Program-made: the position numbers and the translations under genes | Shown here: positions 1-64,000 of the stretch, piece after piece | How positions within the stretch are numbered: position 1 is the stretch's first letter | How the letters are laid out: every line of letters begins with the position of its first letter | The notes under the pieces: generated by a model | What the model was told of the DNA's origin: nothing | What the model saw: the letters and a program-made list of their open reading frames with translations, nothing else | Database searches by the model: none | Assembly (NCBI GenBank): GCA_000002435.2 | Contig: CM018791.1 | DNA: 64,000 nucleotides | Source: Giardia intestinalis | Lineage: Eukaryota | Strand: one strand, 5' to 3'

Positions 1-1558
1 TGCACTTGGATTCCGACTCGCAGACTGCGCAGTTGCCGAGCGTGCACGCCACGCACCTCGAGACGCCGCCCACGGTGGCCTTGTAGTACCCGGCGGAGGC
101 CAGGCAATCCTTCACGCACAGACCGTGGGGATCGAGGCTGTGGTCATCGGCACACTTTGTGCACACGTCTCTGTCCTCGCACGTGTCGCAGTTGGGGTCC
201 TTGCACTTGGTTGCCACGCACTGACTGCCGGAGAGTGTGTAGCCATACTTGCACCTCTTACAGCTCGACTCGTCGCACTCAGCGCAGTTCTCCACCGCGC
301 ACCCGACACACTTCCCGTCCTTCAGATAGGACCCGTCATCGCACGCGCAGCTGTGGATCGAGGATGAGGACCCCTGTATGCCCTTCTGCCCCTTGGGACA
401 GCTGGCCAGGCAGCTCCTCTTATCCAGGCTCAGGTAGAGGTCGCGGCACTCCAGACACTGAAGACTACTGTCCTTCATCTCACACCTTTGGCATCCCTCT
501 ATTCCCCCGTTGGCTGAGTCCCCGCAGCGCCAGCATCTGCTATTCTTGGTGAACACCTCCTTGATTGAACTGTTACATGTGGTGCAAACGTTTTCTTGCA
601 CTGTCTGACAAACCCGAGACCCTGCTTGATCCGGAGCATCTTTAAATAAGTAGCATCCACCATAAAACAAGAAATATTGCCTGTTGCTATCATTCTTACA
701 AGATGTACATTTTCCTGTTTCAGGATCTTTTGTACAAATATTATCAAGTTTGCTGATTGACCTACAGAGGCCATTCAGAGGCGCTTCTGATGAATTGGCG
801 CATTGTGTGCACAACGATTGTCCCTGTATATCTATAGTATTTCTTGATAAACAGATACTGTTACCAATTATACTATCTGCGGTATAACACCCAAACCGAC
901 TCCAGACGTAACCCCTAGGACAAAAGTAACAATAGCCGAGCTCGAGTCCCTTAACAGACCTACATCGAAAATCAAAAGGGCACATAAATCGTTCTGAGCA
1001 TTCGCTACAGCTGGGTATAGTGTTCCCTGGCAACCTATGTTGGTTACAGTACTGACACCTATATACACCACTACTCCCGCCAAAGCCTACTATATCTCCG
1101 CAGTAGATACAGCGTTCAGGAGAGGTGGTATTAGGGTTGGTAAAAGTTATTGGAGTATAATATATACTTCCCTTTCCGCACTCTTGACAAATCCCATTTT
1201 CTGCACGATCGCAGATACTTGCTTTCCATCTGCCAGACAATTCATAGCAGCCACCGTAAAATAAGAAGTAACCATTGCTACATCCTGTGCACCATCCACC
1301 TTTCGGCGATTTAATACAACCGGCTTTATTAACTTTTTCATCCGTAGTAGCAACACATGTGCCATTGATGGGAACATAATCCTGGCTACACTCTGTGCAA
1401 AAGAAAGTAGTTAAGTCCATTAGGCATCTATCCTGAAGACACTGTGGGATCCTGCCTTCACAAGAATACCCAAAGCCATTGTAGTATACAAACGTCTCCT
1501 CAGAGAAAGACCCTGCCAGAAAACAAGTCAGAATCATGAACAGCGAAGCCAAAGTCAT
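1..1558 (-). CDS. Partial (5' portion) cysteine-rich surface protein of the VSP / high-cysteine-membrane-protein type. It starts at the ATG at 1558 with a signal peptide (MTLASLFMILTCFLAGSFS), then CXXC/CXC-rich repeats. The 3' end lies beyond the window start.
   Basis: Manual reverse-strand translation from 1558 runs to position 1 without a stop. The ORF track does not list it because it has no in-window stop. It has dozens of CXXC motifs (e.g. CTECS, CTGCS, CQEC, CIYC, CSEC, CAEC, CKRC, CDTC, CTKC, CVAC) and GGCY repeats. Confidence 0.7.
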   Translation of the reverse strand, partial: MTLASLFMILTCFLAGSFSEETFVYYNGFGYSCEGRIPQCLQDRCLMDLTTFFCTECSQDYVPINGTCVATTDEKVNKAGCIKSPKGGWCTGCSNGYFLFYGGCYELSGRWKASICDRAENGICQECGKGSIYYTPITFTNPNTTSPERCIYCGDIVGFGGSSGVYRCQYCNQHRLPGNTIPSCSECSERFMCPFDFRCRSVKGLELGYCYFCPRGYVWSRFGCYTADSIIGNSICLSRNTIDIQGQSLCTQCANSSEAPLNGLCRSISKLDNICTKDPETGKCTSCKNDSNRQYFLFYGGCYLFKDAPDQAGSRVCQTVQENVCTTCNSSIKEVFTKNSRCWRCGDSANGGIEGCQRCEMKDSSLQCLECRDLYLSLDKRSCLASCPKGQKGIQGSSSSIHSCACDDGSYLKDGKCVGCAVENCAECDESSCKRCKYGYTLSGSQCVATKCKDPNCDTCEDRDVCTKCADDHSLDPHGLCVKDCLASAGYYKATVGGVSRCVACTLGNCAVCESESKC

Positions 1559-3135
1559 GAAGCTATTATTCTTTATTGGATACCTATGAAAGTTGCACAC
1601 TAATCCGAGTCAGTCACTGAAAGCCTTGGCTTAGAATTACAACTGTCAGAGTAATACCCCTTGTACTTCTTACAGACAGACTACAGACGGCAGACCCATG
1701 GAAGGGCTCACTCTACTTACACTAATCATCGACTCACACGGCGACCTGAGTAACCTGTAATCTGGCTCTGCAATGAAACAGTTAGGCGATCTGTTTGTCT
1801 CCGCTCTCAAGCGGAATTGCCTAATTCAAAATTACTAACATACGCTTCAAAGTTTTGCAGGACTTACAGTACAGAAAACTCATTGGGAACATGTTCCGAG
1901 CAAACACGTTCGATAAACAACCACCTCGCAAAGGACTCTCTGTTGTCAAGGAGATCCTCTCGAGGTCTATGAGTGGGGTGACTGTAAGCGAGCTCCTTGA
2001 AGAATGGCCATTTTCAGGCGCCTGTCCATCCCCTTACCCCGATGTTCTGGGAGCCAACATCAGTCATATCTTCGTTGAGCAAGGGCACTGTGGAGGGGAC
2101 TCTGCAGGGCCTAACGAGCGTTCGGAGGTGCAGCAGAACAACGACGAGACACGGTATGCCATCGCATAAGCACTAAGATCTCGCTGACCTGTGCACTGAA
2201 GGATGCAGGCCATCCGAGTCCTTCTCCGTATGCAATCGTAGCCTGCTGCTTTCGTCGGTGTTTGTCATCCACGAGGGCCCTTATTACCCGAAGCCCTAGA
2301 GCCCTGAGGTCGTACTGCGGCAAGCATCTGCTCTACAGGTGCTGACGTACAGGCCACTTTACTTTATTACTGACAATCGGAGAATACTTCAACATGGTTT
2401 GTTCAGAGACGCCAGGAATACAACCAAGTACCTTGCCGACAAACACAGCATCCAGCCCCAGAAGAACATCTAGTCCTCCTGAGGCACGATGCGGCCATGT
2501 TTGTCTTCTGCTGGTACCGGGCCCAAACGGACAGCCTGCTTACTGAAGAAGAACGTATGCAGTTAGACACCTTTGAAGGCCTGGCCTGCCTTAGCAACCC
2601 AATTCACTGCAGAGTGCCCTTTGCTGCTCCCCGCCCCCAATGCACGGAGATTTAATCAAGCGTGATGATTCACTCCACCCGCCGGCCATGCCCAGCCCTG
2701 GCTGCGGGCGTCTCACTCAAGTCCTGGGCATCCTGGTGGGCGCGGGCCTCCGCAGCCCTTTTCAGCAATGCTCCCACCTGTCGCGGCGGCAGCTGTCGGC
2801 CTCTGGCTCACCGGCTGGGGCCGCCCCTCCGCGAGGAGCTCTGCGACGTCCCTGTTCCCCGCCTGCGCAGCGAGCAGCAGGGCCCTGCGGCCGTCGGCGC
2901 CCTCCCTCTCGTGCTCTGCGGGGCGGGGATCCGGGCCACCCTGGGGCGGTTCCCGTGGGCGCGTGCATGAGGCCGTCACCCCCTACTCGTCACGTTTGCT
3001 GATGCCAATCCCTCTTCAAGTAGTGTCCGGACGGTCTCTGTGTTGTTTGTGTGCAGCGCGCATCAGCCTGAGGAAGACTGCAGGGGTCGGCCGCTCCATC
3101 CTGTCACTAAGCTGCATGACCTTGGCCTCTAGCCT

Positions 3136-4283
3136 TCACGTGGCCAGATGCCCTTTACCCTGATCCTCGAGAGTGCCCTTAAGAGAGGCAGTCTCAGCAG
3201 ACCTGGCGTCGAGGGCCGCCTCAAGAGTAGTAATCCTGTCCAGCTTGGTCTTGGCATCCTCCTCCAGAAGTGTAATCCTGGCGTTAGCACTGTTCAGAGT
3301 AGTCTCCAAGGCGCCGCACTTGTACCTCAGCATCACGCACTGACCCCCCAGCTCACTAACTGGGATGTCGAATGTAGCGAGCGTCTCGTGCAGCTCCCTG
3401 GCCGTCGGCCTCCTCTCTGGCTCCAGCACGAATATCCTCTCCAGAACATTCTGCATGAAGCCATCAGTGACATCGCTCAGGTCCGGCCTCCACCCGTCAC
3501 GAAGACCTCTGCTGGCTCCTTGCCCCCCAGGAAGTCCAGCCTCCTCAGAGTAGTAAGCTCGTAGAGGATGACCCCGAGGCTCCACACGTCGGAGGCGGGG
3601 CTGGACTCATTACGGAGGAGCACCTCGGGGGCCATGTATACTGCCACTCCCATGAGAGTGCTCTCACTCCACAGGGCGTCCTTGCAGAGGCCGAGGCCAG
3701 CGATGATGAAGCGCTCTCCGTCTGCGCTGATAAATATGTTGGCAGGCCTGAGGTCACAGTGGACAAGCCCCCTATTGTTTGCCCCATTGACGCCGTGGAG
3801 GTAGGCGAGGGCGGCAGCGACCTGCTTCATGGCGGAGAGGATCATAGCGATAGGGACGAGGTTCTTCCTTCGCTTGTGCTCGGCGAGGAGGTTGTCAAGA
3901 GTCCTGCTGTGGCGGTCCGTGACGACGTAGATGAGGCCCTCGTCTTCAATCACTTGATGATACTTGAGGACCCCTGGATGGGAGAGGTCGAGAAGGGCGG
4001 TCAGCTCTAGTCTGATGGCATCTGCACTGTTCTTGTCCAGGCCACCGAGCTGAATCTCCTCCACGGTGAGGTGGGGGCCTCTCCTGAGAGAGTAGATAAC
4101 ACTGAAGGCATCCTTGCTGAGCATGCTGCCGACCCTGGCTGCTGCGTGCCTCCCCAAGGCTCCAGTCCCAGCCCAGACGCCGCGGACATGCTTTTGGGCA
4201 GGGGGACAGCCTCTCCGCGGGCGGTCCGAGCTGCATCGTAGACTTCGGCCCACGGGATGGCTTATCGCAACGCGCCTGCTCAC
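3136..4283 (-). pseudogene. NEK-like protein kinase with a coiled-coil tail, split over two overlapping ORFs (4283..3477 and 3585..3136). The split is either a real frameshift or a sequencing error. The catalytic loop HCDLRPAN is retained, but DFG is replaced by AGLGL, so it is probably a pseudokinase.
   Basis: The 268-aa ORF has kinase subdomains (VHCDLRPANIF, YMAPEV, SDVWSLGVILYEL). The 149-aa ORF in another frame continues the C-lobe (QNVLERIFVLEPERRPTARELHETLA), followed by a heptad-like TLEAALDARSAETASLKGTLED. Confidence 0.5.
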
Positions 4284-4963
4284 ATAGGTTGAAAGGCTAC
4301 ATTAAATATTTCATCTGCAGTGCTAGGTCTAATTCTGGACGAGATTTCGTCTTAGCTATTCACGCTTCAATTAGAGTTTTACTTGTAGACGATTCATATA
4401 TTTACATATACAATTTGCGTCATTAGACTAGACTATTAACTAGTCTATGCATACGTACACTGCAACATACCGCAATCTGCATAAATTAGCTGGAAAACAA
4501 AATGATCAAAGTAATGCAATCCCTCATAATTCAAGCACAGATGTAAATTTATGGATGGTGCACAGCTCGTATCCGAGTGCGCTGACAAGCTGATAGTAAG
4601 GCTGCTCGTTTTTGTTCTGTAACAAATCGGAGCCTATTAGATCCACACGGGCTGGTAAAGATAATGGGAAGCTTGCTAAGCCCAACTGCCTTACGCTCCA
4701 CATCTCGGTCTGCATATGTTTCTTTGCCCAGCCCAACCTGGAAGTATTCCAACTTAAGCCCGTCCTGAAGTCCATGAGTAAACATCTTCATATGGGGTGT
4801 TTTGACAGATAAAACCTGTCGCATGGGATAGTACGTCAACGGTGGCCGTAAACTTTCACTCATTTCTTGTATTTGCCTGCACTTAACTTGATGGAAACAA
4901 TCACACTGAAATTTTTACCCAGAATTTACTCACCTAGGGCCAGCAAAGGGGCGTAAAAGTGCT

Positions 4964-6169
4964 TTAGAAATGAAAGTCTCCGCCAAATCTCTTAGAGTTA
5001 CGATGGGAGTCCGTCTTCTTTCGCTTTTCATCCTTAGTACTATGGTCTTCTCCGCGCATGCTGCCACGACGACTGCGTCGCTCTGACCTCTTTGCGCCAT
5101 CCTCTGAATCATCATCATCCTTGTCTTTGTCCTTCTTTTTCTTTTCTCCCTTGTCGTCCTTGTCATCCTTGTCGTCGGCATCATCGTCGCCATTTTCGGC
5201 TCCAGAATCAGACCCCTTCTTCTTCCCGTCAGCGTTGGGATTGAGCTCCTTTCCACGCAATTTGTTTTCGTGGTACTTATCGACGTCTATTCCTAGAAGT
5301 GTCCAATCAAATACGTAATCGTAAGAAAATCCTTCGCGTACAAATAGCTCGCGGAAGATCTTCCTCAAATACGCATAGTCAGGCCTATCATCAAACCTGA
5401 GAGCGCGCGTGTAGTGCAGGTACGCGGCAAACTCTGTTGGCTGACCTCGGGTGAGGGACTCGATGGGGCTAGAGAGCTTTTTCTCTAGAATTTTCTCATA
5501 CTTTTGGCGCTTTGTGTTGGCCTTGAGGCCTTGCCAAGGTAAGAAACCGCGTAGGAAGTAAAGGAAGACATACGCCAACGCCTCCAAATCGTCTCTGCGC
5601 GATTGCTCCAGGCCAAGGTGGGTGTTTATAGAACAGTATCTGGCGGTTCCCGTGAGGCTCTTATGCTCTCGATACGGAATATGCGTGTTTCCTACCATGT
5701 AGCGCTTTGCTAAACCAAAGTCTATAATGTAGACCGTTGTCTTGCGCCTCCCAAGACCTATGAGGAAGTTATCAGGCTTAATATCTCTGTGCAGGAAATT
5801 CTTGAGGTGGAGAAATTCGACTCTGGTGATCATCTGGTCTGCTAGCATGAGCACAGTTTTGAGTGAAAAGTGCCTATTGCAAGCTGTGAAGAGATCCTCC
5901 AAGGAGGGACCCAGCAAATCCATGACCAGTACATTGTATTCTCCCTCTGGAGCATAATGGTAAATATACGGTATTCCAACTCCACCCACGAGGATCTTAT
6001 AAAGCTTCGATTCATAGAGCAACTGCGGCGGCTTGGCATCAATTGGCTCTAGTTTGATGGCAACATCTTCTCCTGTTGCCAGATTAACACCGCGGTAGAG
6101 CTCACCGAATGCTCCTCGACCGATGCGATAGTGAAGTTGATATTTCCCTGCTATACGGAGATCGGTCAT
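4964..6169 (-). CDS. CK1: Casein kinase I with an unusual Lys/Asp-rich C-terminal tail.
   Basis: Motifs [50 protein letters not shown] and [13 protein letters not shown] match the CK1 family. The tail reads [27 protein letters not shown]. Confidence 0.9.
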
Positions 6170-6342
6170 CTCGCAAATTGTTTTTTAAATTAAAGACATT
6201 GTACAGGCCGCAGGAAGAGATAACGACTCCGGAAAACCTAGCCAATGGTGGCCTATGTTTATGGCTGGAGTTCTTTTTAACGCTCTTGATGCGCTGTCCT
6301 ATAGAAGAGTCCGGTTCTCTCGCTTTCAAACATTTTTAAGAT

Positions 6343-9300
6343 TTGAGCATGACAGGAACAAGAGCGCAAGCTGCCGAGGTTTTATTGGAGCGTGTCGAGG
6401 CACTTAGGTCACACCTTTCTACACAGTCTTCGAAGGAAACGTTGGTTTTAAGCGAGGACACGACCTCGCTGATAGAGGCTGTGTTTCAGGTTGTGAAGTC
6501 CGGCTTTCCTTTGGGCCCTTGTTTGGTACCTATTTGCTCTCTTCTTGAGGAGCTCCTGACTATCCCCAACTGGATACGTAGACTGACGGCGGCCAGTACT
6601 CTTATTCATGTTGCTAATGAAAACGAACTTGACCACGAGGCGCTCCGCCGTTTTGCTGATCTGCTTTTGACCTTTTTGCATGATGAAAAGCGAGAGCTTC
6701 GTGACATTGGCTCTCTTGCGCTTATGAGTCTTCGCTATGAGCAGCAAGTTAGTGTTGCCAATCATCTTGTTGCTGAACTGGAGCAGAAGGATGGCTCTGT
6801 GTCTGCTCACCTCATTGAAGGAAGTGTTACGTATGCTGGCTACTTTCTTGCACACGCCCCTCGCGATGCTACTAAGGTTGGACTCAACATCCTTATCTTG
6901 TCCTTCGATCCCCAGCACAAGATCACAAATGCTAGCAAGGACTACCTTTACTGGCACGTGGCCAAAGCTCTGACTAAGTATTTAAAAGCCCTCATTTCCA
7001 ATCCCCTTGCAGCTGCAATATTGAACATACCTGTAAGATCTCTTCCAAATCGCGAAGAGAAGGATAAGAAATATCTTGGTGGTACAGTTACTGCTTCTGT
7101 AGCAATTTCTTGGCTTTTGGAGAAGGTTGTCGCATACACTGATGTGCGCTGCCGGAAATCGGCGGCAGAAGCCCTGTCATTATATCTGTACTTGAATTCA
7201 GTGATTTTACAGAGACAATATTTAGATTTACTAAAGGATGCACGTCTTTTCATGGGCGGTAATTTGGTCTGTGATGCGTTTGATCTCTATACTCATGCGT
7301 ATTGCTGTATGCTCACCCATGCCGCAGAGCTTCGGGTATCCATGGCTGATTCCATCAGGAAGCATGACTATGCAGACTATTACCGCTATTTCATTGAGCT
7401 GTATCGTTCCATGTCCGTGGACTTCCCCACGGAAAAGCACCTCTCCGGGATTTATCAAGGGGCTCTCATCAAGGGACTTGTCATGATGGAATATCATGGG
7501 CATAGCACGAAGCTTGTCTACTCTTTCTCTCTTATGAAGCGTCTTCTCGGCAGCACTGCGATGCACTGTATAGATGGAGGTATACTATGCGCCTTGGAGA
7601 TTTTCCGTCACGTGCCTGAATATGTCATGGGTCAAATAGTTGAGGCGCAGCTGTACTTACTTTCAAACCACTCCTCTCTTCCCATTGCTGTTTCAGCCAA
7701 AAAGGCACTCCTTGGAATCCCCGCTGCCCATGAGCCAACGTTTATACTGGGGTATCTGTGGTGTATAATGTCTCGGATAGCGGTAGATAATGCAGACATC
7801 AAGGAAGCAGGGTTTAAGGCCATGTACACCCTTTTCAGCGAGCATAAGGATTATATAGCGAAGCTAAATACTATAAAGGACTCAAAGCTGGTTAATTATT
7901 GCCCGTCACAAGTGCTACTCAATGGTCTTACCTATCAGACAAGTCCACAGGCTAGCCTGGTAGGTAGTGGTAGTGGATCTTCAAATCCAGGGTATGACTT
8001 CATTAGTCTGGCATCAAAGAGGTTAGACGTTCCCGATCTTTTAGCGTTTCTCAAGATTGTCTTCTGTGTAATTGAGCATACGGTACGAGACACTTCGTCT
8101 CCTATGAACGACTATCCTAGAATCTCGGCTGTTAACATGTTAGAGCCACTCCTCGATATCATCCTTCCGATCATCTCACAATATCGAGCCAGTCCACGAA
8201 AGTCACCTCTCATTGTAAAGCGTGCACCAGTCGCGGCTACTGCAGTTGTCGTCGACGTGCCCGTGGAGATCTACACCTTGCTAAGGGGTGTATTCTTGCT
8301 GCTTACCTACACCATCACGGTTCAATCGTTAGCTTCTAGGTCTGCACGTATTGTGGGAAAGCTCTATAGTGTTCTTTATGCTATTCTTTCTGATGACTCT
8401 GGGGATTATTCTGAGAACGTTCACGCCATCAGAGAGCGTATTGCCCCTCTTTATAACTTCGTGCTAATGGCACTATACGTATTAGTGTACAGCTTTAACA
8501 TATATGACGAGGACCTTGCAGAATCAGCCAGAGCGGCTGTTCCAGCGGTCATTGGTTTTCTTAAAATCTTAGTGGTACCAGTTGTTATACTTAAGGACGC
8601 CATTCTCTGCTTGGCCGGCACCATCGCCACAGCAGCTGGAGCTACAGATGAGATAGAGGTATCCGAGATGATCATCAAGAACGTTTCTGGATTCCTAATG
8701 CCAGAAACATCGTTTTGTGATCACACAAAAGAAAGGATTGAGGAGGAAGATACAGGCAGTGAGGGGGCCGAAGATGATGCTTCTCTTAGGATGATCTCAA
8801 AGGAGAACGTTAATGATCTTTCTCGCCAAAAGCTTCATGCCATCCTCTTTGGTCTGGATAACACAGAGGACAGTGAAGGAAGGACGAGGAATGCTATGGA
8901 GGAGAGCACTGACGACGAAGGCGACCTGGTATTAATGGATGGGCTAGCCACCGGTCTTCCACAGGCTGCGCTTACTCTTCTATCTATTCACAATTCTGCA
9001 ATAGACGAGCATTCTGCGTATGCGGAGAGAGATGTTACGGTTGGAATTCTACGAGCTCTCAGAGGTGACGATATTGATGAAGATTACTTGCTTCACGGTA
9101 TTGCATATCTATTTGGTATATACTGTACCATAACCAAAAAGAAACGACTCATTGAGAATTTTATGGCTTTGATAAAGAAGTACGCTGAGGAGGAGCTGCA
9201 AGACACAGTTGTGGGAGGATACGTCGCATCCTTAGACTTCGAGGAGAATTATCCTTTGCTCAACTCATTCTTTAGTGCAGATAATTTCACAATAAACGTG

Positions 9301-9780
9301 TCTCTCTGCGCAGACTACGTCCCCTCTACTGCAACCGTAGCATCTAGAGGCCTCCTGGCCCCCGATTTTACAGTCCTGACATTTTTGTTAGAAAGCTGCG
9401 AAATGAGCTTGGTGGACGAGGAGATAAAGAACTACGCCCTGAAGGCTCTTGATGACCTGCCCGGAAGAGCGCTCACAACAGAATATTGTATTGTCCAGCT
9501 TAACATTCTAAAAGAAAAGCCGAAGGATCAGCGTTGCAGCGAGCTATGCACATTTGTACCTATTCAGTCTGAGAAGATTTTAAACACGAAGGAAGTAGTC
9601 ACTGCTCTCAGCGATTCTCTGCAAGTTTTGTTCTACGGTGATGATATAAATATTAATGTCTATGCCAAAAACGCTCTTCTCACTAAACTTGTAGACACAG
9701 GCGTTCTCTTGCCTGACAAGCCAAAGTTAGATGTCAAGGAGACTAGCGAATTCGATTTCCATAAAATCAATAATTGTTAA
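6343..9780 (+). CDS. Large hypothetical protein (1145 aa), helical/ARM-like in composition, with no recognisable catalytic motif.
   Basis: Long uninterrupted ORF with an AT-rich initiator (acatttttaagatttgagcATG) and AGTGAAT just after the stop. Confidence 0.6.
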   Translation: MSMTGTRAQAAEVLLERVEALRSHLSTQSSKETLVLSEDTTSLIEAVFQVVKSGFPLGPCLVPICSLLEELLTIPNWIRRLTAASTLIHVANENELDHEALRRFADLLLTFLHDEKRELRDIGSLALMSLRYEQQVSVANHLVAELEQKDGSVSAHLIEGSVTYAGYFLAHAPRDATKVGLNILILSFDPQHKITNASKDYLYWHVAKALTKYLKALISNPLAAAILNIPVRSLPNREEKDKKYLGGTVTASVAISWLLEKVVAYTDVRCRKSAAEALSLYLYLNSVILQRQYLDLLKDARLFMGGNLVCDAFDLYTHAYCCMLTHAAELRVSMADSIRKHDYADYYRYFIELYRSMSVDFPTEKHLSGIYQGALIKGLVMMEYHGHSTKLVYSFSLMKRLLGSTAMHCIDGGILCALEIFRHVPEYVMGQIVEAQLYLLSNHSSLPIAVSAKKALLGIPAAHEPTFILGYLWCIMSRIAVDNADIKEAGFKAMYTLFSEHKDYIAKLNTIKDSKLVNYCPSQVLLNGLTYQTSPQASLVGSGSGSSNPGYDFISLASKRLDVPDLLAFLKIVFCVIEHTVRDTSSPMNDYPRISAVNMLEPLLDIILPIISQYRASPRKSPLIVKRAPVAATAVVVDVPVEIYTLLRGVFLLLTYTITVQSLASRSARIVGKLYSVLYAILSDDSGDYSENVHAIRERIAPLYNFVLMALYVLVYSFNIYDEDLAESARAAVPAVIGFLKILVVPVVILKDAILCLAGTIATAAGATDEIEVSEMIIKNVSGFLMPETSFCDHTKERIEEEDTGSEGAEDDASLRMISKENVNDLSRQKLHAILFGLDNTEDSEGRTRNAMEESTDDEGDLVLMDGLATGLPQAALTLLSIHNSAIDEHSAYAERDVTVGILRALRGDDIDEDYLLHGIAYLFGIYCTITKKKRLIENFMALIKKYAEEELQDTVVGGYVASLDFEENYPLLNSFFSADNFTINVSLCADYVPSTATVASRGLLAPDFTVLTFLLESCEMSLVDEEIKNYALKALDDLPGRALTTEYCIVQLNILKEKPKDQRCSELCTFVPIQSEKILNTKEVVTALSDSLQVLFYGDDININVYAKNALLTKLVDTGVLLPDKPKLDVKETSEFDFHKINNC

Positions 9781-9844
9781 TCCTCCATCCAGAAAAGTGA
9801 ATGTAATAATTATAAATCAAAAAATTCGGTCAACACTCTTTTTC

Positions 9845-10759
9845 ATGGCAGACGTTTTTGAGTTACACGTCTATTTCGACGACAACTACTTCTTCATATC
9901 TAGAGCAAGGTCCGGCATCACTGTAGATGAGTATTGTCGTCAGCTGGAATTCGAATATTCCCTTTTGTTTACAGAACATGTTTCAATCTTTGGTATTCAG
10001 GACGCCGATCACGCTGATCTACCCGTCACCGCAACTCTATCCCACGTCATTACAGATAACAGTGCTATTTTCCCAATACGGTCAGTCGTAACATGCAGCC
10101 CAACGCGCTTAGCAATTCAGCTTTTGACCCTCCCCCACATCGGACAGCTGGACGCAATGCAACCAAAGGAACATCAGTACAAACACCATAATCCAGATAG
10201 GTGCAAGCCCTATTGCCAGCCACTGGCTCCCTTTGGTTGCTGCAATGAGATATGCACCACCTGCGGAGAGGTAAAGGCTTACTTGGCAACCACCGGCAAC
10301 TACTGCACGCCCTTCTGTTACTCGTCTGAGGTACGGAAGCAGAAGTCACAAAATATGGACTTCTGCTCCATCTGTTTGGGGCGTGTCCGGCAAGGAAAAT
10401 ATGTTAAGAATTGTATGCACCAATGCGCGATCTGTCACCGCCCATGGTTGATTTTGAACAGTGCAGGGGTCTGTCGCACTTGTCACTGCGTGATCACTGG
10501 CTCTTCCTCCAAGCTGGGATCTAAGAAGGACCGTGATCGCTCTATAACCAAGGAACTCATCAAACGGTCCGACAAGAGGGAGGAGAAGTCATCCTTCAAG
10601 CCAAACCCTATCGTCGTTGTGGGTGAAGGAGCGATTGACCCTTACAGTCTCTCAGAGGTCCGCGAAAGTCGGCGTCTGAGCCAGGAGATTGTCAAGGGTG
10701 GTTATGGAGACCTCTCACGTGTGGCAAAGCGTGAGGCACTACTAAAGCTGCATGGATAG
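9845..10759 (+). CDS. Hypothetical Cys/His-rich (zinc-finger-like) protein. The ORF track starts it at 9731, overlapping the upstream gene, but the more likely start is the Met at 9845 (MADVFELHVYF).
   Basis: Cys cluster CKPYCQPLAPFGCCNEICTTCGEV...CSICLGRVRQGKYVKNCMHQCAICHRPW...CRTCHC, and a basic C-terminus. Confidence 0.45.
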   Translation: MADVFELHVYFDDNYFFISRARSGITVDEYCRQLEFEYSLLFTEHVSIFGIQDADHADLPVTATLSHVITDNSAIFPIRSVVTCSPTRLAIQLLTLPHIGQLDAMQPKEHQYKHHNPDRCKPYCQPLAPFGCCNEICTTCGEVKAYLATTGNYCTPFCYSSEVRKQKSQNMDFCSICLGRVRQGKYVKNCMHQCAICHRPWLILNSAGVCRTCHCVITGSSSKLGSKKDRDRSITKELIKRSDKREEKSSFKPNPIVVVGEGAIDPYSLSEVRESRRLSQEIVKGGYGDLSRVAKREALLKLHG

Positions 10760-10816
10760 CACAGCTTGCGATCTTAACTCGCGTCTCGAGGCCGAAAACA
10801 GAAGTTAAGTGGACAG

Positions 10817-12157
10817 CTATAGTTTACCCAATTGACCAAGCGCACGGTCACCCAGTTCTCCAGAGCTTTCGGAGTCGGCATCAGTGTCGTGGGTACTCAC
10901 GTCATTCTCTTGCTCAAGATATGATGACCTCTTACCGCTCCAGACACTCAACGACTTGTCCCCCGAAACAACTAATTTATCATTCCGCAAAAGCTCCATC
11001 GCTAGAATAGGTCTATTCTCATCGCTTTGGACGCAAAGGTCTGCTGGAAAGCAATCTACCATGAGGAGGTGCTCCCCAGATAGAAGATTGAACGAACCCC
11101 ACGTTCCATTGGAGAAGCCTATGTACGCTATCATGTCTTTCCCTGTCTCACCTGCACTTGTGGTAATGAGGGCCTGGGTGCACGCTGCCTCTGCTTGGTA
11201 GGTAAATCTGGATGAGAAATTCATGGCACCATCTAGCAACGAAATCAGGCCATCCGTTCCTCCAATGATTACATATCTGTCTGCGCATACGTGTATGAAC
11301 TCGATGGACCCCTTATGGGTTGAACTAGAAGACACTAGCATGAGCACCTTGTCAGTAGAAGACACTACATGAAACGATCCATCGTCGCAGCCAGCAAAAA
11401 TCACTGTGGTCTTGCTAGCGCTAGCTTGCTGAGCTGTCATGCCCTGTGTAAGGGTCTTGCTGACCTTGAGACATGTCACAGGCGAAGGTAACTGTACCTT
11501 TGAAAGGCAGTCTCTTGTGAGAGGATCGTACATCCGTATGGTACCGTCTTGGGAGCCTGTGATGACTCGCTTTGCGTTTATGCTGAATCCACCGCACGTG
11601 ACTGCACCCGTGTGACCTGTGAAGACAGCAAATGTTTCTGGCTTCCTTGGGTCCTTAGAGAAATCGAATATCCACGAGTTGCCGTCCTCCGCCCCCACAA
11701 GCAATACGTTGCCCTTTCGGTGCAGCTCCATCCACTCTATCGAGGCAGGACCCTCTACATAGCTGATAAGTCGCTCTTCTTTCACGTCAAAGCAGTTAAC
11801 TATTCCGTCCATACCTGCAGAAAACAGATACCTACCGTCGTGGGAGAACACTAAGGATGTGACAGAGTCCGAGTGCACCCCCTCGAATGTCGCCCGAAGA
11901 GCCATGGGCACCTCAAAGTCTCCTACCGAGCCCTTTGCTTCAACAAAGTAAATTGAGTCATCAAGACCTCCCACTGCAAGGAGATCCGGGTCACGTGGGG
12001 ATTTCTTTATACAAAGGGGATTGTCCTTTCCGATGGAGATGTATCCCAGGAGGCCTGGGACGACGACGGTCTCCGCTATACAATGGGCCTCCTCTAGGCT
12101 GTTAAGCTCATCATCTAGGTTAGTCTCTGCACAGTCTCCGAAACTCCGTGAGTTCAT
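10817..12157 (-). CDS. WD40-repeat protein.
   Basis: Repeats of the type HSDSVTSLVFSHDGRYLFSAGMDGIVNCFDV and HTGAVTCGGFSINAKRVITGSQDGTIRMYD (GH...WD-like). Confidence 0.6.
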   Translation of the reverse strand: MNSRSFGDCAETNLDDELNSLEEAHCIAETVVVPGLLGYISIGKDNPLCIKKSPRDPDLLAVGGLDDSIYFVEAKGSVGDFEVPMALRATFEGVHSDSVTSLVFSHDGRYLFSAGMDGIVNCFDVKEERLISYVEGPASIEWMELHRKGNVLLVGAEDGNSWIFDFSKDPRKPETFAVFTGHTGAVTCGGFSINAKRVITGSQDGTIRMYDPLTRDCLSKVQLPSPVTCLKVSKTLTQGMTAQQASASKTTVIFAGCDDGSFHVVSSTDKVLMLVSSSSTHKGSIEFIHVCADRYVIIGGTDGLISLLDGAMNFSSRFTYQAEAACTQALITTSAGETGKDMIAYIGFSNGTWGSFNLLSGEHLLMVDCFPADLCVQSDENRPILAMELLRNDKLVVSGDKSLSVWSGKRSSYLEQENDVSTHDTDADSESSGELGDRALGQLGKL

Positions 12158-12227
12158 AGAATGCCGTACCTACTCCTCTGTGCTACGCCCAACGCCGTGG
12201 ATGTTATGTCTCTAAATAAATCTATTT

Positions 12228-12258
12228 CAAAAAACGCCGTTTTCTTTTAAAATTTGAA
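12228..12258 (+). promoter_or_regulatory. AT-rich Giardia-type initiator region (cttttaaaatttgaaATG) for the V-ATPase A gene. It lies in a 101-bp divergent intergenic region shared with the WD40 gene.
   Basis: aaaacgccgttttcttttaaaatttgaaatg directly abuts the start codon. Confidence 0.5.
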
Positions 12259-14226
12259 ATGGTTACAAGCGAGACGACATCTAATGGACTGATCCAGTCC
12301 ATTGCAGGTCCGGTCGTCACAGCAACTAATATGACCGGGTGCTTCATGTTCGAGGTTTGCTATGTGGGAAAAGCCCGTTTGATTGGGGAAATCATCCAAC
12401 TCAAGGGGGATTCGGCTGTTATCCAGGTCTATGAAGATACCTCTGGGCTAGAAGTTAACGACGTCGTCTACAAATCCGGACGCCTACTTTCTGTCCATCT
12501 TGGTCCCGGTTTACTTTCGTCTATTTACGATGGAATCCAGCGCCCCTTAGAGAAGATCGCACAGATTACTAACTCCCACTTCATCCCGCGAGGAATTTCT
12601 GCGCCAGCCTTGGATCTAGAGAGGAGATGGACGTTCAGACCGCTTGTCAAGTTGGGGGATCTCCTATCTGTGGGTGACATCTTTGGCATTGTTCCAGAGA
12701 ACGATCTTCTGGAGTGCAAGATAATGCTACCAGAGTATGGATTCAACGAGGCTACAAATGAGAAAGCGAACATTCCAGGCGGAAAGGTTGTTAAAATAGC
12801 GCCTGCGGCTACCGACGCATACACAGTCAAAGACGAAGAAAAGATCTTGGTCCTGGAATACGCCGGACAAAGGTATTACTACGGCCTGGCCCACTACCAT
12901 CCTGTTCGTTCGCCTAAGAAGGTCTTTAAGAAGCTGCCGTGCATAAATCCCTTGATAACAGGCCAGAGAACGTTGGATGGACTCTTTCCCCTTGCAATAG
13001 GAGCCACCGCAGCGATCCCAGGAGGTTTTGGGTGTGGGAAGACTGTCGTGAGTCAATCCATCAGCAAGTATGGTAACACAGATGTCATTGTCTACATTGG
13101 CTGTGGAGAGCGCGGTAATGAAATGGCTGAGATCCTCACAGATTTCCCCGAAATGACATTCGAGGCTAAGAAGCGCGTTATCGGGCCATCTGGACAGCAA
13201 GAGATTAAAACGGTTGTATCCGACATTTTCAGCCGCACTGTGCTTGTCGCGAATACGTCTAATATGCCCGTTGCAGCCCGTGAGGCTAGCATCTACACAG
13301 GAATCACGATTTCTGAGTTCTTCCGTGACCAAGGGTACAACGTCACTCTTCTGGCCGACTCTACTTCCCGCTGGGCTGAGGCACTGCGAGAGATCAGCGG
13401 GCGCTTGGGAGGTATTCCGGGAGAAGGCGGCTATCCTGCTGATCTCACCTCTAAGCTTAGCCACTTCTATGAGCGTGCTGGACGAGTCATTTGTCTGGGG
13501 AATTCCAATGGTGCGTGGAGCCCAGAGAATATCCTTGATCCTACGTCTGGAGCTATCTCGTCAACCGAACAAGGTCTCCTGCAACCCGGCCAGCGTATCG
13601 GCTCTGTGTCGGTGATAGGTGCTGTTTCCCCGGCTGCAGGAGATCTTTCTGATGCAGTCGCCGTCAGTACACTGGCTATAGTCCAAGTTTTCTGGGGACT
13701 CAGCAAGAACCTGGCGAAGCGCAAGCACTTTCCATCCGTCGATTGGCTCATTAGCTATTCCAGATGTACTGAGACTCTTGCGCCGTGGTACAACGCTAGA
13801 GACATCAGCTTCTTGACCAATAAGGAAAAGGCGAAGACTCTTCTGCAAAACGAGGTGGCCATCCAGGAAACCGCGCAGCTCGTTGGCTATGATAGCTTGG
13901 ATGATAGCGAAAAGCTTATTCTCGACGTCTGTAACCTAATTCAAGAGGGCTTTTTGCAGCAGAACTCCTACACGGTGTACGATAAGTTCTGCCCGTTTAT
14001 AAAGACTGATCTGATGCTTCGTAACATTGTTCATTACTACGAGTCCTGTAAGACGGCTCTGGGGCAGGGACACAGCTATCAAGAGCTTAAGAACAGCCTG
14101 GAAAAGCTCATTACAGCTCTTTATAGGATGAAGTTTATAGACACTAATACTAACGGTATCGAGTACGGCGTCACCGAGTTAGACAAACTCCACGCCCAGA
14201 TCACTGCAGCATTTGACGCGCTGTAA
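12259..14226 (+). CDS. VMA1: V-type H+-ATPase catalytic subunit A.
   Basis: GPVVTA..M.G..M.E.V.VG, ITGQRTLDGLFP, Walker A GAIPGGFGCGKTVVSQ, GERGNEMAEIL and the PSVDWLISYSR region. The initiator cttttaaaatttgaaATG precedes it, and AGTGAAT follows about 20 nt after the stop. Confidence 0.92.
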   Translation: MVTSETTSNGLIQSIAGPVVTATNMTGCFMFEVCYVGKARLIGEIIQLKGDSAVIQVYEDTSGLEVNDVVYKSGRLLSVHLGPGLLSSIYDGIQRPLEKIAQITNSHFIPRGISAPALDLERRWTFRPLVKLGDLLSVGDIFGIVPENDLLECKIMLPEYGFNEATNEKANIPGGKVVKIAPAATDAYTVKDEEKILVLEYAGQRYYYGLAHYHPVRSPKKVFKKLPCINPLITGQRTLDGLFPLAIGATAAIPGGFGCGKTVVSQSISKYGNTDVIVYIGCGERGNEMAEILTDFPEMTFEAKKRVIGPSGQQEIKTVVSDIFSRTVLVANTSNMPVAAREASIYTGITISEFFRDQGYNVTLLADSTSRWAEALREISGRLGGIPGEGGYPADLTSKLSHFYERAGRVICLGNSNGAWSPENILDPTSGAISSTEQGLLQPGQRIGSVSVIGAVSPAAGDLSDAVAVSTLAIVQVFWGLSKNLAKRKHFPSVDWLISYSRCTETLAPWYNARDISFLTNKEKAKTLLQNEVAIQETAQLVGYDSLDDSEKLILDVCNLIQEGFLQQNSYTVYDKFCPFIKTDLMLRNIVHYYESCKTALGQGHSYQELKNSLEKLITALYRMKFIDTNTNGIEYGVTELDKLHAQITAAFDAL

Positions 14227-14244
14227 GCTCTTTCCAGTGAATTT

Positions 14245-14251
14245 ACTAAGA
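14245..14251 (+). terminator. AGTGAAT polyadenylation-signal-like motif (Giardia AGTRAAY) about 20 nt after the V-ATPase A stop.
   Basis: taagctctttccAGTGAATttactaag. The identical motif follows the stop of the 6343..9780 gene at 9797..9803. Confidence 0.4.
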
Positions 14252-14277
14252 GTTCGGGTATCGGTAAATCCATATGG

Positions 14278-17200
14278 TCACTTCGGCCCTCCATACTTAC
14301 TATTGTTGTTACTATTGTTATTGTTGTTGTTATGATGGCGTCCGTTGCCGTGACCGCTGCCACGGTCAAAGCTCGATCTATTGAATCGGTCGCCGGTAGC
14401 CTGTCTATCCCTCTTGTTGTGATAATCCGAGCCCCGATGGTGCTGAGGTCTCTCAAATCCACTGGTACCCTCCTTAGGAACTTTGTCCGAGTTCATTTCC
14501 TTTGTAGTAGATTTAAGTTCTATATTTGGCTGAAGAACCTTCGTGACGGCACTTTCATCTGCAGTCTCAACCCACTGGGAGGCTTCTTCAAGCCCTGCAA
14601 ATGTCTTTCCGTAACGCTTAGCCTTATCTGCTTTCACCATCTCCTTAAAGTCCTCCAACTTCATGAGATCCTTAGAAACGACGGCAGCGATCATCAGCTT
14701 CATCGCCTTGTTCTGATCCGCTGCCTTTTTAAGTGCGTTCTTCATGGACTCTATAATCACCCGCCTGACACGCAGAACGGGCTGGGCCGCAAGGGACTCT
14801 GCAAGTGTAAGTGGGGAAGTCTTATTGGCCTTATCCAGCCTTTCACAGAAATCCGCGAACAGACGGTCAAGAAGTATATGGCCCATCTTACCTATCAGGA
14901 GGGGGTTCTCGTTTGATGGCTTACTCATGGACTTCTGCATAAAGCTCGGGTCCCTGCTGATTTCATCACAGACCAGGAAGCATATGCTTGTGGGAAGCTG
15001 CAGATCGTGGACCAGGAACTTCTCGAGGTGCGGCATGCTTGTTTGTGTGTGAAACTCTCTGACAACAGGCTTGCCCCCTTTTGCCAGCCCAAGCAGCTTG
15101 TCATAAAGCATACATCCAGTGGCAATGTTTTCGTATTTAATCATTGGATATTTTGTACGGAAGATGATCTCTGCGACGGTGTCCAGGGCACTCTGTTCGA
15201 GGAAGTCTACAGCCTCTTCCTCGTGGCCTTCAATGTCGGGCTCGCCGAAAAGACCGCACTTCCTCTGCTTTAATAGATCCAGCACAGCTTTAGATGGTGT
15301 CTTTCTAGTCGAGGTCAACATGACATTAACCTTCTCCCGCCTATTTGAAGCCTTTTCTGGTTTATAGTTATTTTCTACTGTGTACTCTGCTCTGAGGAGA
15401 GCCATTTCACTCTCGGAAAAGTCAAACTCGTTGTCCGCTATTGTCCCTTGAATGGCTCTCTCGATGCAGTGCTGCATGACCTCGACGGCTAGCTGGTACT
15501 CCTTTGGCTCTATGCTGCCCTCATACCCCCTTCTAGGATCGCTTGGATCCACCCGCGTTGCAGATGGAAACAGACAGGGGAACCGTATCTTATCGCTTAT
15601 GAATAGACTTGCCAACGTCGAGACCACGTCCTTGTTTGTCTGTTGGTTATCCTTCGTCGTAGTGGAGTACGCACTGACAAGACCGCTGGCAAATGCCCTG
15701 TAAAGATCTACTATCTCGCCTTCGCTACGAGAAGGGAAGAGATTGGGCAGCTCGTCATACATGATCTTAATGGAGCCGTCAAAGACCATGCGGCGCGCCG
15801 TAAGCTTGACCTGTCTACACCACTTCTCCATCATCCCGTCAGAGAAAAGGTCGACCTCCTTGTTGCTAATGTTTGCATTGAGAAAACCGAGGTTGAAGGC
15901 TATTGTATATCGAAGCCCGTTCTCACGGACCGCAGCAGGCGTATCATCATCGGGTTCCCGCTCTGGTCTAGAGGGCTTCACCGGACCAGCTTCATAGTTG
16001 AGCGTCTTTTGCATGCTCTTCCATCCACCACTCCTGTCCTCAAGAATCTCTGTGAGAAGAACCTGAATGCGCACCTCAACTACTTGTTTTTCTAGAAGGA
16101 GTTGCAGGACATCCATACAGTACACGTAAAGAGTGTACTCGTATGTCGAGTGGTCATAGTTATCCATTGCCAGCCCGCCTGTCCGGAGAATTATGATAAC
16201 AAGATCCATGTATTCTGAGCTCCAGGCAGTCTTATACTGCGGCTCTGTCAGCGCCTGAAGCCGAGCAATAGTGCTCTTATATGCAGAAGTTTTACGGTCA
16301 ACGTCGTCAATAGTGATAGACCCTCTATCTGGAAACCCGCGCCTCATTTCCTCTTTTGCACGAGAAATATCGTCGCTGGATCCTTTATTCTTAGTCTGTG
16401 TATAGTAATTGTCGATAGTCTTGTCAAACTGTCTCCGCAACAGGAAGGATATCAGTGTCACAAACTGCGCTATAGGAAGAAGCATGTTTGTTGGTGTCTT
16501 CTTTGTAATGGAGGCTGAGGAGCTTCCTGTCTTCTCACTCATGCGCTTCTGCTGTCGCCGCTCTTTGCGGTAAAAATCAAGTAAGTCTTTGGTAAAGATG
16601 GACGCGAGGAACTTAACATTATTGGAAAGATGCACGAGCTTGTTCTGCTCCTTAATGCTCCTGACCTCGTCAGTATCAGTGTCTTCAACATTAAACACTG
16701 GGTTGTGTGTCTGGCCTGTTTTAATCTCCTCAGCCATGTTTCCTCGCAACATATAATCCCGGAAGAAACCCACCGTGAACCCGCGGAGTGGCTTGTCGTC
16801 TCCAAGCTTGTCCTTGTTCTTTTGAACCATCTCTCTAAAGCCCCTCATGTCGGGAAACATGGTGTCGTCTTTAAGGTCTGCGAAGATACGGAGAACCTCC
16901 AAGAAACCAGTCGCTATGCTGAGCTCGCCATCCTTTCCAGCTGGTGTGTCCTTGTCTCCTTGAACAGTGCGGCCACGCGGGTTATCGAGAAGGGCAAAGA
17001 GAAGGTCAGTGTACACATCGACGAAATTAGGCTCCATACAGGCCTTGTCTATGATCTCGTCGAAGATCGCCTTAAAGAGGAATATCTTTTGGTATTGATT
17101 TTCCAAGTTCGGTATCTCTTGTATCATTTTGACAACATCTGCATGCACCTGCTTGACAGTTTCCTTGGTGATCTTGTTCAGCTTATCACGGATAGAAAGG

Positions 17201-18642
17201 AGAGTCGTGCGTTCAAAGTTGGTTTCGTCGCCCTTGATCATAAGCTTCACAATCTGGGGCATATCTCCTGCCCGTTCGTTGGTGAGGTACTTCTCAATGT
17301 CAGCGGCCCTGGCCACGTCGAAATAGTGCAACATAGCGGTTGAAAGTTGCTTTCTTGTGTTGTGCACGACAGGATCTGCAACCGCTGAGTCCAGGCGAAC
17401 GAGAACATCCTTGTAGTTCAGCTCTATGCCACTCGCCCTGCACTGGAAGGAAGAAAGCTCTTTGCGACTCTCCAGAAGAGAAAGCAAATGCGTCATGAAG
17501 TCTGACTGAGGAGCCCGACGTTCTCCTGGGCTTGTCAGCTTCTTGTAATCCACTATTTTCGCCTTCTCTTCATGGTGCTTTCGGGCATTGTACACTGGAG
17601 GCTTGGAATCATGTGCTGCTGTGCTAGACTCAGGTTCAGGCTCGGGTTCGGCCTGCGGGGCCAAAGTCTCCACAGAAACAGCAGGAAAGATCTCTGCTGT
17701 ACGCTCTGGCAAAGCCGCTGGAGCTTCCTCGTCTTTTGGAGCAGCAGTCTCTGGTAAGGGTTTCTGACTTTGAACTAACGATGATTGTTGGGGAGGAGCC
17801 GGTACCGAGGGGCGGACAGCCTCAGTCTCCTTCTTGTGATACCTATTTTTCCTGTTGGGCTTATTGTCCACCCAGCCGCCACTGGTCTCCTTTGACTTGT
17901 GACCCTCTTTCCCGGGCTTGTTGTCGCTGGGTTTATTCTCTGATGGAGTAGCAGGGGGGTCAGGCAGCTCAGGACCCTTCTCTGGTAGGGGGGCTACGTT
18001 TTCAATAACATTAGTCTTCAGCGGAGCGTCAATAGGCTGATGTGCCGACTGACTAGCAACATTGTCGCTCTGAGAGGAATTAATACCGGGCTGTGTCTCT
18101 TGTTCAGCTGCATCTGGAAGCTGTGCGTCCATGTCTTTTATCGCCTGTTGCTGGTCAGGCTCCATCGCCGCCTGGGGCGCAGTAACATCTTGATTGGGAG
18201 TAGACTCATTAATAAGTTCTGAATTGCCGCCTATTTCCATCGAAATCATCGGAAGAGCGGAGTTTGGAAAAGAAAGGTTGTCCTGCGGTGCACTGCTAAA
18301 GAGCGACACATTCTGCTGGCTTCCCTGAGGCATGCCTTGCATATGCCGGGCTCCTTGAAAGGACTCCCGCACTTTCTGACTCCCTGGGGGCGGATCCTGT
18401 GTTGGGTCTTGTGCAGCCTCGGTGGTAAAGCTCCAAGTGCAGTCACTTTTATTCTGAGGAGAAAGAGTGAATTGAGTAGACTTGACGTTATCCCGAGGCT
18501 TCTGGGAGCGCTCCTTAGTAATGGATATTTGTTGGGGGGCATCTTGTAGTATTGGCTTCGTTGCTTCGTTAGCAAATGCTAACGCCCCACCTGCGCCCCC
18601 AGTTCCGGGCAGTTTAGTCTCAAGTTCACCTTGGAACATCAC
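14278..18642 (-). CDS. Large MIF4G-domain protein (eIF4G/NOT1-like scaffold), with a Q/P/S-rich N-terminus and an N-rich C-terminal tail.
   Basis: TLLSIRDKLNKITKETVKQVHADVVKMI...IFLFKAIFDEIIDKACMEPNFVDVYTDLL aligns by eye to the first helices of the eIF4G MIF4G domain (RRVRSILNKLTPQ...IFEKAISEPNFSVAYANMC). Confidence 0.5.
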   Translation of the reverse strand: MMFQGELETKLPGTGGAGGALAFANEATKPILQDAPQQISITKERSQKPRDNVKSTQFTLSPQNKSDCTWSFTTEAAQDPTQDPPPGSQKVRESFQGARHMQGMPQGSQQNVSLFSSAPQDNLSFPNSALPMISMEIGGNSELINESTPNQDVTAPQAAMEPDQQQAIKDMDAQLPDAAEQETQPGINSSQSDNVASQSAHQPIDAPLKTNVIENVAPLPEKGPELPDPPATPSENKPSDNKPGKEGHKSKETSGGWVDNKPNRKNRYHKKETEAVRPSVPAPPQQSSLVQSQKPLPETAAPKDEEAPAALPERTAEIFPAVSVETLAPQAEPEPEPESSTAAHDSKPPVYNARKHHEEKAKIVDYKKLTSPGERRAPQSDFMTHLLSLLESRKELSSFQCRASGIELNYKDVLVRLDSAVADPVVHNTRKQLSTAMLHYFDVARAADIEKYLTNERAGDMPQIVKLMIKGDETNFERTTLLSIRDKLNKITKETVKQVHADVVKMIQEIPNLENQYQKIFLFKAIFDEIIDKACMEPNFVDVYTDLLFALLDNPRGRTVQGDKDTPAGKDGELSIATGFLEVLRIFADLKDDTMFPDMRGFREMVQKNKDKLGDDKPLRGFTVGFFRDYMLRGNMAEEIKTGQTHNPVFNVEDTDTDEVRSIKEQNKLVHLSNNVKFLASIFTKDLLDFYRKERRQQKRMSEKTGSSSASITKKTPTNMLLPIAQFVTLISFLLRRQFDKTIDNYYTQTKNKGSSDDISRAKEEMRRGFPDRGSITIDDVDRKTSAYKSTIARLQALTEPQYKTAWSSEYMDLVIIILRTGGLAMDNYDHSTYEYTLYVYCMDVLQLLLEKQVVEVRIQVLLTEILEDRSGGWKSMQKTLNYEAGPVKPSRPEREPDDDTPAAVRENGLRYTIAFNLGFLNANISNKEVDLFSDGMMEKWCRQVKLTARRMVFDGSIKIMYDELPNLFPSRSEGEIVDLYRAFASGLVSAYSTTTKDNQQTNKDVVSTLASLFISDKIRFPCLFPSATRVDPSDPRRGYEGSIEPKEYQLAVEVMQHCIERAIQGTIADNEFDFSESEMALLRAEYTVENNYKPEKASNRREKVNVMLTSTRKTPSKAVLDLLKQRKCGLFGEPDIEGHEEEAVDFLEQSALDTVAEIIFRTKYPMIKYENIATGCMLYDKLLGLAKGGKPVVREFHTQTSMPHLEKFLVHDLQLPTSICFLVCDEISRDPSFMQKSMSKPSNENPLLIGKMGHILLDRLFADFCERLDKANKTSPLTLAESLAAQPVLRVRRVIIESMKNALKKAADQNKAMKLMIAAVVSKDLMKLEDFKEMVKADKAKRYGKTFAGLEEASQWVETADESAVTKVLQPNIELKSTTKEMNSDKVPKEGTSGFERPQHHRGSDYHNKRDRQATGDRFNRSSFDRGSGHGNGRHHNNNNNNSNNNSKYGGPK

Positions 18643-18781
18643 TGTTATTCCAAAAAAATGCTAAAAATGAATTTAAATTACTTTTTATTGATGATATCTA
18701 CTTTGTCCTTTTGGCAAGCAGAGCGCAGAGACTGATTAGGTCTACAGGGACTACAAATTCTAGATCTCAAAGAGCAACCAT

Positions 18782-19648
18782 TTACTTCTTATTTCTTTCA
18801 GGCATAATAATGGATGGGTGTATCGTGCTCGGCATTGAAAGTACCCTATCCAGTTGAAGAGACACTTCATCAATCGTCTGCCCCTCACAGTTTATACTGA
18901 CTACTGAGTGATTGAAGACCTTATCAACCAAGTCTTTATTCTCAGCATAAACCCTAAATCGCTCACGAATGACATCTTCTCTGTCGTCGGTCCTCACCAC
19001 CACACGATCAGCAATATCCGGTGGTGGGGGGTCATATATAATGTGATAGGTGTTCCCTGTGATGGGGTCAAAGCGCCTGCCACCTAAACGCTGGACCACT
19101 GCCTCCTGATCAACCTTAAGCTCTACAATATGGGTAGGGAAGAGATCAGGAGATGCCCTGAGCGCCGCAGCTTGAGACTCAGACCGGGGAAATCCATCCA
19201 AAAGCCAATTGGAGTCACCGATGGTTGCTATGTGATTTTCGATGAGTTTAATAACTATGCTGTCAGGCACTAGTTGGCCCTTGGATACGTAATCCTTTAT
19301 TTGAGCAGTGATGGGAGAATTACGGTTCATCTCCTCTCGAAGCAAATTCCCCGGAGAGATGTGCTTCAAGGAATATTTGGAAACAAGATGTTTTGCTTGT
19401 GTACCCTTGCCGGCTCCGGGGGCCCCCAAAAGTACCAGCTTAAACAGGTTCTTCTTGCGATCACCGAAGTAGCTACTCAGATATTTTAGCGGGCTTTTAG
19501 GTTGATACTTAATGAGCGACTGCATTGCGAGCTGCAGAGTGGTATACACATTATGCTTTTGTATATAGTCTGTCAGACTACACGAAACCCCTGAGCTTGT
19601 GTTCTCTCTTGCGGTGGATCCATCGTCCGGGGTGGTCATGACAAACAA
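18782..19648 (-). CDS. ADK: Adenylate kinase with an N-terminal DPY-30/RIIa-like docking motif.
   Basis: P-loop LVLLGAPGAGKGTQ, the LVPDSIV region, DGFPRSESQAAAL, and the LID region GRRFDPITGNTYHIIYDPP. The N-terminal 60 aa contain a DPY-30-like motif (LTDYIQKHNVYTTLQLAMQSLIKYQPKSPLKYLSSYF). Confidence 0.85.
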   Translation of the reverse strand: MFVMTTPDDGSTARENTSSGVSCSLTDYIQKHNVYTTLQLAMQSLIKYQPKSPLKYLSSYFGDRKKNLFKLVLLGAPGAGKGTQAKHLVSKYSLKHISPGNLLREEMNRNSPITAQIKDYVSKGQLVPDSIVIKLIENHIATIGDSNWLLDGFPRSESQAAALRASPDLFPTHIVELKVDQEAVVQRLGGRRFDPITGNTYHIIYDPPPPDIADRVVVRTDDREDVIRERFRVYAENKDLVDKVFNHSVVSINCEGQTIDEVSLQLDRVLSMPSTIHPSIIMPERNKK

Positions 19649-19686
19649 ATTTAAAATTCCAGATCTTAAAGTGGGCTTAAAGTCCC

Positions 19687-20793
19687 ATGAATTCTGACAG
19701 CTTTATTCATAAGGAACTTTTGCGTATATATCCAGAATATGGTGAAATAACTGACCCTACCCTACAATTAGACTTCTTCACCGCCTTGCCCCTCACAACA
19801 CGGAGGGCCCTCAAGGCAGCATCTGTGCGCGCAAAGGGAGTTGGGCCCAATAGGCTCCTCATTAACGATCCACAGATTGACACCCAGGCCCTTTGTGCTC
19901 CTGGTACGTCAACGTTATCCTCCTGTCTCACTGACCAACCCACGCTCTCCACGCTGATATCTGCATATGTTGCTTACTACCCCTTTACTGCGGAGGAAGA
20001 CATGCCAGCTGGGCAAACACACAGTGTCTTAGATTCACAAGTTATTGCAGCATACCGCGCCTGGCGGCGAGATGTGACATCCTCTTCGTACATCTCTCTT
20101 CCTGGTCAGACGATGGAGCTTGTTGGCTTTCTGTCTGCCGAGTGCTTAGATGACGATCTCTGTGTAGTTGAAGTGGTAGACCTATACTATCTTTTGCTCC
20201 GCAGGGGCGAGTCCTATGCCAAGCATCTCTTCAGAGCTCGTTTTCCGTTGACCCACGAAATAGACACCCCCAGTATTGGTTCAGCTAAGGGGTATCCCAA
20301 TGAGCCAACGCAGGTCCTCCTTTCCAACGTGCCATTGTTTGCAGACCAAACTTGCAGGAAGCATGCAGACCTTACTGCTATCCTCGAGCAGTTTGTACAG
20401 CTCCGTAAGCAGTTCCGTCTTTGGCTTTTGGCGGATCTTCATTATCAGGTCCTTACACTACTAGACAGCAACTGTACTGGCAACGCAAACAATACCGATG
20501 TATCTATACCCAGCCTTTTTATTCTTGATGAGCCGTTTCTCCCCCAGGACGCTTCAGATGATGTCTATGAGCCTAACGAAAATAAGAATCGGCTTCTTGT
20601 CTTAAAAGATAAAGCTGCAGCCACTAGCATGCTTTTAAACACGCCCTGCATTTCGGATCTTCAGAATAGTCAGGAGAAGAAGGGTCTTGAGGTGCTACAA
20701 TCTCTCCAGAACCATCTCATGCGTTATGTAGACAAGGAGTTTGATGCTTTGTGTGAGGCACACATCCCGCTGTTCCCCAAAGGATGGGCGTAG
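19687..20793 (+). CDS. Hypothetical protein (368 aa).
   Basis: Clean ORF filling the gap between flanking genes. No motif recognised. Confidence 0.4.
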   Translation: MNSDSFIHKELLRIYPEYGEITDPTLQLDFFTALPLTTRRALKAASVRAKGVGPNRLLINDPQIDTQALCAPGTSTLSSCLTDQPTLSTLISAYVAYYPFTAEEDMPAGQTHSVLDSQVIAAYRAWRRDVTSSSYISLPGQTMELVGFLSAECLDDDLCVVEVVDLYYLLLRRGESYAKHLFRARFPLTHEIDTPSIGSAKGYPNEPTQVLLSNVPLFADQTCRKHADLTAILEQFVQLRKQFRLWLLADLHYQVLTLLDSNCTGNANNTDVSIPSLFILDEPFLPQDASDDVYEPNENKNRLLVLKDKAAATSMLLNTPCISDLQNSQEKKGLEVLQSLQNHLMRYVDKEFDALCEAHIPLFPKGWA

Positions 20794-20836
20794 CGTAACT
20801 AGCCACCAAAAAGCAAAGGCGTTCACAGCAAAGGTA

Positions 20837-22063
20837 CTATTCACACAGCAGCTTTCTAAGATGGTCCAACCTCTTGGTCAGCCGCGTGGACGAGTGAAGA
20901 AATGCCAGATATGCTTTGTCATAATCATCCACAGCAACTTCCTCCATGATGCCCGTGGGCTGATCAATGCGGTAAGTGAGGCGCTTGGTAACAATCAGCC
21001 TCTCTATCTCCTGCTGCAGGATGTCCACGGGCATCTTTAGGGCAGTTGCTAGCTGAGGTATGCTAGCGTTGATATAGGACCGTAGAAGCTGCTTTATCAT
21101 CAGGGCTCTGTACTCCTTTGTGATGGCTGCACTACACATCCTGAGAAAGGAGCTGCGGCGACAAAGTGAGTATATTTTCAGTAGGGTCTCATTTAGTGCG
21201 CTGTATCTGCATTGCTGCACACACTCTATGGCGTCTGTGAGGTATGGCGTGTTAGAGATAATAGTTAGCGTATCAGAGGACGTCTGCAACAGAGCCAAAA
21301 AATCTTTCCGTGGAAGCACCACCAGATTCATCAGCAGAGCAACAACAATGAAGTCCTCATAGGGGAGTAAGGCCTCTGCAGAGTAGGTTGGTACAACTGC
21401 GTGCAGAAGGGAGGCAACGCGTGTCATTATCCCATACTTATCTAGAGCTGTGCCAGAGGACTGCTTATAGGTGAATGCGTTATATTGATCATTATCTTCT
21501 ATGTTCATGTCTAAGAACCCCATGATCAACCCAAAGCTTAAATAAAACCCATAGATAGACCTATTCTCATAGCTGACGTTGTCTAAAATCTCTTTGCACT
21601 TCTGTAAGTAAACGCTATAGAGGTCCTTATCGTGGTAGAAATAGGCGAGCCGTAAAAACGACAAGTAACATGAAAACACGGCATCACTGGAGACCAAAGG
21701 GATGTGGATTTCATTCAGAGCAGCCTGTGCTTCTGCACACAATCCTGCTGTAAGGTATCGCTTCATCTTTGCCAGTTTAAGCTGTGCCATATCTATGTCA
21801 GTGAGAGTTTTGTCATTGAGTCGTCTGTCGATATCTAGAACTTCATCATCAACCTGCTTCCGAAGCGCGCTCATTATCTGCGGATTAAGATCTAAAAATC
21901 CGATGAGGGTGCAGAAGTCATAACAACCCGGGAGACAATGTTGCTCGATAAGCTCAAGGGCTTCTTTCTGGAACGCTGTAAGGTCCGTCTTCCCATAATT
22001 ATGAGCTCCTTCACAGAGACAGTCCTTGAGTGCAACGACGGGGTCTAGGCCGGCACTCTTCAT
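20837..22063 (-). CDS. PCI-domain protein, a likely proteasome-lid/CSN/eIF3-type subunit.
   Basis: Helical TPR-like body, then the PCI winged-helix signature LIVTKRLTYRIDQPTGIMEEV (compare the L..KIDQ..G.V consensus). Upstream is AT-rich (ctttaaaaaaaaatatcgagacATG). Confidence 0.5.
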   Translation of the reverse strand: MKSAGLDPVVALKDCLCEGAHNYGKTDLTAFQKEALELIEQHCLPGCYDFCTLIGFLDLNPQIMSALRKQVDDEVLDIDRRLNDKTLTDIDMAQLKLAKMKRYLTAGLCAEAQAALNEIHIPLVSSDAVFSCYLSFLRLAYFYHDKDLYSVYLQKCKEILDNVSYENRSIYGFYLSFGLIMGFLDMNIEDNDQYNAFTYKQSSGTALDKYGIMTRVASLLHAVVPTYSAEALLPYEDFIVVALLMNLVVLPRKDFLALLQTSSDTLTIISNTPYLTDAIECVQQCRYSALNETLLKIYSLCRRSSFLRMCSAAITKEYRALMIKQLLRSYINASIPQLATALKMPVDILQQEIERLIVTKRLTYRIDQPTGIMEEVAVDDYDKAYLAFLHSSTRLTKRLDHLRKLLCE

Positions 22064-22129
22064 GTCTCGATATTTTTTTTTAAAGAAAATGCTTAAACTG
22101 ATTTACACTGTAACACACCGCAGCTGCTA

Positions 22130-22906
22130 TTACTGTTTAATGGATCTCTTTATCGCCCGTCTACCATCAGGACGTGGCCGCTTGTCTCCCAACTTACAAT
22201 GCTCCATTCCCGATTCGGGGCCCTGCGTGCTTTCAGCAATGTGCCTTTTTATGAGATTAGTATTGCTATCACTCAATTGTGTGATAAGGTCTTTAGCCTC
22301 GTAATAGAGAGACACCAGACGGTTGGAGCGATCACCCAGCTTCAGGACTAAGGTCTCATATTCGCTAACCCGCCGTTCCAGTACGTTCAGTACTTGCTCC
22401 TCTATGCTCGCGGACTCCTTCTGTATACTTGCCTCAGACTTTAATGTCTCCAAATCCGAAAAAAGCTCGTCTTCCTGAAGCACGTGTTTCCCGAGACCTT
22501 CAATTTTGATCTGTAAAACGTCTACGGATTGTAGTATGCTCTCTGCTAGATCTATCTGCCTTAGAAGGGTCTGCTTATGCATAGCCAGCTTCAATGCTTC
22601 GCGCTGTATGGCTCTAGTAGTCTCCAGTTGATCAGGCCCCTTTACCACATCCTTGCTGCCAGAGCCTGGATGCGCAGAGGCCATCTTTGAGGAGCTGGCC
22701 AACCGCTTGTTCGGGGGAACTTTTGCTGGAACCTTCAGCTGACTGAGGTGAAGGGAAGCAGACTCCATGGCATAAATAAATGCAAAATTCTTTAACCTGA
22801 AAACAAAATGGCTAGCAACACGAGGAAACGAGTGTTTCGCCGGGCATAACTGGGCATGCATTTTCCTTGCCCAGTCTGCCTCCATACTAATTTCTCCTTT
22901 ACTCAA
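22130..22906 (-). CDS. Hypothetical coiled-coil protein (258 aa).
   Basis: Heptad-rich sequence (LKLAMHKQTLLRQIDLAESILQSVDVLQIKIEGL...). Confidence 0.4.
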   Translation of the reverse strand: MSKGEISMEADWARKMHAQLCPAKHSFPRVASHFVFRLKNFAFIYAMESASLHLSQLKVPAKVPPNKRLASSSKMASAHPGSGSKDVVKGPDQLETTRAIQREALKLAMHKQTLLRQIDLAESILQSVDVLQIKIEGLGKHVLQEDELFSDLETLKSEASIQKESASIEEQVLNVLERRVSEYETLVLKLGDRSNRLVSLYYEAKDLITQLSDSNTNLIKRHIAESTQGPESGMEHCKLGDKRPRPDGRRAIKRSIKQ

Positions 22907-22965
22907 TCAGGATGGCGAGCGGCAGTGTGAATGATGTGTCTTAGCAGAATTTTAACTAGGGGAAA

Positions 22966-24255
22966 ATGGCCGTATCAGTCATCACGACGGACGATTGGTT
23001 TAAGGCCATCCGTTGTTCTAAGTACCCTCTTGTCACAAAGTACATCCATGAGTTCAAGGGCAAGCGATGCTCTATGGAGTGGACGGCACTAATGTGGGCA
23101 GCAAAATTTGGGGATGTGAAAATGGTCGAGCTCCTTGCTGAGCATGAGCATTCTTTGATAAACGATAATATGGAGACTGCTCTTATGATCGCCTGCCGCT
23201 TCCGCAACTACCACGCAGCCAATATCCTTGTGAAGTACGAGGCCGGCAGACAGGACAAGCTTGGCTGGACGGCGCTCATGTGGTTATCAGTCATGGGCGG
23301 GGCTGACACAGCAAATTTACTGGTGGCAAGAGAGGCGTGTAAGCAGGATAAAGACGGGCAGACAGCTCTTATGCTCAGCATAGAAAAAGGCCACTACGAC
23401 ATTTCGGCCCTTCTTCTTGGCCACGAGGCCAGAATGGCAATGAAGAACGGTCTTACTGCATTGATGAAGGCCTCCATGTTGGGCAATCAAGATGTGGTCA
23501 GAAGATTGGCTCCTTACGAACTTGGAATGCAAGATTCTAAGGGGAAAACAGCGCTCATGCACGCAATAATGAAGAGAAACACATGGCTATTTGACGTGTT
23601 AGGTCCAGAGGCAAGCATAGTCGATTCAGAGAATACTACGCCCTTTGAGTTGGCTCGAAAGGAAGAACTGGATTCATATCATCTACTAAATCTGCTGTTA
23701 ACGCGGAGATATCTCGATGATCAACGCAGAAATCTTTGGTTGATGATTATTCTCTTTTACATTAGTACGACTAGTCTCAAGCTGCTCTTTGGCGATTCCC
23801 AGACAATTGTCGCCATAAATGACTTAACAGAGTCTTTTCTCTCGCTCCTCTTTGATGATCTGGACTTGACAGCCACCTCACCGATCAATGCTGATGGATT
23901 TAGCACCAATCTCAATCGTACTGATAAGAGTGGCACCACTGATGATACAGACATCACAATGGAGTGGAGCACCCAGCGCCCTCAAGCAGCCTTTATAGAG
24001 CCACTGATGGATGCCGGACTTAAAGCGATAGAAGACCTAAATAACAACATAGATATACAGCCATGCGCGGTGTGTTTGGACTTTATCTGTGAAATGGTTT
24101 TCTTGCCCTGCAAGCACTGCGTTACATGCCATAATTGTACAGAGGCAATCAAGGCCAAGTGTCCTTATTGTAGAGAAGAAATCAAGGATATGATTCAGCT
24201 AGATTACTCCTTTGAGACCCCCTCTATTTTTAAAGTAATTGGGGCCACAGAGTAA
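22966..24255 (+). CDS. Ankyrin-repeat protein (21.1-like) with a C-terminal C3HC4 RING finger, a putative E3 ligase.
   Basis: About 6 'TALM'-type ankyrin repeats (WTALMWAAKFGD, TALMIACRF, TALMWLSVMGG, TALMLSIEKGH, TALMKASMLGN, TALMHAIMK), then CAVCLDFICEMVFLPCKHCVTCHNCTEAIKAKCPYC. Confidence 0.72.
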   Translation: MAVSVITTDDWFKAIRCSKYPLVTKYIHEFKGKRCSMEWTALMWAAKFGDVKMVELLAEHEHSLINDNMETALMIACRFRNYHAANILVKYEAGRQDKLGWTALMWLSVMGGADTANLLVAREACKQDKDGQTALMLSIEKGHYDISALLLGHEARMAMKNGLTALMKASMLGNQDVVRRLAPYELGMQDSKGKTALMHAIMKRNTWLFDVLGPEASIVDSENTTPFELARKEELDSYHLLNLLLTRRYLDDQRRNLWLMIILFYISTTSLKLLFGDSQTIVAINDLTESFLSLLFDDLDLTATSPINADGFSTNLNRTDKSGTTDDTDITMEWSTQRPQAAFIEPLMDAGLKAIEDLNNNIDIQPCAVCLDFICEMVFLPCKHCVTCHNCTEAIKAKCPYCREEIKDMIQLDYSFETPSIFKVIGATE

Positions 24256-24283
24256 GTTTTCTGCGATGGAGCCATGCCCGCCT

Positions 24284-26806
24284 TTACTGGCTAAAATCAC
24301 CTGGCCCATCATTTTCATTGAAGAAATCAGCATTGATGCGTCTGTTTGTATCTCTAGCCTGCTGGATGAAAAAGGCACGTATAGTCCGGATGGCTTCGTC
24401 CTGTGTGGTTATTTGGCTGTTCTTCCCACGGACCATTTCTTGCATCCACCGGGTAGTCCACTTGATGCACTCTCCGAATCTCTCGTCAGCCAAGATGACA
24501 GCGGCATAATCGTTATCTTTTCTTGTCACTCTGCCGATACATTGGGTCAAAACACGCCCTGCATCAAAGTGGATGTATTCGCTGGGTTTTATGCCGAATT
24601 TTGCGTTAAGGTAGTTTAGCTTCATATGGATAAGGGTGCTGCCGGAGTATAGGTACGGCACACCAATGAGTATTATGCTGCGAGCATGGTGGTACTTAAA
24701 GTCTATTCCCTCTGATAGCTTTCCGCGCGCAATAGCAAACAAAACTGCTCCCCTTCCACTGTCACAGCACTTTCGATAACAAGCTACTGCATGCATTGTT
24801 TCAATGGGGTCTGGCGTCTCGAAGAATACAAGCTTATTGTTTGTTATGACTCTAAACATATTTGAGGACGTTATGTTCCACAGGGTTATGAGGTCTTCCA
24901 TGAAGCGATACGACGGGAAGAAGACGATAAGGCCGTCGGCTGTGGATGATGATATCTGAGCAAGTATCCGACCATAGTTCTGCACTGCCGATGGGGTGGT
25001 TCTGAAGAAGAACTGTGTTGTAAGCTTCGCCTGGTCTGCCCCCTTACCAATTATCTTAATACATATGTTGGACTGTGCTCCGCTTTCAATAATACACTTC
25101 TTAACAACAGGCTCCACTGAGCGCTCGCATTGCTCAGCGTACATGGTTATTCCTAATATGCGTTCGATCAATGAGGGCTTAGTCGCCTCTGCCACTCCGG
25201 ATGAGTTAATTGAGGTATCTGTACACTCATAGGAGGCAAACAGAGTTGCACTCATCATCATGATCAGAGGAAAGTACTGGTATACCGGCCGTAAAGCGAT
25301 AAACGGGTCTTGGCACACAAGTCTATACAGCGTCTGATGCTTGCTGTGCTCAAATATCTGTTGTGTATGAGCCAGCAGAGTGTCGTCGTCACCCATTGAG
25401 GTCTGAGGTTTTTGTATGACAGTGAAGAACTTTTCGTAGCTAAGAGAGGATGAGTATGTTCGGAAGTGCTTTAGTGTCTCAACACTCCCAAAGTACCCCA
25501 ACAGGGACAAGAACTGAACTAATTGTGGAAGGTTCTTATCAAATATACAATAATATGATTGATAATAGTGTAGATACTCAGGTGACAACTGAAGAAAGGA
25601 CTCGGTAATAAACTGCAAGCGCACAAGGTTCAGCACATCCACGTGAGGAAGAGACACAACGTCCTTAGTCAAGCGGTCCGAGAGCTGCTCCTTTAATAAC
25701 CTGACTATCCTTAGCAGTCCGGACAAAAACTGCTGAGGTGTTTTGACAGCTGCATAAGATTCTGATGAGAGTAAGAGCACATCTGCCGGAGCTGAGCCAG
25801 AGAAGAGGAGCCTGCTGTCCTGCTGGACTGTCTTGATTGCCCGCTCTTTGCGCAAAAAGGACCTATCAGGTGAGAATGGAGGCGGCGGTGGACGTGCGCT
25901 GTGTGCAATTGAGGCCGACATCGCGTGAATAGATTGTTCGCAGTCCACTACCAATTTGTAGCTCAGGTGCATGGACATTGCATCACAAGCAGCGTACTCT
26001 AAATTATGCGCCTCGTCTATGATAAGGAGCGTGTTCTGATCCAGTATTGCACCCAGCGGTCCTGCACACTTGGGATCTAACACGTAATTGTAGCTTCCTA
26101 CGATTATATCGGCTGTATGGAGTAAACGACGATTAGCAAAATAAGGGCACACTACTCCGCCATTGTACGTTCTACACTGATTAATAAACTCTGGAATGGT
26201 GTACGATTCTCTGCCTATGGATAGCTCACCTTCCTCTTCGAGTGTTTTCTTGAACGCTGGGCACATGACGGTATCCTCCAAGTCAACGCCCCTAGTGATT
26301 TTAATGCACTCTGTGTCTAGGTATGCAGCTCTAGAAACAGATTCATTAACGCACAACCGCCTGCGCGATGTAATAGGCAATGCTCGTAGCTTTCTGAATG
26401 GCGGGGCTCTAACACTTGAATTCGGGGGTTCTTTCTTTAGTGAAGGCTCTGCACCCACAGTAACAGCAGAAGAAGCAGTAGCTCCGGCTACAGACTTGAA
26501 GGCATCACTGCGGGCTTTGTTAAGGTGAAAGATTTCCCCGAGCACATGGTCTACAACAGGGATAGTGCGACAGAGAAAGACTATGCGAGATATGGCCGTG
26601 GGATATGCGTCCCAAAAGGACGCAGCTGCCGACAACACAGCTAGTGTCTTGCCAGACCCTGTCTTTGCTTCAAGAAGAGAAAGAGCCCGCTTCCCCCCTA
26701 TCCCTGTCCGCAAGACATCGCACACATGCTCCATGATCTGTAGCTGTTGTTTACTGACGGTGGGATATGGATAGACAATGGAGAGGCCACCGACATCAAT
26801 CAACAT
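24284..26806 (-). CDS. Rad3/XPD-family (DEAD_2 / Helicase_C_2) DNA helicase.
   Basis: Walker A TGSGKTLAVL, DEAH box (IIDEAHNLE), VVCPYFANRRLLHTADIIVGSYNYVLDP (FeS/arch region signature), and a C-terminal IGRVTRKDNDYAAVILADERF. Confidence 0.75.
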   Translation of the reverse strand: MLIDVGGLSIVYPYPTVSKQQLQIMEHVCDVLRTGIGGKRALSLLEAKTGSGKTLAVLSAAASFWDAYPTAISRIVFLCRTIPVVDHVLGEIFHLNKARSDAFKSVAGATASSAVTVGAEPSLKKEPPNSSVRAPPFRKLRALPITSRRRLCVNESVSRAAYLDTECIKITRGVDLEDTVMCPAFKKTLEEEGELSIGRESYTIPEFINQCRTYNGGVVCPYFANRRLLHTADIIVGSYNYVLDPKCAGPLGAILDQNTLLIIDEAHNLEYAACDAMSMHLSYKLVVDCEQSIHAMSASIAHSARPPPPPFSPDRSFLRKERAIKTVQQDSRLLFSGSAPADVLLLSSESYAAVKTPQQFLSGLLRIVRLLKEQLSDRLTKDVVSLPHVDVLNLVRLQFITESFLQLSPEYLHYYQSYYCIFDKNLPQLVQFLSLLGYFGSVETLKHFRTYSSSLSYEKFFTVIQKPQTSMGDDDTLLAHTQQIFEHSKHQTLYRLVCQDPFIALRPVYQYFPLIMMMSATLFASYECTDTSINSSGVAEATKPSLIERILGITMYAEQCERSVEPVVKKCIIESGAQSNICIKIIGKGADQAKLTTQFFFRTTPSAVQNYGRILAQISSSTADGLIVFFPSYRFMEDLITLWNITSSNMFRVITNNKLVFFETPDPIETMHAVACYRKCCDSGRGAVLFAIARGKLSEGIDFKYHHARSIILIGVPYLYSGSTLIHMKLNYLNAKFGIKPSEYIHFDAGRVLTQCIGRVTRKDNDYAAVILADERFGECIKWTTRWMQEMVRGKNSQITTQDEAIRTIRAFFIQQARDTNRRINADFFNENDGPGDFSQ

Positions 26807-26820
26807 TTTAAGTCCCCAGC

Positions 26821-28068
26821 TTACGGCGGCTTGTGAACTGATGCCTCTGAATAGAAAATTTGCCCCCGGAGACTTTCAGGGAGGGTGCTCTCCAAAACAT
26901 AGCCACCATAATTGTGCGGATAAACGTAATTGGCGCCTGCAGAGGCACTTTTGTAGCCTTCTGGGGGCAAGCAATCTGTTGGAGTAGCGCTATCGATAGC
27001 TGCAAATGCGTTGTTAAGAGCTGTACCGGCAGAGTTGCTTTTTGGAGCTAGAGAAAGGTAGAGAGCTGTCTGGGCCAGAGCATAGTGAGCTTCTGGAAGA
27101 CCGATGACTTCAGTTGCTCGATAGCACGACACAGCTACAGATAGAGCCTGTGAATCAGCGAGGCCTATATCTTCTGACGCCGAGATAATTAACCGCCGAG
27201 CTATGTAGAGAGGGTCAACAGCAGTGCGCAACAGGAATGCCAGATAGAAGATTGCTCCCTGAGGATCCGATGCACGAATAGCTTTAATCATTCCCGACAC
27301 TCCCTCATACTTGACTTGTTCTTGGTTAAGTGTACAGTGCATGATTGCATCTCCGTGGGCACCTCCTGATAGGAGTAGAGCTACACCTTGTTCAGTGATT
27401 CGTCCACCTGTGACAGACAGCTCCAGCAGAGAAAGAGCCTTTCTCCCATCTCCGCGGGCAGCAACAACAATCTTGGCTATCGCCGAGGGCTCCACGCAAA
27501 TGTCAAGGGGAACAGAAGTGTCAAGTTTGTCAAGCATGCTATTCAGGCCTCGAACGCAGATCTGAAGGATATCCTTTGAGGTAAGCGCGTTAAATGATAG
27601 AAGAAAGCAACGGGAGCGTAGCCCCTCGATTATTGCCGTATACGGAGACGATGTTGTTGCTAGGATAAGCGTCAGCACGCCCTCTTCAACGGCTGACAAA
27701 AGTCTGTCTTGCTGTGCCTTTGTACACCTATGAGCCTCGTCGACAAAAAGGCAAACACGCGCACTTGTTAAGCTGTTGGCCCGATCGGTGTATATTCTTT
27801 CCGTGACCTTATTTAGCTCTGCAACGGTGGCCTGCCCAGGTTTAAACTCTATCAGTCTATAGGATGGGTCGAAGGACTTAGCGTATAATCGCGCAAAGCT
27901 TGTCTTGCCAGTTCCCGGTGGGCCGGTTATAATAATGGACTGAAGGACGTGGGTTGTCCGTGATTGCTCATATATGCGACTGATGACCCCGTCCGTTAAA
28001 GACAGGATGTGATGGTTGCCAATAATCTCGTCGATAGTAGTCGGCCTGAGCCGCATGGATAGACACAT
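26821..28068 (-). CDS. MgsA/RarA/WRNIP1-type AAA+ ATPase. The ORF extends to 28374, but the homology-supported start is near SMRLRPTTIDEIIGNHHIL.
   Basis: GPPGTGKTSFARL, FVDEAHRCTKAQQDRLLSAVEEGVLTLILATTSSPYTAIIEGLRSRC, and the MgsA C-terminal region (DPQGAIFYLAFLLRTAVDPLYIARRLIISASEDIGLAD...YLSLAPKSNSA). Confidence 0.8.
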   Translation of the reverse strand: MCLSMRLRPTTIDEIIGNHHILSLTDGVISRIYEQSRTTHVLQSIIITGPPGTGKTSFARLYAKSFDPSYRLIEFKPGQATVAELNKVTERIYTDRANSLTSARVCLFVDEAHRCTKAQQDRLLSAVEEGVLTLILATTSSPYTAIIEGLRSRCFLLSFNALTSKDILQICVRGLNSMLDKLDTSVPLDICVEPSAIAKIVVAARGDGRKALSLLELSVTGGRITEQGVALLLSGGAHGDAIMHCTLNQEQVKYEGVSGMIKAIRASDPQGAIFYLAFLLRTAVDPLYIARRLIISASEDIGLADSQALSVAVSCYRATEVIGLPEAHYALAQTALYLSLAPKSNSAGTALNNAFAAIDSATPTDCLPPEGYKSASAGANYVYPHNYGGYVLESTLPESLRGQIFYSEASVHKPP

Positions 28069-28168
28069 CGCCTCCTGGCGATGTGAAGTTGGTGGCGAAG
28101 CGGGCCCAATGGCGCTCGTTATAATTATTTCAGGGCATAAAATTTTAATAGGATTTTGGCTGTTCCAC

Positions 28169-28693
28169 ATGGAGCATCTGGGATGCTGGCTAATTGGGGC
28201 TATATCCATTGGAATAGCTCTTGTGGCTGGCCTGGTTATAGGCCGGGGGAGCTGTCCCAAAGATTTTGACAAGTACCCGGTTGACGATTGTTCTTGGCCC
28301 TCTGGCGACCACGACTCTTGCGATCCAGAAGGCGACGAACAGCAAAGCATGAAATTGGTGATATTAGTGCGCACAGATATTAAGATGACCAGAGGAAAGG
28401 CGTGTGCACAGTGTAGCCATGCCGCTGTACGCGCGTGCCAGGTGGCTCACCGCTACGCCCCACAAAAGCTCCGTGCGTGGCTGAGCCAAGGGCAAAAGAA
28501 AATAACCTTAAAGGTAACCGAGCAAGAGCTGTCAAGCTTGCTGGACAAGTTGCACCAAACTGACATTATATGCGGCAGAATCCAAGATGCTGGTCACACG
28601 CAGGTAGACCCTGGCACTGTAACCGTCGGTTTTGTGGGGCCATGGGACGAAGCTGAGCTCGACAAAATAACAGGCCACCTGAAACTCTATTAG
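28169..28693 (+). CDS. PTH2: Peptidyl-tRNA hydrolase PTH2 with an N-terminal transmembrane helix. The ORF begins at 28016, but the probable start is the Met at 28169.
   Basis: MKLVILVRTDIKMTRGKACAQCSHAAV matches the PTH2 core (K.V.VVR.DL.M..GK.AAQ..HA). The TM helix WLIGAISIGIALVAGLVIG lies upstream. Confidence 0.75.
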   Translation: MEHLGCWLIGAISIGIALVAGLVIGRGSCPKDFDKYPVDDCSWPSGDHDSCDPEGDEQQSMKLVILVRTDIKMTRGKACAQCSHAAVRACQVAHRYAPQKLRAWLSQGQKKITLKVTEQELSSLLDKLHQTDIICGRIQDAGHTQVDPGTVTVGFVGPWDEAELDKITGHLKLY

Positions 28694-28761
28694 CATCGGG
28701 CAATGAAGATAGGTAAACAAATTGGCCCTGGCAGTTTCTTTCTTGTCAAAAAACTTAATTT

Positions 28762-29880
28762 ATGACTGATACCGAGTCACAGGAGAGCATCGACATTAAG
28801 CTTTACACATATGACAATAATGATGTCATCGTGTTGAGAGTGAAGTTAGATGACACAATCGGGATTCTTTTGGTCCATGCTGCCGATCACATTCCAGAGG
28901 GTGCTCGGGTACGTGTCGTTTATAATGGCCGAACGTTGCAGCTTAGCGCCACCTTCCAAGAGTCCAACGTTCTCGATGGATCGGCATTACACCTCGTAGC
29001 AGCCGTGATAGACGAGTCTGCTGCATCACAGGAAGCAGGCTCCCGGCAGCCCCGGATAGGAGTCTACAGAGGTGGTCTTGAGAAGCACCTCCAAGCTGGG
29101 GTAGAGCGCCAGGATGTAATAGGTCTACGCCTGATTTTCTTGGCACGGGCAGGCTTTTTGACCTCTGAGCATCTACAAATCCTTTACACAAACACAGACC
29201 TTATAGAGCAGCCCCGGGGTTACACGCAGCCGTCCATTTCACGAATCCGTCTCTTTCTGATTAACGCCCTGCAGGCATCTGCATCTGCACCTGCAGACGC
29301 CAGCGACCATGCTAGTGAGAGTGTCAATGAGACCCCCAATGGCGCAACTCGTGGTGAGGCCAACCTCCCCCTCGATGTACGCCATCTGTATGTGGAGCAG
29401 GAAGAGCCAGACCGCAATGGATACTACCCACCAGAATTCATCTCCAATTCGTCCTTTGCCCTGATGATGCTTGAAGGCGGCTTTCCTCCTCACATTGCAC
29501 GCCAGTTTCTCGGCATAACGGACCTCAGCTGGATTGACGAAACCATCCCTTTTCCTACTATGCCATTGCGCGTCATTCAATGCGAGAACCTGTGGATGGA
29601 AAACGAGTCTCCGACCGCCACTATCACCACTGTGGCGACGGTGAACAACCTCTTGGGGCCTGGGACCCCAGTGCAGCCCCCCACAAACAGGGTCATGAGT
29701 GACTTCCATAAGTTCATGCTGCTTATCTTTGGATTGCTTGTTGGTTTGATATTTAATGTTCTCGTTCTGGTCTATGTCTATCATTCGGGAGTCCCTGCCC
29801 CAATGCGAATGGGGATTGTATTCGGATTGATTGGCAGTATTATTTTTTCTCTTTTTATTAATATTGCCAGTGGCTTCTAA
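28762..29880 (+). CDS. Membrane protein with an N-terminal ubiquitin-like domain and C-terminal transmembrane helices.
   Basis: IKLYTYDNNDVIVLRVKLDDTIGILLV...VVYNGRTLQLSATFQESNVLDGSALHLV is a UBL-like beta-grasp pattern. C-terminus: FMLLIFGLLVGLIFNVLVLVYV, IVFGLIGSIIFSLFI. Confidence 0.45.
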   Translation: MTDTESQESIDIKLYTYDNNDVIVLRVKLDDTIGILLVHAADHIPEGARVRVVYNGRTLQLSATFQESNVLDGSALHLVAAVIDESAASQEAGSRQPRIGVYRGGLEKHLQAGVERQDVIGLRLIFLARAGFLTSEHLQILYTNTDLIEQPRGYTQPSISRIRLFLINALQASASAPADASDHASESVNETPNGATRGEANLPLDVRHLYVEQEEPDRNGYYPPEFISNSSFALMMLEGGFPPHIARQFLGITDLSWIDETIPFPTMPLRVIQCENLWMENESPTATITTVATVNNLLGPGTPVQPPTNRVMSDFHKFMLLIFGLLVGLIFNVLVLVYVYHSGVPAPMRMGIVFGLIGSIIFSLFINIASGF

Positions 29881-29952
29881 TATATGTTTGTTCTTGTAAA
29901 CAGCTAGTGCTTTTGGAAGACTGGAGATGGAGCCCTTGGCTTGAAAAAGTAA

Positions 29953-30555
29953 ATGTCGTCGCCAGGTCCCAGCAATATTGAATTGGCAGTACAGGGGCTT
30001 AGCGTTAAAGTCGTGGGCTATAACTGCCGGTTCAGCCTAGGATTTAATGTAGATATGCGGCTTTTGGCTGCAAGTCTCTTAACCGCTGATTATAACCCTC
30101 GGTATCCCACTGTTCGTGTCCGCCTCACAAGTCCACAATGCTGTATCTCTGTAAGCTACCACGGGCACTGTACCATCTTCGGTTGCGAAAGCGTGGCCCA
30201 AGCAGCAACTGCTGCCGCCGTCTTCCTTAAGCTTCTGAATGAGATTGAAGAGTTTGTTGGTCTTGCACGGCCGTCGCCTTTAACCGTTGTCTCTATTACC
30301 TGTCTCACAGACCTTGGCCATGGAATTCGTCTCGACGCAGCTGCAGCTGCCACAATTAGCGTATTCTCATCAGCCATGTACCAGCCCGAGATCATGCCAT
30401 CACTACAGGTCGTCTTCAAGATTGCCGAGCGCAATATATGCTGCTCTGTTTTCGCCGATGGCCAGGTCACGATCGTTGGCGCACGGAACATCTTCGATGC
30501 ACGCGATGTTATCACAAAGCTGTACGAGGGATTGTTCGATTACTTTATAACATAA
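29953..30555 (+). CDS. TBP: Divergent TATA-box-binding protein (TBP)-like protein with two direct repeats of the TBP fold.
   Basis: Repeat 1 (VDMRLLAASLLTADYNPRYPTVRVRLTSPQCCISVSYHGHCTIFGCESVAQAATAAAVFLKLL) and repeat 2 (IRLDAAAAATISVFSSAMYQPEIMPSLQVVFKIAERNICCSVFADGQVTIVGARNIFDARDVITKLYEGL). Both follow the TBP pattern L.LK.IA...NAEYNPKRF.AVIMRI..P..TALIF.SGK.VCTGAKS. Confidence 0.55.
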   Translation: MSSPGPSNIELAVQGLSVKVVGYNCRFSLGFNVDMRLLAASLLTADYNPRYPTVRVRLTSPQCCISVSYHGHCTIFGCESVAQAATAAAVFLKLLNEIEEFVGLARPSPLTVVSITCLTDLGHGIRLDAAAAATISVFSSAMYQPEIMPSLQVVFKIAERNICCSVFADGQVTIVGARNIFDARDVITKLYEGLFDYFIT

Positions 30556-30623
30556 TCAATACACTACCCGGACGATTGCCCTGTTTACTTACCTACTGCT
30601 GATCAATCTAGGAACTAACCGAA

Positions 30624-31868
30624 CTAGGGCGGAGGAGGCATATCCGTGTCATCATCATCGACCAAGCACGCGGGGAGGCCCTTTGTAGAGTCTTGTGCAT
30701 CTGCTGAGTCATAATTAATTTGTCCTGACTGTGTGAACGTGTTGCTTTCATCGTTGTCAGTGGGGCAGTTCGTCTTTTGCTCGTCCTCCGCGTTTGTGGC
30801 ATATGCCTTACAAAAGTCCTGGAAGATCTGATCGTCATCGGCATTGTGCTCGCGTTTATAGAGGGGCTCACTTGAAAAATCAAAATCAAGCTCTGTGAAG
30901 CTTTTGTCAAAATTGCTCAAGTCTAAGTTATCAGTTATCGTGGGCTTATACGGAATGGTGTATTCCTTCCTATAGAGCTTATCCCAGTTTATCCCATTGA
31001 ACCATGGGTGTCCCTTGAGCTCCTTGATACCACCATTTTCTTTTCTGCATCCCAGTCTGCTTCTGGGCTTCTTCTCCAAGAGCCCCTTTAGCAGGTCCTT
31101 TAGATCGTCCTTGAAGTAGCTTGGCATCTTGGGCTGCTCTCCGATAATCTTCCTGAACATAGCACGCTTGTCATCAGAGTAGAAGGGTGGAGACCCCGTC
31201 AGCAGCTCATATATTATGGTTCCCAGGGCCCACATATCAACACCCTTGCCATGCCCACAGTTCTGCACCTGCTCTGGGCTGAAGTACTCGCTTGTACCTG
31301 CCATGGTCTTGGCACCCAGTGTCATAGAAAGATTCTGCTTGGACAGCCCAAAGTCCGTTACTTTGATGTATCCATTGGCTTGCAGTAAAATGTTCTCAGG
31401 CTTGAGATCCCTAATAACTATATTCATGTCGTGGAGGTACTCTATGGCTAGAACGAGCTGTGCAGCAACCAACTTAACATAGGACTCATCGAATGTCACT
31501 TTTTTCTTGAGATGGAAGAAGAGCTCGCCACCTGGAACGTATTCCAACACCATGATGAGGCGCGTTGGCGTCTGAAAAGCCCCATAGAGCCTCATTAGGA
31601 AGGGATGATTCAAGGATGCTAGAATGGATCTCTCCGATATAGCATGCTCAACCTCGCGCGACTCAATGACATGCTGCTTTGTTAACACCTTCAAGGCGTA
31701 AATCTTGTTATTGGCCTTATGCTTAGCCAAGCATACAGTGCCAAAGCTTCCCTTACCAAGGACTTTCATGAAGGTAAATTCATCAGGACTAGTAGGAGGC
31801 GGATCAATATATGCGTCTGCGTCTTTAAATCCGGCATTCCCTGCGACTCCAGATTGGTTTTGACCCAT
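30624..31868 (-). CDS. AGC-family Ser/Thr protein kinase (PKA/Akt-like) with an AGC C-terminal extension.
   Basis: LGKGSFGTV, YALKVL, IRDLKPENILL, DFGLSK, GTSEYFSPE, DMWALGTIIYELLTGSPPF, then the GHPWFNGINWDKL / FDFSSEPL tail. Confidence 0.85.
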   Translation of the reverse strand: MGQNQSGVAGNAGFKDADAYIDPPPTSPDEFTFMKVLGKGSFGTVCLAKHKANNKIYALKVLTKQHVIESREVEHAISERSILASLNHPFLMRLYGAFQTPTRLIMVLEYVPGGELFFHLKKKVTFDESYVKLVAAQLVLAIEYLHDMNIVIRDLKPENILLQANGYIKVTDFGLSKQNLSMTLGAKTMAGTSEYFSPEQVQNCGHGKGVDMWALGTIIYELLTGSPPFYSDDKRAMFRKIIGEQPKMPSYFKDDLKDLLKGLLEKKPRSRLGCRKENGGIKELKGHPWFNGINWDKLYRKEYTIPYKPTITDNLDLSNFDKSFTELDFDFSSEPLYKREHNADDDQIFQDFCKAYATNAEDEQKTNCPTDNDESNTFTQSGQINYDSADAQDSTKGLPACLVDDDDTDMPPPP

Positions 31869-31958
31869 TTTTTATGAATTCTTGTGGCTTCTGTGGAGAG
31901 AACGTGGCTCTGCACGTTCAGTAGAGTGTAGCAAGAACAGTAACAATGATGTACACGT

Positions 31959-34844
31959 TTACTTTAAGCCAAAGCCCTCGTCATACTGAATTGCCTTGAA
32001 CAATCGTTCTTGTAGTATTTCTTTCAGACTGTAATTCGGAAGCATCAAAATGCCAAAGCAGGTATGTGATGTAGGAAGGAACTGATCGTTATCTCCATTA
32101 AGGGTAATTTTAAAGCGCAGCCTACTGAGCCCACCGACGGGAGCACGCGCGCTTCCACAGACAAACTTAAGCAACGCTTTGCGCTGATCCTGAGTCATGA
32201 CATTGAGAACAATATCCCAGAACCATATAATAAGCGGGTGTGTTGGCGAGAGAGGCTCATCATACTTTGTGTTGTTCTTCAACGCGATGAAGTCCAGGTT
32301 GGGCTCTCCACACAGAGCAATCTCAAGGTCTGCAGGCGTGAAGAGCGTGAGGGACCTGGAGCGAACAAGAAGATGGAAGCCATCTGCAAAGTCTTCAAAC
32401 TGCCTAGACACAGAGTCGTTGAGAATGTAATTTGCATATGCCTTGATATACCCTTCAACATTGTGCTCGTCTACATATATCTCCTGGCCACCCTCTATCA
32501 AGGGAACGTCTTCTCCGTTCGGTCCTAAAGCCGTGAAAGTCAAACAAAACGTATCCTTTATCGACGGAAGATTGCTTCCCTCTCTCAATTGTGCTGCATA
32601 ATTGTAAAGATTGCACAAGCCTTTGTATATTGTAAGATCATAGTTCTCTAGGTCCTCAAACACCCCTTTGTAGCCCAATAACTTTCTGTAGAGCACGCGC
32701 GGGAAGTGGTTGGTTATGTTAACCCTATTGAGCAAGCACATCCCCAGTATCATGCCGGCAAAGCAGTAGTTCTTCGATAACTTGATCCACTGCTCGCTCC
32801 CTTCTGCAACCGTTCCGTTCTTACGATTAAAGTAGAAGCTGTGCGTCTCCTGGTTCTCTTCAAACAAGTCCAGGGCTTTTGAAAACATCTCATCGCAGAT
32901 GAGGTTGAAGAATTCTGTCCGTGGGCCACCCTGATCGATGCCGTCCTCCCAGTCAAAGGTGATGCGCAGAGGCTTACGCAGAAAGCTTCTGTTGGAGATA
33001 CTCCGCCAGCCGTGCTCATCTTCGGGCGAGTGGCCTATGATGTGATCTAGTGTATCATAGAAAATGTTAAATCTGTTTGGATATATGACGGTTCCCATAT
33101 TGAATAAGTTTTCATAGCAGCACTCTGCACAAAGGATCTGGACCTTGATCATGGGGTCGAGGAGAAATGGATAACTTAAGAAGGTGAAGTTGACAGCAGA
33201 AAAAGGAATGTCTTTGATGGTTGACATCTGGGTCCTGAAGGAGGGAGGCATGTTTGCTGCCAACTCCATGAAGTTCAGCTGCGTGATGGGGCCCTGATAC
33301 TTGATCTCTTCAGTGCTCAGATCGTCAGGAGTTAGTGAAAGCTTGCATAAGGAGTTATCTAGAGCCAAAAGACTGCTTACCTTTGTACGACTAAGTTCAT
33401 CATCATAGATCAGAAAGGCTAAGGAGGAGAGATGCTGCACCTGCTCTCTAGAGTAAAGAAAGGTGGTAGAAGCATTGTCCAAGTTGTTTATCTCTTTGTA
33501 ATGCATTAGCCAGTACTTTGCATCCATGGCAAAGAGGTAGCTCCGGGAGTTAATGTACTCTAGCATGAAAAGGCTCTCTGGAATAAAGCGTGTCTTTACC
33601 TCTGGGCGATCGTCCACTCGGTCACCCGCTGTTTCTGCAAGAAGGTTCAGCTGCTCTTCGGACTTTACCGTATCAGCGGAGAGTACAGTGGTGTCATACG
33701 AGAAGGGAAGATTGAGTGCGTGTAGGATAGAGATCATGTGCAGAACCTGGTATATACTATCGCCGTTGTCCTTTAGGTCTAAAATGGTGACCCTCTTGTT
33801 CGGGACCTCCTTCACGAGGAGAAGACGCGATAAGTAATTCTTGGAGATCTTAACCAGACGCTCTAGTAAGAGCTTAGGGCTGAAAATGCTACTGTTCTGC
33901 AGGACTGCTAGCTGCTCTGCTGTGCTAACGTAGTGACTAAGCTCTGCCTGGAACACGGTACAAAAACTCTCCAGTCCTAAACGTAGAACCTGGAGAGTGT
34001 CCGGCGGAAGGTGTACAACTAGATCACAGAGAGATAAAAAGAGATGCTGCCGGCCGCACAATAGTTTCTCTGGGAGTGTCATCAAAAGAATTATAGCGTC
34101 TATGGCTTTATCGTTCGAAGTAATACAATCAGGGCTTGCCTCAAGGATACTGGTAAAGGATTCAACGCACTCACAAAACGTTTGAATCAGGTCCATCCCG
34201 GGACCACACACTTCCATCACTGCAGTGCCTGTTATGGAGCTGTCCTGGAACTTAGACTGGCCGCCAGCAGCCAGGGCGCGCTGTTCCTCGACGGAAAAGA
34301 TTGTCTCGAAAAACGCATGAATAGCTAGGATAGCCTGAGGAAGCGTAAAGTTATGGAATAAAAAGCTAGAAAGCCCGTCAAAGCTAACAAGCTGATTCCT
34401 AAGCATAATGGTCAGAAATTCAAAGGGAATGCAAGACTCGAGCTGTACGAGCTTAAGCCTGTCTAACTTATTTATAAAGTCCTGGAGACCCTGATCTGGG
34501 CTGAACTGTGATGGATTGCCGTACTTCCAAAGAAAGTGACCCAACGGGAGACGTGTTGCATTTGGGAGCAAATCGACACCCTTTAGCCAGAGAGACAGAA
34601 TTCTCGAGATAGTTAATGGACAAACAGCCGCGTCTCCGTGTTGGGCTGTGATCTGCTTGGCTAGCTGCGATGCCCATTTACTATCTCCAGAGTCGTCAGG
34701 GAGCATATGGGAGAAAGACTTTGAGGATCTGCAGTGATTATTGGTACAGTTAGGATCTCCACAGCCGTATTTAAGCTGCACACTTATGTACGGTGTAGGC
34801 GATAGTTGCATCAATTTCTTTTTTCTCACAGGGGTTCTAGCCAT
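31959..34844 (-). CDS. HECT-domain E3 ubiquitin ligase. The ORF extends to 35006 and overlaps the PP2A gene, so the probable start is the Met at 34844 (MARTPVRKKK).
   Basis: C-terminal HECT catalytic region: FVCGSARAPVGGLSRLRFKITLNGDNDQFLPTSHTCFGILMLPNYSLKEILQERLFKAIQYDEGFGLK (catalytic Cys in SHTCF). Confidence 0.85.
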   Translation of the reverse strand: MARTPVRKKKLMQLSPTPYISVQLKYGCGDPNCTNNHCRSSKSFSHMLPDDSGDSKWASQLAKQITAQHGDAAVCPLTISRILSLWLKGVDLLPNATRLPLGHFLWKYGNPSQFSPDQGLQDFINKLDRLKLVQLESCIPFEFLTIMLRNQLVSFDGLSSFLFHNFTLPQAILAIHAFFETIFSVEEQRALAAGGQSKFQDSSITGTAVMEVCGPGMDLIQTFCECVESFTSILEASPDCITSNDKAIDAIILLMTLPEKLLCGRQHLFLSLCDLVVHLPPDTLQVLRLGLESFCTVFQAELSHYVSTAEQLAVLQNSSIFSPKLLLERLVKISKNYLSRLLLVKEVPNKRVTILDLKDNGDSIYQVLHMISILHALNLPFSYDTTVLSADTVKSEEQLNLLAETAGDRVDDRPEVKTRFIPESLFMLEYINSRSYLFAMDAKYWLMHYKEINNLDNASTTFLYSREQVQHLSSLAFLIYDDELSRTKVSSLLALDNSLCKLSLTPDDLSTEEIKYQGPITQLNFMELAANMPPSFRTQMSTIKDIPFSAVNFTFLSYPFLLDPMIKVQILCAECCYENLFNMGTVIYPNRFNIFYDTLDHIIGHSPEDEHGWRSISNRSFLRKPLRITFDWEDGIDQGGPRTEFFNLICDEMFSKALDLFEENQETHSFYFNRKNGTVAEGSEQWIKLSKNYCFAGMILGMCLLNRVNITNHFPRVLYRKLLGYKGVFEDLENYDLTIYKGLCNLYNYAAQLREGSNLPSIKDTFCLTFTALGPNGEDVPLIEGGQEIYVDEHNVEGYIKAYANYILNDSVSRQFEDFADGFHLLVRSRSLTLFTPADLEIALCGEPNLDFIALKNNTKYDEPLSPTHPLIIWFWDIVLNVMTQDQRKALLKFVCGSARAPVGGLSRLRFKITLNGDNDQFLPTSHTCFGILMLPNYSLKEILQERLFKAIQYDEGFGLK

Positions 34845-34981
34845 CGACAGAAAATGATTGGTGACTCCATAGCCAGAGAAGATGAGTAGGTAACCCGAGT
34901 CGTCCAGACGTGGAAATGCCGGCTGTATATTTACTGAAGCAGAAAGGGTACACAGAAAAGAGACTTTTGATGAAGGCCGCT

Positions 34982-35902
34982 CTATAGGAAGTAATCGGGG
35001 ATGCACCTCCTATCTGGGAGGGCCCTGCATGACTTGGGAGCTGCTTCAAAGACCTTAAAGCTCCTCTCCTTGGTCTCTCTTATCTCGAGAATCGCAGCCA
35101 CATTCCCAGCTCGATAGCAGTAGTTCGGACAAGACCACAGTGTCAGCAACTTATTATTGAACTGGAACTTCATGCCCTCCATGACAAGCTGATGTGACCT
35201 GACAATCAGTTCAATGCTATTGGCTGCACAGAACTCCTGGACCACATCACTGCCGAACATGAAGCCTGCGCCTCTCTGAGACTGCTGGTATCCTCTGTCT
35301 GTTGGTAGTTCCATGGGGTCTGACCATAGAGTGTCACAAATTGGCCCAGAGAAAGGGACCTCTTCATTTCGGTGGAGTGTCTTCATAGTCGAAATATACT
35401 TTACATCGGGGCTGAGGCCGCCGTGAATACAGTAGAGCGTGTCGTCTACAGTCGCTGCGAGTGGAAGTGCGTCGAAGACATCGCAACAGAGTCTCCAAAT
35501 GCGGTTAGAGCCGTACTTGCGTAGACACTCGTCGTTATAGCCATATACTTGGGATATCTGTCTAGATTCGTGATTACCGCGAAGCAGAGATATACGGGTG
35601 GGGAATTTTACCTTAAATGCAATGAGAAGAAGGAATGTCTCGACAGAGAAGTAGCCCCTGTCGACGTAATCCCCAAGGAAGAGGTACTGTACATCTGGAA
35701 TGCTTCCCCCGATGCTGAACATTTCTCTGAGGTCATAAAACTGACCGTGGATATCTCCGACAAGGGTTATCGGACTAACGAGGGTAAGCACGTTGGGTTC
35801 CTGAACAAGAATCTCACGCGCGCGATGCGTCAGCTCCTCAACTTCTAACTCAGTGGGCAATTCACAGCGCTTGAGGCGTTCGAGTGCTGCATCAAGGTCC
35901 AT
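34982..35902 (-). CDS. PP2Ac: PPP-family Ser/Thr phosphatase catalytic subunit (PP2A/PP4-like).
   Basis: GDIHGQFYDL, GDYVDRG, LLRGNHE, IHGGLSP, SDP...RGAG, and a C-terminal RRCIPDYFL (PP2A ends in DYFL). Confidence 0.9.
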   Translation of the reverse strand: MDLDAALERLKRCELPTELEVEELTHRAREILVQEPNVLTLVSPITLVGDIHGQFYDLREMFSIGGSIPDVQYLFLGDYVDRGYFSVETFLLLIAFKVKFPTRISLLRGNHESRQISQVYGYNDECLRKYGSNRIWRLCCDVFDALPLAATVDDTLYCIHGGLSPDVKYISTMKTLHRNEEVPFSGPICDTLWSDPMELPTDRGYQQSQRGAGFMFGSDVVQEFCAANSIELIVRSHQLVMEGMKFQFNNKLLTLWSCPNYCYRAGNVAAILEIRETKERSFKVFEAAPKSCRALPDRRCIPDYFL

Positions 35903-35977
35903 AAATTGTTTTTTGCCTTTACTGATTTACACTGGTGTGAGCCGGTTCGGATCCTCTCGGACCCTTCATGGGAGTAA

Positions 35978-36655
35978 CTATATCTTTCGCTGTATAAGGT
36001 AACGCTTAATAGTCTTAAGTTGCCAAACAGTGACGCCAATGTACGTTACTATGCATAAAAGGTTTGTAACAACAACACTACGCCTCGTGGAGGAGATCTG
36101 AGATTCAAACCGGTCAAAGTTGGTGTGTATTACTTCTGCCTGCTGGTCAATTGCCTTCGCCTTCGCTAAGAGCCTAGTTACAGTTTGCTCCTCCTGTCTG
36201 CGCTTTGCATCCACCGAGTCATTGGCTGGGGCGTGGCTCTCTATTGAGAGACTCATGCGACCGACCGACTTGTCCATCTTTGCAGAGCCGCCACCAAGGC
36301 AGACCTTGTAGTCGCCTACTTGCCGGGGGCTGAAGAGAAGCTCCCCCCTGTCCGAGAGCTGAGTGTCAAAGACAACCGCGTCATAAACGTCGTATATTTG
36401 CAGTAAGACACTGCTAGTTCGCTGATTGAGCGATGTGCTCCCTTTGGCATAGAGCTCCGGGGTATTGACGGAATACAAAAGCCGAATGTCTTGATCGACA
36501 ACGGCCTTGTGCCGGAAGCAGATTACGTTAGAGTTTGTAAAGTCAAAGTACAGAGCATTGGTGGCGGTTAATAGGAACAGCAAGGAAAGCATACAGTGGC
36601 TGATCGACAGCTTCAAAGCGTCAAATTGAAAAATCAAGCCAAAGTAATAAGCCAA
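35978..36655 (-). CDS. p24/TMED (emp24/GOLD-domain) cargo-receptor family protein.
   Basis: Signal peptide, a GOLD-like region (ALYFDFTNSNVICFRHKAV...GDYKVCLGG), a coiled segment, then a single TM helix and a short basic tail (VVVTNLLCIVTYIGVTVWQLKTIKRYLIQRKI). Confidence 0.65.
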   Translation of the reverse strand: MAYYFGLIFQFDALKLSISHCMLSLLFLLTATNALYFDFTNSNVICFRHKAVVDQDIRLLYSVNTPELYAKGSTSLNQRTSSVLLQIYDVYDAVVFDTQLSDRGELLFSPRQVGDYKVCLGGGSAKMDKSVGRMSLSIESHAPANDSVDAKRRQEEQTVTRLLAKAKAIDQQAEVIHTNFDRFESQISSTRRSVVVTNLLCIVTYIGVTVWQLKTIKRYLIQRKI

Positions 36656-36701
36656 AAAGTAATGTATAGATATTTGGTTACAGTTTTATCTGAAACTGTC
36701 C

Positions 36702-37295
36702 ATGACACCCGATGGCGAGGAAAAAGCCACTAAAGATCAAAAACCGTCTCCGCTTTGCTTAAGCAGCGATGTCTTTGTAACATTTGAGTACACGGTTAGC
36801 GGGGAGGAGCCCAGCCAACCCTGCTACACAAAGAACTCCAACCATGCTTTTTCTACCTCTCAGGATACAATAGGAGAGCTAATTGCAGATACTGTGCTTG
36901 TCAGGGGTATGCCACTTGCATCAGGAAGAATGCTAAAACAGATCCTATTGAGCTGTGTTTCTGCTATCGTTTCAGCGGACGATTATCCCGCATCCATTAG
37001 GCAAAGTCTTGTCAAGCACATCAGTGATGCTAGTGTCTCCAGTCAGGTGATTAGGAGGCGTTACATTACCTACGGTAGGGAGCATCAGAACATATTGAAA
37101 GGTCTTCTTCATAGCGCCGTGGCCTGCAGTGTCTCATATAACTTAACGACTGATCCAGCTGTGCTTTCACACATGGTAACCTACATGAACGCGCTTCTAC
37201 CCACTGGAGAGATAAAGACCATAGTCTGTGGGATCTCCAAATTTGATGAAAACGCACCTGGGTCTATGCTTAAATCCGCCTTTTTTCGTCTCTAG
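36702..37295 (+). CDS. Hypothetical protein (197 aa).
   Basis: ORF bounded by neighbouring genes. No motif recognised. Confidence 0.35.
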   Translation: MTPDGEEKATKDQKPSPLCLSSDVFVTFEYTVSGEEPSQPCYTKNSNHAFSTSQDTIGELIADTVLVRGMPLASGRMLKQILLSCVSAIVSADDYPASIRQSLVKHISDASVSSQVIRRRYITYGREHQNILKGLLHSAVACSVSYNLTTDPAVLSHMVTYMNALLPTGEIKTIVCGISKFDENAPGSMLKSAFFRL

Positions 37296-37378
37296 GAGTT
37301 GATGCCAACAATGAGCTATGTAGGATATTATCCAATAAGCTTGTCAGTATTACAACAAACCTTACAGTAAGCGCTACA

Positions 37379-38584
37379 ATGAAACCCAGTAAGTTCTGTG
37401 ATGAGATTGCTCGCGCCTTGCGTGATTTATCGAGCAACCGAGAAATCTTGTACATGGGCTGCTTAATGCAATGGCAGAACAAGGCATTTACCATCCTCTA
37501 TGAACAGCATTTCTCTGATGTCATAGAAGTAGTCCACAAGTTGACCATGAAGATTCTGAATATGTCTGTTTCAATGAAAGAGCAGTTTCGGTCTTTCTTG
37601 GCCCAGTATGAACTTAGTGTTAAGGGCCCTTCTGTTACTGATGAATCTATCGGGTCTGATGCTTCAGGCGCTGAACCGGCTTCCAGGAAGACTTTATCAA
37701 AAGTGGATACTGAAGCAGGGCTTCGCCCCGCGTTGCGAGTGTATAGTACTGTACGTTGGACGTACTTATACATATGTATTCTCAACTTTTATGAAAATCT
37801 AGAGCGGCTCATAGCGTTCATAAGTCGGTGCCCGAATACAACCTCTGTTCTTTCAAAGCATCTTGCTACACAGCTTATTAACCTTACCTGGATTCGGCGA
37901 TTGGCGTTCCTTGCAGATATCTTCCAGCTCTGTAGGGGCCTCCGACTCCTAATGGAAGGGCCACGTATTGTACCGGGGCACGCGCTGCTGGAGATGGGCG
38001 GGCTCCGGGACGCGCTGCAGACGGTGCTCGCCGAGCTCCGGGCCGGGGTCTGGACCCGCCTCCCCCGGCTGGGTGCGCGCCTTCGGGATGGGGCCGCACT
38101 CCCTGACGAGGAGAGGAGGTCCCTTGCGGGCGCCCTGGAGGCCTTTGTCGCCGAGCTCGATGCGTGCTTGTCGGCGTACCGGCAGTGCCTTCCGCTTCTC
38201 CGGCTGACGGTGTCCCCCGTGTGTGCCCCGGCAGCGGGAGGAGCGGCGCCTCCGGAGCCATTCCCGGTTCCAGGGGTGGACCGGGACGGGTTTACCGCGG
38301 AGTATCGGGGCTTCAGCGGCGGAGAACGCGGAGACGCGCACCGGCGTTGCCTGGAAAGAATTCGCGGCATGACGTGCAACGCGGCCCGCTGGAACGCACT
38401 AGTGACCTTCTGGGCGGACCAGAGGGCAGCGTATCCGCAGACCAGCCGGGCCGCGCTCGGGCTCCTGACGGTACTCGCGACCGTCTGTGCCTCCGAAGTA
38501 TCCTCCTCCGCGCTCAAGCGGGCCCTGAGCCGGGGAGCAGGCGCCGTGCTCCTTGCGCGCCTCGACGCGCGCGTGGGCGAGTAA
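37379..38584 (+). CDS. Hypothetical 401-aa ORF that is compositionally chimeric. The N-terminal ~200 aa are AT-normal. The C-terminal ~200 aa (from 37979) are about 80% GC, Ala/Leu/Arg-rich, and lie inside the inverted repeat.
   Basis: Uninterrupted frame across the composition jump. The GC-rich half reads as a plausible helical protein (HALLEMGGLRDALQTVLAELRAGVWTRLPRLGARLRDGAALPDEERRSLAGALEAFVAELDACLSAYRQ...). Confidence 0.35.
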   Translation: MKPSKFCDEIARALRDLSSNREILYMGCLMQWQNKAFTILYEQHFSDVIEVVHKLTMKILNMSVSMKEQFRSFLAQYELSVKGPSVTDESIGSDASGAEPASRKTLSKVDTEAGLRPALRVYSTVRWTYLYICILNFYENLERLIAFISRCPNTTSVLSKHLATQLINLTWIRRLAFLADIFQLCRGLRLLMEGPRIVPGHALLEMGGLRDALQTVLAELRAGVWTRLPRLGARLRDGAALPDEERRSLAGALEAFVAELDACLSAYRQCLPLLRLTVSPVCAPAAGGAAPPEPFPVPGVDRDGFTAEYRGFSGGERGDAHRRCLERIRGMTCNAARWNALVTFWADQRAAYPQTSRAALGLLTVLATVCASEVSSSALKRALSRGAGAVLLARLDARVGE

Positions 38585-38595
38585 AGCAGGGAAAG

Positions 38596-38668
38596 TACCG
38601 ACGACGGGGCTCGAACCCGCGACCACAGGATTAAGAGTCCTGCGCTCTACCGACTGAGCTACATCGGC
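38596..38668 (-). tRNA. tRNA-Lys (anticodon CTT), left inverted-repeat copy.
   Basis: Reverse complement of the cloverleaf GCCGATG-TA-GCTC-AGTCGGTA-GAGC-G-CAGGA-CTCTTAA-TCCTG-TGGTC-GCGGG-TTCGAGC-CCCGT-CGTCGGT-A. It has a GTTCGAG T-loop, and the A/B-box positions are conserved. Confidence 0.8.
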
Positions 38669-38732
38669 GCGACCGCACGCAGAATATCAGAATGACTTGT
38701 AATTTTGCTAGCAGTGTGTTGGTATTTGATCA

Positions 38733-41159
38733 ATGGCCGTTCTGCCGTCCGGCTACACGTACCTCCAGACCCTCGAGGACGGCGTCCTTCGCAAGCTCTA
38801 TACGGCCGCCCGGCACGATGGCGTCTCCTGCCTTTGTGAGGAGGTCTTTGTTGGACCTCCCCCTGCGCCTTCTGCCTCTTCGCTTCGCGCCTGTCCTGCC
38901 CTGATCGCTCGCCTCGATTCGCCCTTCCTTGGAAAATACATTCTTGTCCAGCCAGATAATCAGCGCAGGTCTGTCTTTCTTCTTTCCCAGCATGTCCAGG
39001 ATTTCTCTCTCTTCACTCTCTTTACGGCCCACACAGGCTCGCGACCATACACTCCAGAGGATGATATATGGCAAATTTTATATGGCGCACTTCAAGGACT
39101 GGCCTATCTTCATAGCCCTTTGGCAAAGCCTGTTCTTGTTCACGGTGCAATTTCACCCACCTCGGTCTATGTGTCTAGAGATGGAGCTGGGCTTTTGCGG
39201 TCACTGTGGAGCGTTCGAGAAAGTGGATCCCCCTTTACGGGCGACGCATACTCACCCCTCACCCCATACGTAGCCCCCGAGGTCCTGAAATCTCAGGCCA
39301 TAACTACCAAGGCAGACGTTTGGGCTCTTGGTTGTATAATTTATGAACTATGTGTGCAAAAGCAACTCTTTGCTGCGGCTAGCGAAGAAGAGATGGTCGC
39401 GCGTATCCTCACACCCGTGTCTGTCACCTTGCCGCCACAGTACTCGCGCGACTTAGTGACCGTTCTTCGCGCCATGCTTGAACAAGACCCGTTCCAACGG
39501 CCAGGAGCTGTTGTTCTTCTCGGACACCCTCGCTTCGAGCACTTCGATAATTCCCTCCCTGAGGATCACGAGGCTACCGCTGACTGCAAAGATCCTACCC
39601 TTTCTCGTGTCAACACAGTGCTAGCAGACAGCACAATGTCCTTTAGTTCCGTTGGCAGCTCTGTGGCCCCACTTCTTCCCGAATCTAATAGCCCCCTTTC
39701 CCAGGCAATTGCCGCCGGCAACAAGACTGCATTTACGAAGGCGCTAGGGGCATGGAAAGGGAAAGCAGACTCGAACGGCTACTCCAGCCTAATGTACGCC
39801 ATAGTCTATCAGAATACACCGATGGCTAAGCTTCTATTGAAATCGGATGCAGGGCTCCAGGACCGCACTGGCCGAAGCGCACTTATGTACGCATCTTCCT
39901 ATGACAAACTTGAACTCGTTCAAGAACTGATCCGGCGCGAGGGACGCCTTCGCGACAGGGCTGGGCGAACGGCGCTAATGCATGCAGCAGCGTCTGACTC
40001 CTTGCTGTCTATACGAGCCCTCATTCCCCTCGAAGCAGGGCTTGCCGATAATGAAGGCTCAACTGCCTTGATGATCGCCATTAAGAGCGGCGCATATCGT
40101 GCCGTGAGCATGCTTTATATTCAGGAAGCCAGATATCAATCTATGCTGGGAAAGACCGCCCTTATGCTTGCTGCACAACTTGATTGCGGCGTAGCCATCA
40201 ATCTGCTTGCAGAGGAGGAGACATACCTTGAGGACTCGTATGGGATGACTGCATCCCAATATGCCGAGCTGGCTGGTAACCAAGTTGGCGAGCTAGCACT
40301 TCGAGAACATGATCAAACCATAGTAACCGGGAAAACAGTTGCGGGGAGGCTGAGCTCTCTTCCTAAGCTGGGAATCAAAGGCGGGGCCCTGACCCTCGAG
40401 GAACGAGAACGCGTCAATATGCTGTCGGGATCACTTCCCAGAGATGAGCAAGGCAATACGTCGTTAATGCTGGCTATTCTGGAAGGCGATCGAATCTCTG
40501 CCGAAAGCTATCTTCCGAGCCAGATGGGCTTTAGAAATGCTGATTCAGAAACAGCCCTTATGCTTTGCGCAAAGAAGAATCTATCTGGTATCGCTGCTCT
40601 TCTCCTTGCTGCAGAGTCGGGACTGCGCGTTGGGCTTAGCTCTTCTGTGCCCAAGGAGCGAGTTGGCATGACTGCGCTCATGCATGCAGCAGAAGCAAAT
40701 GCAGTAGAGGTGTGCAAGGTCCTTTTGACAGCAGAGGCCGGGTCAGTGCGAAAGGACGGCAAGACGGCCCTTATTCTTGCCGCTATGGCTGACGCAAAAG
40801 ACGCTGCCCTTGTCTTGGGAGCTTGTGATAAAGAGGCAGGCCAGCATGACACAAACGGCTTCACAGCTCTGATGGGGGCTGTGCAGCATAGAAATGTAGA
40901 TCTTGCCAAGCTTCTATTGAAGAAAGAAGCCGGCTTTCAGAAAAACGACGGCACTGCTGCGATACACATTGCAGTGTTTCTCGAAGATGTCGCCTTGGTA
41001 AAGCTGCTCTTTTCTTATGAAAAGGACTTGCAGCTAGCAGACGGCAGAACTGCCCAGACGATTGCAATTGCTCTTAACAATCCTGCATTGCAGGCTGTCT
41101 TCGATGAACCCACAAAGAAGCGCTCCAAAAGCCGGGCACAAGGGAGCGCCAAGCGATAG
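38733..41159 (+). CDS. NEK-like kinase domain fused to about 14 ankyrin repeats (a Giardia 'Kinase, NEK' / 21.1-type protein). It is a predicted pseudokinase. This is the left inverted-repeat copy.
   Basis: Kinase fold with HGAISPTSVYVSRDGAGLL replacing HRDLKPxN...DFG, APEVL and DVWALGCIIYEL. 'TALM' ankyrin repeats follow (SALMYAS, TALMHAA, TALMIAI, TALMLAA, TALMLCA, TALMHAAEA, TALILAA, TALMGAV). Confidence 0.85.
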   Translation: MAVLPSGYTYLQTLEDGVLRKLYTAARHDGVSCLCEEVFVGPPPAPSASSLRACPALIARLDSPFLGKYILVQPDNQRRSVFLLSQHVQDFSLFTLFTAHTGSRPYTPEDDIWQILYGALQGLAYLHSPLAKPVLVHGAISPTSVYVSRDGAGLLRSLWSVRESGSPFTGDAYSPLTPYVAPEVLKSQAITTKADVWALGCIIYELCVQKQLFAAASEEEMVARILTPVSVTLPPQYSRDLVTVLRAMLEQDPFQRPGAVVLLGHPRFEHFDNSLPEDHEATADCKDPTLSRVNTVLADSTMSFSSVGSSVAPLLPESNSPLSQAIAAGNKTAFTKALGAWKGKADSNGYSSLMYAIVYQNTPMAKLLLKSDAGLQDRTGRSALMYASSYDKLELVQELIRREGRLRDRAGRTALMHAAASDSLLSIRALIPLEAGLADNEGSTALMIAIKSGAYRAVSMLYIQEARYQSMLGKTALMLAAQLDCGVAINLLAEEETYLEDSYGMTASQYAELAGNQVGELALREHDQTIVTGKTVAGRLSSLPKLGIKGGALTLEERERVNMLSGSLPRDEQGNTSLMLAILEGDRISAESYLPSQMGFRNADSETALMLCAKKNLSGIAALLLAAESGLRVGLSSSVPKERVGMTALMHAAEANAVEVCKVLLTAEAGSVRKDGKTALILAAMADAKDAALVLGACDKEAGQHDTNGFTALMGAVQHRNVDLAKLLLKKEAGFQKNDGTAAIHIAVFLEDVALVKLLFSYEKDLQLADGRTAQTIAIALNNPALQAVFDEPTKKRSKSRAQGSAKR

Positions 41160-43097
41160 CCGAATTGCAGCCTCACAGAATGTGACACACTGGCCTGTGG
41201 TTACTAGCTTTGGGAGGCCTGGCCTATGGGCTTCAATTGCCATACTTATCCACCAAGAATGAACACTGCGAAGGTGCCTACTCATTATTTGACAATTCAG
41301 GTTTTACACATGTTTCCTTGTGCATTATTGGGAGGAAGCATGAAAAATCCACATTCTTCGAAGGTAAAGCTCCTGTCCCCTACATCTATTTTCTAATAAA
41401 GCATTCAACTGCACAGACTAAGTGCTGCAGCTATCTCATGGTATTGAAAACCGTATATACAGGCTTTATCCTCAGACCTGCTAGAGTTGATTGGGGGGCC
41501 ATTAGCCTACTAATTTGACATGAACAGAAGGAGTAATGTGCCTATTCGGTCGACATTGAGGGTTAAACCACACCAATGACTGACTATGTGCCACACGGAT
41601 CACTCCCAGTAAGCATTTGTTACAAACTAGAGAGTCCTGCACGGTCAATTTACAGCACATCTTTCCATCATAACCTTCAAAGTAGGCGTCCATTCTGTTA
41701 TCACATAGCCTGTTGAGCCATGAGTGACACCTGCAACGTTTCTGCTTAACAGATTAAATGTTCTAAGCTTGTTCTTTGAATAATAAGTATAGCTGTCCCG
41801 TATTATTTACACAGAGGTGAAGACACGATACACTTATGCGCCAGGATCGCATTAAATTAGACCTTGATTGATAGCTATATATTCTACTGATTGCTCGCGC
41901 TCTTGGATTGCAGAATGAATAAAAGGTAGCTAGATTGCATGCATTACTATTGTAGAGTAAGTTATTTTAGGACGGATCCTGCAATCCTACTGGTGTCCAT
42001 CTCCCTAGATATCTGCATCTGGAGAGGACTGTTTCCTGGCTGCCTGTGACAAGCATAAAGGAAACGTGTCTTGAAGAAAAGCACATTCACAGGGTCGTAT
42101 ATTAATGCGGCTCAGCATGTCCATCAAGATTGGCATCGGATGGACTTCTGACAGCTGAGTACAGGAGTGCCTAGTTGCGCAAACTGTGGACCCGCAGTTC
42201 CTAAGCATACTAAGTAGCATCTCTTCAGTTCTGTGGCCTAAGTCAAGCGTTCTGCAGATAGACTCCTAAGTTAATGTGCTTCTGGCTATGATTTTCAGCT
42301 CTGGAGGTTCTGTCCCGTCCGCAGACTACTACTTCTAGATACAGTCTTTCTGCATCGGGAGTGAGGGGCTCTGTGGCCTCTTACTCTCCCTTCATACAAA
42401 TACAGACAGGTCCTTGCAGAAGAGACCCAGAGCTCTTGTAGCATTTACGCTGTGGCTACGCACCGTACCTCCCCACGCTTCTCTCGGATACTCACGGCGG
42501 CTGTATCCCTGGTTGTCCACGCTACGTTGCCCCACATGAGAAGTCCATTAGCGAAGCGCTTGTGGTCACCGAAGCTGCCTGCTCAATATCGGTTAGCGGC
42601 CTTCACCGGTATTTCACGTCCACATATGCAAGGGGCACCTGCGTCTCAGCGCCGTCCCTCAGGCACTGTAGCAGGCGAGGTCTGACTTCGCTGCATTGGC
42701 GGTTTCGTGATATGCATCCAGCTACCCGATGTTTGGCAATGGTCTGTGCCAATTCCTGAGCAACTGGTAACAAATCCTTACCTGTTTAGAGTCATACCTG
42801 TGAAGGGTGTCCCTTACATCACGGAAGACCCTAGCCGCCGGTCGACGCTCGGCGCCAGATGCCTCCTGCGGGCCACGAGGAGCGAATCTGCATGGGTCTT
42901 CCCACATGCTGCTAGCGCCGGGCCGCCCGCCCATTGCGCGCATGACCAACGCCTCGGCGCCAGACCCGCAACGCAGGAGGAGTGTGTGTTCATTCACTCT
43001 TTGCAAACGAGCAAGATATTCAGATCCAGCCCCAACAATTCTTAAGTAATGAGCTGCGACGTCTAAGCTACAGCCGTATTCAATGATTTACAGAAAA

Positions 43098-46000
43098 TTA
43101 GAGCTGAACCATGGATGGTTGTCTGGAACCATTTAGTAGAGGTGCAGTAGAGTACATAGACGCAGTAAGACTAGAATTGCGAGTGAGTTGCGGCTTAGGA
43201 AGCCCGCGACCAGGCTTCCGCGGGGCACGCTCCCTCAGTACACCGCTCTTCCTGGGCCGTATCACGAACCACCAGACGAGGAAGCCGGCCACCGCAGCGA
43301 GGACGAGGAGAACGACGACCACGATCGCAGCTGTTGTGCCGGCAGACGATTTGTTAGATGGAGCAGGGACTCCGCAGACGAAGTCGCTTGTGAGAGAGAA
43401 GCCTTCATCGCATATGCAAGTGGGCTTTACGCCGTTCTCAGACACGCACCTGCCGTTGCCCCCGCAGATCGTCACGGTGCCGTCGGTGCCGCGCTGGATG
43501 CACTGGCTGCTGATGCAGAGCCCCTCGGAGACGGTCTCGTAGCCGCTTCTGCAGCTGCACAAGCCCCCGTCGGAGAGCTGGCAGTCGCCGTTCCCCCCGC
43601 ACAGCGTTCCACTGGAAACGCAGGCCGATGGGTAGCAGAGGGTCCCGTGGAGGGTCCAGCCTTGTCTGCAGCTGCAGATCGCAGAGGACCCTTCACCAGT
43701 ACACTCTCCTCCGCCGTTGCAGACTTTCCCGTCCTTGAGACACCTTGTGGGGATGCAATCAGTCTTGACCAGAGTATAGTCTTTTGCACACAGGCAGCCG
43801 TAGGTGTCGCCGGTCTTCTCGCAGGCGCCGAAGCCGCTACAAAGCTTGTTGTCTGACGAGACGCAGCTGCTATGCACACAACCATTTTGACCAGGGAGGT
43901 TCTTAAAATTGGGGGCCTGGCAGTTGCATGTTCCTGTGTCACCGGTCTCCGTGCACGTCCCACCACCATCACAAACTTCTGAAAGAATGCTCTCGTGCGC
44001 CCCGAAGCACTCCTTGACGAAGCACTGGCCGGTCTTCTTGTCTGTACGGTACCTGCTGTTGTCGCACCTGCACATTCCTGTACCAGTGGTGGCTTCAACG
44101 CATGTTCCACGGTTATTACATATCTTAGTAATGTCATCAGCGTGATCTCTCGGCATGCATTCTCTATATACGCAGACACTTGATCCAATGAGAATTGTTC
44201 CAGAATTGCAACTACATTCCCCAGTGGCCTCGCCGTTGTCATTGCACGTACCCATACCATAGCACGTTTTTTCTGTCTGATCGTATGGATCCGTCCAGAC
44301 GCACCTGGACTTCCGGCACTTCTTGCTAGCACTGTCAACGACGAAGCTCGAGTTGACGCAGACGCAGTTGAAGCTACTGCCACCAAACTGACAAGTTCCT
44401 GCATCAGTATTTTCTTCCATACTACAGCTATCTTTTGGACAGTTGCTAAGATAACATCGCTTATCTGTGTGTTCCAGGTACCCATCATTGCAAGCCTTGC
44501 ATTGAGGACCTTCGTACCCAGGGTAGCACTTACATGTCTTTTCTTCTATAGAGCAAGTTCCCCTTCCGCTGCATATCATGGTTGTGTCTGTCTCCGAGAC
44601 AGCACATACCTCCGGGATACACACATAATTTCCTAATATGCCTTTGACTGTTTTGTAGCCAGACTCACAGCTGCAAGAATATTCTACGGTATGATCCCCC
44701 TTGCATGTTCCGTGACCAGAACACTCGACATTCCTGAAGGTGTTTCCAGGCAGGACGTCACTGAGACACACTCTCTTGATGCACTTTTTATTCTCCAGCT
44801 GGACAATGTCAGATCGCTCTATACACTTGCAGTAGGGTTCGGATGACTGAGTGGTATTCAGAATGCACATTCCAAACTGTCTTCCGCCGCATGTAGTATT
44901 CATTTTGGTGTTATCTAGTTTTGTAATCTCAAATATGCAAGCCTTTGGCAGACAGAACCCATCAAGTTCTTCGTACCCGTCAGGCCTCGGGTCCTTGCAC
45001 TTACAAGCGTAGTCTCGACGATCGCCGTGCGACGCTATCTTTGTGCACACACCAATCGTGTCACCGCCACATACGGATTCAGTGAGCCTTCCGTTACTGT
45101 CTGTAGCATTGATGAAGCAATTGAGACCAACACAGACCTTATCCACCAACTTGGTCCCTAGATTGCATATGCATCCATCAGGTCCACACCTACCCGCGCC
45201 TCCACAGATCACCGGTACGTCCTTGTCTTTACTAGAAATACACTTTTCTAGCACGCATGTCTTCCTCAGCTCGCCGCTTGCGTCTCTAAGTGTATACGCA
45301 TTCGCACCATTAGTACACGTGCATTGCTTGTCCTTCAATAAACCGTTGGCACTGCATGTTCCCAGCCCGTTACACTCTATGGCGGCGTCGTTCGCAGACG
45401 CCCTATACATGCACTTGCTCGGGACACACGTGTCTCTATTTCCATCTTGATTTCTTTTATCACTCAGTTCGTAGCCCTCGGAGCAGACGCAGCCGTAGCG
45501 GTTATCATCTCCCTTCACGCACGAAGCCAAAGAGTCACCTCCGCAATACTTATCCCCAGACATGCAGCTTTGGTGAACGCAAAGCCCATTAAAAGACTTG
45601 TATGAAAAAGCACACTTGCACGAGTACGTGTTTCCATTAGAATCTTGTGTGCAACTCCCAACGGTGCCGTCGTAGACCTTGCATTCGACGTACTTAAGTT
45701 CTCCATTGTGGATCACCTTTCCGGCGCACCCGGGGTGAGTGCAGTAACCACCAAAGGCCTCAAAACCATCCTTACACTCACATCCATATCGGCCGGTCAG
45801 CTGGTTGTACGCGCAGACTCCCTTCCCAGAGCAGACGTGGCGATCTAACGTTAGCTTCCTTGCATCGGCTGCCGTCACGCCCACAGGCAGGCAGTCGTAG
45901 CTGTAGCACATGTCACCGATCCTCAGGAAGCCCGGGTTGCAGGTGCAGGACTCATTTTCGTTTATGTAGCCAGCTCCGGGGCCGCCGCATAGACCTCTTG

Positions 46001-48179
46001 CTAGCTTAGTCTGTGGATTCGCATTCTTGCTTTTTAAAATGCACGTCTTGTTGTATGTAACATAGTCCCCAGTGCAATTACACTGCCACGTCGTGTCCCG
46101 GCCGACGGTGCAGTGGAGTTCGTGACTGCCCAGCGCAGCGCAGTACTTAGGTGCTCCTGGGCCGGCGAGCTTTTTATCAAGCTTGCACGCATTGGTGACG
46201 CACGCCTTTAAACTTTGGTCCCACGTAGCATCTGGACCGCAATCGCATTCATATCCTTCGTTACCATCCTTCTTTTTGACACAGTCTCCCACACCACCAC
46301 AGTAATTGTACCACATATGATAAATAGATCTACCGTCGTGACAGTCGGTATGCATGCAGGTTGCATTGTTTTCCCCAAAGTGTACAAGATGAAAGCCAGT
46401 TGGGCACACAGTGCACGTTTCAGGTAGATTGGAGCCTTCAGAAGGCTTAGCACAGGTTGGCATTCGATCGTCCTGAAGACTATCTGTCAGCCCCTCTAGG
46501 AACCCACAAAAGAACCTTCTTGTCTTATCTATCTTACTGATAAATACACATCCAGGTTTAGCAGAGAAGGTGCCGTTGTAGGCTGAAACGTTCCCATCAC
46601 TGGAGCCTTTAGGGACGCATGTGATGAACGGATTGCTAGGATCTCCATAAGTGGTGTACGTGCCTGTGTTCCCGCAGATATCCTGAGCAGTAGCCGTGCG
46701 CAGACTGGGCTGTGGATCCGGTGGTTGTTGTTGCACAATGCACTTCTTTGCAATGCATTTCTTGTCAATCACTTGCGCATTTTGTTGATTACATTCTGCG
46801 CACTTAGCTCCTGTGTAGATAGGCGAACACTGGCACGTCATCGTATAAGGAGCCTCAGCACTAACGACAATGCGTCCATGATCACTGCAAACCGTGGCAG
46901 GGATATCCACCAGACTGCTCAAGATGCAGCGCCCTGGAGCGATGTAGGTATAGTCCTGATCACAAGTGCATTGTATATTTCGTAGATCGTCCGTCTTGCA
47001 CGTGCCGTGCCCCGAGCAGACCTTCCCAAGTTCCTCGTCCATGCACGCGGGGGACGTGCACTCTCCGTCAACGGCAATGAGCATGTCCGGGCAGCGGCAG
47101 TGGTACTCGCCATCGAACTTGACACATGTTCCTCCGTTCTTGCATGATTCTCGCTTGTCTGAGGTGAGGCATCCCACTGGAACGCACTTGCCATTTATCT
47201 TAGCAGACTTGTCAGTGCAAGTATCGCAGAGGTCGCCCGTGGCAAGTCCCCGGCAATCGCACTTATAGCCAGCGCCGTCACGCACACAGGCGCCCACTCC
47301 GCCACAGATCTTCGAGTTGGAGCTATCGGTGCAGGTCGGATGCGTGCAGAACTCACCAACCTGGACTGCATTAGAATCGCAAACACACCTGAAGGTGCCG
47401 GTATTTCCCTCATCTGTGCAGTTCCCAAAGCCCCCGCAGACGACCGGGGACCCGTCGATCGTGGCCACGCACTCTGTCCTGACGCACTTGTGTCCAACGC
47501 GTGTATATCCCGTCTCACAGGCACAACGGTAGTGGTATGATTCGCGATTGAGGCCTACGTCGAGGACACAGTTACCATGTCCTGAGCACACAGTGCCGTC
47601 AGGATCCTGGCAAGCCCGTGGGTTACAAGTGGGGAGATTGTCCTGTGAGGGAGTCTTAGCATCAATTGCGTTGGCGTCGTCGCACGACTGGCAGAGACTC
47701 CCGCGGTAGATCGGGTAGCAGTCGCACGCGTAGTCGTCAGCACTCAGCCCGGCCAGCCCGGGGTCCTTCAGGAGGCAGCGGCCGCGGCCGTTGCAGGGAG
47801 GCTTCGTTGCCTCCTGTCCTGAGAGGTCACCGGTGTTGAAGCAGCTCTTCGGCAGGCACTCGCCCTCGTAGGACACGAAGCCATCGGGGCAGGGGTCGCA
47901 CGAGTACGCCCCCGCGTAGTAGGTGCACTTGTTCGACTCTGTGCACTCCGTCCCGTTCACGAGGCAAGCGTAGTTGACGGCCCTGTCTGCGGGTGTCTGC
48001 CCACTGGTAGTTACCCTGCGGAACCCTGCACGGGGAGCATCGCACGCAGCCCCCGCCCAGCCCCGCCTGCACTGGCAGAAGTATGCTCCGTCCCCGTAGG
48101 TGCAATTTCCGTGGACGCACTCGGGGCCTGTTCCGCATGCACTGGCGAGGAATGCAATAGCATACAGGAGAATCAGCAT
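43098..48179 (-). CDS. High-cysteine membrane protein (HCMP), 1693 aa. It has a signal peptide, a long EGF/VSP-like CXXC-CXC-rich ectodomain, a single C-terminal TM helix and a 45-aa cytoplasmic tail. It lacks the VSP CRGKA terminus.
   Basis: N-terminus MLILLYAIAFLASACG. Hundreds of Cys in GxCxC, CxxC and CxCxxGY patterns. C-terminus AIVVVVLLVLAAVAGFLVWWFVIRPRK. The initiator ctttaaaatcactgtATG lies on the minus strand, and TGTAAAT follows about 8 nt after the stop. Confidence 0.85.
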   Translation of the reverse strand: MLILLYAIAFLASACGTGPECVHGNCTYGDGAYFCQCRRGWAGAACDAPRAGFRRVTTSGQTPADRAVNYACLVNGTECTESNKCTYYAGAYSCDPCPDGFVSYEGECLPKSCFNTGDLSGQEATKPPCNGRGRCLLKDPGLAGLSADDYACDCYPIYRGSLCQSCDDANAIDAKTPSQDNLPTCNPRACQDPDGTVCSGHGNCVLDVGLNRESYHYRCACETGYTRVGHKCVRTECVATIDGSPVVCGGFGNCTDEGNTGTFRCVCDSNAVQVGEFCTHPTCTDSSNSKICGGVGACVRDGAGYKCDCRGLATGDLCDTCTDKSAKINGKCVPVGCLTSDKRESCKNGGTCVKFDGEYHCRCPDMLIAVDGECTSPACMDEELGKVCSGHGTCKTDDLRNIQCTCDQDYTYIAPGRCILSSLVDIPATVCSDHGRIVVSAEAPYTMTCQCSPIYTGAKCAECNQQNAQVIDKKCIAKKCIVQQQPPDPQPSLRTATAQDICGNTGTYTTYGDPSNPFITCVPKGSSDGNVSAYNGTFSAKPGCVFISKIDKTRRFFCGFLEGLTDSLQDDRMPTCAKPSEGSNLPETCTVCPTGFHLVHFGENNATCMHTDCHDGRSIYHMWYNYCGGVGDCVKKKDGNEGYECDCGPDATWDQSLKACVTNACKLDKKLAGPGAPKYCAALGSHELHCTVGRDTTWQCNCTGDYVTYNKTCILKSKNANPQTKLARGLCGGPGAGYINENESCTCNPGFLRIGDMCYSYDCLPVGVTAADARKLTLDRHVCSGKGVCAYNQLTGRYGCECKDGFEAFGGYCTHPGCAGKVIHNGELKYVECKVYDGTVGSCTQDSNGNTYSCKCAFSYKSFNGLCVHQSCMSGDKYCGGDSLASCVKGDDNRYGCVCSEGYELSDKRNQDGNRDTCVPSKCMYRASANDAAIECNGLGTCSANGLLKDKQCTCTNGANAYTLRDASGELRKTCVLEKCISSKDKDVPVICGGAGRCGPDGCICNLGTKLVDKVCVGLNCFINATDSNGRLTESVCGGDTIGVCTKIASHGDRRDYACKCKDPRPDGYEELDGFCLPKACIFEITKLDNTKMNTTCGGRQFGMCILNTTQSSEPYCKCIERSDIVQLENKKCIKRVCLSDVLPGNTFRNVECSGHGTCKGDHTVEYSCSCESGYKTVKGILGNYVCIPEVCAVSETDTTMICSGRGTCSIEEKTCKCYPGYEGPQCKACNDGYLEHTDKRCYLSNCPKDSCSMEENTDAGTCQFGGSSFNCVCVNSSFVVDSASKKCRKSRCVWTDPYDQTEKTCYGMGTCNDNGEATGECSCNSGTILIGSSVCVYRECMPRDHADDITKICNNRGTCVEATTGTGMCRCDNSRYRTDKKTGQCFVKECFGAHESILSEVCDGGGTCTETGDTGTCNCQAPNFKNLPGQNGCVHSSCVSSDNKLCSGFGACEKTGDTYGCLCAKDYTLVKTDCIPTRCLKDGKVCNGGGECTGEGSSAICSCRQGWTLHGTLCYPSACVSSGTLCGGNGDCQLSDGGLCSCRSGYETVSEGLCISSQCIQRGTDGTVTICGGNGRCVSENGVKPTCICDEGFSLTSDFVCGVPAPSNKSSAGTTAAIVVVVLLVLAAVAGFLVWWFVIRPRKSGVLRERAPRKPGRGLPKPQLTRNSSLTASMYSTAPLLNGSRQPSMVQL

Positions 48180-48767
48180 ACAGTGATTTTAAAGATGGCT
48201 CCGGGTTATTATGTGCTAGCATACCATGAATATAAGAAGGAAACTTGTAAGTTTGTCATTTACAAACGAAAGTATACTGTTTCTGAGCTGTCCTCAGATG
48301 CTGCGTATAGCAGGATTAAATCGATACGTCACAAGGTTGTAGTTATTTACACGTCTTTTAAATATTGCTTCATTTCAACGAGGCGTTGCTTCAGTCTTCG
48401 TAGACATAGAGCACTATATGGTTGCACTCTTGATACTGAAGGCTAAAAGCGCTGAATTTCGAGGATTGCTCAGACTGATGAAGTAGATTGACACGAGTAC
48501 CAGGTCATTGTAACGTCGATAGCTATTGCCGTCATGCAAGGAGACGTTATGTCACGAAAAGGCCACGACTCAGATATTCTCGGTAGAGTAAAGAATTGCT
48601 CTTACAAATGAAGAATAAGAGGCGTGAAGGGACAGACAGTGGAGCAGAGTACAAAACGAAAAGGCAAGCTAATTGCTTTCTTTTAGTGGCGTATACATCC
48701 ATGAGACAGACCTCGCGGGCCCATTGCAGTCGATCTCCGTGATCAACGGGAGAGTCTGTGGCCCTTG
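48180..48767 (-). promoter_or_regulatory. Unique 588-bp upstream region of the HCMP gene, lying between the gene and the right inverted-repeat arm. It contains the AT-rich initiator immediately 5' of the ATG.
   Basis: gccatctttaaaatcactgtATG (minus-strand reading) at 48180-48200. No ORF reaches 60 aa except a spurious plus-strand one. Confidence 0.5.
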
Positions 48768-50578
48768 TGCGGGTCTGGCGCCGAGGCGTTGGTCATGCGC
48801 GCAATGGGCGGGCGGCCCGGCGCTAGCAGCATGTGGGAAGACCCATGCAGATTCGCTCCTCGTGGCCCGCAGGAGGCATCTGGCGCCGAGCGTCGACCGG
48901 CGGCTAGGGTCTTCCGTGATGTAAGGGACACCCTTCACAGGTATGACTCTAAACAGGTAAGGATTTGTTACCAGTTGCTCAGGAATTGGCACAGACCATT
49001 GCCAAACATCGGGTAGCTGGATGCATATCACGAAACCGCCAATGCAGCGAAGTCAGACCTCGCCTGCTACAGTGCCTGAGGGACGGCGCTGAGACGCAGG
49101 TGCCCCTTGCATATGTGGACGTGAAATACCGGTGAAGGCCGCTAACCGATATTGAGCAGGCAGCTTCGGTGACCACAAGCGCTTCGCTAATGGACTTCTC
49201 ATGTGGGGCAACGTAGCGTGGACAACCAGGGATACAGCCGCCGTGAGTATCCGAGAGAAGCGTGGGGAGGTACGGTGCGTAGCCACAGCGTAAATGCTAC
49301 AAGAGCTCTGGGTCTCTTCTGCAAGGACCTGTCTGTATTTGTATGAAGGGAGAGTAAGAGGCCACAGAGCCCCTCACTCCCGATGCAGAAAGACTGTATC
49401 TAGAAGTAGTAGTCTGCGGACGGGACAGAACCTCCAGAGCTGAAAATCATAGCCAGAAGCACATTAACTTAGGAGTCTATCTGCAGAACGCTTGACTTAG
49501 GCCACAGAACTGAAGAGATGCTACTTAGTATGCTTAGGAACTGCGGGTCCACAGTTTGCGCAACTAGGCACTCCTGTACTCAGCTGTCAGAAGTCCATCC
49601 GATGCCAATCTTGATGGACATGCTGAGCCGCATTAATATACGACCCTGTGAATGTGCTTTTCTTCAAGACACGTTTCCTTTATGCTTGTCACAGGCAGCC
49701 AGGAAACAGTCCTCTCCAGATGCAGATATCTAGGGAGATGGACACCAGTAGGATTGCAGGATCCGTCCTAAAATAACTTACTCTACAATAGTAATGCATG
49801 CAATCTAGCTACCTTTTATTCATTCTGCAATCCAAGAGCGCGAGCAATCAGTAGAATATATAGCTATCAATCAAGGTCTAATTTAATGCGATCCTGGCGC
49901 ATAAGTGTATCGTGTCTTCACCTCTGTGTAAATAATACGGGACAGCTATACTTATTATTCAAAGAACAAGCTTAGAACATTTAATCTGTTAAGCAGAAAC
50001 GTTGCAGGTGTCACTCATGGCTCAACAGGCTATGTGATAACAGAATGGACGCCTACTTTGAAGGTTATGATGGAAAGATGTGCTGTAAATTGACCGTGCA
50101 GGACTCTCTAGTTTGTAACAAATGCTTACTGGGAGTGATCCGTGTGGCACATAGTCAGTCATTGGTGTGGTTTAACCCTCAATGTCGACCGAATAGGCAC
50201 ATTACTCCTTCTGTTCATGTCAAATTAGTAGGCTAATGGCCCCCCAATCAACTCTAGCAGGTCTGAGGATAAAGCCTGTATATACGGTTTTCAATACCAT
50301 GAGATAGCTGCAGCACTTAGTCTGTGCAGTTGAATGCTTTATTAGAAAATAGATGTAGGGGACAGGAGCTTTACCTTCGAAGAATGTGGATTTTTCATGC
50401 TTCCTCCCAATAATGCACAAGGAAACATGTGTAAAACCTGAATTGTCAAATAATGAGTAGGCACCTTCGCAGTGTTCATTCTTGGTGGATAAGTATGGCA
50501 ATTGAAGCCCATAGGCCAGGCCTCCCAAAGCTAGTAACCACAGGCCAGTGTGTCACATTCTGTGAGGCTGCAATTCGG

Positions 50579-53005
50579 CTATCGCTTGGCGCTCCCTTGT
50601 GCCCGGCTTTTGGAGCGCTTCTTTGTGGGTTCATCGAAGACAGCCTGCAATGCAGGATTGTTAAGAGCAATTGCAATCGTCTGGGCAGTTCTGCCGTCTG
50701 CTAGCTGCAAGTCCTTTTCATAAGAAAAGAGCAGCTTTACCAAGGCGACATCTTCGAGAAACACTGCAATGTGTATCGCAGCAGTGCCGTCGTTTTTCTG
50801 AAAGCCGGCTTCTTTCTTCAATAGAAGCTTGGCAAGATCTACATTTCTATGCTGCACAGCCCCCATCAGAGCTGTGAAGCCGTTTGTGTCATGCTGGCCT
50901 GCCTCTTTATCACAAGCTCCCAAGACAAGGGCAGCGTCTTTTGCGTCAGCCATAGCGGCAAGAATAAGGGCCGTCTTGCCGTCCTTTCGCACTGACCCGG
51001 CCTCTGCTGTCAAAAGGACCTTGCACACCTCTACTGCATTTGCTTCTGCTGCATGCATGAGCGCAGTCATGCCAACTCGCTCCTTGGGCACAGAAGAGCT
51101 AAGCCCAACGCGCAGTCCCGACTCTGCAGCAAGGAGAAGAGCAGCGATACCAGATAGATTCTTCTTTGCGCAAAGCATAAGGGCTGTTTCTGAATCAGCA
51201 TTTCTAAAGCCCATCTGGCTCGGAAGATAGCTTTCGGCAGAGATTCGATCGCCTTCCAGAATAGCCAGCATTAACGACGTATTGCCTTGCTCATCTCTGG
51301 GAAGTGATCCCGACAGCATATTGACGCGTTCTCGTTCCTCGAGGGTCAGGGCCCCGCCTTTGATTCCCAGCTTAGGAAGAGAGCTCAGCCTCCCCGCAAC
51401 TGTTTTCCCGGTTACTATGGTTTGATCATGTTCTCGAAGTGCTAGCTCGCCAACTTGGTTACCAGCCAGCTCGGCATATTGGGATGCAGTCATCCCATAC
51501 GAGTCCTCAAGGTATGTCTCCTCCTCTGCAAGCAGATTGATGGCTACGCCGCAATCAAGTTGTGCAGCAAGCATAAGGGCGGTCTTTCCCAGCATAGATT
51601 GATATCTGGCTTCCTGAATATAAAGCATGCTCACGGCACGATATGCGCCGCTCTTAATGGCGATCATCAAGGCAGTTGAGCCTTCATTATCGGCAAGCCC
51701 TGCTTCGAGGGGAATGAGGGCTCGTATAGACAGCAAGGAGTCAGACGCTGCTGCATGCATTAGCGCCGTTCGCCCAGCCCTGTCGCGAAGGCGTCCCTCG
51801 CGCCGGATCAGTTCTTGAACGAGTTCAAGTTTGTCATAGGAAGATGCGTACATAAGTGCGCTTCGGCCAGTGCGGTCCTGGAGCCCTGCATCCGATTTCA
51901 ATAGAAGCTTAGCCATCGGTGTATTCTGATAGACTATGGCGTACATTAGGCTGGAGTAGCCGTTCGAGTCTGCTTTCCCTTTCCATGCCCCTAGCGCCTT
52001 CGTAAATGCAGTCTTGTTGCCGGCGGCAATTGCCTGGGAAAGGGGGCTATTAGATTCGGGAAGAAGTGGGGCCACAGAGCTGCCAACGGAACTAAAGGAC
52101 ATTGTGCTGTCTGCTAGCACTGTGTTGACACGAGAAAGGGTAGGATCTTTGCAGTCAGCGGTAGCCTCGTGATCCTCAGGGAGGGAATTATCGAAGTGCT
52201 CGAAGCGAGGGTGTCCGAGAAGAACAACAGCTCCTGGCCGTTGGAACGGGTCTTGTTCAAGCATGGCGCGAAGAACGGTCACTAAGTCGCGCGAGTACTG
52301 TGGCGGCAAGGTGACAGACACGGGTGTGAGGATACGCGCGACCATCTCTTCTTCGCTAGCCGCAGCAAAGAGTTGCTTTTGCACACATAGTTCATAAATT
52401 ATACAACCAAGAGCCCAAACGTCTGCCTTGGTAGTTATGGCCTGAGATTTCAGGACCTCGGGGGCTACGTATGGGGTGAGGGGTGAGTATGCGTCGCCCG
52501 TAAAGGGGGATCCACTTTCTCGAACGCTCCACAGTGACCGCAAAAGCCCAGCTCCATCTCTAGACACATAGACCGAGGTGGGTGAAATTGCACCGTGAAC
52601 AAGAACAGGCTTTGCCAAAGGGCTATGAAGATAGGCCAGTCCTTGAAGTGCGCCATATAAAATTTGCCATATATCATCCTCTGGAGTGTATGGTCGCGAG
52701 CCTGTGTGGGCCGTAAAGAGAGTGAAGAGAGAGAAATCCTGGACATGCTGGGAAAGAAGAAAGACAGACCTGCGCTGATTATCTGGCTGGACAAGAATGT
52801 ATTTTCCAAGGAAGGGCGAATCGAGGCGAGCGATCAGGGCAGGACAGGCGCGAAGCGAAGAGGCAGAAGGCGCAGGGGGAGGTCCAACAAAGACCTCCTC
52901 ACAAAGGCAGGAGACGCCATCGTGCCGGGCGGCCGTATAGAGCTTGCGAAGGACGCCGTCCTCGAGGGTCTGGAGGTACGTGTAGCCGGACGGCAGAACG
53001 GCCAT
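50579..53005 (-). CDS. NEK-like pseudokinase/ankyrin protein, right inverted-repeat copy. Its 808-aa translation is identical to 38733..41159.
   Basis: The ORF track gives an identical protein sequence. Confidence 0.85.
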   Translation of the reverse strand: MAVLPSGYTYLQTLEDGVLRKLYTAARHDGVSCLCEEVFVGPPPAPSASSLRACPALIARLDSPFLGKYILVQPDNQRRSVFLLSQHVQDFSLFTLFTAHTGSRPYTPEDDIWQILYGALQGLAYLHSPLAKPVLVHGAISPTSVYVSRDGAGLLRSLWSVRESGSPFTGDAYSPLTPYVAPEVLKSQAITTKADVWALGCIIYELCVQKQLFAAASEEEMVARILTPVSVTLPPQYSRDLVTVLRAMLEQDPFQRPGAVVLLGHPRFEHFDNSLPEDHEATADCKDPTLSRVNTVLADSTMSFSSVGSSVAPLLPESNSPLSQAIAAGNKTAFTKALGAWKGKADSNGYSSLMYAIVYQNTPMAKLLLKSDAGLQDRTGRSALMYASSYDKLELVQELIRREGRLRDRAGRTALMHAAASDSLLSIRALIPLEAGLADNEGSTALMIAIKSGAYRAVSMLYIQEARYQSMLGKTALMLAAQLDCGVAINLLAEEETYLEDSYGMTASQYAELAGNQVGELALREHDQTIVTGKTVAGRLSSLPKLGIKGGALTLEERERVNMLSGSLPRDEQGNTSLMLAILEGDRISAESYLPSQMGFRNADSETALMLCAKKNLSGIAALLLAAESGLRVGLSSSVPKERVGMTALMHAAEANAVEVCKVLLTAEAGSVRKDGKTALILAAMADAKDAALVLGACDKEAGQHDTNGFTALMGAVQHRNVDLAKLLLKKEAGFQKNDGTAAIHIAVFLEDVALVKLLFSYEKDLQLADGRTAQTIAIALNNPALQAVFDEPTKKRSKSRAQGSAKR

Positions 53006-53069
53006 TGATCAAATACCAACACACTGCTAGCAAAATTACAAGTCATTCTGATATTCTGCGTGCGGTCGC

Positions 53070-53142
53070 GCCGATGTAGCTCAGTCGGTAGAGCGCAGGA
53101 CTCTTAATCCTGTGGTCGCGGGTTCGAGCCCCGTCGTCGGTA
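53070..53142 (+). tRNA. tRNA-Lys (anticodon CTT), right inverted-repeat copy.
   Basis: gccgatgtagctcagtcggtagagcgcaggactcttaatcctgtggtcgcgggttcgagccccgtcgtcggta folds as a 73-nt cloverleaf. Acceptor stem 7 bp with G-U pairs, D-stem GCTC/GAGC, anticodon stem CAGGA/TCCTG, loop CTCTTAA, T-stem GCGGG/CCCGT. Confidence 0.8.
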
Positions 53143-53153
53143 CTTTCCCTGCT

Positions 53154-53798
53154 TTACTCGCCCACGCGCGCGTCGAGGCGCGCAAGGAGCACGGCGCCTG
53201 CTCCCCGGCTCAGGGCCCGCTTGAGCGCGGAGGAGGATACTTCGGAGGCACAGACGGTCGCGAGTACCGTCAGGAGCCCGAGCGCGGCCCGGCTGGTCTG
53301 CGGATACGCTGCCCTCTGGTCCGCCCAGAAGGTCACTAGTGCGTTCCAGCGGGCCGCGTTGCACGTCATGCCGCGAATTCTTTCCAGGCAACGCCGGTGC
53401 GCGTCTCCGCGTTCTCCGCCGCTGAAGCCCCGATACTCCGCGGTAAACCCGTCCCGGTCCACCCCTGGAACCGGGAATGGCTCCGGAGGCGCCGCTCCTC
53501 CCGCTGCCGGGGCACACACGGGGGACACCGTCAGCCGGAGAAGCGGAAGGCACTGCCGGTACGCCGACAAGCACGCATCGAGCTCGGCGACAAAGGCCTC
53601 CAGGGCGCCCGCAAGGGACCTCCTCTCCTCGTCAGGGAGTGCGGCCCCATCCCGAAGGCGCGCACCCAGCCGGGGGAGGCGGGTCCAGACCCCGGCCCGG
53701 AGCTCGGCGAGCACCGTCTGCAGCGCGTCCCGGAGCCCGCCCATCTCCAGCAGCGCGTGCCCCCTGTGTGCAATGGGCAACATCGTAAGGTGCAACAT
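53154..53798 (-). CDS. Truncated copy of the GC-rich C-terminal half of the 37379..38584 ORF. The frame reopens only 12 codons outside the repeat (MLHLTMLPIAHRG), so it is probably a non-functional remnant.
   Basis: Identical to the GC-rich segment from HALLEMGG to ...ARVGE. The N-terminal half found on the left side is absent here. Confidence 0.3.
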   Translation of the reverse strand: MLHLTMLPIAHRGHALLEMGGLRDALQTVLAELRAGVWTRLPRLGARLRDGAALPDEERRSLAGALEAFVAELDACLSAYRQCLPLLRLTVSPVCAPAAGGAAPPEPFPVPGVDRDGFTAEYRGFSGGERGDAHRRCLERIRGMTCNAARWNALVTFWADQRAAYPQTSRAALGLLTVLATVCASEVSSSALKRALSRGAGAVLLARLDARVGE

Positions 53799-53810
53799 AT
53801 CACCGTTTAC

Positions 53811-54527
53811 TTATGCACGAAGCGCTTGCCGCATTTCTTCAGTTAATCGACCAGTTCCCCGCGCTGTCTGAGCGAGAGCCATGCGGCCGTACTTCTCCAT
53901 TTCATAAGGAGCCAGCATCGCCACAGATCCTGCATGTCCACCATAGGATGCATGTACAAGCGCAGACCACCCATTTAGGTCTTTAAGAGTGCGTTCTTTC
54001 GACAGCAGCAATCGAACGCACTCTGTCCGCCCGTACCGTGCAGCCTGCATGAGCGCCGTTTCACCTTTAACGTCAAATATGGCACCTTCTAAGTCTCGAA
54101 GCTCCCGCACAGCCGCAGCCTGTCCATCTATGGCTGCCCGCATGAGAGCTGTTTGCAGGGACAAGGTCTGAATTCCTCCTTCTTTGGGCGCTAATAATTT
54201 GATGACAGGAACATGACCACGGGAAGCGGCGATCATCAAGGCAGATACGTTCCGCCAAGTGGCAGTGGAAAAGCGGTATGCAGGAACGACCTTCCGTGCT
54301 TCTGCAGGAATCAGCATCTCCACTATCGCCGAGTATCCCCGCTCCGCTGCATAGTGGATTGCGGCCATGCCATGCCTATTGACGCAGCCAGCCTCTTGAA
54401 GATGTTGTAGAACAGCTGCTGCGTTTCCCATCTGTGCAGCAGCTATTAGCGGTGTGTTGCCTTCATGGTCGCGATCAAGAGTCGCTAAGGAGTAGGCTGT
54501 GGTGCTTGAAAGTTGACTCAGAGGCAT
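53811..54527 (-). CDS. Ankyrin-repeat protein (21.1-like), 238 aa.
   Basis: Repeats NTPLIAAAQMGNAAAV, MAAIHYAAERGYSAIV, SALMIAASRGHVPVI, TALMRAAIDGQAAAV, TALMQAARYGRTECV, SALVHASYGGHAGSV. Confidence 0.65.
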   Translation of the reverse strand: MPLSQLSSTTAYSLATLDRDHEGNTPLIAAAQMGNAAAVLQHLQEAGCVNRHGMAAIHYAAERGYSAIVEMLIPAEARKVVPAYRFSTATWRNVSALMIAASRGHVPVIKLLAPKEGGIQTLSLQTALMRAAIDGQAAAVRELRDLEGAIFDVKGETALMQAARYGRTECVRLLLSKERTLKDLNGWSALVHASYGGHAGSVAMLAPYEMEKYGRMALAQTARGTGRLTEEMRQALRA

Positions 54528-54553
54528 TTATTTTTTAGCGGACAAAATTAGCG

Positions 54554-57500
54554 ATGCTTGCTGCTGAATTCCGCAAACTATACTGCCTATCAGAGCCCAT
54601 CGAAGTCAGTCCACATATACGCACATATGACGCCGTAAGAATAGACGGACCCGGGACTTTTACGTACTTAGAGCTTTGTTACGCTAAAGCCTTTCAAATC
54701 TCAGTGCTACCAACTCTCGATGCACTGGAGGATTTTCAAAGATTGAGGCATCCTAGTATTGTTCCGATTTTAGAGATAGTCTATGATCCTTCTTCAGGGA
54801 TCGTGGGGATTCTAGTGGAGCAGATCACTGATATGACTCTGCGAGACTTAATGGACGATTTTATAAGGCACAAACTGTCTCTCCCAGAAGAGCAGGTGTG
54901 GGACATTGTTGCTCAGGTCGTCAAGGCTATGCAATACTGTCATTTGGCGTATAAGCCCGGATCTCAAAATCTACGGCGTGTCATCCATCGGTGCCTTCAT
55001 CCTAACAATATCTTTGTTAGTGCGAGCGGCACTGTGCGTGTAGGATTTCCTGAACTCAGCTTCCTCTTGGGTTGCATTAAAGCATCTGATTTGTCACCTG
55101 GTATACAACGCTATTTAGCGCCAGAGGTTATTGCTGAACAAACTGTCTCTGATAAGTCCGACGTGTGGTCGATGGGCGTGATCTTCTATGAGCTTTGTAC
55201 TCTGACTCCCCTACTTCCACTTCTTCAAGGCAATGAACTTATTGACAATATTAATATTCTTCGCACGCATATTTCAGTGCCCGGATACTCCTTTGATATG
55301 TGCGATGTTATCAATGGGATGCTGTCCAGAGAACCCCTCCACCGCTTTTCTACATATGAGCTACTCCATCATGAACGGATTCAATCAGCTTTGTTGAGAC
55401 GTGGCCCTGTAGTCGCACAGACTCTACATCAGACTATAGAGCCGGACAAATCTGCCCTTGGGCTCACCGCTTACTCACTGTCCGAGGATGCCCCCAAGTC
55501 TAGCTCCGACAGTGTGGAAAAGAAAAAGGCGCATATCAATAGGCTACAAAATAGCAGATACAAGCCCGAGAAGTTTGACGCGGCAACACGTTTGTATTAT
55601 GGTGTAACCGACTCTGGGGATGATATCGATTTGTCCTACAGGGGAACAGATTCAGTAGTCACAGGAAAGCCATATTCACAGATTAATTTCGAACTTAAGC
55701 ATGGAGACACTATGGATAAATACAATAAAGTGCACACCAATGATTCTTCACAGACAAGAATGGAACACAATCCTTTTTCTGACTCATCTATTCAAACCAC
55801 GCTACCAAGGGATGGGACTAAAGAAATCGCCCCTCAATGTTGCACTTCTAGATCTAAATCCAGGTCAGGCTCTAGAGCATCAGGCCGATCTAAGTCGCGG
55901 AAGTCAGAGTCTCGCTCGCTGCGCAAATCCAATGCCAAAGCGGCTAGTGCATCGTCTGCAAAAGACCAGGCTCCTCCGGCTGAGCTTGAAAATATGATAG
56001 ATCAGTATGTTAGATCCACTCGGACCGAGATACCACGGTCTATTACTACAGACTCCAGCACTATTGCTAATACAATGACATCGGTGCTAGCCCAGAGCTT
56101 AACTGAAAATGCTAAAGATGAGAGCTTCCCGCTTCCCCCCACGATAACGAATTCAAGTTATAAGCCGGCCGCAAAGCTGGACTCTAACCTTAATCTCTGG
56201 GTTGATGACATAGTCGTGAACGTGCTCCAGAAAAAACACGGATACTATACTATGGATGATATCAAAAACCGGCTCTTTGAAATTGTTCCTGGAATGCAGT
56301 TGGAGCCAGGTGTGAGTGTCCATTCTCCCTCCGACCTAATTGCCATACAGATCCTTGCGGAAGAAGTAGAGCGTCGACTCGAGCCTTATAGAAGCCTGTT
56401 CCCGTCAGTGAATCCATCAGGGCAGCCAGTAACTGCTAGCTCAACTGCCAGGAGCATTAGTGATATGGTGGAAAATGAGAGCCAGCTGCCTCAAGAACTC
56501 CAAGCAGACAGGCGGGTTTTAAAATCCTCTCATCCAAAGGGCAGAAGTTCCAGTCATCTGGCCCCGCATGAGCGGATTAGGCAGAACATGTCTACACTGG
56601 GAACAGCGCACGCCGTTTCAACTCTTTTCCGTAAGGATACGAGTGCCTCTATGGAGGACGGTAACTCGTTGCAGAATACCTCAATGACTGAGTCCAGCCG
56701 GCCAAAGATGACTACGCTGGATGACTACAATGAGCAGAAGAGTATTTGCAATGCTATAAATGCAGATGGTTGGAGAGAAACCTGGTCTAACACGACGTAT
56801 TCACAACACGTTGTTCCACGCTCTGCAGAGGTAGAGTCTCTCGAGTACACTAGCCGTCCAATTGAGTACACAAATTTGATGAAAGCAGCTACACTGGGTG
56901 ATATCGATAAGGTGAAGCTCCTTATCTCTCTCGAGGCCAATATAACTACGCGCCATGGCGTGACTGCACTAATGTTTGCTGCGGCTGCTGGTCATCTGAG
57001 TGTCGTGGAAACCCTTCTCCCGTATGAGGCAAAAGGCGTCGACATGGATGGTCTTCCTGCTCTGTCGTATGCGGTCAAAGGAGGCCATGCTGAGATTAGC
57101 AGGGTCTTGGCGCCCATAGAAGCATGCATCATTGCCAAGAACGGACTCTCGCCGCTCATGATAGCGTGCGATTACAATCAGGTAGCAATAGCGTCCATTC
57201 TCAAAGAATACGGTGGACGGCTTTGCACATCGTCTGGAACGACAGCTCTGATGCGCGCCGCCCAGCGGAATAGCTACCCGCTCTGTAAAACCCTCTTTGA
57301 TGTCGAGGCTGCCATGCAAAACAACGCTGGAGAGACAGCCATGCTTATTGCTGCGAAGCAGAACTATGTACAGATAGTTGAGCTTCTTGCAAACAGAGAA
57401 AATAGAATACCGAATGCGCAGGGTACAACTGCTCTGATGATCGCAGCCTCAAAGAACTTCGTGGAGATTGTTCGGCTGCTTTATCGGATGGAGAGCGAAA

Positions 57501-57964
57501 TGAAAGACATCTACAATGAAACGGCACTGATGAAGGCAGCTAAGGCGGGCGCCTTGGATGCCGCAGCCCTCCTGTTGGAGGCAGAGGCAGGAATGGCACG
57601 CGAAGATGGCAAGACAGCAATGATGTGTGCAGCAGAAATGGATCGCATGGAAATGGTAGATCTGTTACTCAAAAAGGAGTGCAACAGAGCGATGAAGGAC
57701 GGAACCACTGCCCTAATGCTGGCTGCTCAGAAGGGGCACAGGCGCATTATTCAACTTTTGGCACGGTTCGAGGCGAAGAGGCAGCGGGTCTCCGGTGAAA
57801 CAGCTCTTATGCTTGCGATACGTCACCAAAACGTTGACGCTATAGAGGACTTGATAAATTATGAAGGCGATATCGACATGTACAACGGAACTACCGTAGA
57901 AGAGATTGCCAGGCTGACGGGGAATCCCACTGTCATCTGGGCTGTTGCTAGTAGGTTTTCTTAG
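54554..57964 (+). CDS. NEK-like kinase plus a Ser-rich linker plus about 10 C-terminal ankyrin repeats. It is a predicted pseudokinase.
   Basis: Kinase core with VIHRCLHPNNIFV (HRD to HRC, with N retained) and VGFPE in place of DFG; YLAPEV; DVWSMGVIFYELCTL. Ankyrin repeats TALMFAAAAGH, SPLMIACDYNQ, TALMRAAQRNS, TAMLIAAKQNY, TALMIAASKNF, TALMKAAKAG, TAMMCAAEMD, TALMLAAQKGH, TALMLAIRHQN. Confidence 0.8.
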   Translation: MLAAEFRKLYCLSEPIEVSPHIRTYDAVRIDGPGTFTYLELCYAKAFQISVLPTLDALEDFQRLRHPSIVPILEIVYDPSSGIVGILVEQITDMTLRDLMDDFIRHKLSLPEEQVWDIVAQVVKAMQYCHLAYKPGSQNLRRVIHRCLHPNNIFVSASGTVRVGFPELSFLLGCIKASDLSPGIQRYLAPEVIAEQTVSDKSDVWSMGVIFYELCTLTPLLPLLQGNELIDNINILRTHISVPGYSFDMCDVINGMLSREPLHRFSTYELLHHERIQSALLRRGPVVAQTLHQTIEPDKSALGLTAYSLSEDAPKSSSDSVEKKKAHINRLQNSRYKPEKFDAATRLYYGVTDSGDDIDLSYRGTDSVVTGKPYSQINFELKHGDTMDKYNKVHTNDSSQTRMEHNPFSDSSIQTTLPRDGTKEIAPQCCTSRSKSRSGSRASGRSKSRKSESRSLRKSNAKAASASSAKDQAPPAELENMIDQYVRSTRTEIPRSITTDSSTIANTMTSVLAQSLTENAKDESFPLPPTITNSSYKPAAKLDSNLNLWVDDIVVNVLQKKHGYYTMDDIKNRLFEIVPGMQLEPGVSVHSPSDLIAIQILAEEVERRLEPYRSLFPSVNPSGQPVTASSTARSISDMVENESQLPQELQADRRVLKSSHPKGRSSSHLAPHERIRQNMSTLGTAHAVSTLFRKDTSASMEDGNSLQNTSMTESSRPKMTTLDDYNEQKSICNAINADGWRETWSNTTYSQHVVPRSAEVESLEYTSRPIEYTNLMKAATLGDIDKVKLLISLEANITTRHGVTALMFAAAAGHLSVVETLLPYEAKGVDMDGLPALSYAVKGGHAEISRVLAPIEACIIAKNGLSPLMIACDYNQVAIASILKEYGGRLCTSSGTTALMRAAQRNSYPLCKTLFDVEAAMQNNAGETAMLIAAKQNYVQIVELLANRENRIPNAQGTTALMIAASKNFVEIVRLLYRMESEMKDIYNETALMKAAKAGALDAAALLLEAEAGMAREDGKTAMMCAAEMDRMEMVDLLLKKECNRAMKDGTTALMLAAQKGHRRIIQLLARFEAKRQRVSGETALMLAIRHQNVDAIEDLINYEGDIDMYNGTTVEEIARLTGNPTVIWAVASRFS

Positions 57965-58127
57965 TTGCACTCTTAACTTTTCATATACAGATGCATAACT
58001 GGCCCAATGGTTTGAGGCTACCAGATTGTAAATTCCTTGGATGCTAACCACTACGCCGGCAGCTTAAATGTACGTTTACGTATTTGTAATTAATTTATGT
58101 CACCCGTCCAAAGCAAGCAAAAAACCA

Positions 58128-61100
58128 ATGAGCACTGAGGATGATTACTCCGGAATAGATAAGGAGGAGTGCGAGAGCACTGGTGAGGGTGCAACAGCGG
58201 AAGATCCATCGCGCTCGCCTTCTGATTCGCCAAACTGTGAGAGCTCTCCCGAAGAGCCTGGTGCAAAAGAGCAGACAGTGCCGCTTCAATTTCCCAAGCT
58301 ACCCGTCAGTCCAAAGCAGGCCGCCAGGATTAAGCTCTATGGACGCGCACCCAATCCGTCTATGGTTTTGAATGGAGTAGAGTATGTGCTCCAGAGACGA
58401 CGCCGTCCCCGTTACCGAACTGACCTACTCCACGAGGATATGTTTGTTGTCGTCCGTATGCAAAGGTTGTGCGGACCTAAGGAGCACATTAATGCCATTG
58501 CTCGCGTTCCAGCTAGGCTCTCCGTCCCCATTCTAAACGAAAGCTTTGACATTGATGCATATCTTTCCTCCACTTGTGTAACCTTAGAGGTCTTTGACGT
58601 GCGGCGGCACTCCAGCGACAACACTGTCCTTGGACGTACGCTGCTCTATCCTCGTTCCGAGCAGACAACCTTCTATCTCAGCGATATTATTGGGTTTGCA
58701 GAGGTGTTCAGGCCCAGAGGTGCGGACTTAGTGGCTCATGGCATTATTCCAGGCTCTCAGGCTTGCTTGGAGCTAGCCTGCACAGAGGCCTGTCCCTCCA
58801 GAGTTGTTCCAGCCAAAATGTGGCGGCGTGCAAAGCTTTTTGTAGTGAAGGCCACTCTTGGCTTATCCAAGTTTCCACTTGCACCATTATTCTTGCTCAA
58901 TTCAGAACTCATGGAGAAGGCCTGTTCTGACAAAGTAGAGAACATGGAGGAGGTGCGGGGCTGGATGGACACTAGCCGTGCACGCCTTTTGTCGCTAGCA
59001 TCTCTGCCTCCGTTTCCTAACAGCAGTTTCGATATTAGTCAACGCGTTCTTTCGGCATCGCTAGCGGGTGCTGGTGCTATGTGTCAATTACTTGATAGCT
59101 TGTGGGAGCACTGCAACAGCCTCCCAGCAGTCCTCTCTGATCTTTCCATAGACGTCTTCTCTGCGTTGTTACGTGCCTTTCTTCACCACAACACTCCTAC
59201 CTGCGATGTTCTGGAACAGATGAAGACTATGTCTAATTGGTGCGCTATCTTTTCTTTTAAGCTCAAGAACATCGAGTCTACAAAAGTCTTGACGAAGTGG
59301 ATCGGGAGGACATTCATGAAGCAAATGTTCCCATACCTCATTGATTCTCAGAGTGTGACCGTTCCAACGTGGTCCCGCGCCTGTGCATTAGAGCCATCCA
59401 TATCCATAGAGCTACTTGATGCTATTTATCACCTTGAGGTTGAACTTTTCAAGAATCAGTCTGTCTGCTCTGAGCCAGACTACACGCCTCATCCAGCGAA
59501 CCACATGCAGGGATTTACTCAACTTCTAGATCCTGTCTTTAAGATCTGGCTTCAGTCATTTGATGATGCCGTGCATGCAGGGAATTATGGATACGCTTTC
59601 CTCATGGCCTCCAAAGGAAAAACTAACGACTCTAATTTATTTGCACCATTAGGCCTTATATCTTTGTCCAAGACGCTTGTATTTTCAAGCATTGACTTTG
59701 AGGTTACACAGAAGATGATTTTGCAAACACCTAGTGCGATATCCAAATACGTTACCACTGCCCCCATAGACTGGGTTATCCTTAGTGGAAATAGAGACAT
59801 GCTTACTGGATTCTTATCTACTTGCCTAGGAAATAGCGAGTCCTCTATTGATCTTGTCTACAAGACCTACGAATTTGCTTTGAATGGGGGCATTCGAACC
59901 CTTCGAGACGTTCCGCAGCAGCTGATGCCAACGTTGACTCTTCCTCATGCAATTGCTCTCATCATGGGCTCTATGGCTTTTGGGGACGCAGACCAGCTTC
60001 TAGCGCTGTTGAAATCCCTGCGTACATGTGTGTTTGAGCCTGCCACGGAAAACTGCAATCCCTTCCCACTTTTCAACATCACGAAGGCATTTATAGATAG
60101 ATTGCTTGTGCTAGATGATGGCGGCGCTTGTAGATTCTCTGTCCCAGTGTCTCTGCATGCAGTCCTTATGGAGCTTGTTAGTCCGTACATATACCCCCTC
60201 TTTTCAACCAGCGATCAAGTCAACTTATTATCGGCCATCATTGATAGTCAAATAGATCAAGACTTCATCGTAACGATGCTCACAACGCTTTCTTCTAGGG
60301 CGTCTGTCTTACACTGCAGCGAGTCACGATGTCTTTTGGAGCACGCTATCAAGAGAGGTAAGTTGCATGTTGCTGCTTGCCTATTGTACGATCTGTTCGT
60401 TGATCCAATTAAGCACATGGGCTCGTGGTTGGCGTCGCTAGGCTGCTATAGTGACGATGTCATCCTGCACTTTATAGATTCATTGCTGCTCAGAACTACG
60501 CTGACAGAGTGTGATTCCGCTATTACTGCAATTTACGAGAATACCTATGGCGCACTGATACGGCAGAAACGGTTTGACAGCTTGCGTGTTATTAACGCCC
60601 ATGTAAAAGACCTTATGTCATCAGACGCATTTCTCGGTTATAAGCGAGCGCGGTCTGTTGATGAGGACATTATTAAGCTCTATCTATTTGCAACCATGGC
60701 ACCATCTGGAAAGATACTGATTTCTGATAGAACAGTCGACGACATCCTAACCCTGGTGGATATTTTTGGGCCACAGTCCCTGGCCTCAGCTGATATGCTT
60801 TTCCAACTGGGCTCATTTGGACTGGACGAACTGCTTGAGGAATTGTTGGGCTCAGAGCTTGCCATGCCATCGGATCAGCTATCACGTGTCTTCGCGGACA
60901 TCATAAACAGAGTTACGTCTATCTTGCCAAGCCTTTTAACTATTTTCCTCAGATTCCTTGATTACGCGCTTTCTCCTCTGACAGACAAAGAGGTCAAGGA
61001 TGAGGTTACACGCCCGTTCCTTGACTTCCTTAACCATCCCAATATCATGGTTCTTTACCTTCTTGCCGTAGAAGACAGCGTCGCTCTCATACACGAACGC

Positions 61101-64000
61101 TTGGAAAAGCAGCTTCAATCTTCTGGACTATCATGGGATAAGATCGCCAACATGCTGGCCGGAGGGGATGTGGATCAGGTGAAAGGCAGCGGGCTTACCT
61201 ATCTAGGTATTGTGCAAAGTATCTTGACAAGCGCTCTATCGGAGTACAACACTAAGCTGGATCAGGCGCGGGGGTTTGCAAAGCTTGCATGCACACAGAT
61301 GACCAGCTCTAGCCTGAGGGCCATGGTAGGCCACCTGGAATTTCTTCTTCTCCAGCGTGCAGTGAAGAATGCCTTTATAAACGGTTCGGCAATATTTACT
61401 CTGAGCTTCATGTCTGCCCCCACTGTCCTTTCTAGTTCTCACTTTATTTGTCCATTTTCTATGACCGTACTTTCCACGCTAAATCTCTGCGTATCTGAAT
61501 GCGAACAGCTGACGTGTCTGGGAGCATATCCGGTGCATTTAGTTTCTAAAGAAATTCTGCAGCGAATTCTGCAGATAAAGGGCATACATGCTCTGCGCCA
61601 TCTACCTTTCAAGTCTGTTGCTTATGCTCCAGAAAATACGGATATTATGGATTTACCAATAGTCCAAAGCTATTACAGATTTCTTAATGCGCTAAATTCG
61701 GACGAGTCACGATCCACTGCTTCTTTGCCGATTGCTCCTAAGCAATCCGTTTCTGAACAGATTGACTCGTTGACGGATGCATATCTAGCTGCTAAGGTCG
61801 ATAAAGCCCACAAGGAGAAGGATGACTCTTCCCCCGTTATGTTTTCTGCCCAGTTCGTGGACGGCGACCTACTGTCAGCGCCAAAGAGAGAGTCTGTCTT
61901 TCGTGGGGATACCATTCTGCATACCATCTTCTCTCTCTTCGACTTCGGTTCTTTTGACAATATCTCAGAGTCTCTCGTGAGCACCTTCTCCGATACCCTA
62001 GCGAACATTATCGCAGAGCATCATAGTTCTCCATTTACCCAAATTAATGCTTCTTACAAGACGCCGCTTCAAATGATTAACATTAACTCTCTTGATCAGG
62101 CGTTGCTGGTCCTGGCTGTTGTCAAAAAGGTCGATCCGGCCCTGCTTGCTCCTCATGTGGACGCCTCGGCAGATTATCCATCCTTGGTCCATTACTTTTT
62201 GTTCAAGCTGATCACAAATTCTAGCGAGCATGTTCTATCTCAGATGCTTCCGCTGGTTCCTAAAGCTATCATGCGTGAATTCCTACTCGCTCCGTGCTAC
62301 TCGCTTTCTAATGCCATCTTATTAACAGCTCTTTTACGGCGAGGGGTAAGCGATGCAGATTTTCTCATAGGCGTTTACCAGCAGTACGGTTGCTTAAATG
62401 AAGCAGCAGTGATGCCCGACTGTGGCGGGTGGTGTGCAATAACCGTTGCGCTCCAGAATCCTGATATCCTAGAGGTACCCGGTGCGCTTTTTGAAGCGGC
62501 CATGAAGTCCCCCAAAGAGCTTCTAGTCAACAAATATGGACACACACCTTTGCACTGTCTGTTTTTTAATGGACGCCTTGTATCTCAAACACCGCATAAG
62601 GACAAGGAGCAATATGTGTATGGTTATCACGTGCTATCAGACACAAAGATAGATCCCGTTTTCAAGCTCTCAGTGGCCCAACAACTCACCGAGGCAAGCA
62701 CATCTAGTGATGCAATTTCCCAATTAGACAGATTTGGAATGACACCCCTCCATTATGCTGTCATTTCTTCAGCCTTTGTATGCATGGAATCTCTCTTGGG
62801 CAAATACAGTTCCATACAGCTGCTTGATAAGGCTGGCCTAGATAGGGACGTCACACCTCTGGAATTAGCGCTCGCGCGGAAATCGGAGCCAATGGTTCAG
62901 CTGCTGCTTCAGAAGGGTGCAAATCCGCTGCGGCGGACCTCTGTGACGTCGTTTTTGGGGGAGTCCCTTACTGTTTTTGCCCGTCTCATTCAAAACGGCT
63001 ATCTCAACCTAGCGTATACCGTCATCTATCAGCACGCATCAATGAAGAGCTTGTTGCTGAGCGAGGCCCTTCATGCTAACACTACAAACTCCAAGCCCGT
63101 TCTGCGAGCCCTTACAGATGGAGCAACTGAGGCATGTGTTGCGTATTTGGCGTTGTCTATTTCAGGGAGATCTGTAGACAAGCAGATAGTGAAGGCTATC
63201 ATGGACTTGTTGCAGGGCATCTACGTTGGAACAGGAAAGAAGTTCCACATGACAACCTGGCTAGGCTCCTTTGCTTTTTCGTCACCAAGTTATTGGTTTA
63301 GTGGGGATGATAGTCTATATAATTCGTTCGTCAAACTGGCAGCTGTAACAAACTTTGCGGAAACCAGCTTGGCATTTAATCTTCGCCTAATTACATCTAA
63401 TATCCCCGTTAAGCTGATTTGCAACGGTTTACGTGTGCGCCACTTGGTAAGCTCTTCAAAAGCGAGTAGCGACTTTGAAAACGATTCTGTCCTTATTGAG
63501 AAGGCGTCGCCCATTGAGCTCATGCTTCTCAAGTTGTACCACACCCCCTGCCAAAGCGTTTTTACCGAGAAGGAATTTCTTATGCTGCTCCAATTATACG
63601 TCTGTAAGAGCCTGCATATTTCTCCTCTCGTTTCACGGATTGTCCTTGACTTTCTCACTGCTACACAGGCAGGGACTCTCACGAGAGCAAACGTGCAGTT
63701 CTGCAGCCAGTTCTTCAAGTCTCTAAGTGCCATGCTTGTAGTCGACGAGTGCTTGGTTCCCAACTTGGCGGTGAAGACCCTCAGGACGCACGCTAAAGAG
63801 TTCATCGTGAAGCTATTGGGGACCGATGAGATTCTGACCAGGCTATTTACGGTCCTGACCCTACCTCCTCCTACGAAGGCGAATTCGGGCCCTTGCCAAT
63901 TGATTATGCTAGGACAATCAATGAATACTGATGGCCGCTTTATGGAGGACTATACACCCTGTTGCTTGGAAATTCTTAAGTGCTATGTTGCGACAAACTC
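58128..64000 (+). CDS. Very large hypothetical protein, with more than 1957 aa in the window and the 3' end beyond the window end. It is mostly helical, with ankyrin-like motifs near 62500-62900 (GHTPLHCLFFNG, GMTPLHYAVISS, VTPLELALARKSEPMVQLLLQKGANP).
   Basis: Manual translation from the ATG at 58128 runs to 64000 with no stop. The ORF track has no complete plus-strand ORF in this frame and no competing ORF above 171 aa across 6 kb, consistent with one long ORF that has no in-window stop. Confidence 0.65.
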   Translation, partial: MSTEDDYSGIDKEECESTGEGATAEDPSRSPSDSPNCESSPEEPGAKEQTVPLQFPKLPVSPKQAARIKLYGRAPNPSMVLNGVEYVLQRRRRPRYRTDLLHEDMFVVVRMQRLCGPKEHINAIARVPARLSVPILNESFDIDAYLSSTCVTLEVFDVRRHSSDNTVLGRTLLYPRSEQTTFYLSDIIGFAEVFRPRGADLVAHGIIPGSQACLELACTEACPSRVVPAKMWRRAKLFVVKATLGLSKFPLAPLFLLNSELMEKACSDKVENMEEVRGWMDTSRARLLSLASLPPFPNSSFDISQRVLSASLAGAGAMCQLLDSLWEHCNSLPAVLSDLSIDVFSALLRAFLHHNTPTCDVLEQMKTMSNWCAIFSFKLKNIESTKVLTKWIGRTFMKQMFPYLIDSQSVTVPTWSRACALEPSISIELLDAIYHLEVELFKNQSVCSEPDYTPHPANHMQGFTQLLDPVFKIWLQSFDDAVHAGNYGYAFLMASKGKTNDSNLFAPLGLISLSKTLVFSSIDFEVTQKMILQTPSAISKYVTTAPIDWVILSGNRDMLTGFLSTCLGNSESSIDLVYKTYEFALNGGIRTLRDVPQQLMPTLTLPHAIALIMGSMAFGDADQLLALLKSLRTCVFEPATENCNPFPLFNITKAFIDRLLVLDDGGACRFSVPVSLHAVLMELVSPYIYPLFSTSDQVNLLSAIIDSQIDQDFIVTMLTTLSSRASVLHCSESRCLLEHAIKRGKLHVAACLLYDLFVDPIKHMGSWLASLGCYSDDVILHFIDSLLLRTTLTECDSAITAIYENTYGALIRQKRFDSLRVINAHVKDLMSSDAFLGYKRARSVDEDIIKLYLFATMAPSGKILISDRTVDDILTLVDIFGPQSLASADMLFQLGSFGLDELLEELLGSELAMPSDQLSRVFADIINRVTSILPSLLTIFLRFLDYALSPLTDKEVKDEVTRPFLDFLNHPNIMVLYLLAVEDSVALIHERLEKQLQSSGLSWDKIANMLAGGDVDQVKGSGLTYLGIVQSILTSALSEYNTKLDQARGFAKLACTQMTSSSLRAMVGHLEFLLLQRAVKNAFINGSAIFTLSFMSAPTVLSSSHFICPFSMTVLSTLNLCVSECEQLTCLGAYPVHLVSKEILQRILQIKGIHALRHLPFKSVAYAPENTDIMDLPIVQSYYRFLNALNSDESRSTASLPIAPKQSVSEQIDSLTDAYLAAKVDKAHKEKDDSSPVMFSAQFVDGDLLSAPKRESVFRGDTILHTIFSLFDFGSFDNISESLVSTFSDTLANIIAEHHSSPFTQINASYKTPLQMININSLDQALLVLAVVKKVDPALLAPHVDASADYPSLVHYFLFKLITNSSEHVLSQMLPLVPKAIMREFLLAPCYSLSNAILLTALLRRGVSDADFLIGVYQQYGCLNEAAVMPDCGGWCAITVALQNPDILEVPGALFEAAMKSPKELLVNKYGHTPLHCLFFNGRLVSQTPHKDKEQYVYGYHVLSDTKIDPVFKLSVAQQLTEASTSSDAISQLDRFGMTPLHYAVISSAFVCMESLLGKYSSIQLLDKAGLDRDVTPLELALARKSEPMVQLLLQKGANPLRRTSVTSFLGESLTVFARLIQNGYLNLAYTVIYQHASMKSLLLSEALHANTTNSKPVLRALTDGATEACVAYLALSISGRSVDKQIVKAIMDLLQGIYVGTGKKFHMTTWLGSFAFSSPSYWFSGDDSLYNSFVKLAAVTNFAETSLAFNLRLITSNIPVKLICNGLRVRHLVSSSKASSDFENDSVLIEKASPIELMLLKLYHTPCQSVFTEKEFLMLLQLYVCKSLHISPLVSRIVLDFLTATQAGTLTRANVQFCSQFFKSLSAMLVVDECLVPNLAVKTLRTHAKEFIVKLLGTDEILTRLFTVLTLPPPTKANSGPCQLIMLGQSMNTDGRFMEDYTPCCLEILKCYVATN

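Follow-up and report, generated by a model that had tools for sequence, protein, structure and literature searches.

Results

A perfect 5-kb palindrome in Giardia intestinalis

The genome of Giardia intestinalis WB contains, within the 64-kb stretch analysed here (the window, part of a 1.97-Mb record of the 2020 reference), a palindrome whose two 5-kb arms are identical to each other and which recurs at the same place in other lineages, although the arms of WB and of P15 (assemblage E) are 11% apart in their NEK kinase gene and 30% apart in their non-coding DNA. We consider it likely that this locus is an old inverted segmental duplication with a spacer, in which recombination keeps the arms identical and crossovers flip the centre.

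A repeat finder and a direct reverse-complement comparison placed the arms at positions 37975–42970 and 48768–53763, 4996 nt each, with 0 mismatches and 0 indels between them and a unique spacer of 5797 nt. Sequence similarity ends abruptly at all four arm junctions. There is no other repeat of at least 80 nt within the window, which excludes a chance origin. A tandem-repeat scan of positions 36500–55000 returned just one weak 15-nt array, inside the gene at the centre, and inspection of the junction sequences for target-site duplications, terminal repeats and microhomology revealed nothing evident. A preliminary description of the locus had reported a near-perfect inverted repeat of about 5 kb, and our analysis bears this out, with the left arm ending at 42970 rather than at 42969. 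Its account of the arms (a GC-rich segment, a tRNA-Lys(CTT), an 808-aa NEK/ankyrin gene and about 1.8 kb of ORF-free DNA) was likewise accurate, and ORF and Pfam scans agreed with its view that the centre holds one gene, encoding a 1693-aa high cysteine membrane protein (HCMP). The features of the locus are:

37379–38584, + strand: 401-aa ORF GL50803_22133, apparently hAT-transposase-derived (Pfam hAT signal); crosses the left outer border
37975–42970, + strand: left arm, 100% complementary to 48768–53763
38595–38668, − strand: tRNA-Lys(CTT), left copy (ARAGORN; Rfam tRNA, 71.8 bits)
38733–41159, + strand: NEK kinase GL50803_7183, left copy, 808 aa (KAE8302677), with Pfam Pkinase and ankyrin repeats
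41160–42970, no strand: arm segment evolving like non-coding DNA; mirror copy at 48768–50578
42971–48767, no strand: unique centre, 5797 nt, with one gene, 588 bp upstream of it and 127 bp downstream
43098–48179, − strand: HCMP gene GL50803_112633, 1693 aa, EGF-like (Pfam EGF-type hits only)
48768–53763, − strand: right arm; outer junction spanned by short-read contigs L011 and L012, with L013 ending 30 nt into the arm
50579–53005, − strand: NEK kinase, right copy, 808 aa, identical product separately annotated as KAE8302679
53070–53143, + strand: tRNA-Lys(CTT), right copy (ARAGORN)
53154–53798, − strand: 5'-truncated copy of GL50803_22133 in the right arm, 214-aa ORF with the same Pfam hit

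Both NEK copies are transcribed toward the centre, with 9419 nt between the two ORFs, and dN/dS for this gene in comparison with P15 is 0.127. The tRNA-Lys(CTT) sequence is 100% conserved in P15 and GS, and was the only match in an Rfam scan of positions 36500–49000 (left arm and centre). The GC-rich part of each arm, described earlier as a coding-like island, is present at ~72% GC and can now be defined as the C-terminal half of the border-crossing ORF GL50803_22133, with a dN/dS of 0.22 for the part outside the arm and 0.31 for the part within. Because this ORF crosses the left outer border, the right arm has only a 5'-truncated copy, whose ATG, a fortuitous one, lies 35 nt beyond the arm; the truncated ORF carries no annotation in the reference, and its protein match came from Logan sources alone. 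We considered hAT transposition as the origin of the duplication, since the hAT-like ORF straddles the border, and rejected it: the border falls inside the ORF and not at the end of an element, and no terminal repeats were seen. The innermost part of the arm, 41160–42970, contains no ORF of at least 150 aa, and its left-arm copy gave no Rfam hit.

The product of GL50803_112633 is an exact match to KAE8302678/XP_001704627, with the gene ID taken from the coordinate offset, and is 81.9% identical to its P15 orthologue. Searching the contig index for the exact protein returned no contig; the sequence is present in the protein collection. An AT-rich element, TTTAAAAT, lies immediately upstream of the HCMP ATG, inside the centre, and is a candidate promoter given what is generally known of Giardia initiators.

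Independent assemblies and reads contain the same structure

The geometry seen in the window is found unchanged in a 2020 nanopore hybrid assembly (Pollo 2020), in which GL50803_22133, GL50803_7183, GL50803_112633 and the paired small ORFs 127891/2 match the window positions with one constant offset. Among Logan contigs, the left outer junction is spanned by L001–L003 and L007, and the right outer junction by L011 and L012, while L004 (8 samples), L007, L008 and L013 end exactly at the borders or k−1 nt into them. Both continuations at the inner end of the arm occur among independent short-read contigs. Paired ORF IDs and a second NEK fragment were already carried by the 2007 Sanger annotation. 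The preliminary description had called the arrangement a classic assembly-collapse signature; that concern falls away, since independent data show or imply each of the four junctions and another long-read assembly has the same geometry.

The palindrome is shared by diverged lineages

We compared the locus with that of other Giardia lineages, as the preliminary description had proposed, and found the palindrome to be orthologous in A1, A2 and E, and in B at its outer junctions. The full layout is present in P15, where contig ACVC01000087 has the order F_R – arm – HCMP – arm and contains within it an inverted repeat that extends for 986 bp, with 0 mismatches and 2 gaps, around a spacer of 5782 nt. 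The P15 left-flank contig terminates in 205 bp that match the outer end of the right arm of P15 at 100% identity, and the arm-to-arm comparison in P15 covers these 986 bp and 205 bp, the recoverable part of the second arm. The borders in P15 are shifted relative to WB by 31 bp on the outer side and 8–9 bp on the inner side, as recombination running across the borders would yield. Inspection of the junctions in WB and P15 showed that the arm borders have drifted since the repeat arose. In both genomes the left arm is continuously homologous together with its left flank, suggesting that the left arm is in its ancestral context, and is the ancestral copy, at its outer end.

A2-type (DH-like) strains show both outer junctions; the 8 substitutions that distinguish their arm from that of WB are found alike in contigs that run into it from the left-hand side (L016, L017) and from the right-hand side (L021). 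In assemblage B (GS-like), the first 30–55 nt of left-flank contigs from 5 samples are the reverse complement of positions 10924–10978 of GS contig L019, which adjoin the right flank and are followed by tRNA-Lys and NEK; the evidence in this assemblage consists of that 30–55 nt overlap and contig-break signatures, and concerns the outer junctions only. A further lineage, 73–76% identical to A, E and B, is represented by 5.4-kb contigs without junctions (L030, L031), and so is uninformative. In G. muris, the best NEK match reaches 40% identity in a neighbourhood that is unrelated and bears no trace of a palindrome, and is uninformative as well. The comparisons of A, E and B indicate that the palindrome is older than the divergence of assemblages A and E, and it is probably also older than the split from assemblage B.

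Arms are identical within a genome and diverged between lineages

Between WB and P15, identity in the arm is 88.9% for the NEK coding sequence and 69.7% for non-coding DNA, the same as in unique neighbouring sequence; for unique non-coding DNA the value is 65–66%, as compared with 69.7% for the arm segment 41160–42970. That same non-coding segment is identical between the two arms within WB and, for the recoverable stretch, within P15. Had the arms been independent since the WB/P15 split, simple arithmetic from these identities predicts ~1000 differences between them, and none are seen, although short-read or 454 assemblers may hide a few through copy collapse. Within-genome arm identity is thus far above between-lineage identity in WB and P15, with the A2 arms sharing their 8 substitutions. 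From this pattern we infer concerted evolution of the arms, with arm-to-arm gene conversion as the homogenising mechanism. A test for GC-biased conversion gave W>S:S>W ratios of 142:85 in the arm NEK gene and 240:188 in flank genes (chi-square ~2.6, p ~0.1), a difference short of significance.

Two other accounts of the perfect identity are that an assembler generated it, by falsely duplicating a single-copy segment in inverted orientation or by collapsing or mis-joining a repeat, and that the repeat is a very recent inverted duplication in the WB lineage, too young to have diverged. An assembler that copied a single consensus would yield perfect identity, and short-read contigs do break at the borders; however, independent short-read contigs span both outer junctions and show both continuations at the inner end, a separate assembly from nanopore and Illumina reads has identical geometry, paired ORF IDs and a second NEK fragment date back to the Sanger annotation, and P15 has the same layout. 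We therefore attach next to no probability to an assembly error. Recent duplication would explain 0 differences in 4996 nt, and has a precedent in the proposal that identical inverted vsp pairs may be relatively recent duplications (Adam 2010, PMC2996952). By contrast, P15 has the same palindrome with borders within 10–30 bp and with its own lineage-specific sequence in both arms, both outer junctions are also present in A2 and B strains, and it is implausible that three or four lineages independently acquired duplications with the same borders. A recent origin is thus extremely improbable. The preliminary description had offered the alternatives "very recent or homogenised by gene conversion"; the second holds, and the first is wrong because the palindrome is orthologous across assemblages (A1, A2, E and, at the outer junctions, B) while its arms are identical only within each genome.

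Published inversion calls suggest that the centre flips

Three inversions called by Sniffles from nanopore reads of WB (PMC7048089, supplement 6) map to the palindrome when coordinates are converted as utg53_pilon = window + 278494:

38492–53168, no strand: INV call #10, 21 reads; mirror position of 38492 is 53246
39618–52140, no strand: INV call #11, 20 reads; mirror position of 39618 is 52120
41627–50132, no strand: INV call #12, 14 reads; mirror position of 41627 is 50111

The calls are nested, with breakpoints inside the arms that are mirror-symmetric to within 20–80 bp. They are raw calls flagged IMPRECISE (Sniffles v1, GT 1/1, DR 0); the underlying 1D and 1D2 nanopore reads were aligned with ngmlr to a repeat that is perfect, and a mapping artefact is possible. 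The calls support the earlier suggestion that homologous recombination between the arms can invert the centre, and we conclude that the centre probably exists in both orientations. The paths of short-read contigs were considered as evidence of orientation (L001–L003 lead from the left flank via the arm into the 5' side of HCMP, opposite to the window, and L016 runs as in the window) and were rejected, because the two isomers share all junction k-mers and paths through a collapsed 5-kb repeat are arbitrary. Extrusion of cruciforms or hairpins, which the preliminary description had also raised, depends on spacer length and is unlikely with a spacer of 5.8 kb.

The HCMP gene and its surroundings would be unchanged by a flip

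The centre encloses the whole HCMP ORF, the 588 bp upstream of it and the AT-rich element, and the arms on either side of the centre are identical for 5 kb. A flip therefore leaves the local context of the gene unchanged and should not switch its expression, and we expect it to be neutral in this respect. GL50803_112633 is listed among the EGF-like HCMp genes, a subgroup that has been described as a non-VSP family (PMC1762436). A link to surface variation, which the preliminary description had drawn, is weak on both counts. A Pfam scan of eight ORFs in or beside the repeat identified a HECT ligase, NEK kinases, ankyrin proteins, the EGF-like HCMP and one hAT-type hit, with one ORF giving no hit; no serine or tyrosine recombinase was among them. 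Neighbours on related contigs include a phosphatase (Metallophos) and an EMP24-family protein.

The inversion calls can be read in two ways that differ from the one we favour. The palindrome may be ancient and homogenised with no appreciable flipping of its centre, the calls being aligner artefacts of a perfect repeat: they are imprecise, fall in three clusters and have a DR of 0, 1D2 chemistry was part of the library, and the 256-bp sub-segments that ngmlr maps are ambiguous within the arms. However, a read from the reference isomer should align in a fully collinear manner with no need for a strand switch, whereas a flipped isomer predicts the mirror symmetry seen for all three breakpoint pairs, each supported by 14–21 reads. 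We regard an unflipped palindrome as unlikely, though it deserves some weight. Alternatively, recombination between the arms could be a programmed switch that turns HCMP on or off or alters its product, generating phase or antigenic variation; inversion-type reads exist, and the centre does carry a gene for a cysteine-rich surface protein. Against such a switch, the AT-rich element would move as one with the gene and its start codon, all being inside the centre, so that a flip alters nothing within 5 kb; neither repositioning of a promoter nor swapping of a coding segment is apparent. Moreover, the scan of eight ORFs found no recombinase-like domain, the arms consist of 5 kb of ordinary genes and unconstrained DNA in place of short recombination sites, and the HCMp subgroup has been classed as non-VSP. 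A programmed switch is very improbable, and a role for the palindrome in surface-antigen switching is not supported.

Discussion

We propose that each 5-kb arm, with its NEK gene, tRNA-Lys(CTT), half of a hAT-like ORF and 1.8 kb of unconstrained DNA, recombines frequently with the other arm around the single-copy GL50803_112633, and that this homologous recombination keeps the arms identical within each genome. Non-crossover events (gene conversion) would remove differences as they arise and allow border shifts of tens of bases, while crossover events would invert the centre, such that a culture would hold both orientations. Inversion would be silent for expression, since HCMP and its putative initiator lie wholly inside the centre between identical arms. 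In practice, the NEK and tRNA genes would each be maintained in two copies, and the locus would be a hot spot for mitotic recombination.

The palindrome shares features with the identical inverted pairs of Giardia and with palindromes maintained by gene conversion. Identical inverted vsp pairs with 2–4 kb of non-coding DNA between them are known in WB (Adam 2010, PMC2996952), and in Xu 2020 (PMC7000408), with its 19 vsp inverted pairs, the table shows spacers that are mostly empty or contain RT remnants or one NEK. The palindrome resembles the vsp pairs in being found in the same genome, with two identical inverted copies (head-to-head or tail-to-tail), a kilobase-scale spacer, abrupt divergence of the flanks and breaks in short-read contigs, and the NEK copies share the structural features of such a pair (identical inverted ORFs, a kilobase-scale gap, abrupt flanks). 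By contrast, the duplicated genes here are not vsp genes but a NEK kinase and a tRNA, the cysteine-rich gene is a single-copy HCMP, not a VSP, and is complete within the 5.8-kb spacer, and the structure is conserved across assemblages and homogenised, whereas the vsp pairs were suggested to be possibly recent.

Palindromes of the primate Y and X chromosomes have long arms of 9 kb to 1.45 Mb around a unique spacer and undergo arm-to-arm gene conversion, with arm-to-arm identity far above the similarity of orthologous arms, conservation across lineages, and inversion of the spacer by crossover. The Giardia locus has the same long arms (4996 nt) and unique spacer (5797 nt), the same excess of arm identity over between-lineage identity and the same conservation across lineages; it differs in its 5-kb scale, its host (a tetraploid, binucleate, largely asexual protist), the lack of a tissue-specific gene family in its arms, and the absence of detectable GC-biased conversion. 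The plastid inverted repeat has flip-flop isomers, an "ebb and flow" of its borders and copy-corrected arms, in which substitution is typically slowed. Perfect copy-corrected arms, small border shifts between lineages and possibly two orientation isomers are found here too, but on a linear nuclear chromosome, and the arms accumulate substitutions no more slowly than single-copy DNA. Bacterial invertons and shufflons are site-specific invertible switches with repeats of tens of bp. They resemble the locus in having a segment bounded by inverted repeats, possibly in two orientations, and differ from it in that here no site-specific recombinase was found among the eight ORFs scanned, the arms are 5 kb long, and the putative promoter and the gene would move together with no switch.

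It has been argued that Giardia, notably sub-assemblage AI, is in effect asexual and shows almost no allelic heterozygosity, and how it homogenises and repairs four genome copies is a question on which this locus bears. A palindrome that is perfect despite 11–30% divergence between assemblages is direct evidence of frequent intrachromosomal recombination, and it offers a simple assay, with arm identity, border drift and orientation ratio all readable from long reads. There is also a practical warning: at loci of this kind, contig breaks and inversion calls reflect biology and not error, and identical duplicated genes in Giardia are not necessarily young. The locus may exemplify a general, previously undescribed property of Giardia genomes, in which many identical inverted pairs, including those of vsp genes that were taken to be recent, are ancient, kept perfect by very frequent mitotic recombination between their arms and continuously flipping in culture; we regard this extension as tentative and somewhat doubtful. 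If it is true, inverted pairs would be natural reporters of the rate of homologous recombination in a largely asexual tetraploid, and would explain a good part of the "widespread intra-isolate inversions" described from long reads.

A perfect inverted repeat encloses an HCMP gene

The locus lies in the 1,973,847-bp record of the 2020 reference for Giardia intestinalis WB clone C6 (assemblage A1). A repeat finder returned one inverted pair, with arms of 4996 nt, 100% complementary and separated by 5797 nt, and no other repeat reaching 80 nt anywhere in the 64-kb window. Direct reverse-complement comparison of the arms gave 0 mismatches and no indel, with similarity stopping immediately beyond each arm on both the outer and inner sides. 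Together with the ORF, tRNA and Pfam results, these comparisons bear out, to within one base, the layout and content of the palindrome in the preliminary description:

37379-38584, + strand: GL50803_22133, 401 aa, spanning the left outer border
37975-42970: left arm
48768-53763: right arm
53154-53798, - strand: truncated copy of GL50803_22133, readable as a 214-aa ORF
Each arm: GC-rich segment, ~72% GC
Each arm: tRNA-Lys(CTT) (ARAGORN; Rfam 71.8 bits)
Each arm: 808-aa protein-kinase and ankyrin ORF (NEK)
Each arm: 1.8 kb without an ORF of at least 150 aa
Centre: high cysteine membrane protein (HCMP) ORF, 1693 aa, alone, with EGF-type Pfam hits only

Both NEK copies are oriented inward, toward the centre, and the tRNA was the sole match in an Rfam scan of 36500-49000, which takes in the left arm and the centre. 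Five consecutive genes are annotated: hypothetical GL50803_0022133, 401 aa (KAE8302676); NEK (KAE8302677); high cysteine membrane protein, EGF-like (KAE8302678); the second NEK copy (KAE8302679); and ankyrin repeat protein 1 (KAE8302680). Published annotation transfer gives NEK as GL50803_7183 and HCMP as GL50803_112633, the latter listed in the EGF-like subgroup of the HCMp family, which is described as non-VSP (PMC1762436). At ~48310, 131 nt upstream of the HCMP start, many independent short-read contigs stop, and one stops at ~43167, within the HCMP 3' end; this suggests that these stretches also occur at paralogous EGF-like HCMP loci in other parts of the genome. A published table (Table 1 of PMC1762436) gives the same transmembrane and C-terminal sequences for two further EGF-like HCMp genes, 113531 and 114626, which may be another identical duplicated pair.

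The palindrome is not an assembly artefact

Each outer junction is bridged by short-read contigs of unrelated sequencing runs: the left by L001-L003 and L007, the right by L011 and L012. One contig, identical in 8 samples, starts precisely at the border (L004), two end precisely at the inner border (L007, L008), and one halts 30 nt (k-1) inside the arm (L013); such starts and stops are what a repeat genuinely present twice leaves in a de Bruijn graph. Pollo et al. 2020 (PMC7048089) combined nanopore and Illumina data in a hybrid assembly, where GL50803_22133, 7183, 112633 and the small-ORF pair 127891/127892 match the window at a constant offset of 278,494. The 2007 annotation already held paired IDs for identical small ORFs as well as a 95-aa NEK fragment, GL50803_135970. 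Together with the same structure in P15 (assemblage E), these observations rule out the assembly artefact that the preliminary description had considered.

The palindrome is shared with assemblage E, A2-type isolates and probably assemblage B

P15 contig ACVC01000087 runs from the right flank through an arm, HCMP (1690 aa) and an arm to the contig end. Inside this contig, 13274-14259 pairs in inverted orientation with 20042-21023; the match covers 986 bp, has 0 mismatches and two 1-nt gaps, and the spacer measures 5782 nt. The last 205 bp of the P15 left-flank contig match the outer end of the right arm of P15 at 100% identity. For A2-type strains, contigs reaching into the arm from the left (L016, L017) and the right (L021, DH) flank share eight substitutions against WB within its first 426 bp. 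For assemblage B, the GS contig comprises the right flank, the GC-rich segment, tRNA-Lys and NEK, and the first 30-55 nt of left-flank contigs from 5 samples match the reverse complement of the GS GC-rich, right-flank-side segment exactly; this overlap indicates that both outer junctions are present in B. The best hit in G. muris lacked synteny to the locus.

The arm in assemblage B begins ~100-130 bp from an EMP24-family gene (L025-L029, first 200 nt; GS, L019:10718-11250). Some 1.3 kb of WB and P15 sequence (window 36656-37974) is missing there, comprising the 197-aa GL50803_15769 and the N-terminal half of GL50803_22133, and in the arm's GC-rich segment alignment reaches only ~70% and indels break the frame. 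Two Logan contigs (L030, SRR17450158; L031, ERR3333379) of only 5.4 kb, near arm size, carry a NEK orthologue with DNA only 73-76% identical to that of assemblages A, E and B, and thus represent a further divergent Giardia lineage.

The arms evolve in concert

Between the WB and P15 arms, the NEK coding sequence is 88.9% identical and the ORF-free part only 69.7%, a value indistinguishable from that of the unique non-coding DNA next to HCMP (65-66%). The palindrome is older than the A/E split and probably older than the split from B. For arms evolving independently since the A/E split, the WB-P15 divergence predicts ~1000 differences in WB, against 0 observed; by the same arithmetic, the most recent homogenisation falls within about the last 0.3% of A-E divergence time. 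Of the two origins proposed earlier, very recent or homogenised, the second is therefore upheld and the first is not, given the palindrome in E, its outer junctions in A2 and B, and the identity within the genome as against WB-P15 divergence. Selection does not account for the identity of the arms: although NEK is under purifying selection (dN/dS 0.127), the unconstrained 1.8-kb segment is equally identical. We conclude that the arms show concerted evolution, for which arm-to-arm gene conversion would be the obvious mechanism.

The borders differ between lineages. The right arm reaches 31 bp further out in WB than in P15, the P15 arms reach 8-9 bp further into the centre than the WB arms, and the outer border in B is ~185 bp further in. 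In both WB and P15 the left flank runs without a break into the arm at the outer end, indicating that the left copy is in its ancestral context there. The outer 600 bp of the arm are 72% GC in WB and 69% in P15 (window 37975-38575; L018:9276-9876), and the inner 500 bp 60% and 56% (window 42471-42970; L018:13760-14259), as against 44-46% in the non-coding middle; these GC-rich ends are mirrored in the right arm. They may have to do with conversion tracts that begin or stop at the borders. A test for GC-biased conversion gave no significant signal, though both arm ends are markedly GC-rich in WB and P15.

The centre plausibly occurs in both orientations

Both isomers have the same junction k-mers, so short reads cannot decide orientation; contig paths, in which L001-L003 conflict with L016, are likewise uninformative. 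Pollo et al. 2020 give a supplementary table of variants called with ngmlr and Sniffles on WB nanopore reads; it contains three inversions here, converted below to window coordinates:

38492-53168: inversion #10, 21 reads
39618-52140: inversion #11, 20 reads
41627-50132: inversion #12, 14 reads

With the mirror of position x being 91738-x, the left breakpoints of #10, #11 and #12 map to 53246, 52120 and 50111; the right breakpoints in the table lie 78, 20 and 21 nt away from these. A read from the flipped isomer must switch strand in an arm at mirrored coordinates, whereas one from the reference isomer is collinear. We therefore read these published raw calls, which are imprecise and come from reads that include 1D2 chemistry, as evidence that both orientations plausibly occur in culture, in line with the invertible centre proposed earlier. 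The calls have a reference-read count of zero, for which our suspected cause is a filter on the mapping quality of reads placed in repeats. The locus was not found discussed in the accessible part of Pollo et al. 2020.

A flip would most likely leave HCMP expression unaffected, because the ORF, its 588 bp of upstream DNA (127 bp lie downstream) and the AT-rich element TTTAAAAT immediately 5' of the ATG are all within the centre, and the adjoining 5 kb are identical on either side in either orientation. Cruciform extrusion is unlikely given the 5.8-kb spacer. A recombinase domain was absent from all eight ORFs scanned in and beside the repeat. With the gene belonging to a non-VSP subgroup (PMC1762436), these features leave the suggested link to surface variation unsupported; the palindrome is not a variation switch.

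A putative hAT-derived gene crosses the left border

GL50803_22133 crosses the left outer border, so the right arm has only its 3' half, where the 214-aa ORF begins at a fortuitous ATG just outside the arm. Residues 341-385 match Pfam Dimer_Tnp_hAT at 24.1 bits (gathering cut-off 21.4). Its sole remote homologue among 1.8 billion representatives searched (P0071) has DUF4371 and a weak hAT dimerisation match, and its top matches among solved structures, weak and none significant, are to Hermes transposase, at the 'RW..y' motif region. Judged by these similarities, the protein appears to be a hAT-family transposase derivative; to our knowledge, hAT elements are not among described Giardia transposons. 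Its dN/dS against P15 of 0.2-0.3 makes it look expressed or constrained in A and E.

Relation to known palindromes

The behaviour resembles that of large sex-chromosome palindromes, which are conserved across species and show arm-to-arm conversion (probable here) and spacer inversion (plausible here), and that of plastid inverted repeats, with their border drift and flip-flop isomers (again plausible here). The nearest relatives within Giardia are identical inverted vsp pairs, termed cryptic and possibly relatively recent duplications (Adam et al. 2010, PMC2996952). By contrast, the palindrome described here is demonstrably old, its arms hold NEK kinase and tRNA genes, and a complete HCMP gene forms the spacer. 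The accessible part of the reference-genome paper (Xu et al. 2020, PMC7000408) gives 19 vsp inverted pairs and 6.9% of the genome as duplicated; this locus was not found there. Allelic and inter-sub-assemblage conversion have been reported in Giardia (PMC12669663), and we found nothing on arm-to-arm conversion in the Giardia literature on concerted evolution, inverted repeats and gene conversion. The palindrome is of use mainly as a natural readout of mitotic recombination in Giardia.

What the first reader, a model, noticed from the sequence alone, without database searches (positions are those of the whole stretch)
37975..38584. An ~80% GC coding-like island begins exactly at the inverted-repeat boundary, fused in-frame to an AT-normal ORF
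Within the 401-aa ORF (37379..38584), composition switches abruptly at 37979 from about 48% GC to about 80% GC. A sampled stretch 38001-38060 gives 48/60 G+C. That is the precise nucleotide where the inverted repeat begins. The GC-rich half translates into a plausible Ala/Leu/Arg-rich helical protein that looks more like a high-GC genome's protein than the surrounding Giardia coding sequence. The opposite strand gives only low-complexity Ser/Arg/Pro junk. In the right arm (53154-53763) the same island is present but lacks the N-terminal half. This marks the segment as a foreign or mobile module, an ancient HGT fragment, or the recombination junction that created the repeat.
Basis: seen in the sequence. 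Interest (0 to 1): 0.65.

Follow-up and report, generated by a model that had tools for sequence, protein, structure and literature searches.

The report
GC-rich tail of hAT-derived Giardia gene
The GC-rich island is not foreign DNA: it is the native C-terminal third of an old, transposase-derived Giardia gene. It lies inside an ancient 5-kb inverted duplication whose two copies are kept identical by gene conversion, and its GC content jumps exactly where that duplication begins.

Summary
The window is Giardia intestinalis WB. GC jumps from 45% to 72% (peak 80%) within 2 nt of the edge of a perfect 4,996-nt inverted repeat, on both arms.

The island is not a fused or foreign module. It encodes the C-terminal 202 residues of GL50803_0022133, including a hAT-transposase dimerisation domain scoring above Pfam's threshold. 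The protein aligns colinearly across the junction with a bona fide hAT transposase and with an AT-normal Giardia paralog.

In assemblage E (P15) and two more divergent Giardia lineages, the same gene runs uninterrupted through the same junction, with the same GC3 jump at the same codon. dN/dS is 0.24, so the island is genuine coding sequence.

The inverted repeat itself is ancient. Arms are identical within WB, within P15 and within a second assemblage-A lineage, yet differ by 2.4–19% between lineages. That is concerted evolution. The right arm holds only a truncated copy.

The cause of the GC enrichment is unsettled. I favour GC-biased repair tied to conversion ending at the homology limit, similar to mouse Fxy. 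However, the arm interior is AT-normal. In assemblage A, a T6/T7 frameshift splits the gene.

The parts
36702..37295 (+). ORF1 (GL50803_0015769, 197 aa). This is the N-terminal third of the ancestral ~630-aa hAT-like gene, cut off in assemblage A by a frameshift.
   Evidence: Exact match to the annotated WB protein. In P15, L008 and L009 it is continuous with ORF2. dN/dS against P15 is 0.26.
37281..37286 (+). T6 homopolymer. P15 has T7 here. The missing T puts ORF1 and ORF2 in different frames (ORF2 = ORF1 frame minus 1).
   Evidence: DNA alignment of WB, L002 and P15. The two-ORF state is seen on 50-81 independent contigs.
37379..38584 (+). ORF2 (GL50803_0022133, 401 aa). It holds the middle and C-terminal parts of the hAT-like gene. 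The reading frame is already open and conserved from about 37301.
   Evidence: BLASTP against the hAT protein P0029 gives E 7e-14 over aa 70-301. hhalign probability is 94.9%.
37975..38584 (+). The GC-rich island: 72% GC (GC1 .77, GC2 .59, GC3 .81). It encodes the last 202 codons of the hAT-like gene and forms the outermost 610 nt of the left repeat arm.
   Evidence: dN/dS against P15 is 0.24, there are no indels, and differences by codon position are 19/14/48.
38399..38533 (+). hAT family C-terminal dimerisation domain (PF05699), residues 341-385 of ORF2, with a retained Glu in 'ASEVSS'.
   Evidence: Pfam score of 24.1 bits against a gathering score of 21.4, E 3e-5. The P15 composite scores 22.9 bits.
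37975..42970 (.). Left arm of the inverted repeat: island, tRNA-Lys, NEK kinase and 1.8 kb of non-coding DNA.
   Evidence: 100% complementary to 48768-53763 over 4,996 nt. The left junction is crossed by contigs L002 and L003 from other samples.
48768..53763 (.). Right arm of the inverted repeat.
   Evidence: The right junction is crossed by independent contigs L004 and L005 (100% identical to WB) and by L011. The same arrangement is found in P15 contig ACVC01000087.
53154..53798 (-). Truncated right-arm copy of the island: a 214-aa ORF made of 12 unrelated codons plus 202 island codons. It is probably a non-functional fragment kept identical by conversion.
   Evidence: In P15 the corresponding copy has no in-frame ATG and an upstream stop.
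38595..38668 (-). tRNA-Lys(CTT), 10 nt beyond the ORF2 stop codon. It is mirrored at 53070-53143 (+).
   Evidence: ARAGORN. Rfam RF00005 at 71.8 bits.
38733..41159 (+). NEK kinase with ankyrin repeats (808 aa) inside the arm, mirrored at 50579..53005 (-). GC3 is 0.52, so it is not GC-enriched except in its first ~70 codons.
   Evidence: dN/dS against P15 is 0.13.
37977..38018 (+). A 12-nt direct near-repeat, GGCACGCGCTGC / GGGACGCGCTGC, with copies 30 nt apart. It accounts for the ~30-nt difference between the WB and P15 right-arm edges through slippage or misaligned conversion.
   Evidence: (family D6) and the four-way junction alignment.
43098..48179 (-). A 1,693-aa cysteine-rich membrane protein gene (HCMP/VSP-like) that fills the spacer. 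Its two ends are also GC3-rich (0.74-0.85).

Best explanation
**What the island is.** It is the native 3' third of a single ancient Giardia gene that descends from a hAT-superfamily transposase. The ancestral gene encoded about 630 aa. In WB it is annotated as two hypothetical proteins, GL50803_0015769 and GL50803_0022133, because a T7-to-T6 change splits it in assemblage A. The gene is immobile, syntenic across assemblages, has lost catalytic signature residues, and was under purifying selection over the A/E divergence. It therefore looks like a domesticated transposase gene, and in assemblage A possibly a decaying one.

**The duplication.** Before assemblages A and E split, and probably earlier, a ~5-kb segment was duplicated in inverted orientation on the far side of a cysteine-rich membrane protein gene. 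That segment begins inside this gene and contains its last 202 codons, a tRNA-Lys gene and a NEK kinase gene. The left arm keeps the whole gene. The right arm holds only a headless copy of the island. Since then the two arms have been continually homogenised by arm-to-arm gene conversion (concerted evolution).

**The GC enrichment.** This step is inferred, not shown. I think the enrichment was acquired after the duplication and is causally tied to the homology limit. GC-biased repair of heteroduplex would act where conversion or crossover intermediates must end, at the arm termini. That would drive both silent and amino-acid-changing sites towards G/C in the part of the gene inside the arm and leave the part outside untouched. 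This is the same logic as the mouse Fxy gene straddling the pseudoautosomal boundary.
For: **Shown: identity of the gene.**
- Exact matches to the WB proteins.
- PF05699 scores above its gathering score in WB and in P15.
- A library-wide phmmer search hit a FAM200/ZBED5/DUF4371-type hAT protein.
- The BLASTP alignment (E 7e-14) and the hhalign alignment (probability 94.9%, E 4e-8, 245 columns) both run straight across the junction.
- ORF2 aligns colinearly to the end of the protein with paralog P0027, whose gene is 31-51% GC throughout.

**Shown: the junction is ancestral.**
- P15, L008 and L009 have one ORF through it.
- GC3 jumps at the same codon in all four lineages.48 to 1.00.54 to .92.34 to .72 and .30 to .64.

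**Shown: the island is coding.**
- dN/dS is 0.24, there are no indels, and differences by codon position are 19/14/48.

**Shown: the repeat is ancient and evolves in concert.**
- WB arms are 100% identical over 4,996 nt.
- P15 carries both junctions, and its arms are identical over the ~1.2 kb that can be compared.
- In an AII-like lineage, the right arm (L011) is 99.9% identical to the left arm (L002).
- Between lineages, arms differ by 2.4% (WB against the AII-like lineage) and 11-31% (WB against P15).

**Supporting the link between GC and homology.**
- Change points lie within 2-3 nt of the edge on both WB arms, in the P15 right arm and in L008.
- The inner arm end is also GC-rich (58-67%) and drops at or just beyond the inner edges: about 20 nt outside the left arm's, and 20-70 nt outside the right arm's.
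- All three codon positions and the amino-acid composition are shifted: Ala+Arg+Gly make up 40% of the island against 17% upstream.
Against: - **AT-normal arm interior.** Simple arm-wide GC-biased conversion predicts GC enrichment all along the arms. Instead, the fast-evolving non-coding interior (41160-42399, 30% diverged from P15) is only about 43% GC, and the NEK gene has ordinary GC3 (0.52). In a two-copy system, the bias per conversion event should matter rather than conversion frequency. The model therefore needs the extra assumption that bias is concentrated at tract ends.
- **GC-rich patches outside the arms.** They occur at both ends of the spacer gene and at window 1-4325.
- **Weak polarised-substitution signal.** In the island, polarised recent substitutions are 6 W>S against 11 S>W, which is too few to show ongoing bias.
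- **Limits of the hAT link.** A profile of the Giardia family does not reach Hermes in the PDB, and the AlphaFold model was too poor to use. The hAT link therefore rests on sequence evidence only.
- **Relaxed constraint in assemblage A.** The island's pN/pS is about 0.8 within assemblage A, on few sites, so 'domesticated' may no longer apply in WB.
Confidence: 0.75

Rival explanations
1. The breakpoint followed the composition, not the reverse. A GC-rich, recombination-prone or fork-stalling patch next to the tRNA gene already existed inside the gene. The inverted duplication simply broke at its edge, and GC richness owes nothing to the repeat.
For: - GC-rich patches of 60-66% also occur outside repeated DNA in this window, at the spacer gene ends and at 1-4325.
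- The arm interior is not GC-enriched.
- The GC-rich zone 37975-38950 is roughly centred on the tRNA gene.
- GC-rich sequence at both arm ends fits breakage at such patches.
Against: - This model needs a separate explanation for a pre-existing step of about 27 GC points, sharp to within a few nt, in the middle of a gene whose paralog is compositionally flat.
- The step coincides with the homology limit to 2-3 nt in several lineages.
Confidence: 0.25
2. One reading: the island is a foreign or HGT-derived or otherwise unrelated module, fused in frame to a Giardia ORF by the recombination that created the repeat.
For: The composition and amino-acid content resemble proteins from high-GC genomes. 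The island starts at the repeat edge.
Against: - The same junction occurs in four Giardia lineages, including AT-poor ones.
- Homology to a hAT transposase and to a Giardia paralog is colinear across the junction.
- The hAT dimerisation domain sits where a hAT protein should have it.
- The searches returned only Giardia proteins and hAT-type proteins.
Confidence: 0.03
3. The perfect inverted repeat is an assembly artefact, so the coincidence of the edge with the GC jump is meaningless.
For: 100% identity over 5 kb is what a mis-assembled duplicate would look like.
Against: Both junctions are crossed by independent short-read contigs from several samples (L002-L005, L011) and by two contigs of the independently assembled P15 genome, with the same layout.
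Confidence: 0.02
4. GC richness reflects selection rather than biased repair. Two versions are possible: translational selection for C/G-ending optimal codons, known from prior knowledge to drive GC3 towards 100% in highly expressed Giardia genes, or a second function encoded on the opposite strand or as an RNA.
For: GC3 reaches 1.00 over the first 25 codons of the island. A 242-aa antisense ORF exists.
Against: - One mRNA (in P15, L008 and L009) cannot be weakly expressed in its first two thirds and highly expressed in its last third.
- GC1 and GC2 and the amino-acid composition are shifted too.
- Substitutions follow the sense-frame codon pattern 19/14/48.
- Rfam finds nothing but the tRNA.
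Confidence: 0.05

Closest known systems
Domesticated hAT transposase genes of the FAM200 / ZBED5 / GTF2IRD2 (Buster/Charlie-like) type; more loosely DAYSLEEPER and Kat1
   Same: - The C-terminal hAT dimerisation domain scores above Pfam's threshold.
- Similarity to a FAM200/ZBED5/DUF4371-type protein is colinear, including the R-W motif and the 'LAxLxDIF…L…LQG'-like helix.
- The gene is single-copy, has no terminal inverted repeats, is syntenic across lineages and is under purifying selection.
   Different: - No BED zinc finger was detected in this gene.
- CxxH is changed to C-L-M-Q.
- The N-terminal RNase-H-like part has no detectable Pfam match.
- The gene is split by a frameshift in assemblage A.
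- I found no report of a hAT-derived gene in Giardia. Only retrotransposons are described there (PMC2875222).
Mouse Fxy (Mid1) gene spanning the pseudoautosomal boundary (Perry & Ashworth 1999; recalled from memory, not checked here)
   Same: One gene straddles a boundary. Its 3' part lies in the segment that undergoes intense recombination or conversion. Only that part shows a dramatic rise in GC3 and GC-driven amino-acid replacements, with a sharp step at the boundary.
   Different: Here the boundary is the edge of an intrachromosomal inverted repeat rather than of a meiotic recombination hotspot region. The enrichment covers only about 600 nt at the arm end rather than the whole recombining segment. 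A W>S substitution excess has not been demonstrated.
Palindromes or inverted repeats maintained by arm-to-arm gene conversion (human Y and primate X palindromes, plastid inverted repeats)
   Same: Arms are essentially identical within a genome yet diverged between lineages. Boundaries are conserved, and a unique spacer lies between the arms.
   Different: This repeat is much smaller (5-kb arms, 5.8-kb spacer) and sits in a compact protist genome. GC elevation is confined to the arm ends rather than spread over the arms.
Segmental duplications reported for the WB reference genome (Xu et al. 2020, PMC7000408)
   Same: That paper states that 6.9% of the genome results from duplications, often involving gene-family members. 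It describes head-to-head and tail-to-tail VSP pairs, one with a NEK kinase between them. The duplicated NEK copies in this window carry separate accession numbers.
   Different: The paper text I searched returned no mention of GC content, inverted repeats or transposons, and a full-text search for the gene identifiers found no paper. So I found no description there of this locus, its age, its concerted evolution, the truncated gene copy or the composition step.

Membership tests
hAT transposase superfamily (protein homology) | C-terminal hAT dimerisation domain (PF05699) | tested here: met
   24.1 bits against a gathering score of 21.4 in WB ORF2, aa 341-385. The P15 full-length composite scores 22.9 bits.
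hAT transposase superfamily (protein homology) | Colinear similarity to the transposase core or insertion domain, including the R-W motif | tested here: met
   phmmer E 4.4e-5 library-wide to P0029. BLASTP E 7e-14. hhalign probability 94.9%, E 4e-8 over 245 columns, with 'STIRW' aligned to 'TVVRW'. P0029 carries FAM200-ZBED5_RNase-like, DUF4371 and FAM200-GTF2IRD2-like Pfam hits.
hAT transposase superfamily (active transposase) | Intact DDE triad and CxxH motif | tested here: not met
   In the hhalign alignment, the 'HCFLH' of P0029 aligns with 'GCLMQ' in Giardia, so the His is lost. The first Asp appears by eye to be Asn ('SYNLTTD'). The second Asp lies just outside the aligned block. The C-terminal Glu is retained ('SEVS'). 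The Asp assignments are inferences from eye alignment only.
hAT transposase superfamily (active transposon) | Terminal inverted repeats and 8-bp target-site duplication; variable genomic location | tested here: not met
   No flanking inverted repeats beyond chance 11-18-nt matches. Only 47 nt lie upstream and 10 nt downstream before the neighbouring genes. The gene has the same neighbours in WB, the AII-like lineage, P15, L008 and L009.
hAT transposase superfamily | N-terminal BED-type zinc finger | tested here: not met
   No Pfam hit in ORF1 or P0002. The paralog's upstream extension has a Cx2C…Hx4H pattern by eye, but no Pfam match.
Inverted repeat under concerted evolution (arm-to-arm gene conversion) | Arms near-identical within each genome but diverged between genomes, with conserved boundaries | tested here: met
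   WB arms are 100% identical over 4,996 nt. P15 arms are 100% identical over 558+420 nt and about 200 nt. The AII-like lineage shows 1 mismatch in 1,124 nt. Between lineages the difference is 2.4% and 11-31%. The outer edge is the same to within 30 nt, and the spacer is 5,797 against 5,782 nt.
GC-biased gene conversion tract | GC and GC3 elevation confined to the converting segment, ending at the homology limit | tested here: inconclusive
   Met at the outer arm end (change point within 2 nt of the edge). At the inner arm end the GC drop lies just outside the edge, by about 20 nt on the left arm and 20-70 nt on the right. Not met in the arm interior, where the non-coding stretch is 43% GC and NEK GC3 is 0.52.
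GC-biased gene conversion tract | Excess of weak-to-strong over strong-to-weak substitutions | tested here: inconclusive
   Polarised WB/L002 changes in the island are 6 W>S against 11 S>W. Per-site rates imply an equilibrium GC of about 0.58, against about 0.41 upstream, but the counts are too small.
Horizontally transferred / foreign island | Closest relatives in other, high-GC taxa; absent or differently placed in sister lineages | tested here: not met
   Only Giardia proteins were returned at E<=0.01 in a search that scored only the 8,000 most word-similar candidates. The island is present at the same site, in the same frame, in four other Giardia lineages.

The most novel reading that the evidence does not exclude
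The ends of a small, concertedly evolving inverted repeat act as fixed hotspots of GC-biased repair, because every conversion or crossover intermediate that reaches the homology limit must be resolved there. Over tens of millions of years, this has rewritten the last 200 codons of a gene (GC3 0.48 to 0.8-1.0; Ala+Arg+Gly 17% to 40%) while the first 430 codons stayed unchanged. If this reading is true, the locus would be a natural experiment. It would demonstrate biased gene conversion, and hence active homologous recombination, in Giardia, an organism whose sexual or parasexual status is still debated. It would also predict GC steps at the edges of the other duplications that make up 6.9% of the WB genome.

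A secondary and much less likely reading is that the T6 run (37281-37286) serves as a -1 frameshift or transcriptional-slippage site that still yields some full-length protein in assemblage A.
Probability: 0.3. Interest if true: 0.6.

Novelty: new member of a known kind. Interest (0 to 1): 0.4.

Why it matters
Three things follow from this analysis.

1. **Annotation.** Two 'hypothetical proteins' of the Giardia reference genome become one ancestral hAT-transposase-derived gene, and a paralog of it exists. I found no paper describing DNA-transposon-derived genes in this parasite.

2. **Recombination.** A 5-kb inverted duplication has been kept identical within each of at least three lineages while diverging between them. 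This is direct sequence evidence for sustained homologous recombination and gene conversion in Giardia.

3. **Composition.** The nucleotide-sharp GC step at the homology limit, conserved across lineages of different base composition, links local composition cleanly to duplication structure. The link can be tested genome-wide.

The analysis also removes a false lead: there is no horizontally acquired high-GC module here.

Tried and rejected
- **Profile against solved structures.** A profile of the Giardia family against PDB sequences gave no Hermes or other transposase hit. The best matches had E>=0.18 and were unrelated proteins. A single-sequence search gave only E~0.4 Hermes hits.
- **Structure prediction.** AlphaFold2 on ORF2 with a 5-row alignment gave mean pLDDT 45.9. 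The model is all-helical but unreliable, so I ran no fold search.
- **RNA families.** Rfam on the island and on the whole window found only the two tRNA-Lys copies. I rejected an RNA gene as the explanation.
- **Transposon ends.** A search for terminal inverted repeats or target duplications around the gene found only short chance matches.
- **Search for an outgroup.**
  - A second protein search with only the AT-normal part found no assemblage B or G. muris ortholog.
  - A metagenome scan found nothing.
  - I therefore could not obtain a lineage lacking the duplication.
  - The contigs of the two divergent lineages (L008, L009) stop 165 and 84 nt past the junction. The L008 tail is out of register by 26 nt, which could be a real frameshift or a contig-end error.
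- **Polarised substitution spectra.** These, and the within-assemblage-A pN/pS values, are based on too few sites to decide anything.
- **Paralog zinc finger.** Pfam found no BED finger in the paralog's N-terminal extension.
- **Literature.** Searches for the gene identifiers, for Giardia hAT or domesticated transposases, and for Giardia GC-biased gene conversion found nothing specific to this locus.
- **Arm-wide gBGC.** I considered and rejected simple arm-wide GC-biased conversion, because the neutral arm interior is AT-normal.
Full report

Yes. The window is from Giardia intestinalis WB C6. The ORFs match GL50803_0015769, GL50803_0022133 and 'Kinase, NEK' exactly, on a 1,973,847-bp chromosome.

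- ORF 37379..38584 (401 aa) exists.
- A perfect inverted repeat has arms at 37975-42970 and 48768-53763. It is 4,996 nt long, 100% complementary, with 5,797 nt between the arms.
- GC is 45.3% over 37379-37974 and 72.0% over 37975-38584. The island averages about 72% GC, and 80% is only its local peak.
- Maximum-likelihood change points lie at 37973 (repeat edge 37975) and 53765 (repeat edge 53763).
- The two island copies are the most GC-rich 600-nt windows in the 64 kb.
- Five of the six sharpest GC steps in the window sit at repeat edges or at the start of the spacer gene.
- The right arm carries the island behind only 12 unrelated codons, as ORF 53154..53798.

**2. What the island encodes**

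The island holds a hAT-family C-terminal dimerisation domain. PF05699 scores 24.1 bits against a gathering score of 21.4, over aa 341-385. The P15 full-length protein scores 22.9 bits.

An exhaustive HMMER search with the P15 ortholog found three kinds of hit besides the Giardia orthologs:
- P0027, a 614-aa paralog elsewhere in the P15 genome, lying between a kinesin gene and an RNA-polymerase large-subunit gene.
- A fragment of that paralog.
- P0029, a 619-aa protein of the FAM200/ZBED5/DUF4371 hAT type.

WB ORF2 residues 70-301 align with P0029 residues 242-476 (BLASTP E 7e-14). The Giardia family profile aligns with P0029 over 245 columns (hhalign probability 94.9%, E 4e-8). ORF2 residues 139-398 align with paralog residues 339-607, reaching the C-terminus. 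All three alignments run straight through residue 199/200, the position of the composition jump.

The island is therefore the natural continuation of the upstream sequence, not an unrelated module.

The features of an active element are missing:
- The CxxH motif reads C-L-M-Q.
- No BED finger is detected.
- There are no terminal inverted repeats, and there is no room for any. Only 47 nt lie upstream and 10 nt downstream before the neighbouring genes.
- The genomic position is conserved.

**3. The junction is ancestral and the island is coding**

In P15 (assemblage E), GLP15_4100 is one ORF. It covers WB's upstream 197-aa ORF, the inter-ORF stretch and ORF2, and it continues 240 nt into the island before the contig ends. 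Completing it from the identical right-arm copy gives a 635-aa protein with the same stop codon.

Two more divergent Giardia lineages also read through as one ORF. These are Logan contigs L008 and L009, with locus GC of 44% and 39%.

GC3 jumps at the same codon (…PG|H/Q…) in all four lineages. The L008 change point is within 3 nt of that codon.

| Lineage | GC3 before the junction | GC3 after the junction |
|---|---|---|
| WB | .48 | 1.00 |
| P15 | .54 | .92 |
| L008 | .34 | .72 |
| L009 | .30 | .64 |

WB and P15 island sequences have no indels. Their differences fall 19/14/48 on codon positions 1/2/3.

| Region (WB against P15) | dN/dS |
|---|---|
| Island | 0.24 |
| Upstream part of ORF2 | 0.21 |
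| ORF1 | 0.26 |

So the sense frame is the constrained one, and the Ser/Arg/Pro antisense ORF is a shadow of it.

**4. A frameshift in assemblage A**

WB and a second assemblage-A lineage have T6 at 37281-37286 where P15 has T7. This puts ORF2 in the -1 frame relative to ORF1. The 26 codons upstream of the ORF2 ATG are still conserved in the ORF2 frame.

The split state is seen on dozens of independent contigs, so it is not a sequencing error in WB. Within assemblage A, pN/pS is 0.25 for ORF1, 0.59 for the upstream part of ORF2 and 0.78 for the island. These values rest on few sites. They suggest, without proving, that the part downstream of the frameshift is now relaxed.

**5. The repeat is old and evolves in concert**

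P15 contig ACVC01000087 carries the right-arm arrangement in this order: the 1,136-aa NEK gene, the 238-aa ankyrin gene, the island, the tRNA, the 808-aa NEK gene, the spacer, and then the first ~980 nt of the left arm. P15 contig ACVC01000004 carries the left junction.

| Comparison | Result |
|---|---|
| P15 arm against P15 arm | 100% identical over the 558+420 nt and ~200 nt available |
| WB against P15, NEK gene | 11% different |
| WB against P15, island | 13% different |
| WB against P15, arm non-coding DNA | about 30% different |
| AII-like right arm (L011) against AII-like left arm (L002) | 1 difference in 1,124 nt |
| Each AII-like arm against WB | 2.4% different |

Three lineages with internally identical but mutually diverged arms are the signature of continuing arm-to-arm gene conversion.

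The outer edge is the same in WB and P15 except for about 30 nt missing from the P15 right arm. That 30-nt stretch is flanked by a 12-nt direct near-repeat at 37977-37988 and 38007-38018. In the P15 left copy, GC still rises at the WB-equivalent position. This implies a secondary slippage deletion in the P15 right arm.

The right-arm island copy has an ATG in WB but none in P15. It is most simply a non-functional fragment that inherits its open frame from the selected left copy.

**6. Why is the island GC-rich?**

This part is inference.

Facts favouring a post-duplication, homology-dependent cause:
- The paralog's gene is 31-51% GC throughout.
- The step coincides with the homology limit to 2-3 nt.
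- All codon positions and the amino-acid composition are shifted. Ala+Arg+Gly make up 40% of the island against 17% upstream. This points to a mutational or repair bias rather than codon selection.
- The inner arm end is also GC-rich (58-67%) and falls to 39% just outside the repeat.

This resembles the mouse Fxy gene at the pseudoautosomal boundary, which I cite from memory.

Facts against simple arm-wide GC-biased conversion:
- The neutral-looking arm interior (41160-42399) is 43% GC, although it is kept 100% identical between the arms.
- The NEK gene has ordinary GC3.
- GC-rich patches also occur at both ends of the unique spacer gene and at 1-4325.
- In a two-copy system, conversion frequency alone should not change the equilibrium composition.

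I therefore favour a narrower version of the model, in which bias is concentrated where intermediates terminate at the homology limits. The idea that tract ends carry the bias comes from yeast studies, which I recall but did not check. The main rival is that a pre-existing GC-rich, break-prone patch next to the tRNA gene determined where the duplication ended. Polarised substitutions (6 W>S against 11 S>W in the island) are too few to decide between them.

**7. Comparison with what is known, and novelty**

Domesticated hAT genes, palindromes under gene conversion and GC-biased conversion are all known kinds of thing.

The WB reference paper reports that 6.9% of the genome is duplicated. In the text I searched, it says nothing that identifies this locus. 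I found no paper mentioning these gene identifiers, or any hAT-derived gene in Giardia. A review lists only retrotransposons for Giardia.

I therefore rate this a new member of known kinds. The foreign/HGT reading is rejected.

**8. Verdict**

- **Observation:** confirmed.
- **Interpretation:** partly supported. The repeat edge and the truncated right copy are correct. The fusion and foreign-origin readings are not.
- **Interest:** moderate (0.4). There is no exotic module here. What the locus offers is a clean, testable case linking duplication structure, concerted evolution and a nucleotide-sharp composition shift, together with a newly recognised transposase-derived gene family in Giardia.

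Noticed in passing
window 37281-37286 (T6 run); ORF1 36702-37295 and ORF2 37379-38584: One ancestral gene is split into two annotated genes in assemblage A by a single-T difference (T6 in WB and L002 against T7 in P15). The gene is uninterrupted in P15, L008 and L009. A -1 shift at the T run would restore '…SAFFSSLGVD…'.
   Followed up: partly
window 41160-42970 (mirrored at 48768-50578): About 1.8 kb at the inner end of each arm has no ORF longer than 112 aa and no Rfam hit. This is unusual for the compact Giardia genome. It is AT-rich (about 43% GC) until the last ~570 nt (58-67% GC). It is about 30% diverged between WB and P15 yet 100% identical between the arms.
   Followed up: partly
window 43098-48179 (-): The spacer is filled by a 1,693-aa cysteine-rich membrane protein gene (HCMP/VSP-like, with a C-terminal TM segment). 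Its GC3 is 0.74-0.85 in the first and last ~150 codons but 0.42-0.55 in the middle. The spacer has the same orientation in WB, P15 and L002.
   Followed up: partly
window 1-525 and 2551-4325: This is another GC-rich stretch (60-66% GC, with a 200-nt peak of 0.78) far from the repeat. It contains NEK-kinase-like coding sequence split between two overlapping minus-strand ORFs (3136..3585 and 3477..4283, the latter with GC3 0.74). It may be a frameshifted kinase gene.
   Followed up: no
L007 9680-11845 (P15 contig ACVC01000126): A paralog of the hAT-like gene lies between a kinesin gene and an RNA polymerase large-subunit gene. Its reading frame extends about 108 codons upstream of the called start. 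That extension contains a Cx2C-x20-Hx4H pattern reminiscent of a BED zinc finger, but Pfam does not detect one.
   Followed up: partly
window 37977-37988 and 38007-38018: A 12-nt direct near-repeat sits just inside the repeat edge. The P15 right arm lacks exactly the ~30 nt between the two copies. The repeat edge has therefore moved by slippage or misaligned conversion in one lineage.
   Followed up: yes
L008 1-170 (Logan ERR3333380): Near its contig end, the divergent lineage is 26 nt shorter than WB inside the island. This would shift the frame. It could be a real frameshift in that lineage or a contig-end assembly error.
   Followed up: no
window 38581-38600: The tRNA-Lys(CTT) gene starts 10 nt after the ORF2 stop codon and is transcribed towards the island. 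No run of four or more T follows it on its own strand for the length of the island, so Pol III read-through into the island is conceivable.
   Followed up: no

Follow-up and report, generated by a model that had tools for sequence, protein, structure and literature searches.

The gene for an EGF-like high cysteine membrane protein (HCMP) of Giardia intestinalis WB C6 lies between two perfect inverted arms, and each arm carries the same gene for a predicted NEK/ankyrin pseudokinase. In our judgement the palindrome is probably an old segmental duplication homogenised by gene conversion. Its significance would be structural and evolutionary, and most likely it is not a dedicated generator of double-stranded RNA (dsRNA) for the HCMP gene. 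The sequence analysed, called the window below, is a 64-kb stretch of the 2020 PacBio reference. A sequence-only reading had described identical NEK genes, the left one on the plus strand and the right one on the minus strand, both aimed at a minus-strand HCMP gene; the repeat search and the open reading frames confirm this arrangement.

Structure and content of the palindrome

The repeat search of the 64-kb window returned one inverted repeat, with arms of 4,996 nt each that are 100% complementary (Table 1), and no further repeat of at least 60 nt. As the sole repeat of that length in the window, the palindrome is far beyond chance. Its ends are abrupt: identity is perfect out to positions 37975 and 53763 and in to positions 42970 and 48768, and there is none beyond. 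The repeated unit is larger than the NEK reading frames, reaching from 758 nt outside each NEK start codon to 1,811 nt beyond each NEK stop codon. More specifically, each arm holds the GC-rich 3' third of an ORF with a hAT C-terminal dimerisation domain (hAT-C ORF), a tRNA-Lys(CUU) gene, the 808-aa NEK/ankyrin gene and 1.8 kb of non-coding sequence. GC content rises abruptly at the outer boundary 37975, from about 0.47 to 0.79, and the palindrome model leaves this sharp step without explanation. Arm-wide GC-biased gene conversion was considered as its cause and dropped, because the rest of the arm has a GC content of only 41–55%.

Table 1. Features of the palindrome and its surroundings (positions in the 64-kb window)
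Feature	Position	Strand	Remarks
ORF GL50803_0022133, hAT C-terminal dimerisation domain	37379..38584	+	401 aa; cut by the repeat boundary at 37975
Left arm	37975..42970	.	4,996 nt; outer junction crossed by independent contigs L001–L003 and L007
tRNA-Lys(CUU), left copy	38595..38668	-	Rfam tRNA, 71.8 bits; ARAGORN
NEK/ankyrin gene (predicted pseudokinase), left copy	38733..41159	+	808 aa; Pfam Pkinase and Ank
ORF-free inner part of left arm	41160..42970	.	1.8 kb; mirror image 48768–50578
Unique spacer with HCMP gene	42971..48767	.	5,797 nt
AGTGAAT poly(A)-signal match for HCMP mRNA	42992..42998	-	motif according to PMC3610916
EGF-like HCMP gene	43098..48179	-	1,693 aa; NCBI/UniRef name; Pfam EGF
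Conserved non-coding element	48316..48352	-	about 135–175 nt upstream of the HCMP ATG
Right arm	48768..53763	.	outer junction crossed by L012; L011 and 20 similar contigs show a k-mer-exact break at 53734
NEK/ankyrin gene (predicted pseudokinase), right copy	50579..53005	-	808 aa; identical to left copy
tRNA-Lys(CUU), right copy	53070..53143	+	Rfam; ARAGORN
Truncated hAT-C ORF copy, right arm	53154..53798	-	214 aa; 12 new N-terminal residues from the flank

Both NEK copies bear the NCBI name 'Kinase, NEK', and KAE8302677 and KAE8302679 are the same sequence. The 808-aa protein matches Pfam Pkinase with E=1e-18 and has ankyrin repeats in addition. The best solved relatives are NEK1 (7e-17) and NEK2. 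In the alignment with NEK1 the catalytic residues are replaced (the VAIK lysine by Cys, HRD by HGA and DFG by SLW), and the GxGxxG motif is absent from the protein. Since all catalytic motifs are lacking, the 808-aa NEK is predicted to be a pseudokinase. Its stop codon is separated from the HCMP ORF by 1,938 nt on the left and 2,399 nt on the right. The left tRNA-Lys gene is located 64 nt upstream of the NEK ATG in divergent orientation, and the tRNA is 100% conserved between WB and the assemblage E isolate P15.

The assignment of the 401-aa ORF to hAT-C is a weak, single-domain match (PF05699, residues 341–385, E=3e-5, 24.1 bits against a cut-off of 21.4). Neither a BED zinc finger nor an RNase-H-like catalytic domain nor any further Pfam match was found in this ORF, in the 197-aa ORF upstream of it, or in the single ORF into which the two are fused in P15. 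Homologues of the hAT-C ORF were found in Giardia only. Its truncated copy in the right arm is covered by the RNA-derived contig L012.

In the inner 1.8 kb of the arm no ORF exceeds 112 aa. Rfam gave no match there, the tRNAs being the sole Rfam matches, and Pfam searches with all inner-arm ORFs of at least 60 aa gave sub-threshold noise only. When 87 NEK, HCMP and ankyrin proteins of Giardia were compared with this part by tblastn, the best match had only E=0.04. As Rfam, Pfam and tblastn are all without a meaningful match, the inner arm is not a recognisable pseudogene.

The HCMP in the spacer contains 187 cysteines (11%), with 28 CXC and 6 CXXC motifs. Its N-terminus MLILLYAIAFLASACG is hydrophobic and resembles a signal peptide. 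A single transmembrane segment at residues 1617–1640 is followed by a 53-aa tail that ends in PSMVQL, and the CRGKA tail of variant-specific surface proteins (VSPs) is absent. Thus the protein has the Cys-rich ectodomain, the predicted signal peptide, the C-terminal transmembrane segment and the non-CRGKA tail of an HCMP/CRMP. The AGTGAAT match lies 99 nt past the HCMP stop codon and 22–28 nt from the left arm edge at 42970. Amino-acid identity of the HCMP between WB and the assemblage A2 isolate DH is 90.5%, while the flanks are 99–99.6% identical, and by this comparison the central gene evolves about ten times faster than its surroundings. A WB paralogue (P0074) is 73% identical.

Upstream of the HCMP gene, the element at 48316–48352 is invariant across WB, DH and P15 and occurs once in the window. 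Within the 2.4-kb non-coding stretch no other 40-nt window is as conserved (0.925 against a median of 0.675). An initiator-like ATTAAA motif is located at 48316–48321 and is followed by the conserved block. A structured RNA was considered here and rejected, as the fold z-scores of +1.2 and +0.6 indicate no stable fold. No box C/D pattern within the element is kept in P15, and it is not known to match the 3' motif of Giardia ncRNAs.

The palindrome in other assemblies and isolates

Perfect identity over 5 kb is what an error of the PacBio assembly or a very recent WB-specific event would give. Either explanation is already refuted, and we give it practically no weight. Both outer junctions are present in independent Illumina-based (short-read) assemblies, the left one in L001–L003 and L007 and the right one in L012. 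The 2007 Sanger annotation has a 95-aa ORF, GL50803_135970, that equals NEK residues 714–808; this ORF is the second arm, partly assembled at the time. DH and P15 both have this palindrome, and its boundaries there coincide with those in WB. For these reasons the palindrome is not an assembly artefact.

The P15 contig ACVC01000087 is collinear with window positions 63030–42003 and ends 986 nt into the second arm, where it shows 0 mismatches to its own first arm. Another P15 contig, ACVC01000004, contains the left flank, and over its final 205 nt it matches ACVC01000087 in inverted orientation with 100% identity. In DH, contig AHGT01000148 (L021) spans the whole spacer and continues into the arms for 419 and 468 nt; its inverted ends of 419 nt are 99.76% identical (1 mismatch) and the boundaries fall exactly at 42970 and 48768. 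Within a genome the arms are thus 99.6–100% identical (0 differences in 4,996 nt in WB); for P15 and DH, whose short-read or 454 contigs end inside the arms, the values cover those stretches only. Between genomes the arms have diverged. WB–P15 identity is 0.70 in the non-coding part of the arm, which is the neutral level, and 0.89 in NEK; WB–DH identity in the inner arm is 0.94. Arms that are identical within and diverged between genomes point to concerted evolution, and judging from these identity patterns gene conversion probably keeps the arms identical. [quoted passage not shown] The closest NEK of G. muris is 40% identical and single-copy, and its genes nearby are different and include no HCMP; of the origin of the palindrome this says only that it is not shared in synteny.

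RNA evidence around the arms

RNA evidence was taken from Logan contigs of 17 samples. These contigs are unstranded. Three runs have a documented RNA provenance, which for the other samples was inferred from contig shape. Note that unitig continuity is an indirect proxy of coverage, and that left read-through RNA of low abundance would be clipped as a tip. Reads from NEK, the tRNA and the transcribed 1.8-kb non-coding part map to both arms and are usually thrown away as multi-mappers.

RNA had been proposed to continue past the NEK ends, and this part of the earlier proposal is borne out. There is no stop near the NEK stop codons, and contigs from documented RNA-seq runs (L001 from SRR10063826 and L009 from SRR17933278) extend over NEK and all of the 1.8-kb non-coding arm and cross the right inner junction. 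On the right-hand side L001 ends at 48310 and L009 at 48166. An end exactly at 48310, adjoining the conserved element and about 130 nt upstream of the HCMP start codon, is present in at least 14 samples. The key half of the proposal, antisense HCMP RNA by read-through from the left copy, is not supported by the contigs: in 15 of the 17 samples, two of them documented RNA-seq runs, the path leaves the arm, unbranched, only toward 48767..48310, and no contig enters 42971 onward, the antisense side of HCMP. In the remaining two samples the contigs, L007 and L008, stop precisely at the inner edge of the arm, which implies that both inner junctions are present there; if their runs are RNA-seq, some RNA crosses the left junction. 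Among the RNA-derived contigs none spans HCMP. Eleven candidate ORFs that span the 42970/42971 junction or run antisense were searched for in the protein collection and in the contig index with 0 of 11 found. Nor does the contig index contain the exact HCMP protein, and the homology search contained no Logan-derived HCMP fragment.

On the sense strand of NEK no AGTRAA poly(A) signal precedes HCMP on either side. About 0.9 such sites are expected by chance per 2.1 kb, and the signal is missing within 400 nt for 8 of 21 ORFs in the window. In Giardia 46.8% of mapped poly(A) sites are without a prominent signal, and transcripts overlap in 81% of tail-to-tail gene pairs (PMC3610916).

Discussion

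Our results suggest the following history. Before the divergence of assemblages A and E, a 5-kb segment on one side of the HCMP gene would have been duplicated as an inverted copy on the opposite side. The left copy is probably the original, because the hAT-C gene is complete only there. Intrachromosomal gene conversion between the arms has probably maintained the identity since then. The element at 48316–48352 would mark a 3' end or a boundary and so shield the HCMP promoter from transcription that comes from the arm, and from the left arm little or no stable RNA would enter HCMP. The effect of the palindrome would then be a doubled dosage of tRNA-Lys and NEK.

The view that both NEK genes read through weak 3' ends, so that left-hand antisense and right-hand sense HCMP RNA form dsRNA and Dicer/Argonaute set HCMP expression, has several observations in its favour and is nevertheless improbable. 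The convergent geometry fits, AGTRAA is absent from the NEK sense strand before HCMP on both sides, contigs run continuously from NEK through the non-coding 1.8 kb to 48310 or 48166, antisense RNA is common over HCMP/CRMP genes, and two samples contain both inner junctions. As the arms are identical, however, read-through ought to be the same on both sides as far as the arms reach, and the branch to 42971 onward is missing from 15 of 17 samples. The absence of AGTRAA is not unusual, given its frequency among the window ORFs and the many poly(A) sites that lack a prominent signal. The right-hand RNA halts, in at least 14 samples, at the conserved element before it reaches the HCMP promoter. Moreover, HCMPs have been reported as regulated like ordinary or stress-responsive genes, unlike VSPs (Lujan-lab preprint for the ordinary-gene part), and antisense or overlapping transcription occurs genome-wide in Giardia, so the palindrome is not needed for it. 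In particular, antisense RNA over HCMPs is common across the genome with no palindrome invoked, and it equals or exceeds sense RNA in 59–64% of HCMP/CRMP genes; hence antisense RNA over the central HCMP may occur. Regarding the palindrome as a dsRNA generator for HCMP, the geometry and the RNA beyond NEK thus stand, and the entry of left-hand antisense RNA is not supported. Note also that a transcript spanning the palindrome would give dsRNA of the arms, i.e. NEK, and not of the loop with HCMP. The antisense/RNAi control supposed for surface antigens is documented for VSPs and not for HCMPs.

A fuller version turns the whole locus into a regulatory module. Both arms would be read through, right-hand RNA would be both stopped and stabilised at 48316–48352, and left-hand antisense RNA would pair with HCMP mRNA; its removal by Dicer would be the reason why it is missing from the RNA assemblies. 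Gene conversion would then keep intact a symmetric device that silences a rapidly evolving surface protein. We regard such a module as very unlikely. Regarding the right-hand side, the sequence-only reading had transcription from the right NEK copy pass through the HCMP promoter. RNA does cross the junction, to 48310 or 48166, and it could equally be a divergent, non-coding plus-strand 'sterile transcript', of the bidirectional-promoter kind typical of Giardia, that starts near 48310 and extends across the junction in the direction of the NEK 3' end in the right arm. Such a start site within the spacer predicts the asymmetry between the right and left junctions. The ATTAAA motif with its conserved block would suit it, and bidirectional promoters and sterile transcripts are reportedly on record in Giardia (PMC1885649, as cited in PMC3610916). 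Yet the end at 48310 is nucleotide-exact, as would rather be expected of a cleavage/poly(A) site or of a branch in the graph, and L009 passes it. Real 5' ends in these contigs are not reached and are variable, as L002 and L003 start 35–38 nt inside the 197-aa ORF. A divergent transcript is therefore possible, though we are inclined to doubt it. Perfect 5-kb arms would also permit a hairpin-RNA locus, with a 5-kb dsRNA stem targeting NEK, or an invertible segment that flips HCMP. In contigs L001–L003 the left flank is connected with the inner junction of the right-hand side, as it would be in a flipped isomer, but identical arms that collapse in the de Bruijn graph explain this path equally well. 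Short reads cannot reveal a flip, because inversion creates no new junction k-mers. No contig runs across HCMP, the PacBio assembly of WB and the P15 contigs share the orientation of the spacer, and a flip would leave the relation of HCMP to the arms unchanged. Hairpin and inversion are both quite unlikely explanations.

If the structural reading, an old duplication homogenised by conversion, is true, the palindrome is a clean and datable case of concerted evolution common to assemblages A1, A2 and E, in which the non-coding arms are 30% diverged between lineages and identical within each genome. It would then bear on how recombination and gene conversion work in Giardia, for which the existence of sex is under debate. 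Should the dsRNA idea be true instead, RNAi-type control would extend from VSPs to HCMPs.

Comparison with known systems

The locus resembles cis-NAT and hairpin endo-siRNA loci in its convergent geometry and in belonging to an organism with Dicer and Argonaute. It differs from cis-NAT loci in that no overlapping transcript was found over HCMP in the strandless contigs. Prucca et al. in 2008 reportedly explained the antigenic variation of Giardia VSPs by RNAi. The Giardia RNAi model concerns VSPs, whereas HCMPs lack the VSP tail.

Closer relatives are found in the Giardia genome itself. Adam et al. 2010 (PMC2996952) described 14 pairs of identical, inverted VSP genes in which the identity breaks off at abrupt divergence points; Xu et al. 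2020 (PMC7000408) counted 19 VSP pairs and 6.9% of the genome as duplicated, and identical duplicates include some NEK kinases (Lujan-lab preprint). The palindrome belongs to this known class of identical inverted Giardia gene pairs, with NEK instead of VSP. Shared with the VSP pairs are two identical, inverted ORFs on one chromosome, abrupt flanking divergence and a unique spacer of a few kb. The VSP pairs also ended contigs in older assemblies, as here, and tail-to-tail (-> <-) is their commonest arrangement. Unlike the VSP pairs, the present arms hold a predicted NEK pseudokinase gene, a tRNA gene and a gene fragment; they measure about 5 kb against about 2–3 kb, and the ORFs are 9.4 kb apart against 2.2–3.8 kb. 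Adam et al. thought the VSP pairs possibly recent, whereas here there is conservation across assemblages together with concerted evolution. The spacer, too, is longer than in the VSP pairs and contains an intact HCMP gene.

Our literature search on Giardia palindromes, inverted segmental duplications and gene conversion returned no Giardia paper. Outside this genus, arm-to-arm gene conversion is known, and arms that are near-identical within a genome and diverged between lineages, the mark of intrachromosomal conversion that is still going on, are found in the ampliconic palindromes of the primate Y and X chromosomes and in the plastid inverted repeat, and for the latter inversion isomers of the spacer are known as well. 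Giardia is a tetraploid, binucleate protist, unlike the hosts of those systems, and the scale differs, with 5 kb here and tens of kb to Mb there. Common to all of them are a large inverted repeat, a unique spacer, and identity that is higher within than between lineages.

Results

Exact sequence matches assign the 64-kb window to Giardia intestinalis WB clone C6, where it lies on a 1,973,847-nt contig of the PacBio reference from 2020. The only long repeat that a repeat search detects in it is an inverted repeat with arms of 4,996 nt, which are 100% complementary and separated by 5,797 nt of unique spacer. Each arm carries a kinase-like/ankyrin gene (NEK), and the spacer carries a high cysteine membrane protein gene (HCMP). 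Repeat and ORF analysis confirmed the two identical convergent ORFs around HCMP that a sequence-only reading had described, although the repeat exceeds the interval proposed there. In the innermost part of the arm, neither Pfam nor Rfam gives a match, and nothing there resembles NEK, HCMP or ankyrin proteins.

Features of the palindrome and identity of arm segments between WB and P15
Feature	Coordinates	Strand	Place in arm	Content	WB–P15 identity
Left arm	37975–42970
Right arm	48768–53763
GL50803_0015769	36702–37295			197-aa ORF
GL50803_0022133	37379–38584			401-aa ORF
hAT-C part	37975–38584; 53154–53763		outermost	last 610 nt of ORF 37379–38584	0.861
tRNA-Lys(CUU), left	38595–38668	−	second		1.00
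tRNA-Lys(CUU), right	53070–53143	+	second		1.00
NEK, left copy	38733–41159	+	third	808-aa ORF, identical to right copy	0.889 (coding sequence)
NEK, right copy	50579–53005	−	third	808-aa ORF, identical to left copy	0.889 (coding sequence)
Non-coding arm			innermost	1,811 nt without ORF >112 aa	0.697
HCMP	43098–48179	−		1,693-aa ORF in unique spacer
Conserved block	48316–48352			37 nt, non-coding

Since a 5-kb inverted repeat without a single mismatch is suspicious when the assembly comes from long reads, independent evidence was sought. The left outer junction is crossed by Logan short-read contigs from other sequencing runs (L001–L003, L007) and the right one by L012. Moreover, 21 long contigs of the L011 type reach 30 nt into the arm and end at 53734, which is the k-mer signature of repeat entry. 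The 2007 Sanger annotation contains a 95-aa ORF, GL50803_135970, that equals NEK residues 714–808; lying three genes past HCMP, it is a partly assembled second arm. Together, the outer-junction contigs, the breaks at 53734 and the Sanger ORF rule out an assembly artefact.

The palindrome was also looked for in other lineages. In P15 (assemblage E), ACVC01000087 is collinear with 63030–42003 and covers the spacer with HCMP as well as the right arm and its flank. Before it ends, it further includes 986 nt of the second arm, which show 0 mismatches to its own first arm (two 454-type gaps). ACVC01000004 carries the left flank, and its terminal 205 nt match ACVC01000087 in inverted orientation at 100% identity. 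The 6,664-nt contig of DH (assemblage A2) has the spacer between 419-nt inverted ends that are 99.76% identical, and its spacer boundaries map exactly onto 42970 and 48768. Judged by these alignments, the same palindrome is present in P15 and DH. WB–DH identity in the inner arm is 0.94. The non-coding arm is 30% diverged between lineages, yet arm equals arm within each lineage, which is the signature of concerted evolution; arm-to-arm gene conversion is the probable homogenising mechanism. A complete copy of the hAT-C gene, a single joined ORF in P15, is found only at the left arm. The right arm would therefore have been copied from the left one. In G. muris NEK is only 40% identical, single-copy and in a different context, and the assemblage B (GS) contig ends inside NEK, short of the second arm. 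Two further NEK contigs, L019 (5,416 nt, SRR17450158) and L020 (5,403 nt, ERR3333379), share only 73% identity with WB and 76% with GS, and so belong to a third lineage of Giardia. Both are close in length to the repeat-limited contigs of WB, which hints at the duplication there as well.

Regarding the genes, both NEK copies (KAE8302677 and KAE8302679) are named 'Kinase, NEK', and their kinase domain is closest to human NEK1 and NEK2. The VAIK Lys is replaced by Cys, HRD by HGA and DFG by SLW, and there is no glycine loop. From these losses we predict that NEK, which also has ankyrin repeats, is a pseudokinase, as holds for much of the expanded NEK family of Giardia. The tRNA-Lys(CUU) gene was duplicated along with the arms and lies 64 nt upstream of the NEK start codon in divergent orientation. 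The ORF at the outer boundary (KAE8302676, hypothetical protein) has a weak match to the hAT C-terminal dimerisation domain (Pfam E=3e-5), and a homology search found no homologues of it outside Giardia. In P15 it is continuous with GL50803_0015769 in an ORF of at least 511 aa (L022, 10001–11533); in WB a stop or frameshift may have split a single gene into the two ORFs, or the annotation may be wrong. GC content rises from 0.42–0.51 to 0.79 exactly at 37975 (mirror 53763) and remains at about 0.70 until this ORF ends, the remaining arm having 0.41–0.55. Thus the 5′ two-thirds of the gene have ordinary GC outside the repeat, and the 3′ third inside it is very GC-rich (WB–P15 identity 0.86).

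The HCMP protein has 11% cysteine, EGF-like repeats, a hydrophobic N-terminus, a single transmembrane segment (1617–1640) and a 53-residue cytoplasmic tail without CRGKA. By these features it is a typical HCMP and not a variant surface protein (VSP). Between WB and DH its amino-acid identity is 90.5%, as compared to 99.0–99.6% for two flanking genes, a NEK of 1,136 aa and an ankyrin gene of 238 aa; HCMP evolves much faster than its neighbours. No Logan short-read-derived protein fragments of this HCMP are present in a collection of 5.8 billion proteins; by contrast, 165 contigs carry another HCMP of this chromosome.

RNA was followed in Logan contigs, some of which are transcript assemblies and which carry no strand information. 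The RNA-seq runs include SRR10063826, used for the reference annotation, and SRR17933277–79 (WB C6, rRNA-depleted, strand-specific). Contigs L001 and L009 from RNA-seq runs and those of 13 further samples (L002–L006, L010) extend over NEK and all 1.8 kb of the non-coding arm, and leave the arm only via the right inner junction, from 48768 to 48310, unbranched. The contig end is at exactly 48310 in at least 14 samples, and L009 extends to 48166. Among 17 samples no contig runs from 42970 into 42971 onward. Only in two samples, which may or may not be RNA-seq, do contigs (L007, L008) stop at the arm boundary, as expected with both junctions present. L001–L003 run from the left flank (34922–42970) via the arm to the right inner junction (48767–48310), a path nonexistent in the reference orientation. 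A de Bruijn graph that collapses the identical arms should produce such a path, and so would a flipped spacer isomer; short reads cannot tell the two apart.

Discussion

It had been proposed that read-through from the convergent NEK genes produces antisense and sense RNA, and thereby dsRNA, of HCMP. RNA does not end near the NEK stop codons, as contigs run on through the non-coding arm, and on the right side RNA crosses the inner junction; on this point the proposal is not refuted. The left, antisense half of the proposal finds no such support. If NEK read-through were symmetric, a branch would be expected from identical arms, and there is none in 15 of the 17 samples. In the model, HCMP antisense comes from RNA that crosses the left junction. 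Our results indirectly indicate that such RNA is either lacking or far less frequent than RNA across the right junction.

One reading of the right-hand RNA is a minus-strand RNA that terminates at 48310; it is favoured by the nucleotide-exact end at this position, whereas 5′ ends are ragged in the same samples. The other is a plus-strand sterile transcript starting at about 48310, which the right–left asymmetry favours. Adjoining this contig end is the conserved block, invariant in WB, DH and P15 and located about 135–175 nt upstream of the HCMP ATG. It is the most conserved non-coding part of the 2.4 kb between HCMP and NEK (40-nt identity 0.925, median 0.675), occurs once in the window and has no stable fold. 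We infer a boundary or 3′-end-formation element, or a distal promoter element. A boundary element would limit arm-derived transcription before the HCMP promoter. If this is true, its effect is opposite to what the dsRNA model needs on the right side.

From either NEK stop codon up to HCMP, the sense strand of NEK has no canonical AGTRAA. This absence carries little weight for read-through: only about 0.9 sites are expected by chance, and 8 of 21 window ORFs likewise have no AGTRAA within 400 nt. Of the poly(A) sites mapped in Giardia, almost half lack a prominent signal (PMC3610916). HCMP has AGTGAAT 99 nt beyond its stop codon, just within the spacer, at the edge of the left arm.

RNAi-type control has been proposed for VSPs. 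An RNA-seq study found sense RNA exceeding antisense in only 36–41% of HCMP/CRMP genes; HCMP antisense RNA is therefore common genome-wide. Moreover, 81% of Giardia tail-to-tail gene pairs overlap transcriptionally, with a median 3′ UTR of 80 nt (PMC3610916). Given such widespread antisense and overlap, the palindrome is neither necessary nor specific for antisense RNA. A transcript across the whole palindrome would give dsRNA of the arms, i.e. of NEK, with HCMP in the loop. A role as HCMP dsRNA generator is thus partly supported: the geometry and the non-terminated RNA on the right agree with it, and indirect evidence speaks against the antisense half.

The palindrome is real and old, with arms presumably homogenised by gene conversion, and it is a new member of the inverted pairs of identical genes already known from Giardia. 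Our literature search found no paper describing the NEK/HCMP palindrome or its conservation. Adam et al. 2010 (PMC2996952) described 14 identical VSP gene pairs, head-to-head or tail-to-tail, with ORFs 2.2–3.8 kb apart and abrupt divergence points; these pairs had caused breaks in the old assembly. Xu et al. 2020 (PMC7000408) counted 19 such pairs, 12 of them convergent, and 6.9% of the genome as duplicated. The NEK palindrome shares this kind of structure, but its arms are longer than those of the VSP pairs and carry genes other than VSPs, and an intact gene lies in its spacer.
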